Shown: piece after piece, positions 1 to 64,000 of the stretch | How the letters are laid out: each line of letters starts with the position of its first letter | Numbering within the stretch: position 1 is the first letter of the stretch | Source of the DNA: Spirochaetia bacterium | GTDB taxonomy: Bacteria > Spirochaetota > Spirochaetia > CADAEX01 | Direction of reading: 5' to 3' | Length of the DNA: 64,000 nucleotides | NCBI GenBank assembly: GCA_963662795.1 | Contig: OY759746.1 | Location: 1,024,001 to 1,088,000 of the forward strand | Made by a program: the position numbers and the translations under genes | Notes under the pieces: generated by a model | The model's database searches: none | Seen by the model: the letters and a program-made list of their open reading frames with translations, nothing else | What the model was told of the DNA's origin: nothing

Positions 1-60
1 AGCGCTGATATCATCAGGCAGATACTTTCTTATGCTTCTTCTTTTTTCAATACACCTCAT
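1..60 (-). CDS. Nitroreductase family protein, N-terminus only (runs off the window)
   Basis: Reverse complement reads ATG MRCIEKRRSIRKYLPDDISA. RRSIRKY is the nitroreductase FMN-binding motif, and a GGAGAGG RBS lies upstream. Confidence 0.75.
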   Translation of the reverse strand, partial: MRCIEKRRSIRKYLPDDISA

Positions 61-93
61 TTCCTCTCCCCCTTTTTTATCAGGCTGCCTATA

Positions 94-963
94 TCAATAT
101 TTTTCACAAAGATCCAGATAATACAACCCTTCTTCTTCCCTGCCTCTCTTTCTGCATCCTGCGGCATATATCCAGCACTTCTGCCTGAAAACCTCTGCGG
201 CCGCTTCCTCCCTTACATGGGTAAAAAACCCGCTGTCAAGCAGCCCTTTCAGGGCTTTAATCCTGAATATCTCTATCTGCCCGTATTTTTCTGAAAGCTG
301 ATCCCAGTCCCCCGCCCTTTTTATGGTTAAAGGTTCATCAATAAAGGACACATTGTTTTCCGCTGTTACCCTGAGCCAGAGCTCGTAATCCTCCGCCACT
401 TCAAGGTCTTCCCTGAATCCCCCGTACCTGTCAAAGAGTGATTTTCTCATCATCACGGTCGAAGGGCCGATTATGCATTTCCAGAGGGAATCATCAAAAA
501 TATCACCCTCCCTTTTGTGCTTCTGGGATGACTGCGATACTGTCTTCCCGCTCCTCACCCATTTTTCCCTCGTATGGCAGATTACACTATTATCATTGAA
601 GTAATCGCCCCCGGTCTCAGTCTTCCCGGCAAGAAAGTTTAGCTGTTTTTCAAGCTTGTTCGGCATCCAGATGTCATCAGAGTCAAGAAATGCAATATAT
701 TCGCCTTCCGCCTTTTCACCCCCCCTGTTTCTCACAAACCCGGGCATGCCGGAATGCGCATCAAGCCGTATGAACTTAAGAGGGACATCAGCAATCCCCG
801 GGATTCCAAGGACAGCGGAGCGAAGGTCTTCAGAAGAGCAGTCATCGGCAATTATCAGTTCAAAATCCTTAAAGCTCTGCCTCACTACAGATGAAACAGC
901 TTCCCTGAGCAGGGATGACCGGTTATAAACCGGGATAATTACCGAAACTGAAGGTTTTTTCAT
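94..963 (-). CDS. Glycosyltransferase family 2 (GT-A fold)
   Basis: VSVIIPVYN, IIADDCS, YIAFLDSDD (DxD) and EDYELWLR motifs. Confidence 0.92.
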   Translation of the reverse strand: MKKPSVSVIIPVYNRSSLLREAVSSVVRQSFKDFELIIADDCSSEDLRSAVLGIPGIADVPLKFIRLDAHSGMPGFVRNRGGEKAEGEYIAFLDSDDIWMPNKLEKQLNFLAGKTETGGDYFNDNSVICHTREKWVRSGKTVSQSSQKHKREGDIFDDSLWKCIIGPSTVMMRKSLFDRYGGFREDLEVAEDYELWLRVTAENNVSFIDEPLTIKRAGDWDQLSEKYGQIEIFRIKALKGLLDSGFFTHVREEAAAEVFRQKCWIYAAGCRKRGREEEGLYYLDLCEKY

Positions 964-1037
964 ATAAATCCGATAATATCATACAGGCAAAAAAATAGAC
1001 AACCGGCGATAAAGATAATATATTATAGTAAGAAGAT

Positions 1038-2171
1038 ATGAGAATACGCAAATACTTCACGATTAAGAATATATTGCTCATTATACTTGCATCTGCAGCA
1101 TTTTCCGGATGTTCTCAGGTGGCCGACCTTTCAGAGTACCAGGGGATAAATTACGTAGAGTCACTGGTATTTGATCCTGCAATTGAGGTTAACTGGGACA
1201 GGGATACCACAGACACATATCTTGTTTTTACTGCGGTAGTTCCGTCAACGACTTCAGGGCTTCCGGCAGGTACAAGCGATTATTCAAGACTTGAAGTGCT
1301 CAATCTCATGCCGGACGGAGGGTTTGAAAACGGAATCGGGGACTGGACGCCTGTCCTCAGCGGCGGATCTGCCAATGTCGTCGCCGGAGATACAGAGACA
1401 ATACATTCCGGAGATAACAGCCTTAAGTATGATCTTGGAGCTGAGGAACGGGTAGATTTTGATCTTGATAATCTTAATGGAGGAATAACAGATAATGCAA
1501 ATTATCTGATCAGATTTAAATTCAATATGAGCGGGGCAAATCTCACTGCAGTTTTTGAATATAATGATGGGGCAAACGCTTATGACGGGGGTATATGGAC
1601 CCCTAAAACAGACACTGCCTGGACAGGGAACGGATATACCGAGTTCAGAACTTCGGCAGGAGAAGAAAGCATTATAACAGCAAAAACAGGTGCTCCAGGT
1701 AATGATATTTTTTCAATTGGAAGTATTAATGATCTTGGTGACTCACAAGAGGGGCATATCGATGATGTCCGGATTGTAAGAACAGATATCTCCCTATGCC
1801 TGCGTGCTGTAGTTCCGTATGAAGCACAAGACAGACCTGACCTTGTATCAGGAAATTATAAATTCAGTATTTATGTCAAAAAGGAAGATGCTGCAGATAT
1901 CAACCCTTCAACAGCTGATACACCTGATTCTGAAAACAGATTCCCTTCACAGGAAATAACTCTATGTATCAACAGTAATCCTACTGTGATTGACGTCTCT
2001 GCAGTAACTGATTCTGCCTGGGAAAAGGTTTCAGCCGAACTCTTTATACAAATCGACAAGGATGAATCAATCCAGCTGTCAGTTTCACCCATCAATATAA
2101 CCAGTCCTTACCTTAAGGATGCAGGGAGCATATTGATTGCCTCCCCGGCTCTTTATTTCATATCCGACTGA
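1038..2171 (+). CDS. Putative lipoprotein with a carbohydrate-binding/galactose-binding-like domain
   Basis: Basic N-terminus, hydrophobic stretch and lipobox-like AAFSG-C. NLMPDGGFENG...W and IDDVRI resemble CBM4/9-like jelly-roll domains. Confidence 0.55.
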   Translation: MRIRKYFTIKNILLIILASAAFSGCSQVADLSEYQGINYVESLVFDPAIEVNWDRDTTDTYLVFTAVVPSTTSGLPAGTSDYSRLEVLNLMPDGGFENGIGDWTPVLSGGSANVVAGDTETIHSGDNSLKYDLGAEERVDFDLDNLNGGITDNANYLIRFKFNMSGANLTAVFEYNDGANAYDGGIWTPKTDTAWTGNGYTEFRTSAGEESIITAKTGAPGNDIFSIGSINDLGDSQEGHIDDVRIVRTDISLCLRAVVPYEAQDRPDLVSGNYKFSIYVKKEDAADINPSTADTPDSENRFPSQEITLCINSNPTVIDVSAVTDSAWEKVSAELFIQIDKDESIQLSVSPINITSPYLKDAGSILIASPALYFISD

Positions 2172-2173
2172 GA

Positions 2174-5100
2174 CTATTTTACTACCAATACCTTTCTGTA
2201 TTCACTGATACCGGGACCGACAACCCTTATAAAATAGATACCCCTGGCGACAACCCTGCCGCCGCTGTTTTTTCCGTCCCAGGTAAAACTGTAGGATCCT
2301 GCCGGCTGTGTCCCTTTATAAAGGGTTTTTACTACATCTCCCGAAAGGCTGAAGATGTTTATTGTCACCCCCCCCCTTTTTTTCAGATCATAACTCAATA
2401 CTGTTTTCTCCCCTTTGAGAGGATTGATTACGTTGTTGAGAATTGTAACGCCGCTTCTCTGTTCTTTGACACCCTCAATCTTTACAGACCATGGGATGAC
2501 TGTTCTGGGGTCATCCGGATTTGCAACTCTTGCGCAAAACAGATCGCCGACACGGAAGATAAAATCCATACGCTTCCCCGCAGTCATCTCGGAATCATTT
2601 TCAGGAATAAGGAAAGTCCTGAGTGTGCCGGAACTGCTGTATGCGGCGCTTCCCCTTGCGGATGTATTACCTGCCGGATTAAATCCCGGAATCAAGGCAG
2701 GCAGCCAGATATCATTCCAGTAGTATGAGGAGGGAACATTTGCGTCATAGAAAATATTAACAGGAAATCCTGCCGCATTTGAGGCAAGAATGTTTGCTTC
2801 AAGTGTTATGTCACTATCATGCAGTTTCCCTGTTCCGTCAAAATATTTTAATGTTCCTCCAATCTGGATATTTTCTGACTCTATACTATCGTCAGCCCAT
2901 ACAGGCTCAATAATACCAATACCGATATCTGTTATGCGGTGTGCCTCAGCAGCATCCATTGGTGTTCCAAGCGCGTCAAATACAGAGGCGCCATCAAACG
3001 GGGTAATTGAAAGAGATATCGCATCATTTGCGGTGATTGCAGAATCAACATTAATAAACGCGGTAAGTGTTCCTATATTGTCAGGCGCCCTCTCAACCCG
3101 GTCCACACCGCTAATTGTATAACCTGGAATTGTAAAATCCGCCGCATCTACAGGATCGGTGGTTGCATGAGGAGGATTTATCTGCCCGTAGACATACTCT
3201 GAAAATTTTACAAATATTTTATCGTCCCCGACAATTGACAGTGTATAGGTAAAACCAGGGGGGACCTGTTCGTAACAGTTAATATTTGTTTCGTTATAGA
3301 GCAGATTTCCCGAGAGATCGGTAATAAACCCGACTGAAGAGTCATAGGAAAGTATCAGCTGTGTCAGATAATTAAGAGGCAGTTCGCTGTCATTGAAACT
3401 TATTGAAAAATACATATCATTTTTTACATTTATCTGATACGGAAGTGTAGGTTTAAATAAAGAGTTTTCAACCGCTGTCAAAAATGAAAAACCGCTAGCA
3501 GGCCTTACAGTTGTATTTCCTGTACTGTTGATCGTAAAACCAGTACTGCTGCTTGTAACAGATGTGTCTCTTAACCCTTCCCCTGCTGTCGGGTCCGGAT
3601 GATCTGCTGTTGAATCCCACGTTCCATCGTCTGCTGAATTGTCATGAATATGTATTTCAAGCCTGTCAATAAGGTTATCAGTATCTGTATCTCTAGTGAG
3701 TATTTCGTTATACGGTCCGGTGATTGCTCCCGGGCTATAAGCAGAAATGACAGGCTGATCAACATCCCAGCCTGCGCCTGCTACAGATACAGCTATTTTA
3801 GGATAGGCGCTGCCTGCTGTATGCTCAAGTATATTGCCTGACGCATCTGTAATAAAATTATTCGCAGGAACTGTAACTGCCTTAGCTACAGGATCGGTTA
3901 CTCCCCATAAATAACCTGGATATACCTGATCCGGATCAGCCCCTGTTGAGTAACCTGCAATAAAAATTCTTATCCCGAGTGTTGAATCACTGTTTGCGGC
4001 TCCGCCTGTGTTTGCCCTGTAAAGGGAGTTGACCTCAGGAGTCCCGTCCTTGCTTCCTTTATTCACGGTAGATGCGGCATACGTAAAGAAACCGGTTATA
4101 TCGACATCAGCACCGCTTTGTTCTATGCTCCCGCCGTATTTACCAGAAGCGCTGTCATCAAAGAGCGGCTGGGCTCTCACATTTGAAGCAGTTGCATCAG
4201 CTATTGTAAAACCTGCAGCTGTTCCCAGATTAACAGGCTCTGAATATTTAAGCTGAAAATAATTATGGTAATTATATGCCTGAGCAGTGCCGGCATCACG
4301 GTCTGCAGTTATTGAAACAAGTACGGGAGGGCATTTATCAGTAACAGTAATATAATCTGTTGTATCCAGGCGGTTCTTATACTGGTCCCTCAGTGTCTGA
4401 TAAAGCCCTGCAAAGTGCTTCCGGAAATGGATCTGAGGGATGTTAGTCTGGTGAGTACCGTCCCGGTCAGTACTGGATACATTCCCCAAAGATGCATTCT
4501 GAGCATCAGTGTTCCATGGATTTGTAGTAATTCTGATATAAAATGTATCAATATCGTCTACTGTATCTGTCGAAATTGTACATTCCGCATCAGTATAAGT
4601 ACCGGTAAAAGAAGTTGCATAGGCTGTCAGAAAAATATCTGCGACAGCCGCTGAGATTTCATCGTTTGTATTTTCAATCAGTTCATCAAACTCTACCCTG
4701 ATAACATCATCATAAACTGTATATGTACCTGCTCCCGCAATTGTTGTACGTGTTGTCTTCCATTCCGCGCTGCACCCCGTAGCTGTAACCCCCTCTGCAG
4801 CAGCAATATTACCGATTGTGCCGTCAAGCGGATTAAGTGCCACCTGAGAGTTTGTAACAGTTATTACGCCATATGCCTCGGCAAAAAACGTTATACCGCT
4901 GCTGTTATCCCGTATTTGAAGATTCCAATTCACTGTTGCCGGCATATCTGCACCGTTATTATAAAAATTACCATCTGTCCTTATTGTAGCCCCGTCAAGA
5001 TCTGAAAAAACCGCAGTGTGGGTTACAGTTTCGTCAATAATTGCCAGTACTGAAGCAGAAGCTGCATCTATCGCAGCAGGTCTGGTAAATGCCGGATCCG

Positions 5101-8100
5101 GATCATATTTAAAAACATCTGTAGTCCAGTTTCCCGCACTCCATTCGTTATCAGCCGCATATCCTGCGCCGAATACAGCAAAATCACCTGTAGTCCTGAC
5201 AGTTCGCCCTGCTATATTAAGTGTTCCGGCAAAATGGAAAAAATTCCGGCATAAAAGATCGTTTGTAAGAACTGAAATTGTCCCGCCGCTTTTGTTGACA
5301 GCAATATTATAAAAATCATGATTACCGTCATTGCCGCCTGTTGTAAGACTCTGCGCCCCGCCGCCGTTGAATATTACAACACCTGTTCCTGAGTCAAATA
5401 CAGCGCCCACAGCAGTCTGCCAGTCCCCGCCGCAATTGATTCTTCCGCTCCCTGTCGATAATGTTCCGGCTGAAATTATAACATCCGTAGTTACCGTCAT
5501 TTCAAAATCGTTAAGATCAAAGCCTCCAAGAATATTTGAAAAATATCCCGCCAGGGTAATGTCTGAGCCTGCTGTCGCAGTCCCGCCTGCTTTATTAACG
5601 GTAAGATTTGTCAGTGTTGTATCTGTAAAGTCAACATCCTGCGCTCCGCCACCATTCAGGGTAACAATTACAGTACTTGTAAGTGTTCCTGATGTGTAGA
5701 TTACATCCCCTGCTACGCTTAGCTGATTTGCTCCCATAACAAGATTTCCGGCGGTGCGGGTAAGTGTACCATCCAGGGTAATATCTGCGCCTGCGGTATA
5801 AGCTGTTCCATCAATTTCTACATTGTTAAAATCACTCCCTCCGGCCGTTATGCTCCCTGCCCCGTCAAAGACTACAAGGTTTCCCCCATGCGTAAATGTT
5901 CCGCTGTTGCTCCAGTTCCCTGCCACATTTATCTGATTCCCTGCCGCTAAAAGCGTCCCCGCCGTTATCGTAAGATCTCCGTTTACATCAATGGCGCTTG
6001 CAAGCGTTACACTTACTCCGGCTACCGTGAAATTATTAAAACTGTTTGTTGCAGTAAGAGACGGCGTTGTCCCGTCAAAGATTACCTCTCCTGTCCCTGC
6101 CGTAAATACTGCGGCACTCTCATCCCAGTCCCCGGCCACATTTATCGTCCTGCCAGTCCCGGACAGGGTTGCCGATGCATTTGTAAGTGACACGTTCCCG
6201 TTTACATCTATCGCTCCGGTCCCTGTAAGCGTACCAGCACTCATCGAAAGGTTCCCGCTTAAGGCAAACGCACCGTTCGCCGTCACTGTCCCGGCTCCCG
6301 TAAATGAGGCATTCACCGCGCTTAAGCTGTTCGCAAGGGTTGAACTCCCTCCGCTTACAAGAAAATCACCTGTTATCGCAGTTGTTCCTGTCGGGCTGAA
6401 GGTACCCCCTGAAAGACTTACATCAGCTCCTGCTGTAAGCGCCCCGCTTCCTGTGTAACTACCGTCACTTATCACAAGATCTCCGGGTGTTACTCCAACT
6501 GCCCCGCTTCCTGTGTATGCGCTTGCCGCGTTATTTATCGTAAAATCTCCAGTACTTACAGAAAGGCTTCCTGGATTAGTTACTGTAAGGTCTCCACCCG
6601 AAAGCGTCAGCGTTCCCGCATCAAGGACTCCCGCGCTGTGCGTAAGGCTTCCCCCGCTGATATCAAGCAGTCCTGTTACTGTTACGGCTGCCCCGCTTGT
6701 CCTCGCCCCGGCTGTGATATCTACATTGTTAAAATCACTCCCTCCGGCCGTTATGCTCCCTGCCCCGTCAAAGACTACAAGGTTTCCCCCATGCGTAAAT
6801 GTTCCGCTGTTGCTCCAGTTCCCTGCCACATTTATCTGATTCCCCGATGCCAAAAGCGTCCCCGCCGTTATCGTAAGATCTCCGTTTACATCAATGGCGC
6901 TTGCAAGCGTTACACTTACCCCGGCTACCGTGAAATTATTAAAACTGCTTGTTGCTGTAAGAGACGGCGTTGTCCCGTCAAAGATTACTGTCCCTGTCAC
7001 TGCCGTAAATGCCGCGGCACTCTCATCCCAGTCCCCGGCCACATTTATCGTCCTGCCAGTCCCGGACAGGGTTGCCGATGCATTTGTAAGTGACACGTTC
7101 CCGTTTACATCTATCGCTCCGGTCCCTGTAAGCGTACCAGCACTCATCGAAAGGTTCCCGCTTAAGGCAAACGCACCGTTCGCCGTCACTGTCCCGGCTC
7201 CCGTAAATGAGGCATTTACCGCGCTTAAGCTGTTCGCAAGGGTTGAACTCCCTCCGCTTACAAGAAAATCACCTGTTATCGCAGTTGTTCCTGTCGGGCT
7301 GAAGGTACCCCCTGAAAGACTTACATCAGCTCCTGCTGTAAGCGCCCCGCTTCCTGTGTAACTACCGTCACTTATCACAAGATCTCCGGGTGTTACTCCA
7401 ACTGCCCCGCTTCCTGTGTATGCGCTTGCCGCGTTATTTATCGTAAAATCTCCAGTACTTACAGAAAGGCTTCCCGTGGTATTTACTGTAAGGTTTCCCC
7501 CCGAAAGCGTCAGCGTTCCCGCATCAAGGACTCCGCCGCTGTGCGTAAGGCTTCCCCCGCTGATATCAAGCAGTCCTGTTACTGTTACGGCTGCCCCGCT
7601 TGTCCTCGCCCCGGCTGTGATATCTACATTGTTAAAATCACTCCCTCCGGCCGTTATGCTCCCTGCCCCGTCAAAGACTACAAGGTTTCCCCCATGCGTA
7701 AATGTTCCGCTGTTGCTCCAGTTCCCTGCCACATTTATCTGATTCCCTGCCGCTAAAAACGTCCCCGCCGTTATCGTAAGAGCTCCGTTTACATCAATGG
7801 CGCTTGCAAGCGTTACACTTACCCCGGCTACCGTGAAATTATTAAAACTGTTTGTTGCAGTAAGAGACGGCGTTGTCCCGTCAAAGATTACTGTCCCTGT
7901 CACTGCCGTAAATACTGCGGCACTCTCATCCCAGTCCCCGGCCACATTTATCGTCCTTCCATCCCCGGACAAATTTGCTGCTGCATTTGTAAGTGACACG
8001 TTCCCGTTTACATCTATCGCTCCGGTCCCTGTAAGGGTACCGTTACTCATCGAAAGGTTTCCGCTTAAGTTAAACGCACCGTTCGCCGTCACTGTCCCGG

Positions 8101-11100
8101 CTCCCGTAAATGAGGCATTCACCGCACTTAAACTGTTTGCAAGGGTTGAACTCCCTCCGCTTACAAGAAAATCACCTGTTATCGCAGTTGTCCCTGTCGG
8201 GCTGAAGGTACCCCCTGAAAGACTTACATCAGCTCCTGCTGTAAGCGCTCCGCTTCCTGTATAGCTTCCCGCGCTTATCAAAAGGTCCCCGGGTGTTACT
8301 CCAACTGCCCCGCTTCCTGTGTATGCGCTTGCCGCGTTATTTATCGTAAAATCTCCAGTACTTACAGAAAGGCTTCCTGGATTAGTTACTGTAAGGTCTC
8401 CACCCGAAAGCGTCAGCGTTCCCGCATCAAGGACTCCCGCGCTGTGCGTAAGGCTTCCCCCGCTGATATCAAGCAGTCCTGTTACTGTTACGGCTGCCCC
8501 GCTTGTCCTCGCCCCGGCTGTGATATCTACATTGTTAAAATCACTCCCTCCGGCAGCTATGCTCCCTGCCCCGTCAAAGACTACAAGGTTTCCCCCATGC
8601 GTAAATGTTCCGCTGTTGCTCCAGTTCCCTGCCACATTTATCTGATTCCCTGCCGCTAAAAGCGTCCCCGCCGTTATCGTAAGAGCTCCGTTTACATCAA
8701 TGGCGCTTGCAAGCGTTACACTTACTCCGGCTACCGTGAAATTATTAAAACTGTTTGTTGCAGTAAGAGACGGTGTTGTCCCGTCAAAGATTACCTCTCC
8801 TGTCCCTGCCGTAAATACTGCGGCACTCTCATCCCAGTCTCCGGCCACATTTATCGTCCTGCCAGTCCCGGACAGGGTTGCCGATGCATTTGTAAGTGAC
8901 ACATTCCCGTTTACATCTATCGCTCCGGTCCCTGTAAGGGTACCGTTACTCATCGAAAGGTTCCCGCTTAAGTTAAACGCACCGTTCGCCGTCACTGTCC
9001 CGGCTCCCGTAAATGAGGCATTCACCGCACTTAAACTGTTTGCAAGGGTTGAACTCCCTCCGCTTACAAGAAAATCACCTGTTATCGCAGTTGTTCCTGT
9101 CGGGCTGAAGGTACCCCCTGAAAGACTTACATCAGCTCCTGCTGTAAGCGCCCCGCTTCCTGTGTAACTACCGTCACTTATCACAAGATCTCCGGGTGTT
9201 ACTCCAACTGTCCCGCTTCCTGTGTATGCGCTTGCCGCGTTATTTATCGTAAAATCTCCAGTACTTACAGAAAGGCTTCCCGTGGTATTTACTGTAAGGT
9301 TTCCCCCCGAAAGCGTCAGCGTTCCCGCATCAAGGACTCCCGCGCTGTGCGTAAGGCTTCCCCCGCTGATATCAAGCAGTCCTGTTACTGTTACGGCTGC
9401 CCCGCTTGTCCTCGCCCCGGCTGTGATATCTACATTGTTAAAATCACTCCCTCCGGCCGTTATGCTCCCTGCCCCGTCAAAGACTACAAGGTTTCCCCCA
9501 TGCGTAAATGTTCCGCTGTTGCTCCAGTTCCCTGCCACATTTATCTGATTCCCTGCCGCTAAAAACGTCCCCGCCGTTATCGTAAGAGCTCCGTTTACAT
9601 CAATGGCGCTTGCAAGCGTTACACTTACCCCGGCTACCGTGAAATTATTAAAACTGTTTGTTGCTGTAAGAGACGGCGTTGTCCCGTCAAAGATTACTGT
9701 CCCTGTCACTGCCGTAAATGCCGCGGCACTCTCATCCCAGTCCCCGGCCACATTTATCGTCCTGCCATCCCCGGAAAGGTCCGCCAATGCATTTGTAAGT
9801 GACACGTTCCCGTTTACATCTATCGCTCCGGTCCCTGTAAGCGTACCAGCACTCATCGAAAGGTTCCCGCTTAAGTTAAACGCACCGTTCGCCGTCACTG
9901 TCCCGGCTCCCGTAAATGAGGCATTCACCGCACTTAAACTGTTTGCAAGGGTTGAACTCCCTCCGCTTACAAGAAAATCACCTGTTATCGCAGTTGTCCC
10001 TGTCGGGCTGAAGGTACCCCCTGAAAGACTTACATCAGCTCCTGCTGTAAGCGCTCCGCTTCCTGTATAGCTTCCCGCGCTTATCAAAAGGTCCCCGGGT
10101 GTTACTCCAACTGTCCCGCTTCCTGTGTATGTGCTTGCCGCGTTATTTATCGTAAAATCTCCAGTACTTACAGAAAGGCTTCCTGGATTAGTTACTGTAA
10201 GGTCTCCACCCGAAAGCGTCAGCGTTCCCGCATCAAGGACTCCGCCGCTGTGCGTAAGGCTTCCCCCGCTGATATCAAGCAGTCCTGTTACCGTAAATGC
10301 AGTTCCGCTTGTCCTCGCCCCGGCTGTGATATCTACATTGTTAAAATCACTCCCTCCGGCCGTTATGCTCCCTGCCCCGTCAAAGACTACAAGGTTTCCC
10401 CCATGCGTAAATGTTCCGCTGTTGCTCCAGTTCCCTGCCACATTTATCTGATTCCCTGCCGCTAAAAGCGTCCCCGCCGTTATCGTAAGAGCTCCGTTTA
10501 CATCAATGGCGCTTGCAAGCGTTACACTTACTCCGGCTACCGTGAAATTATTAAAACTGTTTGTTGCAGTAAGAGACGGCGTTGTCCCGTCAAAGATTAC
10601 CTCTCCTGTCCCTGCCGTAAATACTGCGGCACTCTCATCCCAGTCTCCGGCCACATTTATTGTCCTGCCATCCCCGGAAAGGTCCGCCAATGCATTTGTA
10701 AGTGACACGTTCCCGTTTACATCTATCGCTCCGCTTCCATTAAGGGTACCATCACTCATCGAAAGGTTTCCGCTTAAGTTAAACGCACCGTTCGCCGTCA
10801 CTGTCCCGGCTCCCGTAAATGAGGCATTCACCGCGCTTAAACTGTTTGCAAGGGTTGAACTCCCTCCGCTTACAAGAAAATCACCGCCAATTGTTACTGT
10901 ACCCCCGACGGTTGAAGAATCAAGAGTACCGGAAACGTTACAATCACCTGTTGTTGTAAGTGAAAATCCGTTTGTATTAAGAGTTCCGTTAATAGTTATC
11001 GTTGAACAGCTTAAATCATCAAGAAGAGTAACTGAACTGCCGCTGTCTATGGTTATGGCACCCAGATTGACTGTATTTGTTGTAAGATCAGTTGTACCGT

Positions 11101-11515
11101 TAAAAACAGTTGATCCGGTTGAAACATAAGCACCTGTTCCGCTTAGAGTCATATTACCGGCAACTTCTAAAATTCCATCATTATTGAATGTTCCGTCACT
11201 TATTATTAAATCCCCGTCAAGAGTGAGGATATTGCCGCTGTTTATAGTTACAGATGCCCCTGGTGCAGATAAAGTAAGTCCTAAAATATTATAATCATTA
11301 TCAGTAACAGGATAGTTTCCAAGTGCTCCATTATCAATAACAGCATTTTCTGCATTTGTATCTGGGACATTATTAGGGGCCCAGTTAGTGGCAGTCCCCC
11401 ATATACCTGTGCCAGCACCTTCATCCCACGTCCTATTTTGTGCATTTATCTGAAATAGAGGTAATGTAATAAAAAGAATTACTAATATCTGCTGTATTTT
11501 TAATTTCATAAACAA
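2174..11515 (-). CDS. Giant (3113 aa) secreted repeat protein, putative adhesin/surface beta-solenoid with a C-terminal FlgD Ig-like domain
   Basis: Signal peptide (..LFQINA-QN), G/T/S/A/N-rich beta-helix-like repeats and Ig-like middle region. The C-terminus NNVINP..GE...Y.L...V.I.IFSLSG.VV.TL......G.YSF.WDGKN..G..VARGIYFIR is typical of FlgD_ig. An AGGAG RBS is present; the start is TTG 11515 or ATG 11509. Confidence 0.8.
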   Translation of the reverse strand: MFMKLKIQQILVILFITLPLFQINAQNRTWDEGAGTGIWGTATNWAPNNVPDTNAENAVIDNGALGNYPVTDNDYNILGLTLSAPGASVTINSGNILTLDGDLIISDGTFNNDGILEVAGNMTLSGTGAYVSTGSTVFNGTTDLTTNTVNLGAITIDSGSSVTLLDDLSCSTITINGTLNTNGFSLTTTGDCNVSGTLDSSTVGGTVTIGGDFLVSGGSSTLANSLSAVNASFTGAGTVTANGAFNLSGNLSMSDGTLNGSGAIDVNGNVSLTNALADLSGDGRTINVAGDWDESAAVFTAGTGEVIFDGTTPSLTATNSFNNFTVAGVSVTLASAIDVNGALTITAGTLLAAGNQINVAGNWSNSGTFTHGGNLVVFDGAGSITAGGSDFNNVDITAGARTSGTAFTVTGLLDISGGSLTHSGGVLDAGTLTLSGGDLTVTNPGSLSVSTGDFTINNAASTYTGSGTVGVTPGDLLISAGSYTGSGALTAGADVSLSGGTFSPTGTTAITGDFLVSGGSSTLANSLSAVNASFTGAGTVTANGAFNLSGNLSMSAGTLTGTGAIDVNGNVSLTNALADLSGDGRTINVAGDWDESAAAFTAVTGTVIFDGTTPSLTATNSFNNFTVAGVSVTLASAIDVNGALTITAGTFLAAGNQINVAGNWSNSGTFTHGGNLVVFDGAGSITAGGSDFNNVDITAGARTSGAAVTVTGLLDISGGSLTHSAGVLDAGTLTLSGGNLTVNTTGSLSVSTGDFTINNAASAYTGSGTVGVTPGDLVISDGSYTGSGALTAGADVSLSGGTFSPTGTTAITGDFLVSGGSSTLANSLSAVNASFTGAGTVTANGAFNLSGNLSMSNGTLTGTGAIDVNGNVSLTNASATLSGTGRTINVAGDWDESAAVFTAGTGEVIFDGTTPSLTATNSFNNFTVAGVSVTLASAIDVNGALTITAGTLLAAGNQINVAGNWSNSGTFTHGGNLVVFDGAGSIAAGGSDFNNVDITAGARTSGAAVTVTGLLDISGGSLTHSAGVLDAGTLTLSGGDLTVTNPGSLSVSTGDFTINNAASAYTGSGAVGVTPGDLLISAGSYTGSGALTAGADVSLSGGTFSPTGTTAITGDFLVSGGSSTLANSLSAVNASFTGAGTVTANGAFNLSGNLSMSNGTLTGTGAIDVNGNVSLTNAAANLSGDGRTINVAGDWDESAAVFTAVTGTVIFDGTTPSLTATNSFNNFTVAGVSVTLASAIDVNGALTITAGTFLAAGNQINVAGNWSNSGTFTHGGNLVVFDGAGSITAGGSDFNNVDITAGARTSGAAVTVTGLLDISGGSLTHSGGVLDAGTLTLSGGNLTVNTTGSLSVSTGDFTINNAASAYTGSGAVGVTPGDLVISDGSYTGSGALTAGADVSLSGGTFSPTGTTAITGDFLVSGGSSTLANSLSAVNASFTGAGTVTANGAFALSGNLSMSAGTLTGTGAIDVNGNVSLTNASATLSGTGRTINVAGDWDESAAAFTAVTGTVIFDGTTPSLTATSSFNNFTVAGVSVTLASAIDVNGDLTITAGTLLASGNQINVAGNWSNSGTFTHGGNLVVFDGAGSITAGGSDFNNVDITAGARTSGAAVTVTGLLDISGGSLTHSAGVLDAGTLTLSGGDLTVTNPGSLSVSTGDFTINNAASAYTGSGAVGVTPGDLVISDGSYTGSGALTAGADVSLSGGTFSPTGTTAITGDFLVSGGSSTLANSLSAVNASFTGAGTVTANGAFALSGNLSMSAGTLTGTGAIDVNGNVSLTNASATLSGTGRTINVAGDWDESAAVFTAGTGEVIFDGTTPSLTATNSFNNFTVAGVSVTLASAIDVNGDLTITAGTLLAAGNQINVAGNWSNSGTFTHGGNLVVFDGAGSITAGGSDFNNVEIDGTAYTAGADITLDGTLTRTAGNLVMGANQLSVAGDVIYTSGTLTSTVIVTLNGGGAQDVDFTDTTLTNLTVNKAGGTATAGSDITLAGYFSNILGGFDLNDFEMTVTTDVIISAGTLSTGSGRINCGGDWQTAVGAVFDSGTGVVIFNGGGAQSLTTGGNDGNHDFYNIAVNKSGGTISVLTNDLLCRNFFHFAGTLNIAGRTVRTTGDFAVFGAGYAADNEWSAGNWTTDVFKYDPDPAFTRPAAIDAASASVLAIIDETVTHTAVFSDLDGATIRTDGNFYNNGADMPATVNWNLQIRDNSSGITFFAEAYGVITVTNSQVALNPLDGTIGNIAAAEGVTATGCSAEWKTTRTTIAGAGTYTVYDDVIRVEFDELIENTNDEISAAVADIFLTAYATSFTGTYTDAECTISTDTVDDIDTFYIRITTNPWNTDAQNASLGNVSSTDRDGTHQTNIPQIHFRKHFAGLYQTLRDQYKNRLDTTDYITVTDKCPPVLVSITADRDAGTAQAYNYHNYFQLKYSEPVNLGTAAGFTIADATASNVRAQPLFDDSASGKYGGSIEQSGADVDITGFFTYAASTVNKGSKDGTPEVNSLYRANTGGAANSDSTLGIRIFIAGYSTGADPDQVYPGYLWGVTDPVAKAVTVPANNFITDASGNILEHTAGSAYPKIAVSVAGAGWDVDQPVISAYSPGAITGPYNEILTRDTDTDNLIDRLEIHIHDNSADDGTWDSTADHPDPTAGEGLRDTSVTSSSTGFTINSTGNTTVRPASGFSFLTAVENSLFKPTLPYQINVKNDMYFSISFNDSELPLNYLTQLILSYDSSVGFITDLSGNLLYNETNINCYEQVPPGFTYTLSIVGDDKIFVKFSEYVYGQINPPHATTDPVDAADFTIPGYTISGVDRVERAPDNIGTLTAFINVDSAITANDAISLSITPFDGASVFDALGTPMDAAEAHRITDIGIGIIEPVWADDSIESENIQIGGTLKYFDGTGKLHDSDITLEANILASNAAGFPVNIFYDANVPSSYYWNDIWLPALIPGFNPAGNTSARGSAAYSSSGTLRTFLIPENDSEMTAGKRMDFIFRVGDLFCARVANPDDPRTVIPWSVKIEGVKEQRSGVTILNNVINPLKGEKTVLSYDLKKRGGVTINIFSLSGDVVKTLYKGTQPAGSYSFTWDGKNSGGRVVARGIYFIRVVGPGISEYRKVLVVK
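5819..10885 (-). repeat. Intragenic tandem repeat with a 903-bp (301-aa) unit, about 5.6 near-identical copies
   Basis: Equivalent antisense ORFs start at 5991, 6894, 7797, 8700, 9603 and 10506, spaced exactly 903 bp apart. The protein unit GDFLVSGGSSTLANS...GTTAIT recurs. Confidence 0.97.
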
Positions 11516-11597
11516 TAAACTCCTGAAAGAGTTTTTATTTTACAATAAAAAATTACTTTTTACATATTTAATAATAATATTATCATAGATCATTTAC

Positions 11598-11632
11598 AAA
11601 AAAAAGGGATGTCCCTTATCTCAGGCATCCCC
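11598..11632 (-). terminator. Rho-independent terminator of the TRAP-usp operon
   Basis: Minus strand GGGGATGCC-TGAGATAAG-GGACATCCC followed by a T run. Confidence 0.7.
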
Positions 11633-11716
11633 AGCACCAATATACCAATTCACAAGACATTTGAAGCATAATTCTTTCAACTAATTGATGAATTTCTTAC
11701 TTTCTCAAGCAGAGAG

Positions 11717-12172
11717 TCACTCTTCTCCCGGTATTATTATAACAGGACAAGCGGCCTTTCTCGCCACAAAACCTGCAGTATTACCGTAGAAAAGGGTTTT
11801 AAGCTTGCTTGAGCCCTGCCTGCCGATAATTATCAGGTCCGCGCCTGTCTCACCTGCCGCATCAAGGATACTCTGATTAACCCGCCCTACTGCCATTCTT
11901 ACTGAATATTTTATATCTGATGGAATTTTTGAAGTATAGGCCTTCTCGGTTTTTGCATCAATATCAGCTTTTGCCTTGCTGTCAACAGCATCAAGCTCAT
12001 AGATATAGGATTTCCAGAACTGGGCATCCGGCTCAGGGACTATGTGGAAAATGATAATCTCGCATTCAGGGTTGCCTTCAGCAATATTAAGCGCATATTT
12101 AAAAGCAAGATCGGCATTTTCTGAAAAATCCGTGCAGAAAAGTATTTTTTTGAAAATATTTCTGTGAGGCAT
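11717..12172 (-). CDS. Universal stress protein (UspA family, TeaD-like, TRAP-associated)
   Basis: FKKILFCTDFSENA, ADLIIIGRQG...YGNTA..V.RKAACPVIII; last gene of the TRAP operon. Confidence 0.9.
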   Translation of the reverse strand: MPHRNIFKKILFCTDFSENADLAFKYALNIAEGNPECEIIIFHIVPEPDAQFWKSYIYELDAVDSKAKADIDAKTEKAYTSKIPSDIKYSVRMAVGRVNQSILDAAGETGADLIIIGRQGSSKLKTLFYGNTAGFVARKAACPVIIIPGEE

Positions 12173-12200
12173 ATCTCCCCCTCCTTATGACACTTTGATA

Positions 12201-13499
12201 TTACCGTAAATTCGGCAGAAACAGGCTGATCTGCGGAAAAGCGACAAGAAGAATTGCAGCCAGTATAAGCATATACAGAAAAGGGAGTGCACCTTTGAAG
12301 ATAGTCTGAAGCGGAATATCCCGCTCAATACCGCTTACCACATAAACATTTACACCTACCGGAGGTGTTATTACCCCCATCTGCGTAATAACAACTACCA
12401 TTACCCCGAACCATACCGGATCATATCCGAGTTCCATAATTACAGGGTAGAAGATTGGTATTGTAAGAAGAACAAGGGCCAGAGCATCAATGAAGCAGCC
12501 GGCTGCGAGAAAAAACAGGATAATAAGAAACATTACCATGAAACCCGGAAGGGGCAGATTGGTAAACCACCTCGCAGCCGCAAACGGGATCTGGGAAACA
12601 GCAAGGAACCGCCCGAAAATAACAGCTCCTGTTACAATAAAGAAGATCATGCTTGAAGTGCGGACTGTCTCCTGTATGATTTTTTTTATTACAGACAGAT
12701 TAAGTTTCCCTTTTACCAGTGCGATCAGGATACTGCCTCCGGCGCCTATTGCGGCCGCCTCTATCGGTGTAAAAAGGCCCAGAAACATGCCTCCCATAAC
12801 CACGCCGAAGAGTAAAAGCGTTTCAATGACACCGTTTAAGGAACGGAACCGTTCCTTCCAGGATGCTTTGGGACCTTTAGGCCCGAGTTTTTTATTAATC
12901 GTGCACCGTATGCCGATCGAGACACAGAAAAGAAACGCAATCATAAGGCCGGGGATAATACCGGCGAGAAAGAGTTTGCCAATAGACTGTTCTGTCATGA
13001 CAGCATAAACGATAAAAACCACGCTTGGAGGGATAAGCATACCTATGCTTCCCCCTGCCGCTACCGATCCGCCCGCAAGTTCATCCGAATATGAGTAGCG
13101 GCGCATCTCGGGAAGGGCAACCGATGCCATGGTAGCCGCGGTAGCGGGGCCTGATCCGCTTATTGCCCCGAAGCCTGTACAGGCTCCGATCGTAGCCATG
13201 GCAAGCCCCCCGGGCAGATGTCCTATCCATGCATAGGCAGTCCTGAAAAGTTTTGTGCTTATTCCGGCGTGAAAAGAGACCTGCCCCATCATTACAAAAA
13301 GAGGAATTACAGTGAGGTTATATGAGGAGAAAGTATCGAAAATATCTGATGTTACCATACTGAGCGCGGCATGCGGGTTTACTATCATGGCAAAACCGGC
13401 AACCCCTGCTGTTATCATCGCGAACGCAACCGGCATGCTGGCAAAAAGGAGCACAAAAAGAAATAAACATCCGGCAAGGCCGATTTCAACTGGCGTCAT
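12201..13499 (-). CDS. dctM: TRAP transporter large permease
   Basis: 432-aa hydrophobic protein with IPLFVMMG, GAISGS, GMLIPPS and ITPPVG motifs. Confidence 0.93.
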   Translation of the reverse strand: MTPVEIGLAGCLFLFVLLFASMPVAFAMITAGVAGFAMIVNPHAALSMVTSDIFDTFSSYNLTVIPLFVMMGQVSFHAGISTKLFRTAYAWIGHLPGGLAMATIGACTGFGAISGSGPATAATMASVALPEMRRYSYSDELAGGSVAAGGSIGMLIPPSVVFIVYAVMTEQSIGKLFLAGIIPGLMIAFLFCVSIGIRCTINKKLGPKGPKASWKERFRSLNGVIETLLLFGVVMGGMFLGLFTPIEAAAIGAGGSILIALVKGKLNLSVIKKIIQETVRTSSMIFFIVTGAVIFGRFLAVSQIPFAAARWFTNLPLPGFMVMFLIILFFLAAGCFIDALALVLLTIPIFYPVIMELGYDPVWFGVMVVVITQMGVITPPVGVNVYVVSGIERDIPLQTIFKGALPFLYMLILAAILLVAFPQISLFLPNLR

Positions 13500-14032
13500 G
13501 GCTTAATCATCTCCTTTCCCGGATGAATCAGGTGGTAAAAAACAGTTATGCACACAAGAGTAAGGCTTACAGCAATTATAATCGGTATCCAGAATACAGG
13601 GATTTTAAGCGTAGGCATTACCTGGGCGCTTTTCAAAAGCGTAACAGAGTAAAGAATATTTCTGTAAATCAGGATTCCAAAGAGAGAGATCGTGATTATC
13701 CTGAACAGGGAATCAAGGATGATTCTTCCAGTAAGTGAAAAATTATGATAAAAAAATTCAATGGCAACATGCCCTTTGACAGCAGTAACATAGGGCAGAG
13801 CAAATGCTATCGAGGTAACACCGGCGATCCTTACTATGTCGTAAGCCCCGGCAATACCTATGTTGAATATCCTTAAAACAACATCCGCTGTTGTGACAAG
13901 TATCATTACAAAAACTGCCGCACCCGAGATATATGTGAAAAACAGGATTATGCTTCTTAATTTATTGAAGAAAGCCTCTCCTGTTTCTCTCTTTTTTATT
14001 GGCTGCACTTTATGATTCATATCAGGTGCCAA
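13496..14032 (-). CDS. dctQ: TRAP transporter small permease
   Basis: Four TM helices and a GHVAIEFF motif, between dctP and dctM. The start may be ATG 14020. Confidence 0.88.
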   Translation of the reverse strand: MAPDMNHKVQPIKKRETGEAFFNKLRSIILFFTYISGAAVFVMILVTTADVVLRIFNIGIAGAYDIVRIAGVTSIAFALPYVTAVKGHVAIEFFYHNFSLTGRIILDSLFRIITISLFGILIYRNILYSVTLLKSAQVMPTLKIPVFWIPIIIAVSLTLVCITVFYHLIHPGKEMIKP

Positions 14033-14034
14033 AA

Positions 14035-15036
14035 CTATTTAAGCAGTGATTTAATATCATCAAGGAAAGCCCGGCCGGGAAGGCCTTTTGCCTCAACAGC
14101 TTCAATATAGCTTTCAAGGACAGGCTTAACCGATTCCACAAGCGCGTTTTCCTGTTCGGCTGAAAGTGAAATAAATGTTTTGTTAAGTCCTTTTACAAAC
14201 TCTTCCCCTTCACTGTCGCTTTTATCCCATGCTTTTCCCTGTTTCTCTATCCACTCGTTGCTTACTTCATCAAAAACTTTCTGTATATCTGCGGGGAGAC
14301 TTTCCCATTTCTGCCTGTTCATCACCACAAACATAGCAGTTGTGTAGCCGATCGCTCTGGTATCAATTACATAATCGATAACCTCGCCCTGTTTCCAGCC
14401 TTTAAGTGTTTCAACAGGACAGAAAGTAGCTTCCGCTACCCCTTTCTGGAGAGCTTCATAGGTTTCACCCTGGCTCATGGCAATGGGAACAGCTCCTAAA
14501 CTTGACACAATCTTGGCGGAAAGTCCTGTTGCCCGTATTTTCATTGCAGCAATATCAGAAATTGATTCTATCTTTTTTTTGGAGGCAAGTATCCCGGGGC
14601 CGTGGGCATGAAGGTAAAGGACTTTTACATCGCTAAGCTCAGCGGGATTGTATTTCTTTACCATTTCATTCGCAACTTTTGTCGCGGTAAGACCGTCCGG
14701 ATAGCCGACAGGAAGGTCAAGTCCTTCAAGCAGCGGGAATCTCCCCCTGGTATAGGCAAAAACACTCATTCCGATATCAGATACACCGTTTACAACCCCT
14801 TCGTAGACCTGAGGTGCCTTGGTAAGGGTTTCCCCGGCATATACCGTGATTTTAACTTTACCGTCTGTTCTTTTCTCTATCTCCTGAGCCCATTCTGAAC
14901 CGGTCTGGGCCTGAAGATGGGATGCCGGAAAAAAGATGCTGTATGAAAGCTCTACAGCTTCAGCCTCTTTTTTACTGCATGATGAAAATGCCAATACAAT
15001 CAGTACCGCAATGATAAATAAACTGAGCTTTTTCAT
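14035..15036 (-). CDS. dctP: TRAP transporter substrate-binding lipoprotein
   Basis: [18 protein letters not shown] and YEALQKGV motifs; lipobox AFSS-C. Start moved to ATG 15036 (AGGAG RBS). Confidence 0.92.
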
Positions 15037-15061
15037 GGTAACTCCTATGGTTTTGAGTTCA

Positions 15062-15090
15062 ATGATAGAAAAAGCTATACTGTATGTCAA
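15062..15090 (-). promoter_or_regulatory. Sigma70 promoter of the TRAP operon
   Basis: TTGACA-17 bp-TATCAT on the minus strand. The palindrome ATACAGTAT overlaps the -35/spacer and may be an operator. Confidence 0.65.
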
Positions 15091-15146
15091 TTAAAATTTC
15101 TTATAAATAGAAACATTATATGCGGTTGGCAGGTCATATACGCAAT

Positions 15147-15177
15147 AAAAAACGCCGCCTTAAACAGGCAGCGTTTT
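15147..15177 (-). terminator. Rho-independent terminator downstream of htpG
   Basis: AAAACGCTGCCT-loop-AGGCGGCGTTTTTT hairpin with a T tract on the minus strand. Confidence 0.7.
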
Positions 15178-15298
15178 GTCAACTTAAATTATCCATATGT
15201 TTTTTATAAATATCATAAACACGATAGCGTCCATCAGGGGCTGAAGAGCATGCCCGGCAGGACAACCCCGCAGTCAGGTAATCACTTTAAAAATCAGC

Positions 15299-17173
15299 CT
15301 AAACAGCTTTTCCCATCACCCGGTTAAGCCTCTTAACAAAATCCGCCGGCTTCTTGATCTCTACCCCTTCAACAAGCATGGCCTGTTCAAGAAGAAGAAA
15401 ACTGATGTCGTCAAAAAGAGCTTCATCCCTGATATCTTTTAGTTTCTCAATGATCTCATGTTTAGGGTTGATTTCAAGGATCGGCTTGATATCAGGCATA
15501 TCAGTCTGCCCCATGGCTTTAAGCATGTGCTGCATCTGTGCGGTCGGATCATTCTCGTCAACCACAATACAGCAGGGCGAACCGCTGAGCCTGCTTGAGG
15601 CAACAACATCCTTGACACTGTCGCCGAGGGATTTTTTAATCCTCTCTATTACAGGCTTTGCCTCTTTTGCGTTTTCCTTGTCTGCTTCTGTTTTAAGCTC
15701 ATCCCCGGCTCCGCTCCTGTTTACCGCCTTGAGCTCCTTCTCCATGTATTTCCCGAGTGTCGGAATAACAATCTCGTCTATCTCGTCATCCATTAAAAGT
15801 ACTTCGATATTTTTTTCCTTATATGCCTCAAGCAGCGGCGAATTGCGCAGGGTTTCCTCATTATCGCCTGTTATATAATATATAACCTTCTGGTCATCCT
15901 TCATTGCCGAGACATAATCCGAGAAGCTTATAAGCCCCTCACGCTCAGTGCTTTTAAAGCGGATAAGGTCCTGTATTGTTTCCCTGTTGCCGAAATCAGA
16001 GTAAAGCCCTTCTTTAAGCGGTCTGTTGTACTGTTTTATAAATTCTATGTATTTTTCGGGATTGCTTTCAGAGAGTTTCTTAAGTTCCGAAAGAACCTTC
16101 TTTACCGATGAATTTCTGATATTTGTCATCACCCTGTTCTGCTGCAGTATTTCCCTGCTTACATTCAGCGGCAGGTCTTCGGAGTCAATTACACCGCGGA
16201 GGAACCTTAAGTATGTCGGAAGCAGTTCCTTATCGTCATCAGTTATAAAAACCCTTGACACATAGAGCCTGACGCCCGGCCTGTAGTCTGCCTGGTACAT
16301 GTCAAACGGCGCTTTTTTAGGGATAAAGAAAAGGGTTGTATATTCCATAGTCCCTTCCGCCTGGGTATGGATCGTGTAAAGGGGATCGTCGGTATCATGT
16401 GAAATTGTCTTGTAAAACTCGTTGTAATCCTCATCGGTAAGGTCTGATTTTGATTTTTTCCAGAGAGCGGACGCTGAATTGATCTTTTCCCTCTTTTTAT
16501 TTACCTTCCCCTTCTTTTCCTTTCCCTTGTCGTCATACTCTTTTTCTGTATATTCAAGAAAAATCGGAAAAGCTATATGGTCCGAATATTTTTTTATGAC
16601 GCTTTCTATCTGCCAGCGGCTTGCGTATTCGCTGCCGTTCTCATTGAGGTAAAGTATTACATCAGTTCCGTGCCCCTCTTTTTCAGCTTCAGATACTGCA
16701 AAATCGCCCTTGCCGTCGCTTTCCCATTTAAATGCTTTGTCCTCGCCGGCTTTTTTCGAGATTACCTCAATTTTATCCGCAACCATAAAAGCCGAGTAAA
16801 AACCTACTCCGAACTGTCCGATAAGGTTTGAATCCCTTTTCTCGTCTCCTGTAAGGCTTGATAAAAAGTTTTTAGTACCGGAACGGGCAATTGTCCCGAG
16901 GTTAAGGACAAGCTCTTCCTCGTTCATACCTATTCCTGTGTCTTTTACGACAAGTTTTTTTACTTCCCCGTCATCATAGCTGATTTCTATTCCCGGCTCA
17001 TATGTAAGTCCTTTATACTTCTCATCAGTCAGGGTGAGGTATTTGAGTTTATCGAGAGCATCCGATGAATTCGATATAAGCTCCCTTAGAAATATTTCCT
17101 TATGGGAATAAAGCGAATGAATTATTAGATGAAGAAGCTGTGAAACTTCTGTCTGAAACTGGTGTGAAGACAT
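15299..17173 (-). CDS. htpG: Molecular chaperone HtpG (Hsp90)
   Basis: HSLYSHKEIFLRELISNSSDA, IGQFGVGFYSAF, DSEDLPLNVSREILQ and LEINP.H motifs. Confidence 0.98.
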   Translation of the reverse strand: MSSHQFQTEVSQLLHLIIHSLYSHKEIFLRELISNSSDALDKLKYLTLTDEKYKGLTYEPGIEISYDDGEVKKLVVKDTGIGMNEEELVLNLGTIARSGTKNFLSSLTGDEKRDSNLIGQFGVGFYSAFMVADKIEVISKKAGEDKAFKWESDGKGDFAVSEAEKEGHGTDVILYLNENGSEYASRWQIESVIKKYSDHIAFPIFLEYTEKEYDDKGKEKKGKVNKKREKINSASALWKKSKSDLTDEDYNEFYKTISHDTDDPLYTIHTQAEGTMEYTTLFFIPKKAPFDMYQADYRPGVRLYVSRVFITDDDKELLPTYLRFLRGVIDSEDLPLNVSREILQQNRVMTNIRNSSVKKVLSELKKLSESNPEKYIEFIKQYNRPLKEGLYSDFGNRETIQDLIRFKSTEREGLISFSDYVSAMKDDQKVIYYITGDNEETLRNSPLLEAYKEKNIEVLLMDDEIDEIVIPTLGKYMEKELKAVNRSGAGDELKTEADKENAKEAKPVIERIKKSLGDSVKDVVASSRLSGSPCCIVVDENDPTAQMQHMLKAMGQTDMPDIKPILEINPKHEIIEKLKDIRDEALFDDISFLLLEQAMLVEGVEIKKPADFVKRLNRVMGKAV

Positions 17174-17359
17174 ATTCTTCTCCTGTATGAATTTGTTTTT
17201 GATAAGTCATTAAAATATACAAATATTTTTTTCAATCGGCAATTACTCAAATGCAGCTATTCTCTTGCTTTTTTCACTATGCTAAATTAAGGTTTTAAGG
17301 ATATCCTGAATTATAATAGATAGTGCTGCCGAAAGGAGAAGGCATCAGGAGGAGAATTT

Positions 17360-18535
17360 ATGAGCGGCAGATCAGGCAAAGAGCACACAATTTCTGAAAA
17401 ACTTAATTTAAGAGCTGATTTACCCTTTTACAACAGCGCCATGGTAACTGTACGGGAAGTTCTTAAGGTAAAACAGGGTGAAAAAATACTCATAATTACA
17501 AACCCTGATGAGGAAAGCTTTACAATTTCATCTGCACTTTATGAAGCAGCAATGGAATATGGCGGAATACCCTGTCTTGTAATCCAGCAGAAAAAGGACC
17601 AGCTTGATTTTGCGGATGATGCGGTAATCGGGGCGATAAAAAGCGAACCTGATGTGATAATATCCATAAGCAGAAACAAACTGGGAAAAGACAGAAAAGC
17701 AATCGCTTCTCCCTATAAAATAGGGGAAAAAAGCTATGACAGCACATTCCATTATCTTGTTGACGGCGTCAAAAAGAGCAGATCGTTCTGGTCTCCGGGG
17801 ATTACGGCAGACATGTTCAGAAGGACTGTAGCGATAGACTACGCAAGACTTAAACAGGAATGCCTTTTCCTTAAATCAATCCTTGACCGTGCTTCATCAG
17901 TAAAAATATCAGGCAAATCCGGAACCGATTTCGAGATTTCAATTGAGGGGAGGGAAACATTCTGTGATGACGGCGATTTCTCGCTTGCGGGTTCAGGCGG
18001 AAATCTTCCGGCAGGAGAGGTTTTTATCTCACCGGTTGTCGGGAAAAGCCGCGGGACAATTGTATATGACGGAAGTATCTCGACAAAAGACGGCGATTTA
18101 ATTATCAGCACGCCCATAACGGTAAAAGTCGAAGAGGGATTTGTTACGGCGATTGAGGGGGGAGAAGAGGCTGATATTTTAAGGGATACAGTAGATGCCG
18201 GTAAGGCAAATGCCGTACTTTTTGAAAAAGAGGGGAAGCTCCCGTCAGGCAGCGGAGAGGTCTACAGAAAAAATGCGGGGAATATCGGAGAACTCGGCAT
18301 AGGCCTTAATCCTGCCGCCGAAATCAGGGGCAACATGCTTGAGGACGAAAAAGCCTACAGAACCTGCCACATAGCAATAGGCAGCAACTACGATGATGAT
18401 GCCCCTTCGCTTATCCACCTTGACGGGCTTATAAAAGAGCCGACAATCACCGCTTTTTTCCCCGACGGCAGCAGCTCCATAATAATGGAAAAAGGCGATT
18501 TGCCGGCAGATATGGACGGGAAGAAGTCCGGATGA
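17360..18535 (+). CDS. Aminopeptidase, M29-like (thermophilic metalloprotease / leucyl aminopeptidase T type)
   Basis: GNLPAGEVFISP, IGELGIGLNP, MLEDEK...CHIAIGSN and HLDG metal-binding motifs. Confidence 0.85.
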   Translation: MSGRSGKEHTISEKLNLRADLPFYNSAMVTVREVLKVKQGEKILIITNPDEESFTISSALYEAAMEYGGIPCLVIQQKKDQLDFADDAVIGAIKSEPDVIISISRNKLGKDRKAIASPYKIGEKSYDSTFHYLVDGVKKSRSFWSPGITADMFRRTVAIDYARLKQECLFLKSILDRASSVKISGKSGTDFEISIEGRETFCDDGDFSLAGSGGNLPAGEVFISPVVGKSRGTIVYDGSISTKDGDLIISTPITVKVEEGFVTAIEGGEEADILRDTVDAGKANAVLFEKEGKLPSGSGEVYRKNAGNIGELGIGLNPAAEIRGNMLEDEKAYRTCHIAIGSNYDDDAPSLIHLDGLIKEPTITAFFPDGSSSIIMEKGDLPADMDGKKSG

Positions 18536-19677
18536 AACTGAATAAGTACGCGTTCATTTCAGCGCTTTATGCGCTTCTCATGTTTATATCACCGGCCCTT
18601 TGCGCAAAAGAATTTTATCTTGAAACTTGGAACAGTTTTCTCGATCTGCCGGACGGATTTGAGCCGATCGAAATTACAGATACCAAAGCGACTTTCGGCA
18701 CACAGGATGAAAGGATTTTCTTTCAGATAAAAGTGTATCCGCCTGAAACCTATGGATCTGCCCGGGAAATCCATAATGATGTAAAAAAGAAAATCTCCGC
18801 TGACGGCGACGGTGTTGATTTTTATTTAAATGATTCTGAATCTGTTTTTGCAGATTATTCATTTACACCGGGCGATATTCCTTACCGGGGATTTTCCGTT
18901 TTAATCAACGGAAAAAAGAGGGACTGGGTTATACTGTCATTCTGTGAAGAAGAAATCTACGGCAAAAGCAATTTCACCCTGCTCTCCGCGCTTGATTCCT
19001 TTTCCATGGATGAAAATTCCCTTTATAAGAGCGGGCCTGTAAGCAGTTTCTATGAGACATCATATGCGTCATCCGACATGGAATCCATCTCTGTTCCTTT
19101 TGAAAATGGAAAAACCGCGATCCAGGCGGACAAACACGCAATTGAAGCGTCAGAAGTTACGGCGGAAAGGGAAGCGGTTGTGCTATCAGGTTTTACGGCA
19201 GCCGACACAGACGCGTGGAGCCGTTTTTACAGGATGATATACAGGGATAACTATAAAAAACTGCAGCCTCTTTTTATGGAATTGCAGAAGGCAGGATTGA
19301 AAAGAAATACCGATTCTGCTGAGATATCAAAACGCCTTTTATCATGGCTTCAGGATTTTACCTACGCAAGAACAGGAACAATAGCTGATTTCTCCCCTCC
19401 CCTTGCAGCGCTGCGCGATTATGCAGGGGACTGCGATTCGCTGGGGCTCCTTTATGTGATTTTACTTAAGTATTACGGAATAGATTCAATTCTGATGGTA
19501 TCAGCTGAGTATTCCCACTCAATGGCAGCTGTAGACATACCCGGAACAGGGGCACGGTTTACTTTCAAAGGCAAAAAATATCTTGTCGCTGAAATGACTG
19601 AAAAGGTTGCTATCGGGCAGATAAACGCCGCCATGGCAGACCCCGCGAAATGGCTGGGGATAGAATTAAACAAATAA
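18532..19677 (+). CDS. Secreted transglutaminase-like (Cys-His-Asp) domain protein
   Basis: Signal peptide; GDCDS catalytic Cys followed by HSMAAV His and YLVAE; overlaps the upstream gene by 4 bp. Confidence 0.65.
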   Translation: MKLNKYAFISALYALLMFISPALCAKEFYLETWNSFLDLPDGFEPIEITDTKATFGTQDERIFFQIKVYPPETYGSAREIHNDVKKKISADGDGVDFYLNDSESVFADYSFTPGDIPYRGFSVLINGKKRDWVILSFCEEEIYGKSNFTLLSALDSFSMDENSLYKSGPVSSFYETSYASSDMESISVPFENGKTAIQADKHAIEASEVTAEREAVVLSGFTAADTDAWSRFYRMIYRDNYKKLQPLFMELQKAGLKRNTDSAEISKRLLSWLQDFTYARTGTIADFSPPLAALRDYAGDCDSLGLLYVILLKYYGIDSILMVSAEYSHSMAAVDIPGTGARFTFKGKKYLVAEMTEKVAIGQINAAMADPAKWLGIELNK

Positions 19678-19768
19678 ACATGAAAACCGGGAGTATGATT
19701 TATAGAGCAACCCTGTCCCTCCGGTAATTCCCGCATGCGAGCCAGGGATCTTCCCCAACCCCGGCAAT

Positions 19769-22180
19769 TCAGGGATTCAGGCAGATTTCCCTTACAGTTT
19801 TGAGCAGTTCGCTGCGCATAAAGGGTTTCTGGAGAAATGCCCTGATTCCGGATTGAAGTCCTTCCTTTACCCTTTCATCTTCCTTAAAGCCTGAAGTAAG
19901 CAGCACTCTCACTTTACTGTCAATTTTTACAAGCTCTTTGTATGTATCAAGCCCTGAAAGAAGAGGCATTGACATATCAAGAATAACAGCAGTTACCTCC
20001 CCATGATGTTCCCTGAAATACTCAAGCCCGGCAATACCGTTCTCGGCCTGAGCTGTTCTGTAACCGGCCGATTCAAGCATTTTTACCACAAGGTCACGAA
20101 TCAAAGGCTCATCATCGATAATCAGAACAAGTCCGGACCCTTTTATATTATATTTTTTCTGCGGTTCTGATTCGGTATCGGCGCTGACAAAATCCACAGC
20201 CGGAAAAGCAATGCTTATTTTTGTACCCAGGTCAGGCTCGGATTCAATCTCAATTTCGCCGTTATTTTGCTTTACAATACTTAAAACCATTGTGAGGCCC
20301 AGCCCGGTACCCTTTCCCCTTCCCTTTTCAGAGAAGAACGGATCAAAAACTTTTGTCAGATTTTCTTTTGTGATCCCTTTTCCCGTGTCCTTTACGGTAA
20401 TTTTCCAGAAATCAGTATCTTTATTATAATTTGCATGATATTCAAGATCCACAGACAGTATCCCCCCTTCCTGACTGTTGTCGCTTCTCATCACTGTCAT
20501 TGCATCGTGTCCGTTTATGCAAAGGTTTAAAAGCCCCTGTTCAATCTGTGCCGGATCACCCTGGATAAGAGTGTTTCCATCAGGAAGATTTGCAGCAAAT
20601 ACCACCCTTTTGTCAAATGTAGTTTCACATATTTTTTTTACCCGCTGAATTGAATCCTTAAGGTCAAAAATAATTGTCTGATTCTCTCTCTTGCTTGAGA
20701 GGGTTAACAGCTGATTAACGACATCAGCTCCTCTTTCCGCCGATTTCTCTATTATATCAACATAGTGTTCAAGCTGATCAATCCCCGATTTTTCTTCAAT
20801 AATGGAATACCTGATAAGTGATGCGGCGCCTGTTATGCCTCCAAGAATATTATTAAAATCATGGGCAAGCCCTCCGGCAAGAATTCCTACAGTCTCAAGT
20901 TTGTGTGACTTCCTCAGCTGTTCTTCTGTTTTTTTCTGTTCTGTAATATCCCTGCATATCCAGAGAGAATTGTTCTTGTCATACGGAAAGACCCTTGCCT
21001 CAAACGTAAGATCCCCTGCGGGAACAGTGATGTCATATTCTGTGATTGCCGTTTTCCTGTTTTCACAGACATCCCGGAGAATTACCTTAACCTCTTTTTT
21101 AAAGCTGTCGCTGAAAGGCAGGTCATAGAGATAACAGCCAATTAATTTATCGGGAGGCTCTGCAAGAAGGTCAGGGTCATTATGCTTTAAATCCAGGTAT
21201 TTGCCGTAAGGGTCAAGAATAAAATAAAGGTCAGGCAGGGCATCCAGAAGCTGTCTGTTTTTTTCTTCACTGTAGGCAAGATGCTCAACTGTTGTTTTTA
21301 ATTCAATATTATTTATAATCAGTTTTTTATTCAGGATTTTATTGAGAACCGCAAGAATCAGTATAACAGCAAGAACCGCAGCAGTGATTAACAATCCCGG
21401 GAGCAGGATTTTTTTCCACCTGATAAATTCTTCAATACGGACGCCCAGCCATTTTGTATTAATATCCCTGTATTCTTTTGCAGGTATCGCGGAAAATCCC
21501 CTTTCCACAGTCTGAAGCATTATACTGTTCCCTTTTGCAACAGCGCGATGGAATCTGCCGGTTGAAAGGGTAAAAGAGCTCCTGAATTCGCTGTACGGGC
21601 CGGACTTGTAGAGAAAATAATGGACAGGCGGCTCATCAGCGCAGAAAACCTTTACTTCTCCGTTTACAGCGCCGTTTATTAAATCCCTGTAATTATCATA
21701 ATACACAAGATGTTCTATGTTGCCGGCTTTCAATGTATCAACAACCGCATCCCCGATTTTAACTCCGACAGAAAAACCCCTCAGCGACTTTATATCAGTA
21801 ATTCCTCCGATCAGGTTATGGGTAAATACCTTTACTTTAATCTCTGCATAGGGCCTGGAATAATCAAATAAACGGGCCCTTTCTTCCGTATAAAAAAGGG
21901 TATCAATTACATCCCCGTTGCCCAGTTTCATCTCTTCCTGGGCAAGAAACCAGTCCATTCCCTTAAGATTAACAGCTATACCTGTTTTTTCCTCCCAGCG
22001 CTTCCACTGATCTGCAATTATTCCGATCAGCTTTCCGTCACCATCCCTGAATATATAGGGCGGATAATTATCATCAATAAGTACCGTGATTTCCTTTACC
22101 GGAGTTTCCATATCCTGTGAATAAATATTGGCAGTCAGGACGGCAAAGATCAGGATCATGAATATTTTTACTGTTTTCAT
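19769..22180 (-). CDS. Hybrid sensor histidine kinase (periplasmic amino-acid-binding SBP3 domain, TM, PAS, HisKA, HATPase, receiver)
   Basis: NYPPY SBP domain, AHDFNNIL H-box, DTGKGI/FDPFF/GTGLGL and the receiver motifs IIDDE, LDMSMP and KP. Confidence 0.93.
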   Translation of the reverse strand: MKTVKIFMILIFAVLTANIYSQDMETPVKEITVLIDDNYPPYIFRDGDGKLIGIIADQWKRWEEKTGIAVNLKGMDWFLAQEEMKLGNGDVIDTLFYTEERARLFDYSRPYAEIKVKVFTHNLIGGITDIKSLRGFSVGVKIGDAVVDTLKAGNIEHLVYYDNYRDLINGAVNGEVKVFCADEPPVHYFLYKSGPYSEFRSSFTLSTGRFHRAVAKGNSIMLQTVERGFSAIPAKEYRDINTKWLGVRIEEFIRWKKILLPGLLITAAVLAVILILAVLNKILNKKLIINNIELKTTVEHLAYSEEKNRQLLDALPDLYFILDPYGKYLDLKHNDPDLLAEPPDKLIGCYLYDLPFSDSFKKEVKVILRDVCENRKTAITEYDITVPAGDLTFEARVFPYDKNNSLWICRDITEQKKTEEQLRKSHKLETVGILAGGLAHDFNNILGGITGAASLIRYSIIEEKSGIDQLEHYVDIIEKSAERGADVVNQLLTLSSKRENQTIIFDLKDSIQRVKKICETTFDKRVVFAANLPDGNTLIQGDPAQIEQGLLNLCINGHDAMTVMRSDNSQEGGILSVDLEYHANYNKDTDFWKITVKDTGKGITKENLTKVFDPFFSEKGRGKGTGLGLTMVLSIVKQNNGEIEIESEPDLGTKISIAFPAVDFVSADTESEPQKKYNIKGSGLVLIIDDEPLIRDLVVKMLESAGYRTAQAENGIAGLEYFREHHGEVTAVILDMSMPLLSGLDTYKELVKIDSKVRVLLTSGFKEDERVKEGLQSGIRAFLQKPFMRSELLKTVREICLNP

Positions 22181-22181
22181 T

Positions 22182-22373
22182 TCATTTTATTATCCGGACC
22201 CTTCCGACATCCCCGGACTGAAGCCTTACCTTTATCCCGTGCGGATGGAATGAGGAGTTTGTGAGAATGTCCTTTACAACCCCGTCGGTGAGTTTCCCTG
22301 TTCTTTGATCAGCTTTAAGCACAATGCTTACCTCTGAGCCGATTTTAACATCATTTCTGCTTTTTCCGTCCAT
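22182..22373 (-). CDS. YwbE-family small protein (DUF2196)
   Basis: VLKADQRTGKLTDGVVKDILT.S..HPHGIKVRL..G.VGRV matches this family as I recall it. Confidence 0.85.
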   Translation of the reverse strand: MDGKSRNDVKIGSEVSIVLKADQRTGKLTDGVVKDILTNSSFHPHGIKVRLQSGDVGRVRIIK

Positions 22374-22485
22374 ATATTATTTTTCCTTGTTTTTTACCAG
22401 ATTGTTCATCATAATGCTATCAATGTCCACAGTATAAGGCTGCTGCCTGTTCTGGCGCAAGATTAAATTCAGGATAATTTCAACC

Positions 22486-23718
22486 GTGAATAAATTGGAA
22501 ATGCAGAAAGAAAAACTGATGGGAAACATCGGTAAAAACTATATCTATACCCTTTTTTTCAACCTGAACCTTACAAGAGGCCTGTGGATGATATATCTTG
22601 CCGGCAAGGGATTCTCTCTCCTTGAACTTGGTATTTTTGAAGGGACTTTTCATGCCACTTCTTTTCTTATGGAAGTGCCGACAGGGGTGGTTGCAGACCT
22701 GTGGGGAAGAAAAACAAGCAGACTGTGCGGGAGAGTGCTGTTTTTAATAAGCCTGTTCATAATGCTTTTATCAGATAATTTTTATATTCAGCTGTCAGGG
22801 TTTATTCTGTGCGCTATGGGCTACAATCTTGAATCAGGCGCAGGGGAAGCCCTTGTCTATGATTCGCTGCTGCTGGCGGGCAACGAGGCTAAATATAAAT
22901 CGATAGCAGGAAGGCAGGAGCTGATTCTGCAATGCGGATTTATAAGCTCATATCTTCTTGGAGGATATCTGGCGGTGAGAAATTTCCCGGCAGTTTATTT
23001 CATGAGTATTATTTTTTCTGCCGCATCCTTTCTTACTGCCCTTGCCTTTATTGAACCTGTAATAAGCGAAAACAGAGAAAAGAAAAGTTTTTCATTAAAA
23101 AATATTGCAGCTTCAATGTATAATCAGACGCGGGAAAGCATTCTTGCAGTAAAAAGACGCCCGAGGATAGCATTTCTGATACTTTTTTCCGAAATAATAT
23201 TTACATTTCTCACAAGCCTGTTTTTTTATCTGCAGAATTACTGGAAAGGAACCGGATTAAGCGAATTCTCCATTGGTATCATATTTGCGGTGGCAGCGCT
23301 GACGGCAGGTATTACAGGATATAATGCGCAGGCAATAGAAAAAACTATTGGGGAAAAAGGAGTACTTCTATTCATGCCGCTGATACTTGTTCTTTGTTTA
23401 TGGGGCATAGCGATCACCAGATTCAAGGGACTATTCTTTATTCTTACAGGGATAATTGAGGGCATACTTGTCGTCGCGATAAGCGATTACATCAACCGCC
23501 TTATTCCAAGCGAAAGAAGGGCGACTGTCCTCTCATTTCAGGCCATGGCATTCAGTTTTTTCATGCTGATCTTTTTCCCTGCAATAGGATGGATCGGAGA
23601 CTCTTTTTCCCTTGATATCTCTTTTCTTTTTCTTGCCGTATCCGGATCAGCATTGACAGCAGTCTATTTTGTAACTTTTAAAACATGGATAACCGCGGAA
23701 CAAAAAAAAGCTGTCTGA
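22486..23718 (+). CDS. MFS transporter
   Basis: About 12 TM helices; EVPTGVVADLWGRK (motif A) and IPSERRATVLS. Confidence 0.9.
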   Translation: MNKLEMQKEKLMGNIGKNYIYTLFFNLNLTRGLWMIYLAGKGFSLLELGIFEGTFHATSFLMEVPTGVVADLWGRKTSRLCGRVLFLISLFIMLLSDNFYIQLSGFILCAMGYNLESGAGEALVYDSLLLAGNEAKYKSIAGRQELILQCGFISSYLLGGYLAVRNFPAVYFMSIIFSAASFLTALAFIEPVISENREKKSFSLKNIAASMYNQTRESILAVKRRPRIAFLILFSEIIFTFLTSLFFYLQNYWKGTGLSEFSIGIIFAVAALTAGITGYNAQAIEKTIGEKGVLLFMPLILVLCLWGIAITRFKGLFFILTGIIEGILVVAISDYINRLIPSERRATVLSFQAMAFSFFMLIFFPAIGWIGDSFSLDISFLFLAVSGSALTAVYFVTFKTWITAEQKKAV

Positions 23719-23742
23719 GCTATAAACGCCCGGACAGCTTTT
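23702..23742. terminator. Bidirectional terminator between convergent genes
   Basis: AAAAGCTGTC...GACAGCTTTT inverted repeat flanked by A and T runs. Confidence 0.7.
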
Positions 23743-23760
23743 ATGATTTTGAAATTAATA

Positions 23761-24543
23761 TTACTTTATCGGCGTTCCGAAAGTGCCGCCGAGTGCAAAA
23801 GCGCGGTTCTCATCAAGCGCGTCAGTTACAATAGCGTCAATAACAAACTTGAATTTTGATAAGGCTGGGATACTTGCCATATCAATCCTGATTCCAGTGT
23901 TAAATGCTCCGCGGTAATTTGCGTCTGCTCCGAATGCGTCAAGGCTGTATGAAAAGTTTGAGAAATCATTTATCCAGTGGATGTAGTTTTTGAAAGTTTC
24001 CGGAAAAAGGAGAAGGTCAAACCCCATTCCGAAGTCTATGTTTTCATCAACCGCAATATCCCCGAATGTTTTACCTACAACTACAGTTGTCTCTGCAGGC
24101 ATTTTAAAGAAAGTACCGGGATATGTTGTTGAAAGGTATACCTGGGTCGCATTTTCATCCTGGTCAAACCTCTTAAGGCTCTGGTAGTTCATACCTATTG
24201 CAACTGCCGAAGAACTTTTTACAGGCAGCTGTACCTTTGCGTTAAACAGGATATCGGAATTTTCAGAATCCACCTGGCTGTCATAGGCGGCGGCAGCCTC
24301 AACAATATTGAACATACTTACAGAAACCTTGGAAATATGTGTTGTGTCAGGATCGTCCATAATCGCGTGATATCCCGCGTCAACTCCGAAATCAGACGAT
24401 TTTTCCCACCCTATCCTTGCAGACGGTATAGTTATTAAACCGGTCGCCCCGTTAAGTGACATCCCCTTTGCGCTCTGCGCCGTAACCGGCACTGCAGCTG
24501 TTAAAACTATCAGAAAAATAATCAAGATACTTTTGTTTCTCAT
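23761..24543 (-). CDS. Putative outer-membrane beta-barrel protein (YjbH-like N-terminus)
   Basis: Signal peptide, GATGLITIPSA motif and amphipathic beta-strand pattern. Confidence 0.5.
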   Translation of the reverse strand: MRNKSILIIFLIVLTAAVPVTAQSAKGMSLNGATGLITIPSARIGWEKSSDFGVDAGYHAIMDDPDTTHISKVSVSMFNIVEAAAAYDSQVDSENSDILFNAKVQLPVKSSSAVAIGMNYQSLKRFDQDENATQVYLSTTYPGTFFKMPAETTVVVGKTFGDIAVDENIDFGMGFDLLLFPETFKNYIHWINDFSNFSYSLDAFGADANYRGAFNTGIRIDMASIPALSKFKFVIDAIVTDALDENRAFALGGTFGTPIK

Positions 24544-24661
24544 AATTCAACTCCTGGTTAGCATGTATCCTTATTTTAAAATACTTGCCGTCCAATATCA
24601 ATAGTTTTTTAATGAGAGTCAAAAATGGCAAACAGCTTTAACAGCCGCCCGGAAATAAAAA

Positions 24662-25021
24662 TCATTCAGACACTGTTAAGTTCCCGAACATGCCCATTTT
24701 TCTGTGATTTCCAACGCTGCAGTAAAACTCAAATACCCCGGTCTTATCTGCCTTGAATTCAAAGGTTTCAGATTCTCCCGTTTTGATCTGTTTTGTGCGT
24801 ACCATAAATTCATCAATAACAAGATCGTGAAATCCCCCGGCGTTGGTAAAGGTAATCCTTACGGTATCACCTTTACTGACGTTGATTTCATTGGGAGTGA
24901 ACGTTAATCCCTTGTTTGTTATATTTATTTCCTTAACGCCAGAGGCTTTCATCTCCTGTGCAGTTAAAGGAACCAGCATTAAAATAAGCCCTGTTAAAAT
25001 CAGTATAATTATTTTTTTCAT
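24662..25021 (-). CDS. Exported cupredoxin (type-1 blue copper) protein
   Basis: Signal peptide; FTPNEINV.KGDTV.ITF.N...HD and FYCSVGNHRKMGM give the His/Cys/His/Met ligand set. Confidence 0.85.
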   Translation of the reverse strand: MKKIIILILTGLILMLVPLTAQEMKASGVKEINITNKGLTFTPNEINVSKGDTVRITFTNAGGFHDLVIDEFMVRTKQIKTGESETFEFKADKTGVFEFYCSVGNHRKMGMFGNLTVSE

Positions 25022-25027
25022 ACTAAT

Positions 25028-25056
25028 ATGATAGGAATTAAAATTTCAAAAGTCAA
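25028..25056 (-). promoter_or_regulatory. Sigma70 promoter, leaderless geometry (cupredoxin)
   Basis: TTGACT-17 bp-TATCAT-6 nt-ATG, with no SD. Confidence 0.65.
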
Positions 25057-25101
25057 ATTAATAATTAATCCAGTAAAATCCATAAAAAAGTGAAGGAGCA
25101 G

Positions 25102-26928
25102 TTATGAAAGGTTCTCTTCGGAATAAATCTGAAGTTCAATCATCCTCTCAAGGAGCTGTTCCTTTGATAATTCTGGAAAATTTTCAAGCACAAGCTCCTT
25201 GGTAAAAATTTTTGAAATATATTTTAATTTCCGCGTTTTATTCCTGGAAGCATATATAAAATCAGCATGTCCGTTGTTTATTATTATGATATACCTGTCG
25301 TTGTCAAAGCGGCTTCGCCAGAGTTCTCCGGGAGCTTTAAGATAGGTATAGCCGGGAAGCCCTTTCCTGTTGCTGTCCGCGGCAGAAGAATTATCATCTT
25401 TTTTAAGCAGCTCTTCTGTAACAGTAATAATGCATTCTGCTTCACAGTCCACTTCATATTGTGAGACAATTGCCCTGATTATGACAATGCAAGGTTCATT
25501 CGGAGCTGTAAAATTAATAAACTCCCTATCAGGATTATTTATAATCCCATCGCCTTCTTTAACGGCCCATTTTACTGAATAGCCGGAATCGAGCTGTCGT
25601 TTGTTTTTATCCCTTGCGATAATCTTGAGTTTCCTTGTCTCTCCGACACCTGTTATGATCGATGCCGGCGAGATAATGGCGGAATAGAGCGCTCCCGCTA
25701 TCTCAAAAAAATCTTTCTGCTCTTTCAGGCTGTCTGTTTCTTCGGAAGAGGAGGCTATATAAACAGGTTTTGTCTGATCCTGTAGCTCCCCATCGTTCCC
25801 AATATTTTTATTTTCCGTTTCATTTCCGACAACCTGGATTTTGGTTTTTCTGGGAATGGAAAGCCACCCGTATTCATCCTCAGGGAGGAAATTAAGCGCC
25901 TCCTGTATTGCCTTTGATATCCTGTGAAGTATGTTTTTGCTTGTCTTTTCTTCTTCCGCCTTTTTCTGCTCTTCAACCACTTCCGCAACCGCTTCTGTAA
26001 GATTATGCATCGAGTAAATAAAACTTTCAAAAGCGTCATCGAGGATTATCCCGTCCCGTGTTCCGGGAGTCAACTGAAGGAATGAAACATCTATCATCCC
26101 TTCAAGATAGGGAGAGTTCCACGGGTGTTCGTTAAAATAGTCTATTTTTTTTATCGATGGAAGGACCCTGGTTCCCTGTTTGTAAAGCGATATCTCATTA
26201 TCAGATGAAGGTTCATTGAGGTATAGTTCATAATATATCTCGCCCAGCGGGCTTCTTGTTTCCGGCAGTGAATGAAGAAGCCTTCCTTTAAATTTTCTGG
26301 GTTCAACAATGAGTTCCTTCCGGCTTTTTCTGTCTAATACCTTAATTAACACACCTGTTTTGATTATTCTGTCCCTCAGCTCACTTGCAAGATAATTCTG
26401 TATTTTTTCAACAGAGAGCTGCTTTACTCCCGAAAGGAGAGGCTGGATAAGAAGTTCTGTACCGCTTTTTTCTATAAGCGTTCTTACATCATCAATCCGG
26501 TATCCGGGATTCCCTTTTACCAGGTTCATACGTCTGACAACCCCGTCGCTGCCGGAGGATGTCAATGTAAGTTCCTCACCTACCGTCCAGAAACTTAAAA
26601 GTCCGATTCCGAATTCTCCCTGGAGACCTTTTACCCCCTGAAGTTTCAGTTTCCGCTTGATTGAATCACCGATATGGGTCGCGACATATTTAAAATCGTT
26701 TATCCCATCCCCGTCATCAATAATTTTGATATATGATTCATTCCTTTTTTTGCCACGGAGAATTGTTATACTTTTCGCTTTCGCATCGATGCTGTTTTCA
26801 ACAAATTCGGCTATCGCCTTGAGCGGATTATTCTGCGAAAGGGCTATAATTGTTATGGCATTCCAGTTGTTTCCGATTTTAAGTTTTCCGGTGTTCTCCC
26901 CGTGTTTCATTTTTTCAGGTACTGTCAT
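25102..26928 (-). CDS. Uncharacterised GHKL ATPase (HATPase_c_3; MORC/Hsp90-like)
   Basis: AIAEFVENSIDA (N-box), DDGDG (G1), GEFGIG (G2) and GT motifs, then an S5-like region, coiled coil, Ig-like segment and a C-terminal IIINNGH motif. Confidence 0.8.
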   Translation of the reverse strand: MTVPEKMKHGENTGKLKIGNNWNAITIIALSQNNPLKAIAEFVENSIDAKAKSITILRGKKRNESYIKIIDDGDGINDFKYVATHIGDSIKRKLKLQGVKGLQGEFGIGLLSFWTVGEELTLTSSGSDGVVRRMNLVKGNPGYRIDDVRTLIEKSGTELLIQPLLSGVKQLSVEKIQNYLASELRDRIIKTGVLIKVLDRKSRKELIVEPRKFKGRLLHSLPETRSPLGEIYYELYLNEPSSDNEISLYKQGTRVLPSIKKIDYFNEHPWNSPYLEGMIDVSFLQLTPGTRDGIILDDAFESFIYSMHNLTEAVAEVVEEQKKAEEEKTSKNILHRISKAIQEALNFLPEDEYGWLSIPRKTKIQVVGNETENKNIGNDGELQDQTKPVYIASSSEETDSLKEQKDFFEIAGALYSAIISPASIITGVGETRKLKIIARDKNKRQLDSGYSVKWAVKEGDGIINNPDREFINFTAPNEPCIVIIRAIVSQYEVDCEAECIITVTEELLKKDDNSSAADSNRKGLPGYTYLKAPGELWRSRFDNDRYIIIINNGHADFIYASRNKTRKLKYISKIFTKELVLENFPELSKEQLLERMIELQIYSEENLS

Positions 26929-26988
26929 ATATCGACTATATTATGAGTTGTAATATTTTAAAAGACATAACTGTAAAATTCCACGTTC

Positions 26989-28497
26989 CTAATGAATCCT
27001 TACCCCCTGCTCTGTAAGAATCTTCTGCACTTCTGCAATATCAACATTCCCCGTAGTTTTTCCTGTCCTGAGGGAAACAGCAGCCGCGATTCCTGCACCC
27101 TGACCTGTTACTGTGCAGGCCATCATGTTCCGCATGGCACAGTGCGAAACTTTATCGCCTGCGGAGCATCTTCCTGCAACAAGGAGGTTATCAACATCAA
27201 GAGGAAGCAGGCAGCCGTAAGGAACTTCAAAATAGCGGCCTGTTGTCGGCAATATAAGGATATTGTAACCATCAAGGAATTCAGGGAAAATCCCGATCGA
27301 ATCGCCAAATTTGCCCTCTCCCCTCACATCATCGCCGGTAAGGTTATAGCGGCCTATAATTTTGCGGGAATCCCTGCATCCAAGTGTCATTCCGAAATTC
27401 CGCAGCTTTGCTTTCTCAAAACCGGGGACTACCTTTTTCAGGGCGGCAATGGCATGAAGGGTTTCCGCCCTTCCCTGCATTTCCGCCCTGGTTAAATCGA
27501 AAACATCAGTGCAGTCAATCCCTTTCATGTGCACAAGATTGAGGTTTGTAGCCTCCCCCGCATCAGTCAGGGCGGACCATGTCCCGCCTAAATTCCCGCT
27601 GCCGGCCGGAAAAACACCGAGTTCACGTGCTTTTTCAAACTCTTTTTCAAGATAAGGGCTCCTCAGGGCATCTTCCTTGCCTGTTGTTTCCTGGTCCCAG
27701 ACCCGGCTCCAGTCTGCATAGGTAGCCTTGTTCTTTTCGGTATATTTTAAAAATTTCTTTTTATCAACGCCGCTGCAGCTGAAAACTGTCGTTACCCCCA
27801 TCATCTCTTCCCTTGCAGTCTTGCGGCAGGGGGCTCCGGCGAGGTATGCAATATCAGCATCCCCGGTGCAGTCTATAACCCGCTTTGCGAGAATTGCCAG
27901 GCGCCCTGATTTGCTCTCTGTGATCACTCCGGCAATCCGGTTCTTATCCATTATTGCCTCTACCGCAAGACAATGAAGAACAGGCCTAACTCCGGTTTCC
28001 CGGATGAGATGGTCGGCGACAATTTTGAAAAAATCAGCATCAAGACATTCACTGTCATTATATGGCCATTTAACAGTACCGCCCATTCCGGCCGCAAGTT
28101 TTTCCATCTCCCGGCCTATTCCATTGGACTCAACTGTCCCTTCATAACGGTACCAGCCGAGCGTTTCCATTCCTACAGTTGTTATAACTCCGCCGAAGCA
28201 GCCGTAGCGCTCCATCAGGATAGTGTCGGCTCCTGCCCGTTTCGCAGAGAGAGCCGCTGAAAGGCCGGCCGGCCCTCCCCCTATGACAAGGACCTCGCAT
28301 TCTGCCAGGACAGGCACTTTTCTCTCCGGTTCGTATATATCTGATCTGCCGTGTTTTACAGGAAGACTTTCATTTCTTTTGTAAACAGTCTCTCTTTCAG
28401 GGTTGCCTCTTGTATTTTCCTGTTTAATTCCCGCCCAGCGGCTTATCATCCGCAGTATACTGCTTTCATATTTTTCTTCTTTATTTTTTTTATCCAT
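26989..28497 (-). CDS. FAD-dependent oxidoreductase (FAD_oxidored/PF12831 type)
   Basis: VIGGGPAG, IDCTGDAD, VPYGCLLP..VDNLLVAGRC and GQGAGIAAA motifs. Start moved to ATG 28497 (GGAG RBS). Confidence 0.88.
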   Translation of the reverse strand: MDKKNKEEKYESSILRMISRWAGIKQENTRGNPERETVYKRNESLPVKHGRSDIYEPERKVPVLAECEVLVIGGGPAGLSAALSAKRAGADTILMERYGCFGGVITTVGMETLGWYRYEGTVESNGIGREMEKLAAGMGGTVKWPYNDSECLDADFFKIVADHLIRETGVRPVLHCLAVEAIMDKNRIAGVITESKSGRLAILAKRVIDCTGDADIAYLAGAPCRKTAREEMMGVTTVFSCSGVDKKKFLKYTEKNKATYADWSRVWDQETTGKEDALRSPYLEKEFEKARELGVFPAGSGNLGGTWSALTDAGEATNLNLVHMKGIDCTDVFDLTRAEMQGRAETLHAIAALKKVVPGFEKAKLRNFGMTLGCRDSRKIIGRYNLTGDDVRGEGKFGDSIGIFPEFLDGYNILILPTTGRYFEVPYGCLLPLDVDNLLVAGRCSAGDKVSHCAMRNMMACTVTGQGAGIAAAVSLRTGKTTGNVDIAEVQKILTEQGVRIH

Positions 28498-28621
28498 ATC
28501 AACAACTCCACATGCCTTATCCGGTATAAAAATTATACAACATAAGATCAGTTTTTTCGGGCAGGGTACCAAATATTTATTATTATTTTTTACTTTTTAT
28601 CGTGCACAGCCGGACGGAGAA

Positions 28622-29890
28622 CTATGGATATTTATCTGCTGCGGTTCTTCCTTTTTCCAGCATGGCATTATACTCATGATCAGGGACAAATATGCCTCCT
28701 GTAAGCCAGGCAATATGTGTTCCTTTTACCCTGTCATTTCCGGTAATCAGGGGACCTGAAAGAGAGGCCGCGGCAGAGACTTCTATCTTTTCATTCTCGT
28801 ATTTTTTAAGCTGATAAAGATTTGCATACATCAGTTCATCGTCAACAGTATATATACCGTCTGTCAAATCCCTGCATATTTCAAGAACCAGCCCGGATGG
28901 AGAATCAACCGCAAGCCCGTCAGCATCTGTTTTCATGTTAAAACCATAATCCCTGAAATTGATTTTTTTCCCTTCAAGAAATCCAAGCATTACGGAAGGG
29001 GCATTAACAGGCTCGGCAAAATAGCATTTTACATTTTCCCCAAAAACATGTTTAAGCCCAAAGCATATCCCTCCCGGTGCCCCGCCTACTCCGCAGGGGA
29101 GATAGACATACAGCGGGTTTTCCCTGTCAACCTTAATCCCAACGCCGGCAAGCTGCTTTTCAAGCCGGAGGGCTGCCGTGCTGTAGCCCAGAAAAAGCTG
29201 CATTGAGTTTTCATCATCAACAAAATAGGAATAAGGGTCTTTAATGGAGGACGCCCTCCCCCTTTCAACCGCTTCGGCATAAGAGCCTTTGTGTTCAATA
29301 ACGTTTACACCGAGATTTCTCAGCTTGTTCTTTTTCCATTCCCTGGCATCATTTGACATGTGGATTGTCACCCTGAATCCCAGTTTCGCCGATATTATGC
29401 CGATACTCATACCCAGGTTGCCGGTAGAACCTACAGCCACATGGTAGTGCGAAAAAAAATCATTCATTGCTTTATCCGCAAATATTCCATAGTCTGAATC
29501 AGCAGTAACAAGGTCATGCTCAAGTGCAAGATCTTCCGCATGTTTTAATATTTCGTATATTCCGCCGCGGGCTTTAACTGAACCGGCAGCCTGGAGAAGA
29601 TTGTCGCACTTGATATAAAAAGGGCTTTTTGTTTTTAAAACCTTTTCAGAAAAACCTGGAGCATGTTTCAGAGGGGATTCAATTGTTCCGTCAATTGTTT
29701 CAGGGAATGCTTTCAATAAAAATGGTTTAAACCTCTCCAGACGATTTGAAGCGTCAAGGATGTCCCTAAAACCGGCTTTTTTACTATCAGGCATCCCCCC
29801 CCTGGGGAAGGGCACTGCAAAAGGGTTTTCCCAGAAAAGGCTTTCCTTGGCAAGGACTTTTTCAATTATCTTCCTGAAAGGTTTTTCCAT
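28622..29890 (-). CDS. dsdA: D-serine ammonia-lyase (PLP fold II)
   Basis: GSVKARGGIYE (PLP Lys), VGSTGNLG, FVDDENS..LFLGYS and YLPCGVGGAPGG are DsdA signatures. Confidence 0.92.
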   Translation of the reverse strand: MEKPFRKIIEKVLAKESLFWENPFAVPFPRGGMPDSKKAGFRDILDASNRLERFKPFLLKAFPETIDGTIESPLKHAPGFSEKVLKTKSPFYIKCDNLLQAAGSVKARGGIYEILKHAEDLALEHDLVTADSDYGIFADKAMNDFFSHYHVAVGSTGNLGMSIGIISAKLGFRVTIHMSNDAREWKKNKLRNLGVNVIEHKGSYAEAVERGRASSIKDPYSYFVDDENSMQLFLGYSTAALRLEKQLAGVGIKVDRENPLYVYLPCGVGGAPGGICFGLKHVFGENVKCYFAEPVNAPSVMLGFLEGKKINFRDYGFNMKTDADGLAVDSPSGLVLEICRDLTDGIYTVDDELMYANLYQLKKYENEKIEVSAAASLSGPLITGNDRVKGTHIAWLTGGIFVPDHEYNAMLEKGRTAADKYP

Positions 29891-29916
29891 TTTAAGCTCC
29901 TCATTATAAGGATTTT

Positions 29917-31680
29917 CTATTCCAGTATAGCACTTAATTCATTTTTGGCAGTATTTTTTAATAATAAGCAGATCTCATCGTTTGTCCTGCTGCTGTCTGA
30001 AATTTCAGACAAGGCCCTGGGGTCCCTTGTTGAAAGCAAAGCATTCTGTTTTGTCCTGATAAAATTTTCAAGCCCGCCGGTTTTCTCTTTCAGGGCGGCT
30101 ATGTCATCAGGGCTTATCGTCTCAAGCTCTTTAAGAGCTGCAAGTTTCACTACCCCGTCTTTGAATCTGCGGAAAAAATCATCCAGGTCTTCGCTCTTCA
30201 TGGCGAGGGTCGATCTTAACAGAAGATAATCCAGGGGTTTTAAATTGACTGCTTCATATCCGAACTGGGCGCCCGGGCGGGATATAAATCCCGAATCATC
30301 CTTTCCGTGATTGTATCTCATAAAGTAAACCATAAGATCGGCGCTTCCCCCAATTAATGAAGGGAGGTTTTTTCTGGGGAATTTTGAGAGGATATACCAG
30401 CCCGCATCAGGATCGTTTATCTCAAAAAAACGGAATCCTACTGAGCTGTTTATCGAGTCAACATGCTCACCTGCGCGAACAAGCTGGCTCTTTATATAGG
30501 AACTGTTTTTATCAATCCACTCTTGTGATGAAAATGCATAAGCTGCGACAACGCCGACTTCATTGGAGACCTCCATACCGTCGCACCCCTCGTTATCAAG
30601 AACCTTCTCCATTCTCGAAATTATACTGCCCTTATCCCCTGGAATCCACGCTCCGCTTGTCGCAAAGCCTACCCTGGCGGAAGCATAGCCGAGTGTTTTT
30701 GAAGGGGAAACTATTGTTATGGTATAATCAAACATGCGTGATAATTTTTCCGCACCGGATTCGACAGAAGCAATAGAGAATATTTTTATCCCGTCTTTTA
30801 GAATGCTGCCGTTATACACCTGGTCAGCAATGACAAAAACAGGATTATCACTGTTTTTCCTGTTGTATTCAAGAACGGTTTCAGCAATTTCCCGTATCTG
30901 GGCTTCAGGCATTACACCGCCTGACGGATTTGCCACTACACTGAAATAGATTGCCCTTATATCGCCCCTCTCCTCAAGTTCCCTGCCGATATGACAGGCA
31001 TCAAGCTTTTCAACAATCTTCAAGCGGCTGTTATGCCAGGACGGCGCTTTTACAAGACTCTGGTAATGCCCTCTCGGGACAAGTATAGTTCCGCTTGACC
31101 TTACCCGGAGGTCCCTTCCGTTTTCATCCAGAGCAACATCCTGTGTCATAAGCACATTAATAAGCGTATGATAAAGGTTTTTGAAACCTGTCCCCATTAC
31201 TACCTGATCATCGCCGACAGGAATTCCAAGATTCTGAAAATAGTTTCTCATGAGGAAACGGCTTTCAACCTGGCCGGCTGCATAATCCAGATATCCTGTT
31301 GACCCGATCTTCTGCCTCTTCTGAAAATCAAGAAAATTTTCAAAAGATTCATTCCTGAGTTCAGAATGTTTCCATAAATCCTGATACGCTTTATAAAGAT
31401 CTATGAAATAGCCGTTTGAGGGACAAAATCGTTTCAAAAGTCCGGAGAGAGGCACCGCTTCCTTTTCGGCAAACGAGGATAAAAACCCCAAAAGTGAAGT
31501 GTGATTTTTAGTATGATGCATGTGTGCTTCAAGAGCCATCGGGTTGGGGGAGAAAAAAAACTGTCCTCCTATATGAGCGTTAACCGCTTTTTCATTTCCG
31601 GCAAGCCCTTTTCCTTTTTCAGACATAAGCCTGCCCATCTCATTGTAATGAACCAGCGTTCCCGGGTTTATATTTTTCAT
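29917..31680 (-). CDS. Atypical PLP-dependent fold-I enzyme (aminotransferase class I/II-like), 587 aa
   Basis: ANPSG, DQVY and SPSKT.GYASARVG (PLP Lys/Arg) motifs, with large N-terminal insertion and C-terminal extension. Confidence 0.75.
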   Translation of the reverse strand: MKNINPGTLVHYNEMGRLMSEKGKGLAGNEKAVNAHIGGQFFFSPNPMALEAHMHHTKNHTSLLGFLSSFAEKEAVPLSGLLKRFCPSNGYFIDLYKAYQDLWKHSELRNESFENFLDFQKRQKIGSTGYLDYAAGQVESRFLMRNYFQNLGIPVGDDQVVMGTGFKNLYHTLINVLMTQDVALDENGRDLRVRSSGTILVPRGHYQSLVKAPSWHNSRLKIVEKLDACHIGRELEERGDIRAIYFSVVANPSGGVMPEAQIREIAETVLEYNRKNSDNPVFVIADQVYNGSILKDGIKIFSIASVESGAEKLSRMFDYTITIVSPSKTLGYASARVGFATSGAWIPGDKGSIISRMEKVLDNEGCDGMEVSNEVGVVAAYAFSSQEWIDKNSSYIKSQLVRAGEHVDSINSSVGFRFFEINDPDAGWYILSKFPRKNLPSLIGGSADLMVYFMRYNHGKDDSGFISRPGAQFGYEAVNLKPLDYLLLRSTLAMKSEDLDDFFRRFKDGVVKLAALKELETISPDDIAALKEKTGGLENFIRTKQNALLSTRDPRALSEISDSSRTNDEICLLLKNTAKNELSAILE

Positions 31681-31718
31681 GCTGTTAATCTCCTGTGCAA
31701 ATTATCTGTAAACTGTTT

Positions 31719-33173
31719 TTAAAGGCCCATTAATTCAACTGCATCACCCCAGGTTTTAATTCTGCCGGGCCGCATGCCCCTGTGGAGAGGATTGATATAG
31801 CCCCGCAGCTGATTCAGGGAGTCTCTTATTTCTCCCCTTATCCATTCTGATTCACCTTTCCAGACCCTCGAAATTGAGGATATCTCACCGGAGTGTATTT
31901 TTTTCTCCTCCACAGGCTCTCCGTTTTCAATGATTCTCAGATTAAATATTTCAGAACATTCTTTCAGTGTCAGGGTAATTTCGAGATTGATATCAGTGCC
32001 TTTTTTTACTTCAGTACCGGGAAGAAGAATAGTGCCTCCGGAGCTGTAGGTAAAATCAAATTCCAGATCTGATGATACCACAACCCTGTGTTTTCTTACC
32101 CCTTCAAGAATTGAGGATAATGACCCTGATTTGGCAAAAACCCTGGTAGCCGGCTGACCAAGCTGCGAAGCAGAAAAACCGGAATGGGTGTCGCTGCCTC
32201 CGATTCCTGTAATTCTGTAACCCTCATTCCAGAGATGATCAATCATTTTAAGCGCTTTTTCATTTGTATCTCCCAGATTTCTGTCATGAGGATCTGTTAT
32301 CAGCTCAATAGAATCGATCCATGAAAGAGGCAGATCGTTATAAATCCACTGCCAGGGAACAAAAAAAGGATGGTTGATTGAGACAAGTACCCGGTTGTTC
32401 CTGAAGTTCTCAATAATTGGAGCAAGGTCTTTCCACGAAGGATCCGGTCCTTTTTCAAGAATACTTTCAGGCATATAACAGAGACCCAGCGCGTTGAAAT
32501 GACCGCGGCTTAATGTTACTTCGAAAGAAGGAAATACACTTATCCCTTTTCTTTCGGGGAAACCGGTTGTAAGAATATTGTGCTCGGTGATAAAAAAGAA
32601 ATCCAGATTCCTGGATATTCCCTCATCTATAAGCTCTGAGGGAGAAGCAGAACCATCTGAGAGAATTGTGTGGGCATGAAAATCTCCGCTAAGCCATTTA
32701 CTTTCAACAGTATCAATGTTTTCAGGTTCAAAATCCTTAAGATGAACAATCCCTTTCGACAACGCGGCCTGCCCGATCCAGCTGACATAATCGCAGGAAG
32801 CTGTCTCATTTTCAGCTTGGTCATAAACCTTCACGTCATACAATACCCTTCCCATCGTCCTGTTTGTCCAGGCTCCGAAGGTGTAAACCTTTATGTGCCA
32901 CTCCCCTTTCCTGATTTCTCCGGGAATAGTGCCTATACAGGATTTTTCCGCATCCCGGTTAAGAATAATCTTTACTGGTACATCCGCTCCCATGCGCTGG
33001 ACTCTTAGTATTCCCTGCGGATCTATAACATGGAAAAAAATATGCTTTCCTCCCCCGAAGAATTCAAACTCAAGGGAGGAAATATCTTTATCAATATTGA
33101 AAACAGATGAGGAAACATAGTTTGACGGTTTGTCATTATCCACAAACCCTTCGGTTTTAAATATTAAGCTCAT
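31719..33173 (-). CDS. CehA/McbA-family PHP-domain metallohydrolase
   Basis: GDFHAHT..SDG, ITEHN, E.T...GHFN, INHP and GGSDTH metal ligands. Confidence 0.85.
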   Translation of the reverse strand: MSLIFKTEGFVDNDKPSNYVSSSVFNIDKDISSLEFEFFGGGKHIFFHVIDPQGILRVQRMGADVPVKIILNRDAEKSCIGTIPGEIRKGEWHIKVYTFGAWTNRTMGRVLYDVKVYDQAENETASCDYVSWIGQAALSKGIVHLKDFEPENIDTVESKWLSGDFHAHTILSDGSASPSELIDEGISRNLDFFFITEHNILTTGFPERKGISVFPSFEVTLSRGHFNALGLCYMPESILEKGPDPSWKDLAPIIENFRNNRVLVSINHPFFVPWQWIYNDLPLSWIDSIELITDPHDRNLGDTNEKALKMIDHLWNEGYRITGIGGSDTHSGFSASQLGQPATRVFAKSGSLSSILEGVRKHRVVVSSDLEFDFTYSSGGTILLPGTEVKKGTDINLEITLTLKECSEIFNLRIIENGEPVEEKKIHSGEISSISRVWKGESEWIRGEIRDSLNQLRGYINPLHRGMRPGRIKTWGDAVELMGL

Positions 33174-33177
33174 TTAT

Positions 33178-34056
33178 TTACTTCAAGGCGGGATCCAGTT
33201 TATCCCTGACCCAGTCCCCCATTATACTCATTGAAAGCGTGGTAATAAAAATTGTAATTGCCGGAATTATGGCAAGCCACCAGGCGGTGAGAATATAGTC
33301 CCTGCCGAAACCCACCATGTTCCCAAGGCTTGTGTTGGGAGGCTGGATACCGAGTCCAAGGAAGCTTAATGATGTTTCCATCATGATAACCTGAGGGAAG
33401 TTAAGCGTCATGTTTACTATAAGAGTGTTTCCTACGTTTGGCAGAATATGCCGCAGATAAATCCTGACCGGGGATGCCCCGAAAGATCTTACCGCTACCG
33501 CATAGCCCTGCTCTTCCGCGGAAAGGGCAAGCCCTCTCGCGAACCTGGCATATCTTTCCCAGCCGTAGATACCCATTATCCCGATAAAAAGGACAATACT
33601 GTTCTCAAAGAAAGCTATTACGGCGAGAGCAAGAATCATGAACGGCAGGCTTGCCTGAAAATCAACAAGCATCATAATAAAGTCGTCGACCGCCCCCCTG
33701 AAGTGGGCCGCAAAAAATCCCAATGTTGTGCCGGCTATTGCGCATATAACTGTTCCGAGTATAGCTACCAGAAGACTTAAGCGGATTGAATGAAACAGTC
33801 TGCTTAATATATCTCTGCCAAGATCATCAGTTCCAAAAAAATGGGCACTATCGCCGCCGTCCATCCATGAGGGAGGAATCAGCCTTCCTGAAAGGCTTAT
33901 CTGCTGAAAATCGTATGGAGCTATAACAGGTGCGGCAATCCCTATGAGTATCATTACAAGAACCCATACTGCCGCTACAACTACAATAACGGTTTTTCCC
34001 TTGATTTTATTTTCAGATAACGCAATCCTGTTACCGCTGGTTTTATTATTATACAT
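33178..34056 (-). CDS. dppC: Dpp/Opp-family ABC transporter permease (C)
   Basis: HFFGTDDLGRDILSR, RHILPN and LSFLGLGIQPP motifs. Confidence 0.9.
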   Translation of the reverse strand: MYNNKTSGNRIALSENKIKGKTVIVVVAAVWVLVMILIGIAAPVIAPYDFQQISLSGRLIPPSWMDGGDSAHFFGTDDLGRDILSRLFHSIRLSLLVAILGTVICAIAGTTLGFFAAHFRGAVDDFIMMLVDFQASLPFMILALAVIAFFENSIVLFIGIMGIYGWERYARFARGLALSAEEQGYAVAVRSFGASPVRIYLRHILPNVGNTLIVNMTLNFPQVIMMETSLSFLGLGIQPPNTSLGNMVGFGRDYILTAWWLAIIPAITIFITTLSMSIMGDWVRDKLDPALK

Positions 34057-34058
34057 TG

Positions 34059-34997
34059 TTATTCTCCCCCTCTTGAAAGGCTTACCCTGGGGTCAAGCAG
34101 CCCGTAAACAAAATCTACTGCAAGATTGGTTACAACCATTGAACAGCTTATAAGCATTACAATAACCTGAACTACGTTATAGTCCCTGTGCTTGACTGAA
34201 TATACAAGGAGCCTTCCGATTCCGGGCCAGCCGAAAATTGACTCTGTTATTACAGCGCCTGCAATAATAAGCCCTATCCAGAATCCGCATATGGTAACGA
34301 TTGGTATTGAAGCGTTTGGGAGCGCATGCCTTCGGACTACCTGCCACCAGGTGAGCCCTTTTGCAAGAGCTGTCTTTACATATGGCTGGTAAAGCACTTC
34401 AAGCATCGCAGAACGTGTAAAACGGGCAAAGATTGCGGCTTCTACTATTGTCATTGTAAGAATAGGCATAATGTAATGGCGCCAGGTTCCGCTTCCTGCG
34501 GACGGGAGCCATCCCAGCTGTATGGAAAAAAGGAGAACCAGAAGTACCCCGACAACAAATGTCGGCATACTGTAGCCTGCCACGGCAAAGATCATTATTA
34601 ATCTGTCTTTATTGCTGTTGTGATAAAGGGATGCAAGCAGCCCCAGAAAGATTCCGACTGCAAATGTTAGAGCCGTTGTGATTGCCATGAGAATCAGTGT
34701 ATTGGGAAGCCTTAAGAGAACAGAATCAAGCGCGCTTGTCCCTTCAAGGATGGACTGTCCCAGGTCTCCTCTTACAGCATTGGATATAAACCTTAAATAC
34801 TGCACGATGACAGGATCATCAAGACCCCATTTAGCACGAAAGGCTTCGACAGCTTCGGGGCTTGCTTCAAGCCCGAGCACAGAGACAGTCGGGTCTCCGG
34901 AAAGCCGTAATATCATAAATACAAATGTCGTAACCATGAAAACAGTAAAAAAAGCCCTGATAACTTTTCTGATGTAATATGCGCTGTTCATTTCCAT
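34059..34997 (-). CDS. dppB: Dpp/Opp-family ABC transporter permease (B)
   Basis: GLDDP...QY..F......GDLG.S, YVKTALAKG and ESIFGWPGIG motifs. Confidence 0.9.
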   Translation of the reverse strand: MEMNSAYYIRKVIRAFFTVFMVTTFVFMILRLSGDPTVSVLGLEASPEAVEAFRAKWGLDDPVIVQYLRFISNAVRGDLGQSILEGTSALDSVLLRLPNTLILMAITTALTFAVGIFLGLLASLYHNSNKDRLIMIFAVAGYSMPTFVVGVLLVLLFSIQLGWLPSAGSGTWRHYIMPILTMTIVEAAIFARFTRSAMLEVLYQPYVKTALAKGLTWWQVVRRHALPNASIPIVTICGFWIGLIIAGAVITESIFGWPGIGRLLVYSVKHRDYNVVQVIVMLISCSMVVTNLAVDFVYGLLDPRVSLSRGGE

Positions 34998-35983
34998 ACC
35001 TCCCCTTCAAGAGCAAAGCAGGCCGCTTTCCTTCCATCATCAAGTACTTTAAGATCCGGCTGAACCTTTGAGCATTGAGGCCTGGCAAGAGGACAGCGGG
35101 GGTGAAACCTGCAGCCGGACGGCGGCCTGAACAAACTCGGGATCTCTCCTTCAAGAATTGTTTCTTCCCTTTTTACCCTCGGATCGGGAATCGGAATAGC
35201 GTTTATAAGCGATTTCGTATAGGGATGAAGAGGCCTGTTGAACAGCAGTTCGCTTTCTCCATGCTCTACAATATTTCCCATATACATAACTGCCGTATCG
35301 TCGCAAAGGTGTCTTACCATTGAAAGATCGTGACTTATAAAAAGAAGGGTAATGCCTCTTTCCTCCCGTATCTGCATTAGCAGGTTGACGACCTGCGACT
35401 GGATTGACACATCAAGTGCAGAAATGGGTTCATCGCATATCAGTATTTCCGGATCAAGTATCATCGCCCTGGCAAGGACAATCCTCTGCCTCTGGCCGCC
35501 TGAAAGCTGATGCGGATACATTTTCCCGTGACTTTCCTTCATTCCCACAGATTCAAGCAGGGAAACCGCTTTTTTATAGTAATCCCTTATATTTTTTCTG
35601 CCGTAATGAATGATCAGTGGTTCATATATCTGCTGGAGGACAGGGATCCTCGGATTTAAAGCTCCCATCGGGTCCTGAAAAACATACTGGATATCCCGTC
35701 TGATCCTTTTTTTCTCTTCCCCTTTAAGCCCTGTAAGTTCTTTATCATGATATGTGATTGTCCCTGCTGTAGGTGAATAAATATCCATGATGATTTTGGC
35801 AGTCGTTGATTTCCCGCAGCCTGATTCTCCGACCAGTCCCAGGGCTTCTCCCTTTTTTATGGTAAAATCTATCCCGTTTAAAACATGAACATGCTTTTTC
35901 TTCTGCCAGGGCATTCCATTATTCTTGACACGAAATTTTTTGGAAAGATCGTTTACTTTCAATATTTCTTTTACAGTTTCCAA
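34988..35983 (-). CDS. dppF: Dpp/Opp-family ABC ATPase (F)
   Basis: GESGCGKST, LSGGQRQR, DEPISALD, HPYT and a C-terminal Cys cluster. Confidence 0.92.
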   Translation of the reverse strand: METVKEILKVNDLSKKFRVKNNGMPWQKKKHVHVLNGIDFTIKKGEALGLVGESGCGKSTTAKIIMDIYSPTAGTITYHDKELTGLKGEEKKRIRRDIQYVFQDPMGALNPRIPVLQQIYEPLIIHYGRKNIRDYYKKAVSLLESVGMKESHGKMYPHQLSGGQRQRIVLARAMILDPEILICDEPISALDVSIQSQVVNLLMQIREERGITLLFISHDLSMVRHLCDDTAVMYMGNIVEHGESELLFNRPLHPYTKSLINAIPIPDPRVKREETILEGEIPSLFRPPSGCRFHPRCPLARPQCSKVQPDLKVLDDGRKAACFALEGEVWK

Positions 35984-36969
35984 ACCATTCCCTCCTTTAC
36001 CGGATTAAAGCAGAAAAAATGCCTTGATTCCTCTTTAATGCTTTCAGGACTTTCATCCCTGCACTTATCCACTACATTCATGCATCTGTCATAAAAAGGA
36101 CAGCCTTCAAAAAGTTTCTCCGGTGCAGGGACAACACCCTCGATTGTAAAAAGTTTTTTAACCTTGATGTCTATTCTGGGTTTTGAAGAAAGCAGTCCGA
36201 AAGTATAAGGATGCCTCGGTTCAACAAGAACATCCTCAACACGGCCGTATTCCATGATCCTGCCGCCGTACATGACAGCAGCACGATCGCAGGTTTCAGC
36301 AACTACTCCAAGATCATGAGTGACAAGGATTATGGCCATATTTCTTTCTTTGCGGAGTTTTTTCAGTAGCCGCAGTATCTGGGCCTGTATTGTTACATCA
36401 AGGGCTGTAGTGGGTTCATCAGCTATAAGAAGCTTTGGATTTCCCGCAAGCATGATAGCAATCATGACTCTCTGGTTCTGGCCGCCTGAAAGCTGATGGG
36501 GAAATTCTCCCATCTTTTTTTCCGGGTCAGGAATTCCAACTTCTTTTAAAAGTTTTGCTGCCTCATCCTTATAAACCCCCGATCCTTTCCCTTCAAGATC
36601 TTTTCTCAGCATCAAAGCTTCCAGCAGCTGGGTTCCGATATTCTGTACAGGGTTAAGTGAACTCTGGGCATCCTGGAATATCATTGCAATTTCTTTTCCC
36701 CTTACCGCGGTTATTTCATTTTCTGAGCAGCTTAACAGGTCTTTACCGCCGAACAGGACTTCCCCTTCTGTCCAGCCCCGTTCACCAAGAAGTCTGACCA
36801 CTGCAAAGCAGGTGACGCTTTTACCGCTGCCTGACTCGCCTACTATGCCCAGTATTTCACCAGGCCCGACTTCCAGGTTAACGCCCCGGACAACAGGATT
36901 CCCTTCATGTGCACCGTTAAAGCCGACAGAAAGATTTTTTATCTGCAGAAGCGGATTTGTAATATTCAT
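35971..36969 (-). CDS. dppD: Dpp/Opp-family ABC ATPase (D)
   Basis: GESGSGKS, LSGGQNQR, DEPTTALDV, HPYT and GCPF..RC motifs. Confidence 0.92.
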   Translation of the reverse strand: MNITNPLLQIKNLSVGFNGAHEGNPVVRGVNLEVGPGEILGIVGESGSGKSVTCFAVVRLLGERGWTEGEVLFGGKDLLSCSENEITAVRGKEIAMIFQDAQSSLNPVQNIGTQLLEALMLRKDLEGKGSGVYKDEAAKLLKEVGIPDPEKKMGEFPHQLSGGQNQRVMIAIMLAGNPKLLIADEPTTALDVTIQAQILRLLKKLRKERNMAIILVTHDLGVVAETCDRAAVMYGGRIMEYGRVEDVLVEPRHPYTFGLLSSKPRIDIKVKKLFTIEGVVPAPEKLFEGCPFYDRCMNVVDKCRDESPESIKEESRHFFCFNPVKEGMVWKL

Positions 36970-36980
36970 AGATCAACTCC

Positions 36981-37019
36981 AAAAAAGCCGGGGACATGCT
37001 GATCTGCAGCCTGTCCCCG
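36981..37019 (-). terminator. Intra-operon hairpin with U tract after the binding-protein gene
   Basis: CGGGGACA.GCTG-loop-CAGC.TGTCCCCG followed by TTTTTT on the minus strand; typical of differential mRNA stability or partial termination. Confidence 0.65.
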
Positions 37020-37050
37020 TAATTTTATTTTACAAGGTCACAATCATTCA

Positions 37051-38607
37051 TCAATTGGAAAGTTCTACCTTACCTGCCCTGAAATCCATGAAATGCGAAC
37101 CGCTTGTTTCCCATTTAACTTTATCGCTCTGTCCGTAAAAGAGCGGAAGAAGATAAAGATAGGTTCCGGGAGGATCAATGTTTTCTGATATTTCAAGCAT
37201 ACTGGCGACAGCTTTTCTTCTTGAAGCAGGATCAGTGCCGTTAACTGTTTCAAAGTTTTTATTGAATTCATCATTTGCCTTCCACATTTTATGAACCTGG
37301 AACCATCCATCCGGACCGTAAAGACGGGCAATCTGTGACAGAGGGTCGGAGAAAATTGCTGTTGCAGACCAGTTAATGATTCCCCTTCCCGGAGCTGCTT
37401 CATCTGTTTCAATCTGGTCCCAGTTTTCCTTAAGTTCAAGCTTCACATTAAGGCCTACATCAGCCCACATCTGCTGAAGAATCTGGGCAGTGGCAACCTC
37501 GCCTGTGTAGTAGTCAACCATGTATCTGTAGCCGATCTCTTCACCCTTATAGCCTGCTTCTTTCAGAAGTTTTTTTGCTTTTTCAGGATTAAAACCTACA
37601 GGTTTAAACTCCTTGATATACATATCTCCGAAATTCTTCATCTGAACACCTTTAGGCACTTCAGAAAGACCTTTGAAAATAGTGTTGTTGATAAGTTCCC
37701 TGTCTATTGAATAGTTAAGGGCAAGGCGGATTCTCGGGTCCTTAAGTACAGGGGAAGCAACGCTGTCATAAATAATTACCCTGACGTTATTGATCGGGCC
37801 GCCGGTAACTTTAAAGCCTTTCTTCTTTTCGATAGTGCTGAACTGGTCAGGCATAACCTCGGTGATTATATCATAGTCATTTGAAAGAAGACCCATTATT
37901 CTGGGTGACATTTCAGGAATTACTATATACTTGATTCCGTCAAGAGGCGCTTTGTCTCCATAATAGTCATTGAATTTTTTGAATGTTATATATTCATCCG
38001 GTTTAAATTCTGAAACATAATAGGGACCGAATCCGACCGGTTTTACCATCCACTCTTCCCAGCTTTTTTTGGTTTTGTATGAATCTCCGCAGATAATTGC
38101 TGAGGTAATATATGTAAACCTCAAAAGAAGAAGCGGGTCCGGTTTTTCTTTTGTAAATCTTACAGTGTAATCATCAATCTTTTCAATTGACTGAAAAAGC
38201 CCGGTATACTGTTTAAAGGCATCATAGCCAGGATCTTCGGGAACCTTGCATCTGCCTTCCCCGAAAGAAACAAGTACATCATCAGCATTGAGCGGGAACC
38301 CTGCATGGGAAACTATCCCTTTCTTCAGTTTGAATTCCACAGTTCTGTCATTGATCTGCTTCCAGCTTTCCGCGAGCATCGGGATAATTTTTCCGTCCGG
38401 TGCAACTTCAATCAGGGTTTCATGCATATTTCTCATTACACGCTCTGATACATTGTCGCTGTTTGCTACAGTATCGAGAAATCTCGGATTATCCGGCACA
38501 CCTACTCTTAAAACTTTTTCCTTTGTCTGTTCCTGTTTACCACCCGCAAAACCTGCCGTGGCAACAGAAACTGATAAAATCAATAAAAAAATCATAAATT
38601 TTTTCAT
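37051..38607 (-). CDS. ABC substrate-binding protein, family 5 (DppA/NikA/AccA-like)
   Basis: PMLAESW, PVGFGPY, DPRIRLALNYSIDR and FNPEKAKKLLKEAGY motifs. Start moved to ATG 38607 (AGGAGG RBS; signal peptide ending FAGG). Confidence 0.9.
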   Translation of the reverse strand: MKKFMIFLLILSVSVATAGFAGGKQEQTKEKVLRVGVPDNPRFLDTVANSDNVSERVMRNMHETLIEVAPDGKIIPMLAESWKQINDRTVEFKLKKGIVSHAGFPLNADDVLVSFGEGRCKVPEDPGYDAFKQYTGLFQSIEKIDDYTVRFTKEKPDPLLLLRFTYITSAIICGDSYKTKKSWEEWMVKPVGFGPYYVSEFKPDEYITFKKFNDYYGDKAPLDGIKYIVIPEMSPRIMGLLSNDYDIITEVMPDQFSTIEKKKGFKVTGGPINNVRVIIYDSVASPVLKDPRIRLALNYSIDRELINNTIFKGLSEVPKGVQMKNFGDMYIKEFKPVGFNPEKAKKLLKEAGYKGEEIGYRYMVDYYTGEVATAQILQQMWADVGLNVKLELKENWDQIETDEAAPGRGIINWSATAIFSDPLSQIARLYGPDGWFQVHKMWKANDEFNKNFETVNGTDPASRRKAVASMLEISENIDPPGTYLYLLPLFYGQSDKVKWETSGSHFMDFRAGKVELSN

Positions 38608-38816
38608 ACGATCCTCCTGTTTTTTTAAAAATTCTATACCCGGCACCGGGATCTGTATATTTACAATTTTTAACCTGTTTACAAAAAATAATTTTCCGGA
38701 GCTCTTTTTCACCTGAATGAATATATAATTATTAATATTAGTATTTTTTATTATGCGTAAGCACCAAGTCTCTATTAATTCGTGATTCAAAGGCAGGGAT
38801 GAACCGATATGTGATA

Positions 38817-41051
38817 TCAGTCTTTTCTTGTCATCATTTCCCTGTATTTACCCGGACTTATACCGGTGAGGCTTTTAAAATTCCTGATAAACGTTGTTTC
38901 ATTATAATAGCCGACTATTTTTGTAATATCTTTAACACTGATATCACTTTCTTCAAGCAGTATCTTTTTAGCCTCTTCAATCCTGCAGATATTGATGTAC
39001 TGAAGCAGCCCTGTATCGTTGACTTCCTTGAATATTTTCGAAAGATACTGTGTTGTAACACCCAGACTTTCAGCTATCCCGGGCCCTGATATATTTTTAC
39101 CGCTGTAATTTTTCTCTATATATTTTTTGGCAGATAACGCAATATCTGATACATTTCTGTCCGGTGAAAGCAGGGCAAGTTCAGAGAAAATCAGATCGGC
39201 AGTTTTTCTGAACTGCAGGAAACTCTTGCATTCCATTATTTTTTTTACAAGATTTTTCAGGTTTTCCCTGTCGCTGCGAAGGATGGTATTAAGCGCTTCT
39301 ATCAGGATATTCTGAAACCCGGCAAGCCTTAGTTTGAGTATGTCAATATCAATATAGTTTTCTTCGATTGAATTGATTCCCCCTTCCATGACTGTCTTTG
39401 CCTCATCATAATTTCCGGCAGCCAGAAGGTTATATATCTTGTACTCATCCTCAAGATAGGAAAGATAGCGGAAAGTGCGGCTCTTTTCCAGATTCTTAAG
39501 CTCTCTGAAAAGGAGGATCTCTTTTTCTTCAAGGAGGGTCCTGTATTCAAGCACCCGCAGAGCTTCACTGTAAGAGAGTGATATACCTGCAAGTGAATCA
39601 TAAATCTGGCCTGACGTGACAAGAAAATCAATTTCGCTTCCTTCCCTTATAAGTGAGGATATCTCTGCCAGGGTATTTTTCAGCTGCATATAATCGCTGC
39701 TGCCGATATTGATAATAATTACGTTTTTACCTGAATAGACAAGAGGATAGCAGCTGTATTTTGACTCAAGCGCTTCCTGTTTGCGGATAAGCTCATTTTT
39801 AAATCTGAAAAAGTTCAGGCTGTCATTTTGTCTTAAATCGGCAATCATTACGGCAAAGTACTCGGAAGCAAACGAAACACCGAATGTATCACCGATATCC
39901 GCGGCAAGGGCCTCTCCAATCTCCTCTCCCATTATCAGTCTTCTAAGGAAAACCATTTTGAGATTGTTCTTATTCTTGAGAAAGGTTTCTTTTATACTTA
40001 TATTTTCATCTATTACAGATTTTATGCCGTTTTCAAGCATTTCAAATTCATTTATATAGTTTTCGTAAATCTTTCTGAAATTTTTCTGGCTGAACAGATT
40101 TACAAGCTCGCTTATCGGAACATAGTTTTTCCTTGCAAAAAACAGGGACAGAAAAATTCCGGCAGTAAGACAAATTGCAAGCAGGAAAAGTACCGTCTCC
40201 TGAAATTTTTTAAGTTTTCCGTAAAAAACAGAATCAGGGACAATGATTGTATAATACCAGTCCAGAATATCTGATTTTATAACAGAGATAATCTGTCCGC
40301 TTCTTTCGATTTCGTAGTATTTATCGTTTTCAGGCAGATTATCGGGAAACGCTGCCGCCTCATTTCTCAAAGATGAATCAATTTCAATATTTACGACTGA
40401 AGATAATATCTGCCCGTCACTGTTTAAAATAAATCCGGCCCCTTTTTCTATCCACTCAATCTGCCTGATGCTTTTTTCCAGCATCTCCGGTTTGATAAAA
40501 ACAACCAGGTAATAGTCCGAGCTGTCTTCACTCATCATAAAAAATTTGGTTGTGAAATAAAGTTCAGCTCCTTCCGACAGTCTGTTAATATCATCAAAGG
40601 AAAACGCCTTTCCCTTGTTTACCGACACTTTATCCCAGTCAATTCCGGCTGACTGATAATTATCAGGGATTATTCTTTCTCCCGAGGTCTTCTCCCTTTT
40701 TTCATTGACTATATAGATCTGGTCGATGTATGGATTAAGAAATCTTAATTCCTTGATTTTTTGTTCAATTGAATCCCTGAATTCAGCGTTCTCTTCTTCA
40801 AGTTTAAGATAGAGTCTTATCTGCCTGTCCCAGATAAGCTGATTTGTTATGTTTTCAATCTCGAAAAGTCTGAAATCAAGAAGATCTTTCATCTGGTTCA
40901 GGGTAGTTTTTTTATGAAATAAGCTCTCATATTTTATGATATCAACAGAGTAAAAATAGTTAAAAAGGCTGAAAACAAGGGGTATAATGAAAACCAGAAT
41001 ATATGACGTAAGCCAGATATAGAAGGTTCTCCCCTTTTTTATAATTCCCAT
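38817..41051 (-). CDS. Membrane-anchored AraC-family regulator with an extracytoplasmic (Cache-like) sensor domain
   Basis: Two TM segments flanking a ~250-aa domain; C-terminal AraC HTH YIEKNY...YLSKIFK...RIEEAKKIL...VGY...FIRNFK..TGISPGKYR. Confidence 0.88.
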   Translation of the reverse strand: MGIIKKGRTFYIWLTSYILVFIIPLVFSLFNYFYSVDIIKYESLFHKKTTLNQMKDLLDFRLFEIENITNQLIWDRQIRLYLKLEEENAEFRDSIEQKIKELRFLNPYIDQIYIVNEKREKTSGERIIPDNYQSAGIDWDKVSVNKGKAFSFDDINRLSEGAELYFTTKFFMMSEDSSDYYLVVFIKPEMLEKSIRQIEWIEKGAGFILNSDGQILSSVVNIEIDSSLRNEAAAFPDNLPENDKYYEIERSGQIISVIKSDILDWYYTIIVPDSVFYGKLKKFQETVLFLLAICLTAGIFLSLFFARKNYVPISELVNLFSQKNFRKIYENYINEFEMLENGIKSVIDENISIKETFLKNKNNLKMVFLRRLIMGEEIGEALAADIGDTFGVSFASEYFAVMIADLRQNDSLNFFRFKNELIRKQEALESKYSCYPLVYSGKNVIIINIGSSDYMQLKNTLAEISSLIREGSEIDFLVTSGQIYDSLAGISLSYSEALRVLEYRTLLEEKEILLFRELKNLEKSRTFRYLSYLEDEYKIYNLLAAGNYDEAKTVMEGGINSIEENYIDIDILKLRLAGFQNILIEALNTILRSDRENLKNLVKKIMECKSFLQFRKTADLIFSELALLSPDRNVSDIALSAKKYIEKNYSGKNISGPGIAESLGVTTQYLSKIFKEVNDTGLLQYINICRIEEAKKILLEESDISVKDITKIVGYYNETTFIRNFKSLTGISPGKYREMMTRKD

Positions 41052-41058
41052 AGGGGGA

Positions 41059-41069
41059 ATTATAACACA
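41059..41069 (-). promoter_or_regulatory. Extended -10 promoter, leaderless geometry (AraC regulator)
   Basis: TGTGT-TATAAT-7 nt (TCCCCCT)-ATG, with no SD. Confidence 0.6.
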
Positions 41070-41086
41070 ATTTAATTATTTGCAAT

Positions 41087-42268
41087 TTACATTTTTAACT
41101 TTACATCGGAAAAAGCACTGATAAGCCGTTCGATGTCTTCAAGGCTGTGTTCCGCCGTGATCTGGACCCTGATTCTGGCTTTTCCGGTTGGAACAACAGG
41201 ATATGTAAAGGGAATGACATAAAATCCCTTCAAATAGAGCTGCTGAGCTGCAACAGAAGCCGGCTTTTCATCATAAAACATTACAGGTATTATAGCTGTT
41301 TCCCCGTCCCTGATATCAAACCCGCTTTTTTTCATCCCTTTTCTGAAATAATCGGATTTTTCCCTGATATCAGATATAAGTGAACTTCCTGATTTTTCAA
41401 GAATTGAGAGCGCAGTAAGTACTCCTCCTGCTATCACAGGGGGAAGCGTATTTGAAAAAAGGTAAGGCCGGGATTTCTGCCTGAGCATCTGCACAATTTC
41501 CTTTCTTCCGCAGATGCATCCCCCCGATGCCCCCCCAAGGGCTTTGCCGAATGTTGTTGTAATAATATCGATCTTCCCTGTAACATTGAAATGCTCTGCC
41601 GTTCCCCTGCCTGTTTTTCCTATATACCCGCTTGCGTGCGAATCATCTACCATAACAAGGGCGCTGTATTTTTCCGCAAGGGCGCATATCTCATCAAGCG
41701 GCGCAAGGTCGCCGTCCATGGAGAAAACTCCGTCTGTACAGATTATCCTGAACCTGGAATCTGCAGCCTCCTTGAGTTTTGCCTCAAGGACCGCCATATC
41801 AAGATGGCTGTAACGCAGTCTTTTTGCCTTGCACAGCCTTATCCCGTCAATAATGGAAGCATGGTTAAGTTCATCAGAAATTATCGCGTCATTTTCATCA
41901 AACAGAGGCTCAAATACCCCGCCGTTTGCATCAAAGCAGGCAGCAAAAAGAATCGCGTCCTCGGTTCCTGTAAAATCGGCTATTTTCCTTTCAAGAAGCT
42001 TGTGTATGGACTGTGTACCGCAGATAAAGCGTACAGATGAAAGTCCGAATCCCCATCTTTCAAGCGACTTGATTGCCCCTTTTGCGATATCGCTGCGTCC
42101 TGAAAAGCCCAGGTAGTTATTTGAGCAGAAATTTAGCAGTTTCTTCCCGTCGGAAGTTTCTATCTCCCTGCCCTGCCGGGATATGATCTCCCTTTCAAAT
42201 TTATGAACCCCTCTTTCCTCTATTCCTTTCAAAATATCCTGCGCATATTTCCTGTAAGTGCCATACAT
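41087..42268 (-). CDS. kbl: Glycine C-acetyltransferase (2-amino-3-ketobutyrate CoA ligase)
   Basis: NFCSNNYLG, SVRFICGTQ, NHASIIDGIRL, DDSH, TFGKALGGASGG and RQKSRPYLFSN motifs. Confidence 0.95.
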   Translation of the reverse strand: MYGTYRKYAQDILKGIEERGVHKFEREIISRQGREIETSDGKKLLNFCSNNYLGFSGRSDIAKGAIKSLERWGFGLSSVRFICGTQSIHKLLERKIADFTGTEDAILFAACFDANGGVFEPLFDENDAIISDELNHASIIDGIRLCKAKRLRYSHLDMAVLEAKLKEAADSRFRIICTDGVFSMDGDLAPLDEICALAEKYSALVMVDDSHASGYIGKTGRGTAEHFNVTGKIDIITTTFGKALGGASGGCICGRKEIVQMLRQKSRPYLFSNTLPPVIAGGVLTALSILEKSGSSLISDIREKSDYFRKGMKKSGFDIRDGETAIIPVMFYDEKPASVAAQQLYLKGFYVIPFTYPVVPTGKARIRVQITAEHSLEDIERLISAFSDVKLKM

Positions 42269-43227
42269 CAGATTTCCCCCTTTCTGTTTTTTTCCGCAAG
42301 GACTTTGAGCATGTCTTCCGTCATTGTCTCCAGATCATAATCAGGGCTCCATCCCCACTCAACACGGGCCGCGTAATCCTCAAGAGAGTTGGGCCAGGAG
42401 TTTGCTATTGCCTGCCTTACCGGATCTACATCATAGTCAATCTCAAACTCAGGAATACGGGCCCTGATATAACCTGCCTGGTCTTCAGGGCAGAAGCTCA
42501 TTGCGGTAATATTAAAAGCGTTTCTGTGCCTGAGCTTTGCCGGGTCGGCTTCCATTATTTCAACCGCGGCTTTTAATGCGTCAGGCATGTAGATCATGTC
42601 CAGATTTGTATCCCCCCGCAGAAAACAGGTATACCTCCTGTTTTTTACCGCCTCATAATAAATATGTACCGCGTAGTCTGTTGTCCCGCCGCCGGGAGGA
42701 GTTGCGTTTGAAATAATGCCCGGAAACCTTACGCCGCGTGTATCTACTCCGTATTTGTGATGATAATAATCGCACAGCAGTTCACCGGCGACCTTGGTAA
42801 CGCCATACATTGAAGTCGGTCTCTGAATAGTATCCTGGGGAGTATAATCCCTGGGAGAGGATGGACCGAAAGCGCCGATAGAACTGGGAGTAAACAGTGA
42901 ACACCCCTCTTCACGGGCAATTTCAAGAACTGTAAGGAGGGAGTTTACATTGATATCCCATGCGGCCTGAGGGTTTTTTTCAGATGTTGCCGAAAGCAGT
43001 GCGGCGAGGTGATAAATACGCTCTACCCTGTATTTTTTTATGATTTCATGGAGAGTTTTCCCATCCCTGCTGTCTGTCCTGATAAACGGACCGCCTTCAA
43101 TAAGATCAATGTTGACATCGTCGCGGAGGTCCGTCAGAACAACGTTCTCATTTCCATAAGTATTTCGAAGCTTTAAGGCCAGCTCAGAACCGATCTGACC
43201 AAGCGCTCCTGTAAGCAGTATTTTCAT
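42268..43227 (-). CDS. tdh: L-threonine 3-dehydrogenase (SDR/epimerase type)
   Basis: TGALGQIG, HLAALLSA, PSSIGAFG, YGVTK and GGGTTDYAV motifs; coupled to kbl. Start moved to ATG 43227 (GGAGG RBS). Confidence 0.9.
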   Translation of the reverse strand: MKILLTGALGQIGSELALKLRNTYGNENVVLTDLRDDVNIDLIEGGPFIRTDSRDGKTLHEIIKKYRVERIYHLAALLSATSEKNPQAAWDINVNSLLTVLEIAREEGCSLFTPSSIGAFGPSSPRDYTPQDTIQRPTSMYGVTKVAGELLCDYYHHKYGVDTRGVRFPGIISNATPPGGGTTDYAVHIYYEAVKNRRYTCFLRGDTNLDMIYMPDALKAAVEIMEADPAKLRHRNAFNITAMSFCPEDQAGYIRARIPEFEIDYDVDPVRQAIANSWPNSLEDYAARVEWGWSPDYDLETMTEDMLKVLAEKNRKGEI

Positions 43228-43282
43228 ACAAACCTCCTCCTGTAATTCCCATGATAAAAAGCTTGAATAATTGCAGGACACA

Positions 43283-43361
43283 TATTATAGTAAATTAATA
43301 TTCACTATATCAAACTTTATATTTTTATTATAGTGAATTATTATTTAGTATGTCAAACTTT
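43283..43361. promoter_or_regulatory. Two tandem 36-bp copies of a promoter/operator unit between tdh-kbl and the divergent regulator
   Basis: 43283-43318 and 43326-43361 differ at 5 of 36 positions. Each reads TTGA(C/T)A-18 bp-TATAAT on the minus strand and contains the imperfect palindrome TATAGT(A/G)AAT-N4-ATT(C/T)A(C/G)TAT. Confidence 0.75.
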
Positions 43362-43383
43362 TTTTAAAAAGGAAGCATAAATC

Positions 43384-43962
43384 ATGGTGGAAAAACATCT
43401 TCTTCCGATAGGAACAACAATTCAGGAAATTCGGAAAGACAGAAAAATGACGCTAGGGGTTCTTTCAGAGAAAAGCGGTGTTTCAAAAGCAATGCTTTCA
43501 CAGATTGAATCAGACAAGGTAAACCCGACAATCGCGACTGTCTGGAAGATAGCCACAGGCCTAGGCGTTGATATAAACGAACTTACAAGAGTTATTTCAG
43601 TTACAAAAAGGAATTTCACACTTACAAAGAAAGATGAAATTTCGATTCTTAACTGCGATCAGGAGGGAGTACACTTAAGAACACTTACCCCTGTTACCAT
43701 GATTGACGATCTTGAGATGTACCTGATAACATTTGAACCTGAAAGCGAGCTTAAATCACTCCCCCATTTTCACGGCACAGAGGAATTCCTTACGCTTCTC
43801 GAGGGAGAGCTTCTTGTAAAAGCCGGGGAAAGCAATACAGTAATGCATAAAGGCGATTTCCTTGCCTATCACAGCGATATTGACCATTCGATCACAAACA
43901 CAGGCGCCTCAAAAGCCGTGCTGCACATGGTCGTGCGGTATAAAAAACTTACAGACAGATGA
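43384..43962 (+). CDS. XRE-family HTH regulator with a cupin sensor domain
   Basis: SGVSKAMLSQIE....NPTIATVWKIA HTH and the cupin motif PHFHGTEE.....G.L. Confidence 0.92.
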   Translation: MVEKHLLPIGTTIQEIRKDRKMTLGVLSEKSGVSKAMLSQIESDKVNPTIATVWKIATGLGVDINELTRVISVTKRNFTLTKKDEISILNCDQEGVHLRTLTPVTMIDDLEMYLITFEPESELKSLPHFHGTEEFLTLLEGELLVKAGESNTVMHKGDFLAYHSDIDHSITNTGASKAVLHMVVRYKKLTDR

Positions 43963-43963
43963 T

Positions 43964-44833
43964 TTAATCCACAGAATGCCTGCAGAGCCTTAAAGCAGCA
44001 GGCACGGCAGCCAGTCCTCCAAGCGCGGTCTCTTTTAATGAAGTATCCATTTTTCCCCCGACCTCTTTCATTGCAGCTATGACCTCATCAGAGGGTATAA
44101 TGCTTTTCACCCCGGCCAGCGCCATTTCCATGGCAGTCAGCGCATTCACCGCGCCGTGGGCATTTCTGAATATGCATGGATACTCAACGTAACCGCCTAC
44201 CGGGTCGCAGACAAGACCAAGGGAATTTAACATCGACAGTGAAAAAGCATGTGTACACTGCTGCGGTGTTCCTCCGAGAAGCTCGCACCCTGCGGCGGCG
44301 GCCATTGCCGCGGCAGACCCGCATTCAGCCTGACACCCTCCCTCGGCTCCGGCTAACGTCGCATTTTCAGCAATTACAGCTCCGATTCCTCCGGCTGTAA
44401 TCAGGGCCATTATTACTTTCTCCCGCCTGAGGCTGAGCTCTTCTTCAATCGCTGATAAAAACCCCGGAATAATACCGCATGAGCCTGCCGTCGGAGAGGC
44501 GACAATCCTGCCCATGTTTGCGTTGACTTCAGATACGGCAATTGCGTTCCTTGTTATGCGGGCGGAAAGCCCGTTTCCAAGAGCTCTCCCGGATGCTATA
44601 TATCTGTCAAGGAGTGAAGCATCACCTCCGCTTAAACCTGTTACAGTTTTCATTTTCGACTTGATGCCTCTTTCTACAGCTTCAAGCATAACATCATACC
44701 TCATGGACATTTTTTTAAAAACATCTTTTGCAGTACAGTTATTTTCCTCAGCCTGAAGTTCAATTACAATATCAGATATTCTAACCTTTCTGCTTTCCGC
44801 AGCTGCGGCCAGTTCTTTAATACTTTTCATCAA
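43964..44833 (-). CDS. sdaAA: L-serine dehydratase alpha subunit (Fe-S)
   Basis: IVASPTAGSCG, GAEGGCQAECG, LGLVCDPVGG.VE.PC..RN and KETALGGLA motifs. Confidence 0.95.
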   Translation of the reverse strand: MMKSIKELAAAAESRKVRISDIVIELQAEENNCTAKDVFKKMSMRYDVMLEAVERGIKSKMKTVTGLSGGDASLLDRYIASGRALGNGLSARITRNAIAVSEVNANMGRIVASPTAGSCGIIPGFLSAIEEELSLRREKVIMALITAGGIGAVIAENATLAGAEGGCQAECGSAAAMAAAAGCELLGGTPQQCTHAFSLSMLNSLGLVCDPVGGYVEYPCIFRNAHGAVNALTAMEMALAGVKSIIPSDEVIAAMKEVGGKMDTSLKETALGGLAAVPAALRLCRHSVD

Positions 44834-44847
44834 TCCTGCTCCGTGTG

Positions 44848-45519
44848 TTAATACAGTTTATCCAGATATATGATTTTTTTGATTTCATGAACAGATTTAC
44901 ATTTTTCAATAAAGTCAGCACTGACACACTTATTCATGTTGATTATCATCACTGCATTATTACTTTTATTTTCATCGTTATATACCCGCATTTCTACAAT
45001 ATTGATTCCCTCATCCGCAATTATCCTGCCGACAGAAACAACAACGCCCGGAACATCTTCATTAAAAACAATCAGTGTCGGATATTTGCCTTCATACCTG
45101 ACCTTTACCCCGTCTATTTCATTGAGTATTATTTTCCCGCCCCCTACAGATGAGAACTGAAGGTTCAGTTTTTTGCCTTGTTTGCCGGCTGCAATTATCT
45201 GCGCAGTATTTGGATGCACCTTTCCAAGATCTGCTTCGGTAAAACTGAATTTCATACCGGCTTTTTCAGCCGCTTCAAAACTGCCTGTTATGCGGTCATC
45301 ATCAGGGCTGTAACCGAGAAGTCCTGCGATTATTGCCCTGTCTGTTCCATGGCCCTTTGCAGTACGTGCAAATGAGCCGTGCATGGAAATTGAAACTTCG
45401 GCCGGCGTACTGCCGTCCTGAAGGAGCTCCCTTGCGAGGTTTCCCATCCTGACAGCACCGGCAGTATGGGAACTTGAAGGGCCTATCATCACCGGCCCGA
45501 TTATATCAAAAATATTCAT
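44848..45519 (-). CDS. sdaAB: L-serine dehydratase beta subunit (C-terminal ACT domain)
   Basis: FDIIGPVMIGPSSSHTAGA, GSFARTAKGHGTD, HPNT and SVGGG motifs. Start moved to ATG 45519. Confidence 0.95.
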   Translation of the reverse strand: MNIFDIIGPVMIGPSSSHTAGAVRMGNLARELLQDGSTPAEVSISMHGSFARTAKGHGTDRAIIAGLLGYSPDDDRITGSFEAAEKAGMKFSFTEADLGKVHPNTAQIIAAGKQGKKLNLQFSSVGGGKIILNEIDGVKVRYEGKYPTLIVFNEDVPGVVVSVGRIIADEGINIVEMRVYNDENKSNNAVMIINMNKCVSADFIEKCKSVHEIKKIIYLDKLY

Positions 45520-45635
45520 AATTGCGAGATTAGCATTAATCTTAATTAATTGTACAGGAGAAGCAGGCTTTGTCTTAGGCAGTATAACCTGTCGCCGGTT
45601 TATTAATGTACTCATTTTATGATATATTCCCATCC

Positions 45636-46133
45636 ATGAATAAAGAATCAACAAACAAGAAACCTTCAGATTCAATTGTCCGGATGGAACAGCTTGTTCT
45701 GCCCAATGATGCAAACATGCTCAATAATCTTTTCGGAGGAAGACTTCTTCAGTGGATAGACGCGGCAGGAGCCATGGCTGCCATGAAGCATTCAAGAAAA
45801 GAGGTTGTGACTGTGGCGGTCGACAGTGTAGATTTCAGGGAGCCTGTAAGGGTCGGCGATATGGTAAAGCTTACAGCAAAGGTCACCTGGACAGGAAGAA
45901 CATCCATGGAAATAAAGGTTACTGTATTCTGTGAAAAACCGCGAACTGGTGAGATAATAAAAACAAATGAAGCATTTATGACGCTTGTCGCGTTAAACGA
46001 TGCCGGGAAACCAACAGAGGTTCCAGGCCTGTGTCCGGAAACAGATGAAGAGAAAACTGATTTTGACAGGGCAAAAGAAAGAAGGGGCTACAGGCTCAGC
46101 AGGAAATCATGCAGGGAAAATCCGCTAATGTAA
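45636..46133 (+). CDS. Acyl-CoA thioesterase (hotdog fold, YciA-like)
   Basis: VLPNDAN..NNLFGG.LL.WID, VVTVAVDSVDF..PV.VGD and GRTSMEI motifs. Probable start ATG 45636. Confidence 0.9.
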   Translation: MNKESTNKKPSDSIVRMEQLVLPNDANMLNNLFGGRLLQWIDAAGAMAAMKHSRKEVVTVAVDSVDFREPVRVGDMVKLTAKVTWTGRTSMEIKVTVFCEKPRTGEIIKTNEAFMTLVALNDAGKPTEVPGLCPETDEEKTDFDRAKERRGYRLSRKSCRENPLM

Positions 46134-46174
46134 TAGCCGCTTATACATTTAATCATATATCAGCATCCTGAAAC

Positions 46175-46214
46175 AAAAAAAAGCGCATCTCCTGATGCAG
46201 GAATGCGCTTTTTT
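46175..46214. terminator. Bidirectional terminator
   Basis: AAAAAAGCGCAT.TCCTG-ATG-CAGGAATGCGCTTTTTT between convergent genes. Confidence 0.8.
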
Positions 46215-46235
46215 CTATAAGCCAGTTTGAGAATA

Positions 46236-46928
46236 TTATTTTACTGCGTCAAGTTCGCCGAAGACTTTAAGAAAATTACCGTCAATTTTAACCTGAAGTG
46301 TACCGGCCAGCTGGAAAAAATCAGAAGTAGCATAATCATTTGTAACCTTACCGGTTTTTGAGGAAGTTGAGCCCACCTGTTTACCGTCGGCAATGGAAGT
46401 GTTCCATACCTTGTTCCAGTCAACATTGGCAGTTTTGCCTGTTGATGAAAAATCCGGATGGATTGTATTGTCAGAATGCCCGATCTTTCTCATCCTGAAG
46501 TTCCCCCTGGGAAGCGAAAGCTTTCCCGCCTTGTCAGTAACGATTTCATAGGCAGTTCCGCGGTGGACGTAGCGGATAGTAATGGTGCCGTCATTGGCCT
46601 GTACTGCTTTAAGGTTATCGCCTGTCATAGTTGCGTTATCAGCCACTGAATAAAGAAAAACCCCCCTAAGGCCCGCCGGCATTGTAGGATTTCCCTTAAC
46701 ATCTCTTCTGTAGCTGTTAAAAAGCTCTGTGGTATGGCTTTTGCTTGCTCCTGCCACAGCATCGAAAGAATCCTTTTCATTCGCATTATTTGATCCACGG
46801 AAAGTAAAATAATTGTTTGCGTAGTCAGGTCCGGTGAGATTTACCTGGGAATATACCGCAAGATCTGCCGCAAAAAGTGCCATTGCTGAAAGCATAATCA
46901 GCAAAACAAGAATTGCCAGTTTTTTCAT
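46236..46928 (-). CDS. Secreted hypothetical protein
   Basis: Signal peptide MKKLAILVLLIMLSAMALFA, AGGAG RBS, and its own TTGACA promoter and terminator. Confidence 0.75.
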   Translation of the reverse strand: MKKLAILVLLIMLSAMALFAADLAVYSQVNLTGPDYANNYFTFRGSNNANEKDSFDAVAGASKSHTTELFNSYRRDVKGNPTMPAGLRGVFLYSVADNATMTGDNLKAVQANDGTITIRYVHRGTAYEIVTDKAGKLSLPRGNFRMRKIGHSDNTIHPDFSSTGKTANVDWNKVWNTSIADGKQVGSTSSKTGKVTNDYATSDFFQLAGTLQVKIDGNFLKVFGELDAVK

Positions 46929-47054
46929 ATTATCTTCTCCTTTCATTGCCAATCAGCAGGATATATATCCTACTATATTGATATAATTATGTATATTTAA
47001 AGAGCTATTTGTCAAGTGCATGATTACTTTTTAATAAATGCGGTGTATGGCTTT

Positions 47055-48599
47055 TTAAAAAAAAAGAGTAAACAATTCTGATGAATAATTAAAAAAATAA
47101 ATGATAAAACCCAGAATCAATAGATAAACAAAGCAGAAAGGGAGAAGAAAATGGAATAAATCCCCCTCCCGCCCCCCGATCCCGGCAGCAGCTGCTGCTA
47201 CCGCAATGCTTTGAGGGGCTATCATCTTTCCGGCAGTTGCGCCTGCTATGTTTGCAGCGGCCAGCCAGTAGCCGCTTATACCGAGACTTAAAGCAACATC
47301 TTTCTGAAACTCTCCGAACAGGATGCAGGATGATGTGTCACTGCCGGTAATAAAGGTTCCAAGGGCACCGACGAACGGCGAAAACAGCGGATACAGAGAT
47401 CCGGTAATTTCAGCTGTACCGTTCGCCAGAAAATCTATCATTCCGCTATAGCGCATTATTGTCGCTGAGGCTACCAGGGAGATTATTGTAAGCGTAGTTT
47501 TCCCCAGTTTTCCCGCTGTCCGGATCAGTATAAAAAACGGCAGCGATAAGCCGTCCCCGCTGAGAATTGAAGATAAAAATACCGCCAGGGCAATAAGAAC
47601 ACCGGGTGTGGAAATCCAGTAAAACCTGATTATCTTGCCTGCAGATACGGGATAGAATTTAACCGCTGTGCTGAAAGAATCCAGATACTCCCTGACGGCA
47701 GGAAAAAGGGGACTTGCTAGTGCTATAAAAAATAAAACAAGGATATACACAAAAACAGCGTCTAAAATTTTTCCAGGCTGCACAGCAATACTTTTACAGG
47801 GTATTTCATGAGTATCTTTTTCAGCCGCAGCTTTTCTGAGTAAAGAGACCCCTATAATAAAAACAGTTCCGGAAAGTGAAGCAAGAATTGTCGCAAGCTG
47901 CGGTCCGATGTGAAGGGCAACAAGGAGATTGACAGAGGCAAAACCGAGCGAACCGGCTGCGGCTTCCGGAAAAAACCTCAGAGCTTTTTTCAGCGACCGT
48001 TCATTAACAATAACCAGAAGAAAAGGTATCAACAGGGTCACCGGGAGAAGCTGAAAAGCGATAAACGCTGTAAGCGTTGGGAGATCGAGATTTGTCATTA
48101 ACGCAAGAGTCATCGCCGGAATTCCGACTGCTCCCAAAGCTGTTGAAACAGTATTTGCAAGAAGGCATATTACAGCAGAATAAAAAGGATTAAAGCCTAA
48201 AGCCGTCATTATTCCGGCTGGAATTGCGACAGCCGTACCGTATCCGGCTATCCCTTCCAGGAAATTCCCGAGGCCCCAGGCAAGCAGAAGCACCTGGATA
48301 CTTTTTTCACTGCTGAAGGCAAGAATAATCTTTTTTACGGTTTCCATTCTTCCTGTTTCAGAAATATAGTTATATGAGAAAATCGCGGCAGCAATTACAA
48401 TAATTATCGGCCATAGTGCCATTGCACTTCCTTCTACAGCGCTTAATATAATCAAAACAGGTTCTTGCCTGAAAAAGATAAGAGCAGCTGCCGCAGAGGA
48501 AGCAAGAGCAGCAAGAGATGCATAAACCGGGGATATCTTTAAAGCACCGATCATGAGGATAAGGAGTGCAATTGGAACTAAAGCAATAAAGAACAGCAT
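47055..48599 (-). CDS. lctP: L-lactate permease (LctP family)
   Basis: FLEGIAGYGTAVAI, ANT...ALGAVGIP, GTFITGSDTSS..LFG..Q and GKMIAPQSIA motifs. Confidence 0.9.
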   Translation of the reverse strand: MLFFIALVPIALLILMIGALKISPVYASLAALASSAAAALIFFRQEPVLIILSAVEGSAMALWPIIIVIAAAIFSYNYISETGRMETVKKIILAFSSEKSIQVLLLAWGLGNFLEGIAGYGTAVAIPAGIMTALGFNPFYSAVICLLANTVSTALGAVGIPAMTLALMTNLDLPTLTAFIAFQLLPVTLLIPFLLVIVNERSLKKALRFFPEAAAGSLGFASVNLLVALHIGPQLATILASLSGTVFIIGVSLLRKAAAEKDTHEIPCKSIAVQPGKILDAVFVYILVLFFIALASPLFPAVREYLDSFSTAVKFYPVSAGKIIRFYWISTPGVLIALAVFLSSILSGDGLSLPFFILIRTAGKLGKTTLTIISLVASATIMRYSGMIDFLANGTAEITGSLYPLFSPFVGALGTFITGSDTSSCILFGEFQKDVALSLGISGYWLAAANIAGATAGKMIAPQSIAVAAAAAGIGGREGDLFHFLLPFCFVYLLILGFIIYFFNYSSELFTLFF

Positions 48600-48615
48600 T
48601 ATTCCCCCGGCCCCC

Positions 48616-49863
48616 TTAATTTTTCGACAGGATTATTTTAACGTTATTGATTTTTGTCATGGAAACCGAGTCCACAATAATCTCAGCGCCTTTAACTGAT
48701 ATTTTTTCTTTACGTTTGGGGATCCGGCCGAGTTCATCAATTATAAATCCACCGATTGTCTGGGAAAATCTTCCGATCGGCAGGCTTATTCCAAGGCTGT
48801 CATTGACAGTGCTGATCAGGGAGCTGCCGGTTACAATATATGTATTTTCACCGGTAATGGTTATTTTTTCATGCTCCGGAGAGTCGTCTTCATCATAAAG
48901 CTCACCGACTATTTCTTCTATAATATCCTCCACAGTCACAATTCCCGAAAGCCCGCTGTATTCATCAAGAATAATTGCCATATTTCTCTTTTCTTTCTGC
49001 ATCATGAAAAGCGCATCACGGATCTTTTTATTATCAGATAAAAAAAAGGGAGGAAGCATTATATCTTCGAGTTTAATATATTTTTTCTCTTCCCTGCAGC
49101 CTATATTCCTGACTATATCTTTTACAAGAACTATCCCCCTGATGTTCTCGGGGTTATCTTCATAAACCGGAATCCGTGAAAAGTTTTTGCCGGTAATAAG
49201 ATCAATTACATCAACTATCCTGCTGCTTTTATCAAGGCTGAAAACTTCTGTTCTGTGAGTCATTATACTGCTGATATTCTGCTGATCCAGCCTGAATACG
49301 GCATGCACCATATCTCTCTCATAATCTTCCAGTACCCCTTTGGCCTCGGCATATCTTACAAGTCTCAGGATAGCATCCATGGTAAGAGGGTCACGTGATT
49401 TGGGAGAAAGATAGCGGGTGATAAAACTGCTTATAAGAGTAATAAAATAAACAAAAGGGGAAAAGACAATAATAAACGCATTTATTATCGGAGCAGAAAA
49501 AACAGCGACAGCTTCATTATGGGCAAGCGCCAGATTCTTGGGGATTACTTCCCCGAAAATAAGTATCGCAAGTGTCAAAAGGCCTGTCATGTATCCTATA
49601 AAAGCATTCCCCAGCAGATCTATGGTTAGTCTGGTAGATATTACCGACAAAGATATATTTACAAGATTATTGCCGGCAAGAATTGCTGTAAGAAATTTTT
49701 CAGGTTTTTTTAAAAGCTTTCTAACCAGTTTTCCGCGATTTCCCCTTTTTTCCGCTATAGAGTCTATCTGAAAGGAGGAGAGGGAAGTAAACGCAGTTTC
49801 TGAAGAAGAAAAAAAACCTGATAAAATAAGCAGAGAGACAATTAAAGATATTTGACCAATCAT
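48616..49863 (-). CDS. HlyC/CorC (CNNM/DUF21-CBS) family Mg2+/Co2+ transporter-like protein
   Basis: SGFFSSSETAF, IFGEVIPKNLA, FSRIPVYE and DEYSG..GIVTVEDIIEEIVGE motifs. Confidence 0.92.
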   Translation of the reverse strand: MIGQISLIVSLLILSGFFSSSETAFTSLSSFQIDSIAEKRGNRGKLVRKLLKKPEKFLTAILAGNNLVNISLSVISTRLTIDLLGNAFIGYMTGLLTLAILIFGEVIPKNLALAHNEAVAVFSAPIINAFIIVFSPFVYFITLISSFITRYLSPKSRDPLTMDAILRLVRYAEAKGVLEDYERDMVHAVFRLDQQNISSIMTHRTEVFSLDKSSRIVDVIDLITGKNFSRIPVYEDNPENIRGIVLVKDIVRNIGCREEKKYIKLEDIMLPPFFLSDNKKIRDALFMMQKEKRNMAIILDEYSGLSGIVTVEDIIEEIVGELYDEDDSPEHEKITITGENTYIVTGSSLISTVNDSLGISLPIGRFSQTIGGFIIDELGRIPKRKEKISVKGAEIIVDSVSMTKINNVKIILSKN

Positions 49864-49933
49864 TTTATATTAAATTATTCCTAAAAAGCATTTTTGTCCA
49901 TCATTTAATGGCCGGCTGTCAAAACAGCTCATG

Positions 49934-51268
49934 TCATATCAGGCCGTCTGCATTTTTATCATCATTTTTGGGGATCAGCCCTGCCGCCGGCATTTTTTTC
50001 TCAAGCTGCGCCATCTGTCTGGCGACTTTTCTGATCTCATCCTTTAGAATAAAGATGCAGTCGCTTTCTTCCGCATAGCCTCTTACTATATCCTCGGCAA
50101 GGGCCCTGCAGGTGGGAGCCCCGCAGGAACCGCAGTCAAGGCCCGGCAGACTGCTGTTTATCTCTTCAAGTTTTTCCATCATCTTCATTGCAACCCTGAT
50201 ATCCTCATCAAGCTTCATTATGGGTTTTGAATAGATTTCATGGGTCCAGTTAAGGTCAAATCCGGGTCTCTTCAGGATATCACCGCTTATAAACGGATTG
50301 GTATTCTTTTTCACAAGATTCTTGACCGCCGAACGCGCTATAAATGTGTTTTCCACATTCATGATTCCGCCGACGCACCCTCCGGGACATGCCATTGCCT
50401 CGATAAAATCAATATCATCAATATTTTCGCTCTCAATCTGTTCAAGAACCTTTATCACCTGATGAATCCCGTCAACAGATATGCTCCTCAGCGCACCGAC
50501 AGCCTCGCCTTCACCGTCGCTGAACCCCCATCCGACACCCAGCCCGGAAGAGGCAGAATAACGGATAGGCTTATCTATTTTCCTTATTGCGCTTCTTAGG
50601 GGAAGATAGATATCCTTGGCAGCAATAACTCCGTCTACCCAGGATTCATGGTCTCCGATCGGAGACCTCACAGCGGTAACCTTTGCAGGACAGGGGGAAA
50701 TGAAAAAAACTCCTATATTTTTTTTATCTTTATGGATATATTTTTTTACAATCCTTGCCGCAAGCTCCATCGGAGACTGTATTTTTATGACATGTTCGAT
50801 AAGTGCCGGGAATTTAACCTGTATAAGCCTTACAACAGCGGGACAGGATGAAGAAATAAGAGGCTTTGGATATTTATCAGATTTAAGGAGATCCCTGGTA
50901 GCAATGGATACAATTTCAGCAGCCCGTGCAACTTCATATACATCATCAAAGCCTATATCAAGAAGCGCAGAGAGAATGTACTCAGGGCCGGGAATATCGC
51001 GGAACTGGCCGTAAAAACTCGGGGCAGGGATTGCGACCTTATAATCGTATTTTTCAATTATATCGAGCGGATCAGAAACAGCTTTCTTGGCATGAGAAGG
51101 GCAGGTCCTTATGCACTCGCCGCAATCGATGCACCTTTCGGTTATGATTACAGCTTTCCCGTCCCGGACCCTTATTGCCTCGGTCGGACAATTGGATATA
51201 CAGTTTGTGCACCCCCTGCAGAGGTCTTTATCAAGTGTTACTGAATGATAATACCTGTTCCTGTCCAT
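49934..51268 (-). CDS. Sensory-type [FeFe]-hydrogenase (group D/M2e-like): 2x[4Fe-4S] domain, H-domain and C-terminal FeS domain
   Basis: Two CxxCxxCxxxCP motifs; H-cluster motifs SSSCP, ISPCPAK and EAMACPGGCVGG; C-terminal LPGLDCGSCGAPTC...C. Confidence 0.85.
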   Translation of the reverse strand: MDRNRYYHSVTLDKDLCRGCTNCISNCPTEAIRVRDGKAVIITERCIDCGECIRTCPSHAKKAVSDPLDIIEKYDYKVAIPAPSFYGQFRDIPGPEYILSALLDIGFDDVYEVARAAEIVSIATRDLLKSDKYPKPLISSSCPAVVRLIQVKFPALIEHVIKIQSPMELAARIVKKYIHKDKKNIGVFFISPCPAKVTAVRSPIGDHESWVDGVIAAKDIYLPLRSAIRKIDKPIRYSASSGLGVGWGFSDGEGEAVGALRSISVDGIHQVIKVLEQIESENIDDIDFIEAMACPGGCVGGIMNVENTFIARSAVKNLVKKNTNPFISGDILKRPGFDLNWTHEIYSKPIMKLDEDIRVAMKMMEKLEEINSSLPGLDCGSCGAPTCRALAEDIVRGYAEESDCIFILKDEIRKVARQMAQLEKKMPAAGLIPKNDDKNADGLI

Positions 51269-51271
51269 TTC

Positions 51272-51694
51272 CTATTTATCCTGACCAATTTTAACTTTTA
51301 TTGTAACAATTGTCTCCACTCCCGGTATGCTTTTAATATCAAGGTAATCAGAATTTTTCTTTATATTAGGCAGCCCCATCCCTGCACCAAAGCCCATCTC
51401 CCGGATCAGATCGGAAGCAGTTGAATAGCCTTCCTGCATTGCAAGGGTTATATCAGGAATACCGGGACCGTGGTCTGTCAGGACAGCGGTAACAGCTTCA
51501 GGAGTTATCTCAATATCAACTGTTCCGCCGCCGCCGTGTATTACCATGTTTATTTCCGCCTCATAAAGCGATATCACCGCTTTTTTAACAATTGCCGGTG
51601 CTACTCCAAGCTGCATCAAATTCTTTTTCAGGCTGCTTGAGGCAATACCTGCAACAGACATATCATTGCCGGGCAGGGAATAATTAAGGTTCAT
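51272..51694 (-). CDS. RsbT/anti-sigma-type Ser/Thr kinase (GHKL)
   Basis: YEAEINMVIHGGGG, DHGPGIPDI..AMQEGYST and MGFGAGMGLPN motifs. Confidence 0.88.
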   Translation of the reverse strand: MNLNYSLPGNDMSVAGIASSSLKKNLMQLGVAPAIVKKAVISLYEAEINMVIHGGGGTVDIEITPEAVTAVLTDHGPGIPDITLAMQEGYSTASDLIREMGFGAGMGLPNIKKNSDYLDIKSIPGVETIVTIKVKIGQDK

Positions 51695-51710
51695 CCTTAG
51701 ACAGGTCCGG

Positions 51711-52265
51711 TTACCATCTGAAGTTGGCTACAGGCGGATAGGCTTTCCTGACAGACAGAGTAAGAACAAGTCCGCCTGTTACTCCGGCAATATTCTGAAT
51801 AATGTTGCCGGGCACTTCAATAAGCGCAGCTCCCGGGCCGACCATGAATACACCTGCAAGAAAATATCCTGAAGCCATAATTAATGTTCCTGTCAGAAAA
51901 CAGATTATACCTGTAATGAAAATACCGGCGGTTTTATTTTTCTCTCTGGAAAGAATCAGGTTATACACAATGCCCAGGAGAAAACCCTGAAGCCCGTGAA
52001 CAAAGAAGGAAATCGGGGCCCACTGACCGTAACCGCCGAGTATATCGGCAAAAGCAGTCCCTATGCCGCCTGCAAGAAACGCGGAAACAGGGCCGAATAC
52101 AAATGCCGCGAAATAGATTGCGACATCGCCCAGATTGATATAGCCGCGGGTCGGGGCTATCGGGATTCTTACGGCAACAGTAAAAATTGTTACAATTGCT
52201 GATAATACTGCTATTGCGGCTATTCTGAACGCTGCCGTATCTGTAAATTTATTCGAGTCTGACAT
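51711..52265 (-). CDS. ECF transporter S component
   Basis: IPIAPTRGYINLGD, GGIGTAFADIL.GY..WAP and GNIIQ motifs; six TM helices. Confidence 0.88.
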   Translation of the reverse strand: MSDSNKFTDTAAFRIAAIAVLSAIVTIFTVAVRIPIAPTRGYINLGDVAIYFAAFVFGPVSAFLAGGIGTAFADILGGYGQWAPISFFVHGLQGFLLGIVYNLILSREKNKTAGIFITGIICFLTGTLIMASGYFLAGVFMVGPGAALIEVPGNIIQNIAGVTGGLVLTLSVRKAYPPVANFRW

Positions 52266-52276
52266 TCCCTGTCTCC

Positions 52277-53053
52277 TTATAAAAAACTGTAGATAACAAT
52301 AATCAATATAAACGTAAATGACAATATTAGTTCCTTCCGTAATTCCTTAAGGCTTTTCATTTTCCTTATCTGTCCGGGTAAATTGTTCCTTCCGACACCG
52401 CGGGTTTCAAGCGCCATTGCAAGAGCCGGGATACTTTTAACAGCCTGGATCATAACAGAAGTAAGAACAGACAGAAGTTTTCTGAAACGGGAGGGAAAAT
52501 TCCACTTCGAAATATATGGGGAGTCTGCCGTGAGTCTCATTTTATGGGCATCAAGTGTCCCTTCATAAATTGACGAAATATAGGGGATATATCTGACAGT
52601 GAGCGATATCATAAGCGACAATCTGTATGAAAGTCCGAAGAATCTTAAGGCAAGGATAAAATCCTCAATTTTTGTCGTTCTCAGAAAGAGATAAAAAAGA
52701 AGAGTAAGACCGAGAAACCTTCCTGCAAGATGAAAAGACTCATAAAGGCCGGCACTGGTCAATAATGAACGGCCATTAATTGCAAGGTAAACTGTTCCCC
52801 CTGAATTGAACGGAGGAGTAAGAAGCATTATTAAAATAATAAGGGGAGCGATAATTTTTACAGGTTTTAAAATATCCCTGAACCCGGCAGAATAGATACC
52901 TGACGCAAAAATAAACAATAAAATACAATAATATTTGAATACAGGAAGAGGTACAAAAAAAAGGGCTGATAAAAAAAGGAGAAAAAAGAGTTTAATCCTC
53001 GGATCAAGCCTGTGCAGTACAGAGTTTCCCTTCAGGTATGTTTCGGTAAACAT
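52277..53053 (-). CDS. ecfT: ECF transporter T component
   Basis: SVLHRLDPRIK, RYIP, AHKMR and AMALETRG motifs. Confidence 0.9.
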   Translation of the reverse strand: MFTETYLKGNSVLHRLDPRIKLFFLLFLSALFFVPLPVFKYYCILLFIFASGIYSAGFRDILKPVKIIAPLIILIMLLTPPFNSGGTVYLAINGRSLLTSAGLYESFHLAGRFLGLTLLFYLFLRTTKIEDFILALRFFGLSYRLSLMISLTVRYIPYISSIYEGTLDAHKMRLTADSPYISKWNFPSRFRKLLSVLTSVMIQAVKSIPALAMALETRGVGRNNLPGQIRKMKSLKELRKELILSFTFILIIVIYSFL

Positions 53054-54561
53054 CAGAGGACCTCTGCCATTGAGATATCAAGCAGGTTTTTGAATCTTTC
53101 ATCAGAGCCGGCGCTTAAAAGACAGCCTCCCTCCATAATGAGGACCCTGTCCGCAAGACCGGCAGAGAGCCTCATATCGTGAGAGATGATCATGACAGCA
53201 GGCGGGGGATCAAGATTTCTAAGACTTTTTAATATCAGGGTATAATCATTGAAAGAAAGCCCTGAATCTGCCTCATCAATTATTAAAATCTTTTTGTTCA
53301 GTAAAAAATAGATCGCAGCCTGAAGCCTCTTCCTGGCTCCGTAGCTCATTATCGCAGGCGGGGCATCAATACTTTCGAGACGGAAAAGCGTTACAGCCTG
53401 CTCTATCATCTTTTTCTGCGCTTCTTTATCAATTTTGCCGGGTTTAAGACCGAATGCAAGTTCTTCCCCCACAGTCGGGAGGAAAAGCTGAAAATCGGGA
53501 TTCTGAAAAAGGTAGGCTGTATTTCTGTTAAGTTCATCCGGAGAAGAGGAGGCCATCTGCCCTTTATTCTCAAGCGAAACACTTCCGCTCTCAGGAATCA
53601 ACAGACCGCTTATAATCTTTGCAAGAGTTGATTTGCCTGAGCCGTTCCTGCCGAGAAGCACTGTAACTTCTCCGCTCTTTAAATAAAAATCATCAATATT
53701 GAGAGAAAATTCCGAATCCGGATATCTGAATTTAATTCCTGAAGCTTTTACCAGAACAGGCGAGTCAGCTGAATCTTTGTCAGCAGGGAGTCTTTTTATG
53801 TTCGCCTTAAGTTTATTGCTGTCAAGATATACACCGCATTTAAGGGCTTTTTCCATAAATACACGGTCCGGCTTTATTTTTTCATCCAGAAGGGAGCCAG
53901 CGTCATAGAGAAAAAAACTGCCGCAGTATTTTCTGTAGATATCAAGCATTTTGGAAGTCAGGATAAGGACTGTTTTTTTCTCATTTTTAAGGAATTCGAG
54001 GAGGGAAATTCTCCCCTCCGGATCGATTTCTTCAAAGGTTTCATCAAGTATCCAGAGCTCCGGGTCAGATGCCGCAAGACACGCAAAAAGAAGCTTTCTC
54101 TTCTCTCCCCCTGAAAGATAAGCGGGATTCATCCCTCTTAAATGACCAATTTGTATTTTTGAAATTGCAAGATCAGTCTTGTTTTTTATTATATTATAAT
54201 CATGACCGGAAGATTCCAGCGAAAACCCGATTTCACTTTCAACCTGAGGCGTTAAAATCTGTTCTTCCGGATTCTGAAAAACAATTCCTGCCCTGCTTAG
54301 CAGGTTATACGGTTTTTCTTTTTTTATATCTGTATCTCCGATGGAAATTTCTCCATCAAGAATGCCGCCTGTATACCTCGGGACAAGAGCAGTTATTATT
54401 CTTGAGAGCGTAGTTTTACCTGATTCAGGAGGAGCAAGAAATACCGCAATCTCCCCCCTGTCAACAGAAAGAGATAAATCCTTAAAAATATATCTTTTTT
54501 TTATCCCCCTGTATTCCGGATAGATAAATGAAAGATTTCTGATTTCAAGAAAAGCTGCCAT
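53053..54561 (-). CDS. ECF transporter fused double ATPase (EcfA-A')
   Basis: Two ABC domains (degenerate APPESGKT and GRNGSGKST), FQNP twice, LSGGE and MSYG signatures. Confidence 0.88.
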   Translation of the reverse strand: MAAFLEIRNLSFIYPEYRGIKKRYIFKDLSLSVDRGEIAVFLAPPESGKTTLSRIITALVPRYTGGILDGEISIGDTDIKKEKPYNLLSRAGIVFQNPEEQILTPQVESEIGFSLESSGHDYNIIKNKTDLAISKIQIGHLRGMNPAYLSGGEKRKLLFACLAASDPELWILDETFEEIDPEGRISLLEFLKNEKKTVLILTSKMLDIYRKYCGSFFLYDAGSLLDEKIKPDRVFMEKALKCGVYLDSNKLKANIKRLPADKDSADSPVLVKASGIKFRYPDSEFSLNIDDFYLKSGEVTVLLGRNGSGKSTLAKIISGLLIPESGSVSLENKGQMASSSPDELNRNTAYLFQNPDFQLFLPTVGEELAFGLKPGKIDKEAQKKMIEQAVTLFRLESIDAPPAIMSYGARKRLQAAIYFLLNKKILIIDEADSGLSFNDYTLILKSLRNLDPPPAVMIISHDMRLSAGLADRVLIMEGGCLLSAGSDERFKNLLDISMAEVL

Positions 54562-54567
54562 GAAGAA

Positions 54568-54596
54568 ATAGTAGCAGATTAAAGGGTTTGTGTCTT
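54568..54596 (-). promoter_or_regulatory. Promoter, leaderless geometry (ecf operon)
   Basis: AAGACA-17 bp-TACTAT with a TGn extension, 6 nt to the ATG, and no SD. Confidence 0.55.
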
Positions 54597-54665
54597 TATA
54601 CTGAGGAAAAACAGATGATGACGCAGAGGGGGGGCCTTAAGCACCCCGCCCCGCGTGTAATACAT

Positions 54666-54688
54666 AAAAACGGGTTTGCCGTTTTTTT
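54666..54688 (-). terminator. Terminator after fabF
   Basis: AAAAACGG-loop-CCGTTTTT inverted repeat directly after the stop codon. Confidence 0.55.
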
Positions 54689-55928
54689 ACATCTTTGTAA
54701 AAAGGACAACAGCATTGTGCCCGCCGAAACCAAGTGAATTGGATATAGCTGCGTCAATTTTTCCGCTTTCCCCCTTATTGGGAACATAATCGAGATCACA
54801 GTCAGGATCAGGGTTCTCATAATTGATTGTCGGGGGAAAATACTGGTCCCTTATCGCAAGAATGGTTGCGACAGCCTCTATCCCGCCTGCAGCTCCTATA
54901 CAGTGGCCGGTCATGGATTTTGTTGAGGAGACTTTAAGGCCTGAATATGCGTGTTCACCAAAAACTTTTCTTATCGCAAGAGATTCAGTTTTGTCATTAA
55001 GCGGTGTCGAAGTTCCGTGAGCATTGACATAGTCTATATCGACAGGATTAAGCCCTGCGGCATTGATAGCCATATTCATAGCCTGTATTGCGCCCCTCCC
55101 CTCCGGATGGGGTGCTGTAATATGATTCGCATCGCATGAGATACCGTAGCCTGAAAGTTCGCAGTATATTCTTGCGCCCCTTCTCACGGCATGTTCGTAT
55201 TCTTCAAGTACAAGAATACCGGCCCCTTCGCCCATTACAAATCCGTCCCTTTCCCTGTCGAACGGCCTGCTAGCCCTTTCAGGCGTATCGCAGTATCTGC
55301 TGCTCAGTGCCTGTATCACGCAGAAGCCGGCAAGTCCGAGTTTCGTAATCGATGCTTCAACACCGCCGGCAACCATCACGTCCGCGGTACCGTTCTGTAT
55401 CCACATTGCAGCGTTTCCAATCGCATCTGTGCCTGATGCGCACGCTGTTACAATAGAGTAACACGGCCCCTGGGCATTAAGAAGGATTCCGACATTACCG
55501 GGAGCAATATTTGTAATCAGCTTGGGTATTGTAAGGACAGGGATTCTCCTGGGCCCTTTTGTAAGAAGCTTTTCATACCCTTCTTCTACAGATTCAAACC
55601 CGCCTATGCCGTTTCCAATCACTATGCCTAGCTTTTGGGGGTCAACTGTTCCCTCTTTTATGGCAGCATCTGTCATCGCCTCTTTTGTCGCGGCAAGAGC
55701 GTAAAGGGTAAACCTGTCAAGCTTTTTTGCCTCTCTCGGTTCCGCAACTGATGAGACATCAAAATCCTTTACTTCACCCGCTATTGATACAGGATATTCA
55801 TCAGTATTAAACCTTGTGATCTTTCCAATCCCTGATTTACCCTCTTTTATTGACTGCCAGAAAGATGCGGTATCATTACCTATCGGGGATATTGTACCAA
55901 GCCCTGTAACAACTACTCTTCTTTTCAT
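54687..55928 (-). CDS. fabF: Beta-ketoacyl-ACP synthase II
   Basis: RRVVVTGLG, TACASG, NAHGTST and KSMTGH motifs (C-H-H triad). Confidence 0.97.
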   Translation of the reverse strand: MKRRVVVTGLGTISPIGNDTASFWQSIKEGKSGIGKITRFNTDEYPVSIAGEVKDFDVSSVAEPREAKKLDRFTLYALAATKEAMTDAAIKEGTVDPQKLGIVIGNGIGGFESVEEGYEKLLTKGPRRIPVLTIPKLITNIAPGNVGILLNAQGPCYSIVTACASGTDAIGNAAMWIQNGTADVMVAGGVEASITKLGLAGFCVIQALSSRYCDTPERASRPFDRERDGFVMGEGAGILVLEEYEHAVRRGARIYCELSGYGISCDANHITAPHPEGRGAIQAMNMAINAAGLNPVDIDYVNAHGTSTPLNDKTESLAIRKVFGEHAYSGLKVSSTKSMTGHCIGAAGGIEAVATILAIRDQYFPPTINYENPDPDCDLDYVPNKGESGKIDAAISNSLGFGGHNAVVLFTKM

Positions 55929-55939
55929 TATATATTCAC

Positions 55940-56683
55940 CTACATTCCCATTCCGCCGTCAATATTTATGACCTGGCCTGTTACATAAGATGAAAGTTCA
56001 GATGCGAGGAAAAGAACGACAGAGGCAACTTCCGAGGGAAGTCCAAGCCTTGCAAGAGGAATTTTGTCATAAAGCGCTTTAATCTGATTCTCGTTAAGCT
56101 TGTCTGTCATCGGGGTTTTAATGAAACCGGGGGCAACTGCGTTAACCCTTACTCCGCGGGATGAAACCTCACGCGCAAGGCTTTTTGTAAAACCTATAAG
56201 GCCTGCCTTTGAAGCTGAATAGTTGCACTGGCCGGCATTCCCTATTACTCCTACAATTGAGGCAATATTTATAATTGCACCGCCCCTCTGCTTTATCATT
56301 GCTTTTGAGATTACCCTGCTGATATAAAAAGCGCTTGTGAGATTTATTTTCAATACATCATCCCAGTCCTTTGAAGACATTCTGAAAATCAGTCCGTCTC
56401 TTGTTATTCCCGCATTGTTTACAAGGATATCGATTCCGCCGCTTTCCGTGAGAATTTTCTCGCAGACAGCAGTCACTTCATCTTCATCGGCAACATTTGC
56501 CTTGCTGAAATAAACCTCAGCTCCGTTTGCTTTGGCAAGCGCTTTATATTCTTCCATAAATTCGCTTTCATTCAAATCGAGAAAATATACCGATGCACCA
56601 TTGCCAAGGAACGATAAAACTATTTCCCGTCCTATACCTCGTGATCCGCCTGTAATGAGCGCTTTTTTTCCTTTGATTAACAT
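55940..56683 (-). CDS. fabG: 3-oxoacyl-ACP reductase
   Basis: TGGSRGIG, NNAGITRD, NYSASKAG and VNAVAPGFI motifs. Confidence 0.96.
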   Translation of the reverse strand: MLIKGKKALITGGSRGIGREIVLSFLGNGASVYFLDLNESEFMEEYKALAKANGAEVYFSKANVADEDEVTAVCEKILTESGGIDILVNNAGITRDGLIFRMSSKDWDDVLKINLTSAFYISRVISKAMIKQRGGAIINIASIVGVIGNAGQCNYSASKAGLIGFTKSLAREVSSRGVRVNAVAPGFIKTPMTDKLNENQIKALYDKIPLARLGLPSEVASVVLFLASELSSYVTGQVINIDGGMGM

Positions 56684-56703
56684 GTAAAACCTCCTGTTCC
56701 GGT

Positions 56704-57630
56704 TTAAATTTTTAATATTTCATCTATTTTTCCTGCAGGAAGGCAAATAGCATCCCCGCCTGCAGCTTTCCAGAGTCCGGCAAGTACTGTTCCCGGCCCT
56801 GATTCAATACACATTTCAACTTTTTCATTTAAAAGTTCTTTTTCTTCATTTACCCAGAGTACCGCAGAGGTGAGCTGTCTTGAACAAAGTATTTTGGCTT
56901 CTTCTCCGGATGTTACCAGTTTGCCTGTAACATTGGAATACACCTTTTTGACAGGGTCGCTGAAATTGTATTTTTCAAGAACACCCGCATATTCTGTTTC
57001 AGCGTCCTTCATAAGCGGGCAGTGGAACGGCCCTGAAACCTTCAGCCTTATAAATCTTCTTGCCCCGGCTTCCTTTAACATCACTTCTGATGAGGAGAGG
57101 GCGCTGTCAGTACCTGATATCACAATCTGGGAAGGACTGTTGTAATTTGCTATAAAAACTTCATTAAGGCCTGAATTTTCTAAAACACTGTCCACAGTAT
57201 CATAATCAAGTCCGATAACAGCAGCCATTCCGGGAGACCCTGCAGGTGAATCCATAGACCTGCTTACTTTTTCCATAATGCTGCCCCGTTCCCTTACAAT
57301 TCCAAATACCGATTCAGTATTTATGATACCGGCATCCCAGAATGCGGATACCTCGCCAAGGCTGAACCCCGCACATATATCGCTTTCTATACCGCGTTCC
57401 TTTAGAAGCATTGAAGAGGCAATATTTACAAGTGTTACAGCTGTCTGTGTTTTGTCTGTTGGTTTTAATTCTTCTTCAGATCCATGGAACAGCAGTTTCT
57501 GCAGGTCAAGTCCCGCACTTTCGGACGCTGTCCTGAACAGATCCTTGATTTTATCGCTGTAGTCCCAAAGGTCTTTACCCATCCCTGGATATTGAGCTCC
57601 CTGGCCCGGGTACAAAAAACACTTCTTCAT
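56704..57630 (-). CDS. fabD: Malonyl-CoA:ACP transacylase
   Basis: PGQGAQ, GFSLGE (GxSxG), NYNSPSQIVISG, VSGPFH and GPG.VL motifs. Confidence 0.95.
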   Translation of the reverse strand: MKKCFLYPGQGAQYPGMGKDLWDYSDKIKDLFRTASESAGLDLQKLLFHGSEEELKPTDKTQTAVTLVNIASSMLLKERGIESDICAGFSLGEVSAFWDAGIINTESVFGIVRERGSIMEKVSRSMDSPAGSPGMAAVIGLDYDTVDSVLENSGLNEVFIANYNSPSQIVISGTDSALSSSEVMLKEAGARRFIRLKVSGPFHCPLMKDAETEYAGVLEKYNFSDPVKKVYSNVTGKLVTSGEEAKILCSRQLTSAVLWVNEEKELLNEKVEMCIESGPGTVLAGLWKAAGGDAICLPAGKIDEILKI

Positions 57631-57732
57631 TTTTCCTCCTGAAAAGCATCAGTCAACATGAAAATAAACGGCGGAAAGTTAGCACATGAGTTAAAATAAA
57701 GTCAATAACAAAAAAGTATATTTCAGGAAAAT

Positions 57733-59940
57733 TCAGACCTCATCGGTAAGTTCTTCAGGTTCATCATCGCTGAGCTCTTCCGGTTCTTTCGGGGTTAGTT
57801 CGTCTGTCAGCTCAGGAATGTCCGTATCCGCGTCCGCATCTTCAAGTTCCTCAAGATTCTCATCGGGACTGTTTGATTCAGGTGATTTAAGAGGTTCCTC
57901 AGCAGCTGGTATCTCATCCGGCTCCTCAGATTCAGGTTCTTCAAGGGTTTCACCGGGCGGCATTTCCTCTTCAAACTCATCAGGAGGTACAGTCCCCTCC
58001 TGGTCAGGTTCTTCAAACTCTTCGAGCTCTTCGAGCTCCTCATAAACATCAGGTTCAGACTCTTCAACCGCCTCCGGATCCTCAGATTCAAGCTCTTCGA
58101 GCTCCTCATAAGCACCCTCCGCCGTTGCGGGATCCCCGGCTTCCGGTAATACCGGATAATCCTCAGGCAGTTCTTCCGCAGACAATTCAGGAATATTTCC
58201 TGAAACATCTTCGGAAAGTTCTTCAACATTTTCCCATTCAAGACTGCCCGTGCTTGCTCCGTATTCGACAAGGGCGGCTCTGATTGTCAGAAAAAAGGTA
58301 GGATAAATCATGTCGTAGAAATATGTTCTGTAATAAATCGCCAGTTTTTTCTTTCTGAAATATGAAATAACAGAACCGGCAATATCTTCCGAATCAGTTG
58401 AACCCTCTGAAGGGACAGCCGAATTTTCCCTGGTATAATTTGCTGTTTTTGTATGAATATGCCCGGGCATTGAATTTACCCTGTCCTGATACATCCCCAG
58501 CTTGCAGAACATTTCATAAAGAGTATAGGTTATTTTAATGAATTTTTTGACCAGCTCTGTGTCATTATCCAGTTTTTCCAGAAACAGCCTGTATTTGGCA
58601 GGATACATTATTTTGAGAATCTCTTCCTTCCTGAGATTTACCCCTTTCTGAATAAATACAGACTCAATGGCATTGATGACAAATTTATTTCCCCTGTAAT
58701 ATTCAAGAAGTTCAACAATTTTATCAAATCCCGCCTCCCCTTTATTAAGGAGGAGCCTTACCTGGTCAGAAAGAGCTTCAGGCAGGGAAGGATTTACCTG
58801 TACGCTGTAGCTTTCAAAAACTGCATTTTTTTTATCTTTAAGAAGTACTTTTTTGTACTGAAAGAGTTCATCAATTGTAATATCCTTGAAGTAACCCATT
58901 TTAGTCTGGGCTTCCCGTTTAAATTGATTAAAATAATCTTCAACAACTCCGACTTCAGTAAGCGCGTCAAAGAATTTTTTTGAGATCCGCAAGCCCCCGA
59001 TAGGAGCAGTAGACTCCATCCGCTTTGCTTCAATAACAGGCATGCCTATTACGTCCCATTGTTTTGCGCCGGCAGGACCGAAATTGCCTATAGTTACATC
59101 ACCTACATTTGCACCGATCCTGATCCTTATCTGAAAAAGGGCATTTATGGAATAGGCGAATTCGCTTCCCGATCTAAGGTTGCTTATTATATCAAAGGCT
59201 TTTCTGACAGCTGTTATAGTTTCAGGATCCACTGTTTCATCGAAAAAAGATTCATCAGCCTGATTAAACAGAAAACAGATTCTCTGAAGCTCCACACATG
59301 TGTAAAAAAGTTCATGGGCTATATGCCTTACAGCATCTTCTTCCTTCATATGGCGTACAACAGGATCTGTAAGACCTCCGAAATGAAACATTATGCTGTC
59401 GCCTTCAATTTTATTTAAATAGCCGGACCTCTTAATCAATACCCAGTTAAATGCTGAAAAAAGACCGTTAAGAACAGTCTGATTTTCCATGGGGCTTAAA
59501 AACTTGGAAAGATATGAGTAATCAGCAAGATCGACAAATGCTATTCCGATTTTTGTTTCAATTGAATTTTCAGGAATCTGGCCAAGCTCTATAATGGCAT
59601 CTATAAGCTGCCTGGGAAGATAGAATTCCTCGATTTCTCTTCTGAATTTTATCTCCTTGGATGCTTTTGCGAGAGCTTCTTCAAGCGCGTCGCTGCCTTT
59701 ACCGGCATCAGCTAAATTTTCCCTTGCTTCCCTGATTGAACTTTCAAGGATGCCTCCTGCCTTTTCAATATTTTCCTTTATTATTTCACGTATTTTTTCT
59801 ATATATGTATCTTCTGTTTCAGGGGATGTGTTATTATGCAGAAGTTCTTCAAGATAATTAACTATATAAGCCGGTTTTAAAGCATATTTTTCAGTAATAT
59901 AGAGAGCATGTGCATATATTGATTTCGAGTCAAATACCAT
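57733..59940 (-). CDS. Class III adenylate/guanylate cyclase domain protein with a long acidic C-terminal tail
   Basis: AFVDLADYS, NKIEGDSIM, RIRIGANVG and WDVIG.PVIEAKRMES motifs; the last ~165 aa are dominated by E, D and P. Confidence 0.85.
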   Translation of the reverse strand: MVFDSKSIYAHALYITEKYALKPAYIVNYLEELLHNNTSPETEDTYIEKIREIIKENIEKAGGILESSIREARENLADAGKGSDALEEALAKASKEIKFRREIEEFYLPRQLIDAIIELGQIPENSIETKIGIAFVDLADYSYLSKFLSPMENQTVLNGLFSAFNWVLIKRSGYLNKIEGDSIMFHFGGLTDPVVRHMKEEDAVRHIAHELFYTCVELQRICFLFNQADESFFDETVDPETITAVRKAFDIISNLRSGSEFAYSINALFQIRIRIGANVGDVTIGNFGPAGAKQWDVIGMPVIEAKRMESTAPIGGLRISKKFFDALTEVGVVEDYFNQFKREAQTKMGYFKDITIDELFQYKKVLLKDKKNAVFESYSVQVNPSLPEALSDQVRLLLNKGEAGFDKIVELLEYYRGNKFVINAIESVFIQKGVNLRKEEILKIMYPAKYRLFLEKLDNDTELVKKFIKITYTLYEMFCKLGMYQDRVNSMPGHIHTKTANYTRENSAVPSEGSTDSEDIAGSVISYFRKKKLAIYYRTYFYDMIYPTFFLTIRAALVEYGASTGSLEWENVEELSEDVSGNIPELSAEELPEDYPVLPEAGDPATAEGAYEELEELESEDPEAVEESEPDVYEELEELEEFEEPDQEGTVPPDEFEEEMPPGETLEEPESEEPDEIPAAEEPLKSPESNSPDENLEELEDADADTDIPELTDELTPKEPEELSDDEPEELTDEV

Positions 59941-59943
59941 AAC

Positions 59944-60735
59944 TTATACTTTATCCCTTTTAATTATATTATATATCGGCAGACAGTATGTTAAAAATTT
60001 ACCTTCAATTTCAAGCTTTGTCACTTTTACATTGGCAGAATAGAATTTTTTAATGTTTTCACCAGTAATTATTTCCTCAGTAGCGCCGCACCGGGATATC
60101 CCCCCCCTTCCAAGGAAAATTGACCTGTCGGAAACAGCAAGGGCGTGGGACGGATCGTGAGTTGAAAAAATAATTGTAGACCCTGATTTCAGGGAGAGCT
60201 CCGAGAGCAGTTCAAGCATCCGTTCCTGATTTTTTATATCAAGATCGCTTGTCGGTTCATCAAGAAGAAGTACTTCCGCCCCTGAGGCAAGTGCCCTTGC
60301 AATCAGTGTCAGCTGTTTTTCCCCCCCGCTGATTTCGGAAAACCTCCGCTGTGAAAGTTCCTCAATTCCCGCCTTTTTAAGAGCTTCATACGCTTTTTCC
60401 CTGTCAAGCTCTCCCGGAGAAGAAAAAAGGCCCAGATGCCCGGCCCTTCCAAGAAGAACCATGTTGTAAACTGTGTAATTTACTCCTGTTGAAAAAATCT
60501 GGGGAACATATGAGACTTCCTTCCCGATTTCAAACTTTCCTGAGTATTTTTTCAGCAGCCCTGCAAGTATTTTGAGGAGCGTAGTCTTGCCGACACCATT
60601 TGGTCCAAGTACGGCAAGAATTTCCCCCTGCAGGAGGGAAAGGGAGAGATCTGATATCAGCTTACCTGAACCGTATGAAAAGGAGAGATTATTTACGGTG
60701 ATTATTGCCGGTCCTTTTTTTGACATATCAGACAA
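59944..60735 (-). CDS. Iron-siderophore/cobalamin-type ABC ATPase
   Basis: GPNGVGKTT, ISGGEKQ, LLLDEPT and STHD motifs. Confidence 0.92.
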   Translation of the reverse strand: MSDMSKKGPAIITVNNLSFSYGSGKLISDLSLSLLQGEILAVLGPNGVGKTTLLKILAGLLKKYSGKFEIGKEVSYVPQIFSTGVNYTVYNMVLLGRAGHLGLFSSPGELDREKAYEALKKAGIEELSQRRFSEISGGEKQLTLIARALASGAEVLLLDEPTSDLDIKNQERMLELLSELSLKSGSTIIFSTHDPSHALAVSDRSIFLGRGGISRCGATEEIITGENIKKFYSANVKVTKLEIEGKFLTYCLPIYNIIKRDKV

Positions 60736-61735
60736 CCCAGCTCCCCTTTGATTTTACAAGAAGATAAATAAATACGGGTGTACCGATAAATGCAGTTATT
60801 ACTCCAAGCGGGATTTCAACCGGAGCAATAATTCTGGCTGAAATATCTATCAGCATAAAAAGGATCGCGCCGGCAATTGCGGAAGCAGGAAGCAGCTTCT
60901 CATGGTCAGAACCGACAACCATTCTTGCCATGTGCGGAACAATGAGCCCCACCCAGCCTACTATTCCTCCAACAGAAACGACAGCAGAGACGGCAAGTGT
61001 TGAAAAGAAAAGGATAAAGACAAGGCTTTCACCGGTTTTTACTCCAAGGGATTTTGCAGCATCCATTCCAAGAGAAAGGGCATTAATCCGCCATCTTGCA
61101 GCTATCAAAAGAAGAGAGCTTATAATTATAAGAGGCATCGTAAAGTAAAAATGCTCTTTGCCTGTCTGGGAGAGGGACCCCATAAGCCAGTAAACAATCG
61201 AAGGAAGCTGATCCTCGGAATCAGCAATTATTTTAAGAAATGATATTCCTGCCTGAAAAAACATATTTACCACTACCCCGGCCAGGATAAAAACAAGTAT
61301 GGCGTTTCCCCCTGTTTTACCTGTTATGGATAAAGTCATGAGAAGAGCGGCAAAACCGAAAATAAACGCAAAAAGCTGCGCGCCGATACCCCAGCCGAAA
61401 AGCAATATACCCAGGGCTGCCCCGAATCCGGCGCCTGATGTAACGCCTATTACGCCGGGGCTTACAAGAGGGTTTCTGAATATCCCCTGGTAAACTGCGC
61501 CGCAGACGGAAAGGCCCATCCCCGATACAGCTGCCATGGCTACCCGCGGCAGCCGGAGGTTAAGAACCACTGATTCCTCCACAGGAAGCCAGTTTTTATC
61601 AAATCCGAATAAAGGCTGAAAAAGTATTTCCAGAACCCTGAAAAAGGGTATATGGTATCTTCCCGCCGAGAGGCCTATAAGAAAAACTGCAGCCGCCGCG
61701 GGAACAAGAAAGAAGTATATCTTTTTCAGGGGCAT
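60728..61735 (-). CDS. FecCD/BtuC-family ABC permease
   Basis: LRLPR, QGIFRNPLVSP, GWVGLIVPH and EIPLGVITAFIG.P.F motifs. Confidence 0.93.
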   Translation of the reverse strand: MPLKKIYFFLVPAAAAVFLIGLSAGRYHIPFFRVLEILFQPLFGFDKNWLPVEESVVLNLRLPRVAMAAVSGMGLSVCGAVYQGIFRNPLVSPGVIGVTSGAGFGAALGILLFGWGIGAQLFAFIFGFAALLMTLSITGKTGGNAILVFILAGVVVNMFFQAGISFLKIIADSEDQLPSIVYWLMGSLSQTGKEHFYFTMPLIIISSLLLIAARWRINALSLGMDAAKSLGVKTGESLVFILFFSTLAVSAVVSVGGIVGWVGLIVPHMARMVVGSDHEKLLPASAIAGAILFMLIDISARIIAPVEIPLGVITAFIGTPVFIYLLVKSKGSWVV

Positions 61736-61754
61736 ATGCCGGTCCCGGTTCTCA

Positions 61755-62897
61755 TCAGAAAATACCGCTCCCTGCAGGGTTTAGGATATTATGAATTTCA
61801 ACATCGGTCAGAGCGTAATTAAAATATTTTTTGTAGTATTCCCTTATTTCCCTGTCCATGTCCCAGTTAAAAAGATCGGGATAGTTTTTAACCGCCATCC
61901 ATTTCAGCATCAGAGGTCCGTCGAGAGAAGGGGGATACCATCTGTAATTTCCAAGCGGTATTTTATAAACAGTTCTGTTTTTGTAAGCTGATGTCCCTGA
62001 CCAGTCCTGCCCCTGTATTGCATTGCTGTAAATATCTTCAGGCATAGTCTCTGCGAAGTTGGTAAGATAAACAATATCAGGGTTCCATTTAAGCACCTGT
62101 TCAAAATCAGCTATCTTAACCATAGCGGGATGATTTGCCGTAACTTCATCCGCGCAGTTTATACCTCCGGTTGATGCGATCCAGTACTGGCCGAAAGAAT
62201 TGCCGCCCGCGACCATATTCCCGGACGCTTTAAATACAATAAGTATTTTTTTCTTTTTTTCATCAGGTATTGAAGCTGTCTTTTCCGCAATCTCTTTTTT
62301 TACACTCTCCCATTCTTCAAATATCGCACCTGCCTTTTTCTTTTCTGAGCCCAGCACTGATGCGGTTATATCAACCCATCCCCTGATTGATTTTTCAGGG
62401 CTGTAAAATTCAATTTCCTTATCCCTGTAAATCATCCTGTCCTTTTCAAGACCTAAATAAATTACAGGCAGCCCTGATTCCTTGAGTTTCTCCATCCCCT
62501 GAAGCACCTGATCAGTAAAAAAGACATCAGGTTTTATTTTCAAGAGCTCTTCCGTATTAAGAAGACTTCCCGTCAGGAAGTTGTCCTCTGCCTCAAGAAG
62601 GGAAGGGGCAATTCTGGAGAGAACTGAGACTTCAGCCGCTTTTTTGGCAAGGGGGTGAAGTCCCTTTATCCTTTTCGCGTTACCGTCAAGATATACGATT
62701 ATATGGGGAAGAGGCGCCGGGAATGCCGCGATTGATTTTATTTCGCCCGGCAATTCTACAGTTTCACCGCGGCTGTCTGTAACAGAAAATGATTTGCTTT
62801 CACTTTGCTCAGAAACACCCCGGCCTGAAGCTGTTTTTCCGCATGAAACAGCAAAAAACAATAAGGAGATAAGAAAATAGAGTAGTATTTTTTTCAA
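61755..62897 (-). CDS. Iron/cobalamin-type ABC substrate-binding lipoprotein
   Basis: Lipobox FAVS-C; VTDSRG..V.LP, EELLKIKPD, FEQVLKWNPD and AYKNRTVY motifs. Confidence 0.9.
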   Translation of the reverse strand: MKKILLYFLISLLFFAVSCGKTASGRGVSEQSESKSFSVTDSRGETVELPGEIKSIAAFPAPLPHIIVYLDGNAKRIKGLHPLAKKAAEVSVLSRIAPSLLEAEDNFLTGSLLNTEELLKIKPDVFFTDQVLQGMEKLKESGLPVIYLGLEKDRMIYRDKEIEFYSPEKSIRGWVDITASVLGSEKKKAGAIFEEWESVKKEIAEKTASIPDEKKKKILIVFKASGNMVAGGNSFGQYWIASTGGINCADEVTANHPAMVKIADFEQVLKWNPDIVYLTNFAETMPEDIYSNAIQGQDWSGTSAYKNRTVYKIPLGNYRWYPPSLDGPLMLKWMAVKNYPDLFNWDMDREIREYYKKYFNYALTDVEIHNILNPAGSGIF

Positions 62898-62954
62898 TCA
62901 GCTGCCTCCTGGACAAAAAAAACATATGATGGCAGCTGATTATAAACCTTATTT

Positions 62955-63203
62955 TCAGATTGTTAAATATTTTGCTGAAACATTATCAATCCTGTTCAGT
63001 TTTTCAACCATTGTTTTGATGGTTTTTTCCTCATCTACAACCTCCAGAAAGATGAGACCGGAAGGTGAACAGGTGTTGCCCGGAATATCGTGAAGTCCGA
63101 GCCTTACTTTTATGCTGCAGCCGTACTCTGTAAGAACTTTTTGTACATCGTTTGCCGCATCCTCTCTTTTATCAACCTTGATTATAATTAATTTGTATTC
63201 CAT
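62955..63203 (-). CDS. Small ACT-like protein related to the TM1266 'iron-only hydrogenase system regulator' family
   Basis: VQKVLTEYGC.IKVRLGLH......C...GLI.LEV. Start moved to ATG 63203. Confidence 0.7.
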   Translation of the reverse strand: MEYKLIIIKVDKREDAANDVQKVLTEYGCSIKVRLGLHDIPGNTCSPSGLIFLEVVDEEKTIKTMVEKLNRIDNVSAKYLTI

Positions 63204-63210
63204 AAATGAA

Positions 63211-63239
63211 ATTTTAGTTTTTAACAAACTTCCTGTCAA
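63211..63239 (-). promoter_or_regulatory. Sigma70 promoter, leaderless geometry (TM1266-like gene)
   Basis: TTGACA-17 bp-TAAAAT-7 nt-ATG, with no SD. Confidence 0.7.
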
Positions 63240-63377
63240 ATAATATTATTGAATCCAATAGCAGATTGCAATTTTAACCGTGCTGTTTTAAAATAACGAA
63301 AATATGGTCATTTTTTCCGCCTGTTTTTCAGAAAATTTCAAATTGCCAGCGACTCTAGGACCAGAAGGGAGACCAAT

Positions 63378-64000
63378 ATGAGTAATCTGTTCAAAGGAAG
63401 AAGTCTTGCCGTTATCGATGATTTTTCCCTCGATGAGAGACTTTTTCTTTTTGAAAAAGCAAAAGAACTAAAAAAACTTCTTCAGGAAAACAATAAGCGC
63501 GAACTTGAGAAATACAGAATCAATGACAGTGATTTCGGCGTCTATGAGGTTTTTATTGAAGATTCAACCAGAACAAAGGAATCATTCAAGAATGCAGCTG
63601 AATTCCACAGGGTAAAACTGAGTAATCTTGAGGCAAATCACTCTTCAATAAACAAAAGCGAGAGCTTTGCAGATACATTCAATACCCTTTGCGGATACGA
63701 TAACCTGGTTTTTATAGTAAGAAGCAAACAGGAAGGGCTCTGCAGATGGCTTGAGGAGAACGGAAAACTCTATGCCGGAAGAAACAGGATGAAACAGACT
63801 CCCTCATTTATAAATGCGGGAGACGGCAAACATGAACATCCCACTCAGGAGCTTCTTGATGAATTTACTTTTCTCGAAAGAAATAAATGGAACAGGACCA
63901 GTTTTCATATCGCGCTTGTTGGAGATCTTTATCACGGAAGGACGGTTCATTCAAAAGCAGACGGACTGACAATTTTTAAAAACGTTAAAATTGATCTTGT
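63378..64000 (+). CDS. pyrB: Aspartate carbamoyltransferase, N-terminal part (possibly a fused PyrBI; runs off the window)
   Basis: Not in the ORF track. Translation from ATG 63378: MSNLFKGRSL...FIEDSTRTKESF...INAGDGKHEHPTQELLD...ALVGDLYHGRTVHS. GGGAG RBS. Confidence 0.93.
   Translation, partial: MSNLFKGRSLAVIDDFSLDERLFLFEKAKELKKLLQENNKRELEKYRINDSDFGVYEVFIEDSTRTKESFKNAAEFHRVKLSNLEANHSSINKSESFADTFNTLCGYDNLVFIVRSKQEGLCRWLEENGKLYAGRNRMKQTPSFINAGDGKHEHPTQELLDEFTFLERNKWNRTSFHIALVGDLYHGRTVHSKADGLTIFKNVKIDL

Follow-up and report, generated by a model that had tools for sequence, protein, structure and literature searches.

The window, a 64,000-nt stretch of DNA from a free-living Spirochaetia MAG, contains nine co-directional ORFs at positions 28622-41051 of the minus strand, as the earlier note had described. 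In order of transcription, they encode an AraC-type one-component regulator (744 aa; 38817..41051; HTH_18, 68.8 bits), an AccA-clade family-5 periplasmic binding protein (SBP; 37051..38607; SBP_bac_5, 243 bits), ABC ATPases of the OppD/DppD type (35971..36969; ABC_tran and oligo_HPY) and OppF/DppF type (34988..35983; family match), ABC permeases of the DppB/NikB type (34059..34997; family match) and DppC/NikC type (33178..34056; family match), a PHP-fold CehA/McbA-type metallohydrolase of 484 aa (31719..33173), a PLP enzyme of 587 aa with class-I aminotransferase fold (29917..31680; Aminotran_1_2, PF00155, 41 bits), and the D-serine ammonia-lyase DsdA (28622..29890). From SBP to dsdA, intergenic distances were 81, -13, -10, 2, 4, 38, and 26 bp; the 13-bp overlap lies between the two ATPase genes, the 10-bp overlap between the OppF-type and DppB/NikB-type genes, and the 2-bp gap between the permease genes. 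This range (-13 to +81 bp) agrees with the spacing of 2-81 bp or overlapping given previously. A weak consensus scan of the minus strand revealed no terminator-like sites between the cluster genes. A tenth co-directional ORF, 49 bp past dsdA, encodes a FAD_oxidored protein (26989..28572, minus strand; PF12831, 294.8 bits) with an N-terminal hydrophobic segment (residues 8-26). This gene was retained in the same-genus locus L014 only (87% identity); it may be co-transcribed with the cluster, outside the conserved core. kbl, a tdh-like gene, and sdaAB are located just upstream of the cluster.

The AraC-type regulator contains two hydrophobic stretches (residues 8-39 and 283-308) and is therefore read as membrane-bound, as proposed earlier. 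The two TM segments surround a ~245-aa outside domain and are followed by a GGDEF_2-like region (23.5 bits, under the model cut-off) and HTH_18. In L014, L015, L016, and L018, the transporter genes are preceded by orthologues with 53-62% identity; a GntR/UTRA regulator replaces the AraC type in L012, L019, and L097. The longest ORF of SBP extends to 38790. Translation most likely begins at the ATG at 38607: AGGAGG precedes this codon, and the residues after it resemble a signal peptide. SBP orthologues are 509-516 aa long. The AraC-SBP spacer is thus 209 bp.

The best solved relative of SBP was the AccA agrocinopine binder 4ra1 (E 1.3e-57, 198.8 bits, full length), and AccA proteins filled the first seven places among solved relatives (full length, E 1e-57 to 2e-51). 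E. coli DppA-type dipeptide binders followed (1dpp, 8z1z; 108.6-110.8 bits). The best plasmid matches were Agrobacterium/Rhizobium AccA-type proteins (35-39% identity). In the AccA structural report, the phosphate contacts are N54, S419, Y375, and Y376 (PMC4526662). AccA residues were mapped to SBP by hand on the alignment, and the mapping was checked with MAFFT against the pAtK84b AccA paralogues. All four contacts were kept in SBP (N113, S475, Y427, and Y428), and these residues and N335 (AccA N284) were invariant in 11 of 11 aligned sequences. The same report describes E510 as one of four anchors of pyranose OH1 and W178/W423 as a Trp gate (PMC4526662). E510 and W423 were replaced by H566 and I479, both invariant within 7 orthologues, and the W178 position was I, Q, or D. 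The head-group pocket has evidently been rebuilt, so that a pyranose would no longer fit. Since SBP shares just 35-39% identity with AccA and has a different head-group pocket, we inferred the ligand class from the four conserved contacts, which point to a phosphate ester.

The SBP data bear on the possibility that D-Ser di- or oligopeptides (e.g., cell-wall D-Ala-D-Ser) are imported, with the PHP enzyme acting as a metallopeptidase and DsdA removing D-serine. Family-5 SBPs and OppD/F-type ATPases are typical of peptide importers, the second permease scored 194.6 bits on the D,D-dipeptide permease model NF007376 (under its cut-off of 434), and a VanX-like D-Ala-D-Ala dipeptidase (M15) lies ~1.5 kb beyond the operon in L097. 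However, SBP scored 199 bits to AccA vs. ~110 bits to DppA and keeps the AccA phosphate contacts, and the position of DppA Asp408, taken by W423 in AccA (PMC4526662), is Ile479 in SBP. We consider peptide salvage rather unlikely. By its closest sequence relationship, to AccA, the importer would not be an ordinary peptide or nickel system, in line with the earlier proposal. The OppD/DppD-type ATPase was 74-83% identical in orthologous loci.

The PHP enzyme scored 149.5 bits on NF038032 (cut-off 80) and had no Pfam match. It comprises an N-terminal beta-sandwich (residues 1-121), a PHP barrel (~158-371), and a C-terminal beta-sandwich (~370-465). D164, H166, H168, D173, H198, E218, H268, D328, and H330 were invariant among 29 sequences. 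When the structure model (pLDDT 90.8) was compared with solved structures, the best matches were 3e38 (BVU_3505; Z 18.6), 2anu (TM0559; Z 18.2), EndoQ (15.9), PsfC (15.7), 3o0f (BAD_1165; 15.3), and RNase AM (13.9). As modeled, the fold is nearest to solved PHP phosphoesterases and nucleases. The enzyme shares with this superfamily the HxH start motif, the His/Asp/Glu set, and a barrel match of Z 14-19, but carries an additional beta-sandwich domain at each end. Those of the top matches that are named enzymes act as phosphoesterases or nucleases (3e38 and 2anu, the two best, have no assigned substrate), which further argues against a metallopeptidase. No characterized member of this 480-500-aa PHP clade was found in the literature searched.

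The match to NF038032, a model that takes its name from the carbaryl hydrolases CehA and McbA, would also fit cleavage of an O-carbamoyl- or O-ureido-D-serine-type compound. A guanidino-acid-type ureohydrolase (arginase fold) encoded within the transporter genes in three loci is consistent with such a route. The family label alone points to carbamates, however; the SBP phosphate contacts, the phosphoesterase structural neighbors, and the genomic context of distant homologues point to phosphate esters, and we regard the carbamate route as very improbable. This context was analyzed in a set of 70 distant PHP homologue loci (L020-L089). A family-1/8 SBP, whose best solved and NCBIfam relatives were UspB/UgpB, adjoined PHP upstream in 57 of them, and a HAD hydrolase adjoined it downstream in 45. 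A MalK-type ATPase was present within 3 kb in 25/70 loci, and all three genes were present in 21/70. The pairing of distant homologues with UgpB-like binders and HAD hydrolases likewise argues against peptide salvage. It resembles the Ugp system (UgpBAEC and UgpQ) for glycerophosphodiester uptake and hydrolysis, with PHP in the UgpQ position between the UgpB-like binder and the HAD hydrolase and MalK/UgpC-type ATPase. The window cluster differs from Ugp in that it has a family-5 (Dpp/Acc) rather than a UgpB-type importer and lacks a HAD phosphatase, and PHP is not homologous to UgpQ.

The conserved synteny that had been named as a check was found: other genomes and metagenome contigs show the same gene order, and the arrangement is therefore beyond chance. 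There were 18 distinct PHP-orthologue loci, 14 of which had enough downstream sequence to judge. DsdA was encoded within two genes after PHP in 11 of these (the window, L012, L014, L016, L018, L019, L097, L100, L101, L103, and L108). The linked loci belong to Spirochaetia and Desulfobacterales, carry two DsdA lineages, and show three arrangements: PHP-PLP-DsdA, PHP-DsdA with Desulfobacterales-type DsdA, and PHP-DsdA with Spirochaetia-type DsdA. In relatives' genomes having a PHP orthologue, DsdA was adjacent in 4/4 (the window's own included). Of 12 informative loci, 10 had acc-like ABC genes immediately upstream of PHP. DsdA was not near PHP in the remaining 3/14 loci. In L015, an anaerobic-sulfatase-maturase-like radical SAM gene takes its place; PHP neighbors in L011/L098 are a polyamine-type ABC system, a HDAC-like gene, and CN_hydrolase, and those in L099 are RpiR, an M20 peptidase, and a choline/ethanolamine-kinase fragment.

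A generic nutrient importer could by chance lie beside an amino-acid catabolism island (dsdA, aminotransferase, kbl/tdh, sdaAB) with no shared pathway. The location of kbl, the tdh-like gene, and sdaAB fits this explanation, as do the retention of DsdA and sdaAB in G008, where the transporter has decayed to fragments, and the different surroundings of DsdA in G015, G030, and G043. The PHP-DsdA linkage in 11 of 14 loci from two phyla as recorded, its persistence across both DsdA lineages and all three gene arrangements, and the 26-38 bp gaps in PHP-PLP-DsdA of the window argue against it, and we consider a chance association quite improbable.

DsdA of the window scored 504.3 bits on NF002823 (cut-off 246) and 459.1 bits on TIGR02035 (cut-off 368); Desulfobacterales DsdA scored 685 bits on NF002823. 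Identity between the Desulfobacterales and Spirochaetia types was 46-48%, and that of PHP across both groups was 51-56%. These scores bear on a reading in which a phosphoester is imported but the DsdA homologue and PLP enzyme use another beta-hydroxy/amino moiety, or an aminated sugar-acid product of an agrocinopine-like sugar phosphodiester, and free D-serine is no intermediate. Such a reading is favored by the acc-like architecture and by xylose-isomerase-like TIM-barrel genes that flank the operon in L014, L016, and L018. Both DsdA lineages, however, are far above the equivalog cut-off, the pyranose-anchoring AccA residues are replaced in SBP, and L-serine dehydratase genes adjoining or close to the operon in the window, L016, L018, and L019 suggest a serine theme; we find another moiety unlikely. 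D-serine as the end product, proposed earlier, is supported by the DsdA linkage and its two lineages.

The PLP enzyme has an invariant SPSK motif with K328, plus N251, D286, Y289, and R336. In its model (pLDDT 78.5), helical N- and C-terminal extensions were present, and the best structural matches were prephenate and aspartate aminotransferases. In 7 of the 14 informative loci its gene comes after PHP; no copy was detected in the two Desulfobacterales genomes with the core operon (L012, L019). The PLP enzyme would be an accessory step, mainly linked to Spirochaetia. The racemization suggested in the earlier note is unlikely, given the class-I aminotransferase fold and the two genomes with the core operon in which the enzyme was not found.

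With moderate confidence, we propose an acc-like operon for the uptake and catabolism of organophosphate esters, ending in D-serine, in which a D-serine phosphodiester is imported and cleaved. The membrane AraC-type sensor would respond to the compound outside the cell, the AccA-clade SBP would grip it by its phosphate group, and the Dpp-type ABC transporter would carry it inward. PHP, the PLP enzyme, and DsdA are read as cytoplasmic because no hydrophobic segment was found in them. PHP, the candidate phosphodiesterase, has a complete PHP-type metal-ligand set and sits where AccF/UgpQ sit in known systems; it would cleave the phosphoester and free D-serine, which DsdA, by its family, would convert to pyruvate and ammonia. 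The window cluster encodes no phosphatase that would act on the second product. This is counted against the phosphodiester reading, as are the low identity to AccA, the carbamate-hydrolase label of the PHP family, the three loci without DsdA nearby, the two without acc-like ABC genes next to PHP, a PLP enzyme to which the proposed route gives no role, the VanX-like gene in L097, the lack of an assigned substrate for 3e38 and 2anu, and the odd divergence of PHP, which is 52% identical between the window and L014 (DsdA, 80%; SBP, 78%). No description of such an import-and-breakdown route for bacteria was found in the literature searched.

The acc operon (AccR, AccA-E, and AccF) of Agrobacterium/Rhizobium Ti and pAtK84b plasmids serves to take up and cleave agrocinopines and agrocin 84. 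The window SBP groups with AccA, which binds a sugar phosphodiester, and the gene order SBP-ATPase-ATPase-permease-permease-hydrolase equals accA-B-C-D-E-accF on pAtK84b, PHP occupying the accF position. The proposed logic, phosphodiester import followed by cytoplasmic cleavage, is also the same. In contrast to acc, the esterase is PHP-fold whereas AccF is a GDPD-type phosphodiesterase, the regulator is of the membrane AraC type (GntR/UTRA in relatives) rather than AccR, the residues of the pyranose-2-phosphate pocket have been exchanged, the downstream genes encode DsdA and an aminotransferase-fold enzyme, and the host is not among the plant-associated alphaproteobacteria. E. coli dsdCXA is a D-serine locus with a DsdX-type permease and the LysR regulator DsdC. 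The window cluster ends in the same enzyme family but lacks both of these, and its D-serine would arrive within an imported conjugate, not as the free amino acid.

The earlier interpretation was thus partly supported, in its phosphoester branch only. Of the serine conjugates it had suggested, phosphoesters are favored by the AccA relationship and phosphate contacts of SBP, the PHP fold, and the UgpB-like/HAD context; the carbamate/O-acyl branch, which drew solely on the NCBIfam family label, was not upheld. Glycerophosphoserine, named as an example, explains DsdA poorly because it carries L-serine. Our boldest substrate candidates, put forward only tentatively, are lombricine and D-serine ethanolamine phosphate. 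Lombricine is an energy store of worms, and the second compound is its precursor. Animal tissues have serine-ethanolaminephosphate phosphodiesterase activity (EC 3.1.4.13), and its reaction, serine phosphodiester to serine and phosphomonoester, is that of the boldest reading; to our knowledge, EC 3.1.4.13 has no assigned bacterial gene and no known link to a PHP enzyme. In the relatives that carry the ureohydrolase, the imported compound probably bears a guanidino group.

The nine co-directional minus-strand open reading frames that an earlier note had described between 28622 and 41051 were all recovered at those positions. Pfam and NCBIfam searches assigned them to an AraC-type regulator, a family-5 solute-binding protein (SBP), two OppD/F-type ATPases, two permeases, a 484-aa CehA/McbA family metallohydrolase (hereafter PHP; 31719-33173, minus strand; assigned by NCBIfam NF038032 only), a 587-aa protein that weakly matches class I/II aminotransferases (hereafter the PLP enzyme; 29917-31680, minus strand; Pfam PF00155, 41.2 bits vs. 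a gathering score of 19.7), and a D-serine ammonia-lyase (DsdA; 28622-29890, minus strand; NF002823, 504.3 bits, cut-off 246; TIGR02035, 459.1 bits, cut-off 368.25). The regulator is predicted to be a membrane protein with an outside domain because residues 8-39 and residues 283-308 each form a hydrophobic segment. PHP, the PLP enzyme and DsdA showed no hydrophobic segment. The SBP gene most likely starts at ATG 38607, which is preceded by AGGAGG and followed by a signal-like segment; its orthologues are 509-516 aa long. The gaps from the SBP gene to dsdA are, in order, 81, -13, -10, 2, 4, 38 and 26 bp, and a weak consensus scan revealed no minus-strand terminator-like site in the intergenic gaps of the cluster. 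None of the 16 sequencing runs listed for this stretch was of RNA. Across the window, the scan, which detects weak consensus matches only, gave 56 promoter-like sites (37.4 expected) and 23 terminator-like sites (18.6 expected); its best promoter-like site (12 of 12, 43356-43327) is located upstream of a tdh-like gene, not of the SBP gene. No GDPD gene was detected in the cluster by Pfam and NCBIfam, and no phosphatase gene is encoded there.

Orthologues of PHP (40-63% identity) were present in 18 distinct loci (L011 and L098 are the same stretch, as are L013 and L095), 14 of which had enough downstream DNA for DsdA linkage to be judged. DsdA was located no more than two genes from PHP in 11 of these 14 informative loci. 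The order was PHP-PLP enzyme-DsdA in the window, L014, L016, L018, L101 and L103 (frameshifted), PHP-DsdA in L012, L019 and L097, and PHP-DsdA with another DsdA type in L100 and L108. Of 12 loci informative on this point, 10 had acc-like ABC transporter genes immediately upstream of PHP. Conserved synteny, which the earlier note had named as a check on this gene set, was thereby found for both sides of the hydrolase gene. Among the exceptions, L015 had PHP-PLP enzyme followed, at the DsdA position, by an anaerobic-sulfatase-maturase-like radical SAM gene (13155-14309; 412 bits, TIGR03942), and the same genome carries DsdA elsewhere. PHP was beside IS91-like, DUF4143, CN_hydrolase, HDAC-like and polyamine-type ABC genes in L011/L098, and beside HPP, RpiR, M20 and a choline/ethanolamine-kinase fragment in L099. 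In L017, a glutamine amidotransferase gene follows PHP, and the contig then ends.

L012, L019 and others are assigned to Desulfobacterales, and L014-L018 to Spirochaetia. The Desulfobacterales DsdA (685 bits) passes the equivalog model. Identity between the two groups was 46-48% for DsdA, 51-56% for PHP, and 75-78% for SBP. These values suggest that two DsdA lineages have been joined to one transporter-PHP core, and such linkage argues for function rather than inheritance. DsdA scored above the cut-off in 7 of 41 relatives' genomes; it was adjacent to PHP in all four genomes that have a PHP orthologue (the window's own genome, G002, G005 and G011) and occurred in other contexts in G015 and G030. 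At a locus of another relative (L145; G008:C32:12000-31000, ~10500-14450), an intact DsdA gene (64% identity) and intact sdaAB adjoin short fragments of the permease and AraC genes, and nothing is left of the SBP, ATPase, PHP and PLP genes; this locus is evidently an eroded copy of the operon. An octopine/nopaline-dehydrogenase-family gene follows DsdA in L019 (10126-11223).

AccA, the binding protein of the agrocinopine/agrocin 84 uptake and cleavage system (AccA-F) of Agrobacterium/Rhizobium plasmids, binds agrocinopines and agrocin 84. The seven best PDB sequence matches of the SBP were all AccA (178.6-198.8 bits, E 1e-57 to 2e-51, full length); dipeptide binders (DppA, ~110 bits) and nickel binders (~60-70 bits) came next. 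The best plasmid matches were AccA-type proteins of Agrobacterium/Rhizobium (35-39% identity). By sequence, the importer is probably acc-like rather than of the peptide or nickel type. Import of nickel, opines or metallophores was considered and is less supported: the NikA, Opp5A and CntA models gave 82-132 bits vs. cut-offs of 393-800, and AccA scored higher in the PDB.

In the available part of the AccA structural report (PMC4526662), pyranose-2-phosphate is buried; its phosphate is held by N54, S419, Y375 and Y376, the sugar OH1 is held by N54, E510, N284 and S419, and the gate consists of W178 and W423, at the positions of DppA Met152 and Asp408. AccA residues were mapped onto the SBP by hand on a pairwise alignment, the offset being fixed from the YY, NWS and W178 contexts, and the mapping was checked by MAFFT alignment of 11 sequences (the window SBP, six orthologues, three AccA paralogues of pAtK84b, and a Roseibium homologue). 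The phosphate contacts named in that part of the report (N54, S419, Y375 and Y376) correspond to SBP N113, S475, Y427 and Y428, which are invariant in all 11 sequences, as is N335 (AccA N284). Of the sugar and gate residues named there, E510 is replaced by H566 and W423 by I479, both invariant in 7/7 orthologues, so that the pyranose pocket is not retained; the W178 position is I, Q or D among orthologues (I228 in the window SBP). T430 and E434 are replaced by Q486 and L490, each likewise invariant in 7/7 orthologues, and D112 and R489 are invariant only within the orthologue group. DppA Asp408 anchors the peptide amino group; by the position given for it in the same source, this peptide-binder Asp is absent from the SBP, the corresponding residue being I479 in 7/7 orthologues. 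Because the phosphate contacts are invariant and the sugar and gate residues are changed, the phosphate grip, as far as it is described in that source, appears to be kept and the head-group pocket rebuilt in comparison with AccA. The SBP would then work like AccA but would not be an agrocinopine binder, and an amino-acid zwitterion might be accommodated by its new set of acid, base and His residues. Such a protein would represent an AccA-type phosphodiester binder adapted beyond plant-pathogen opine biology. The Roseibium SBP homologue adjoins a PhnF-type regulator and an alkaline-phosphatase-family gene.

The gene order SBP-ATPase-ATPase-permease-permease-hydrolase is the same as that of accA-B-C-D-E-accF in the annotation of plasmid pAtK84b. 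However, AccF is a GDPD-family phosphodiesterase, whereas the window has the PHP/CehA-McbA metallohydrolase at the AccF position. The CehA/McbA domain model NF038032 matched PHP residues 159-462 with 149.5 bits (cut-off 80). D164, H166, H168, D173, H198, E218, H268, D328 and H330 were invariant in a 29-sequence alignment, and by analogy we take all of these except D164 to be metal ligands. The protein thus has the HxH motif, the conserved His/Asp/Glu set and the barrel fold of the PHP superfamily. Its AlphaFold model (pLDDT 90.8, pTM 0.92) comprises the PHP barrel with one beta-sandwich N-terminal and another C-terminal to it. The best solved structural neighbours were 3e38 (Z 18.6, 202 residues aligned, rmsd 3.0) and 2anu (Z 18.2), both with unassigned substrates, followed by EndoQ (Z 15.9), PsfC (15.7), the BAD_1165 phosphoesterase (15.3), RNase AM (13.9) and polymerase PHP domains; sequence alone matched 2anu with an E of only 5e-4. 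The PHP gene diverges much faster than its neighbours. Between the window and L014, a locus of the same genus, PHP is 52% identical, compared with 80% for DsdA, 78% for SBP and 82% for the PLP enzyme, and across the window, L014, L016 and L018 the values are 51-52% for PHP and 65-85% for SBP, the PLP enzyme and DsdA. Either shifting specificity or relaxed constraint could account for this fast divergence.

Relatives of PHP also occur in import modules of another kind. Scanning one genome per species with a pattern gave 573 matches, 418 of which encode a PHP relative, and 79 of those loci were kept; many of the relatives (~480-500 aa) are from gut Lachnospiraceae and Bacillaceae. Neighbours were annotated with Pfam at six distant loci whose PHP is ~27-35% identical to that of the window. 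Four of the six (Clostridium, Psychromonas, Roseburia and Psychrilyobacter) had a permease-permease-SBP-PHP-HAD hydrolase module; those of Psychromonas (L042) and Roseburia (L089) continue with a MalK-type ATPase gene. Examples of the arrangement permease-permease-UgpB-like SBP-PHP-HAD, with or without the MalK-type ATPase, are L029:6729-12218, L042:6765-13338 and L089:6754-13195; the module is widespread, occurring in Bacillaceae, Lachnospiraceae, Clostridium, Psychromonas and Psychrilyobacter. Neighbours were then counted by tblastn, with the annotated neighbours as queries, in 70 distant loci (L020-L089, from the 79 kept of 418). A UgpB-like SBP was directly upstream of PHP in 57 of the 70, a HAD hydrolase directly downstream in 45, and a MalK-type ATPase within 3 kb in 25; all three were present in 21, and none of them in nine (L021, L022, L031, L038, L046, L048, L054, L065 and one other arrangement). 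The best solved relatives of the SBP of these distant modules were M. tuberculosis UspB/UgpB and E. coli UgpB, and its only NCBIfam match was UgpB, under the cut-off. In the Ugp system of glycerophosphodiester uptake and hydrolysis, the corresponding place in the import operon is that of UgpQ; in the distant modules it is taken by PHP.

We read PHP as a putative phosphodiesterase mainly because it is placed after two unrelated kinds of organophosphate binder, where UgpQ and AccF sit in the known systems. The earlier note had allowed for an imported serine conjugate of either phosphoester or carbamate type. The phosphoester branch gained weight from the acc-like SBP with its kept phosphate contacts and from the UgpB/HAD context of the family, and the carbamate branch found no supporting context. 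Among the literature matches listed, the carbaryl hydrolase papers made no mention of a PHP domain in the portions available, and none linked PHP (polymerase and histidinol phosphatase) with Ugp terms. The ~480-500-aa PHP/CehA-McbA proteins, a large uncharacterised family, thereby gain a concrete, assayable candidate function. Should the annelid phosphagen reading given below hold, their clade would constitute a new cytoplasmic phosphodiesterase family that replaces UgpQ/AccF in hundreds of import operons.

The most likely mechanism is that a phosphate ester would be imported by the acc-like system and cleaved by PHP, and that the released D-serine would be deaminated by DsdA. Family memberships, conserved residues, folds and synteny are directly observed; the ligand class, the PHP reaction and co-transcription are inferred. 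The cluster is predicted to be an acc/ugp-type phosphodiester utilisation operon of a new variety, whose esterase is non-homologous and whose end point is D-serine. What is known of bacterial D-serine catabolism mostly concerns free D-serine. A dedicated import-and-release route, if true, would suggest that a conjugate of D-serine occurs naturally and serves as a nutrient in sediments and soils. No work on bacteria using serine phosphodiesters was found among the literature matches listed, in which serine ethanolamine phosphate was named only in lizard metabolomics.

The PLP enzyme belongs to a closed family of 46 clusters (55-94% identity), mostly from Spirochaetia with a few Desulfobacter-type MAGs. 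It has an SPSK motif with an invariant K328 (SxSK lysine motif), and other class-I PLP residues are also invariant. Its model matched prephenate and aspartate aminotransferases in Foldseek (E 6e-16 to 1e-12, target-normalised TM 0.61-0.72). No named aminotransferase of known substrate was matched by NCBIfam (best 29.8 bits vs. cut-offs of 376-550), and an 82% homologue (P0081) gave only generic aminotransferase clusters in the ESM Atlas. An invariant Arg in the C-terminal 'LRS' stretch is presumably equivalent to the Arg with which class-I aminotransferases bind the alpha-carboxylate, in which case the substrate would be an alpha-amino acid. Because the PLP enzyme was not found in the L012 and L019 genomes, it is not a core member of the operon. 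The racemase role once suggested for it is unlikely to be essential, given the class-I aminotransferase fold and the absence of the enzyme from Desulfobacterales genomes with the core operon. A paralogue (62-63% identity) in another relative (L154, G045:C1:3751000-3770900, 6290-13867) is located with a LuxR-type regulator, DUF1015 and an AsnC regulator, and beside a D-2-hydroxyacid dehydrogenase and a family-3 amino-acid ABC transporter. Such neighbours are suggestive of a route from an amino acid through a 2-oxoacid to a 2-hydroxyacid.

As to the substrate itself, annelid phosphagen compounds are a tentative and rather unlikely choice: lombricine (2-guanidinoethyl D-seryl phosphate), its precursor D-serine ethanolamine phosphate, and possibly the L-serine forms of both. 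Lombricine contains D-serine in most annelids and L-serine in echiuroids, according to an excerpt of one paper (PMC6429109); excerpts of two others describe it as highly abundant in earthworm muscle (PMC8300811) and among the most concentrated metabolites of earthworm extracts (PMC2424032). With such a substrate, the AccA-like binder would grip the phosphodiester, a ureohydrolase, where present, would remove urea from the guanidinoethyl end, PHP would split the diester and free D-serine for deamination by DsdA, and the PLP enzyme and the neighbouring L-serine dehydratase would handle the L-forms or the other half. L-serine dehydratase genes adjoin the operon in L016, L018 and L019, and lie 3 kb upstream in the window.

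Lombricine had been proposed from the AccA match and DsdA before the ureohydrolase genes of the operon were seen. Of the 9 loci in which the junction of the SBP gene with the first ATPase gene is visible, 3 (L012, L015 and L019) have an arginase-fold gene there; the window cluster has none. These operon ureohydrolases gave 280-284 bits with PF00491 and 200-208 bits with the agmatinase model TIGR01230 (cut-off 174). Their best solved relatives were guanidinobutyrase (3nio, 259.5 bits), 3-guanidinopropionase (3nip, 247 bits) and proclavaminate amidinohydrolase (247 bits); agmatinases scored lower (191-198 bits). Guanidinobutyrase and guanidinopropionase act on short omega-guanidino anions, and a ureohydrolase of guanidino-acid type is expected for a guanidinoethyl phosphate ester; we therefore counted this result in favour of lombricine. 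Counted against it was the ureohydrolase orthologue of the window's own genome (84% identical), which lies 1.9 Mb from the cluster, in a different setting with LysR, Ldh_2 and ADP-ribosylglycohydrolase genes as neighbours (L142, G000:C1:2968500-2988499). The literature searched, which mostly leaves out subscription journals and early work on phosphagens, yielded no paper on the use of lombricine or serine ethanolamine phosphate by bacteria. The import-and-release route, if true, would provide a testable candidate for the recycler of annelid phosphagens. Near the L142 ureohydrolase, a second FAD_oxidored (PF12831) gene was found inside a TRAP transporter cluster.

The window's genome is 3.93 Mb in a single contig. 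Directly upstream of the AraC gene, 41087-45714 (minus strand) contains kbl (glycine C-acetyltransferase, 561.6 bits) and, with a 1-bp overlap, a gene of the NAD-dependent epimerase/dehydratase family that is possibly tdh; kbl adjoins the AraC gene in L014 as well. Beyond the tdh-like gene are a divergent HTH/cupin regulator (43384-43962, plus strand) and then the L-serine dehydratase alpha and beta genes. On the other side of the cluster, a FAD_oxidored gene was considered as a core member and dropped, since it is not kept outside the genus. It is followed by a gene for a 608-aa HATPase_c_3 protein with weak MutL/HSP90-like matches (25102-26928, minus strand), as also at L014:16276-18102; a canonical HSP90 gene is present in the window at 15299-17173. 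A giant 3113-aa open reading frame at 2174-11515 (minus strand), in which Pfam recognises nothing but a FlgD Ig-like domain at the C-terminus, may encode a surface protein.
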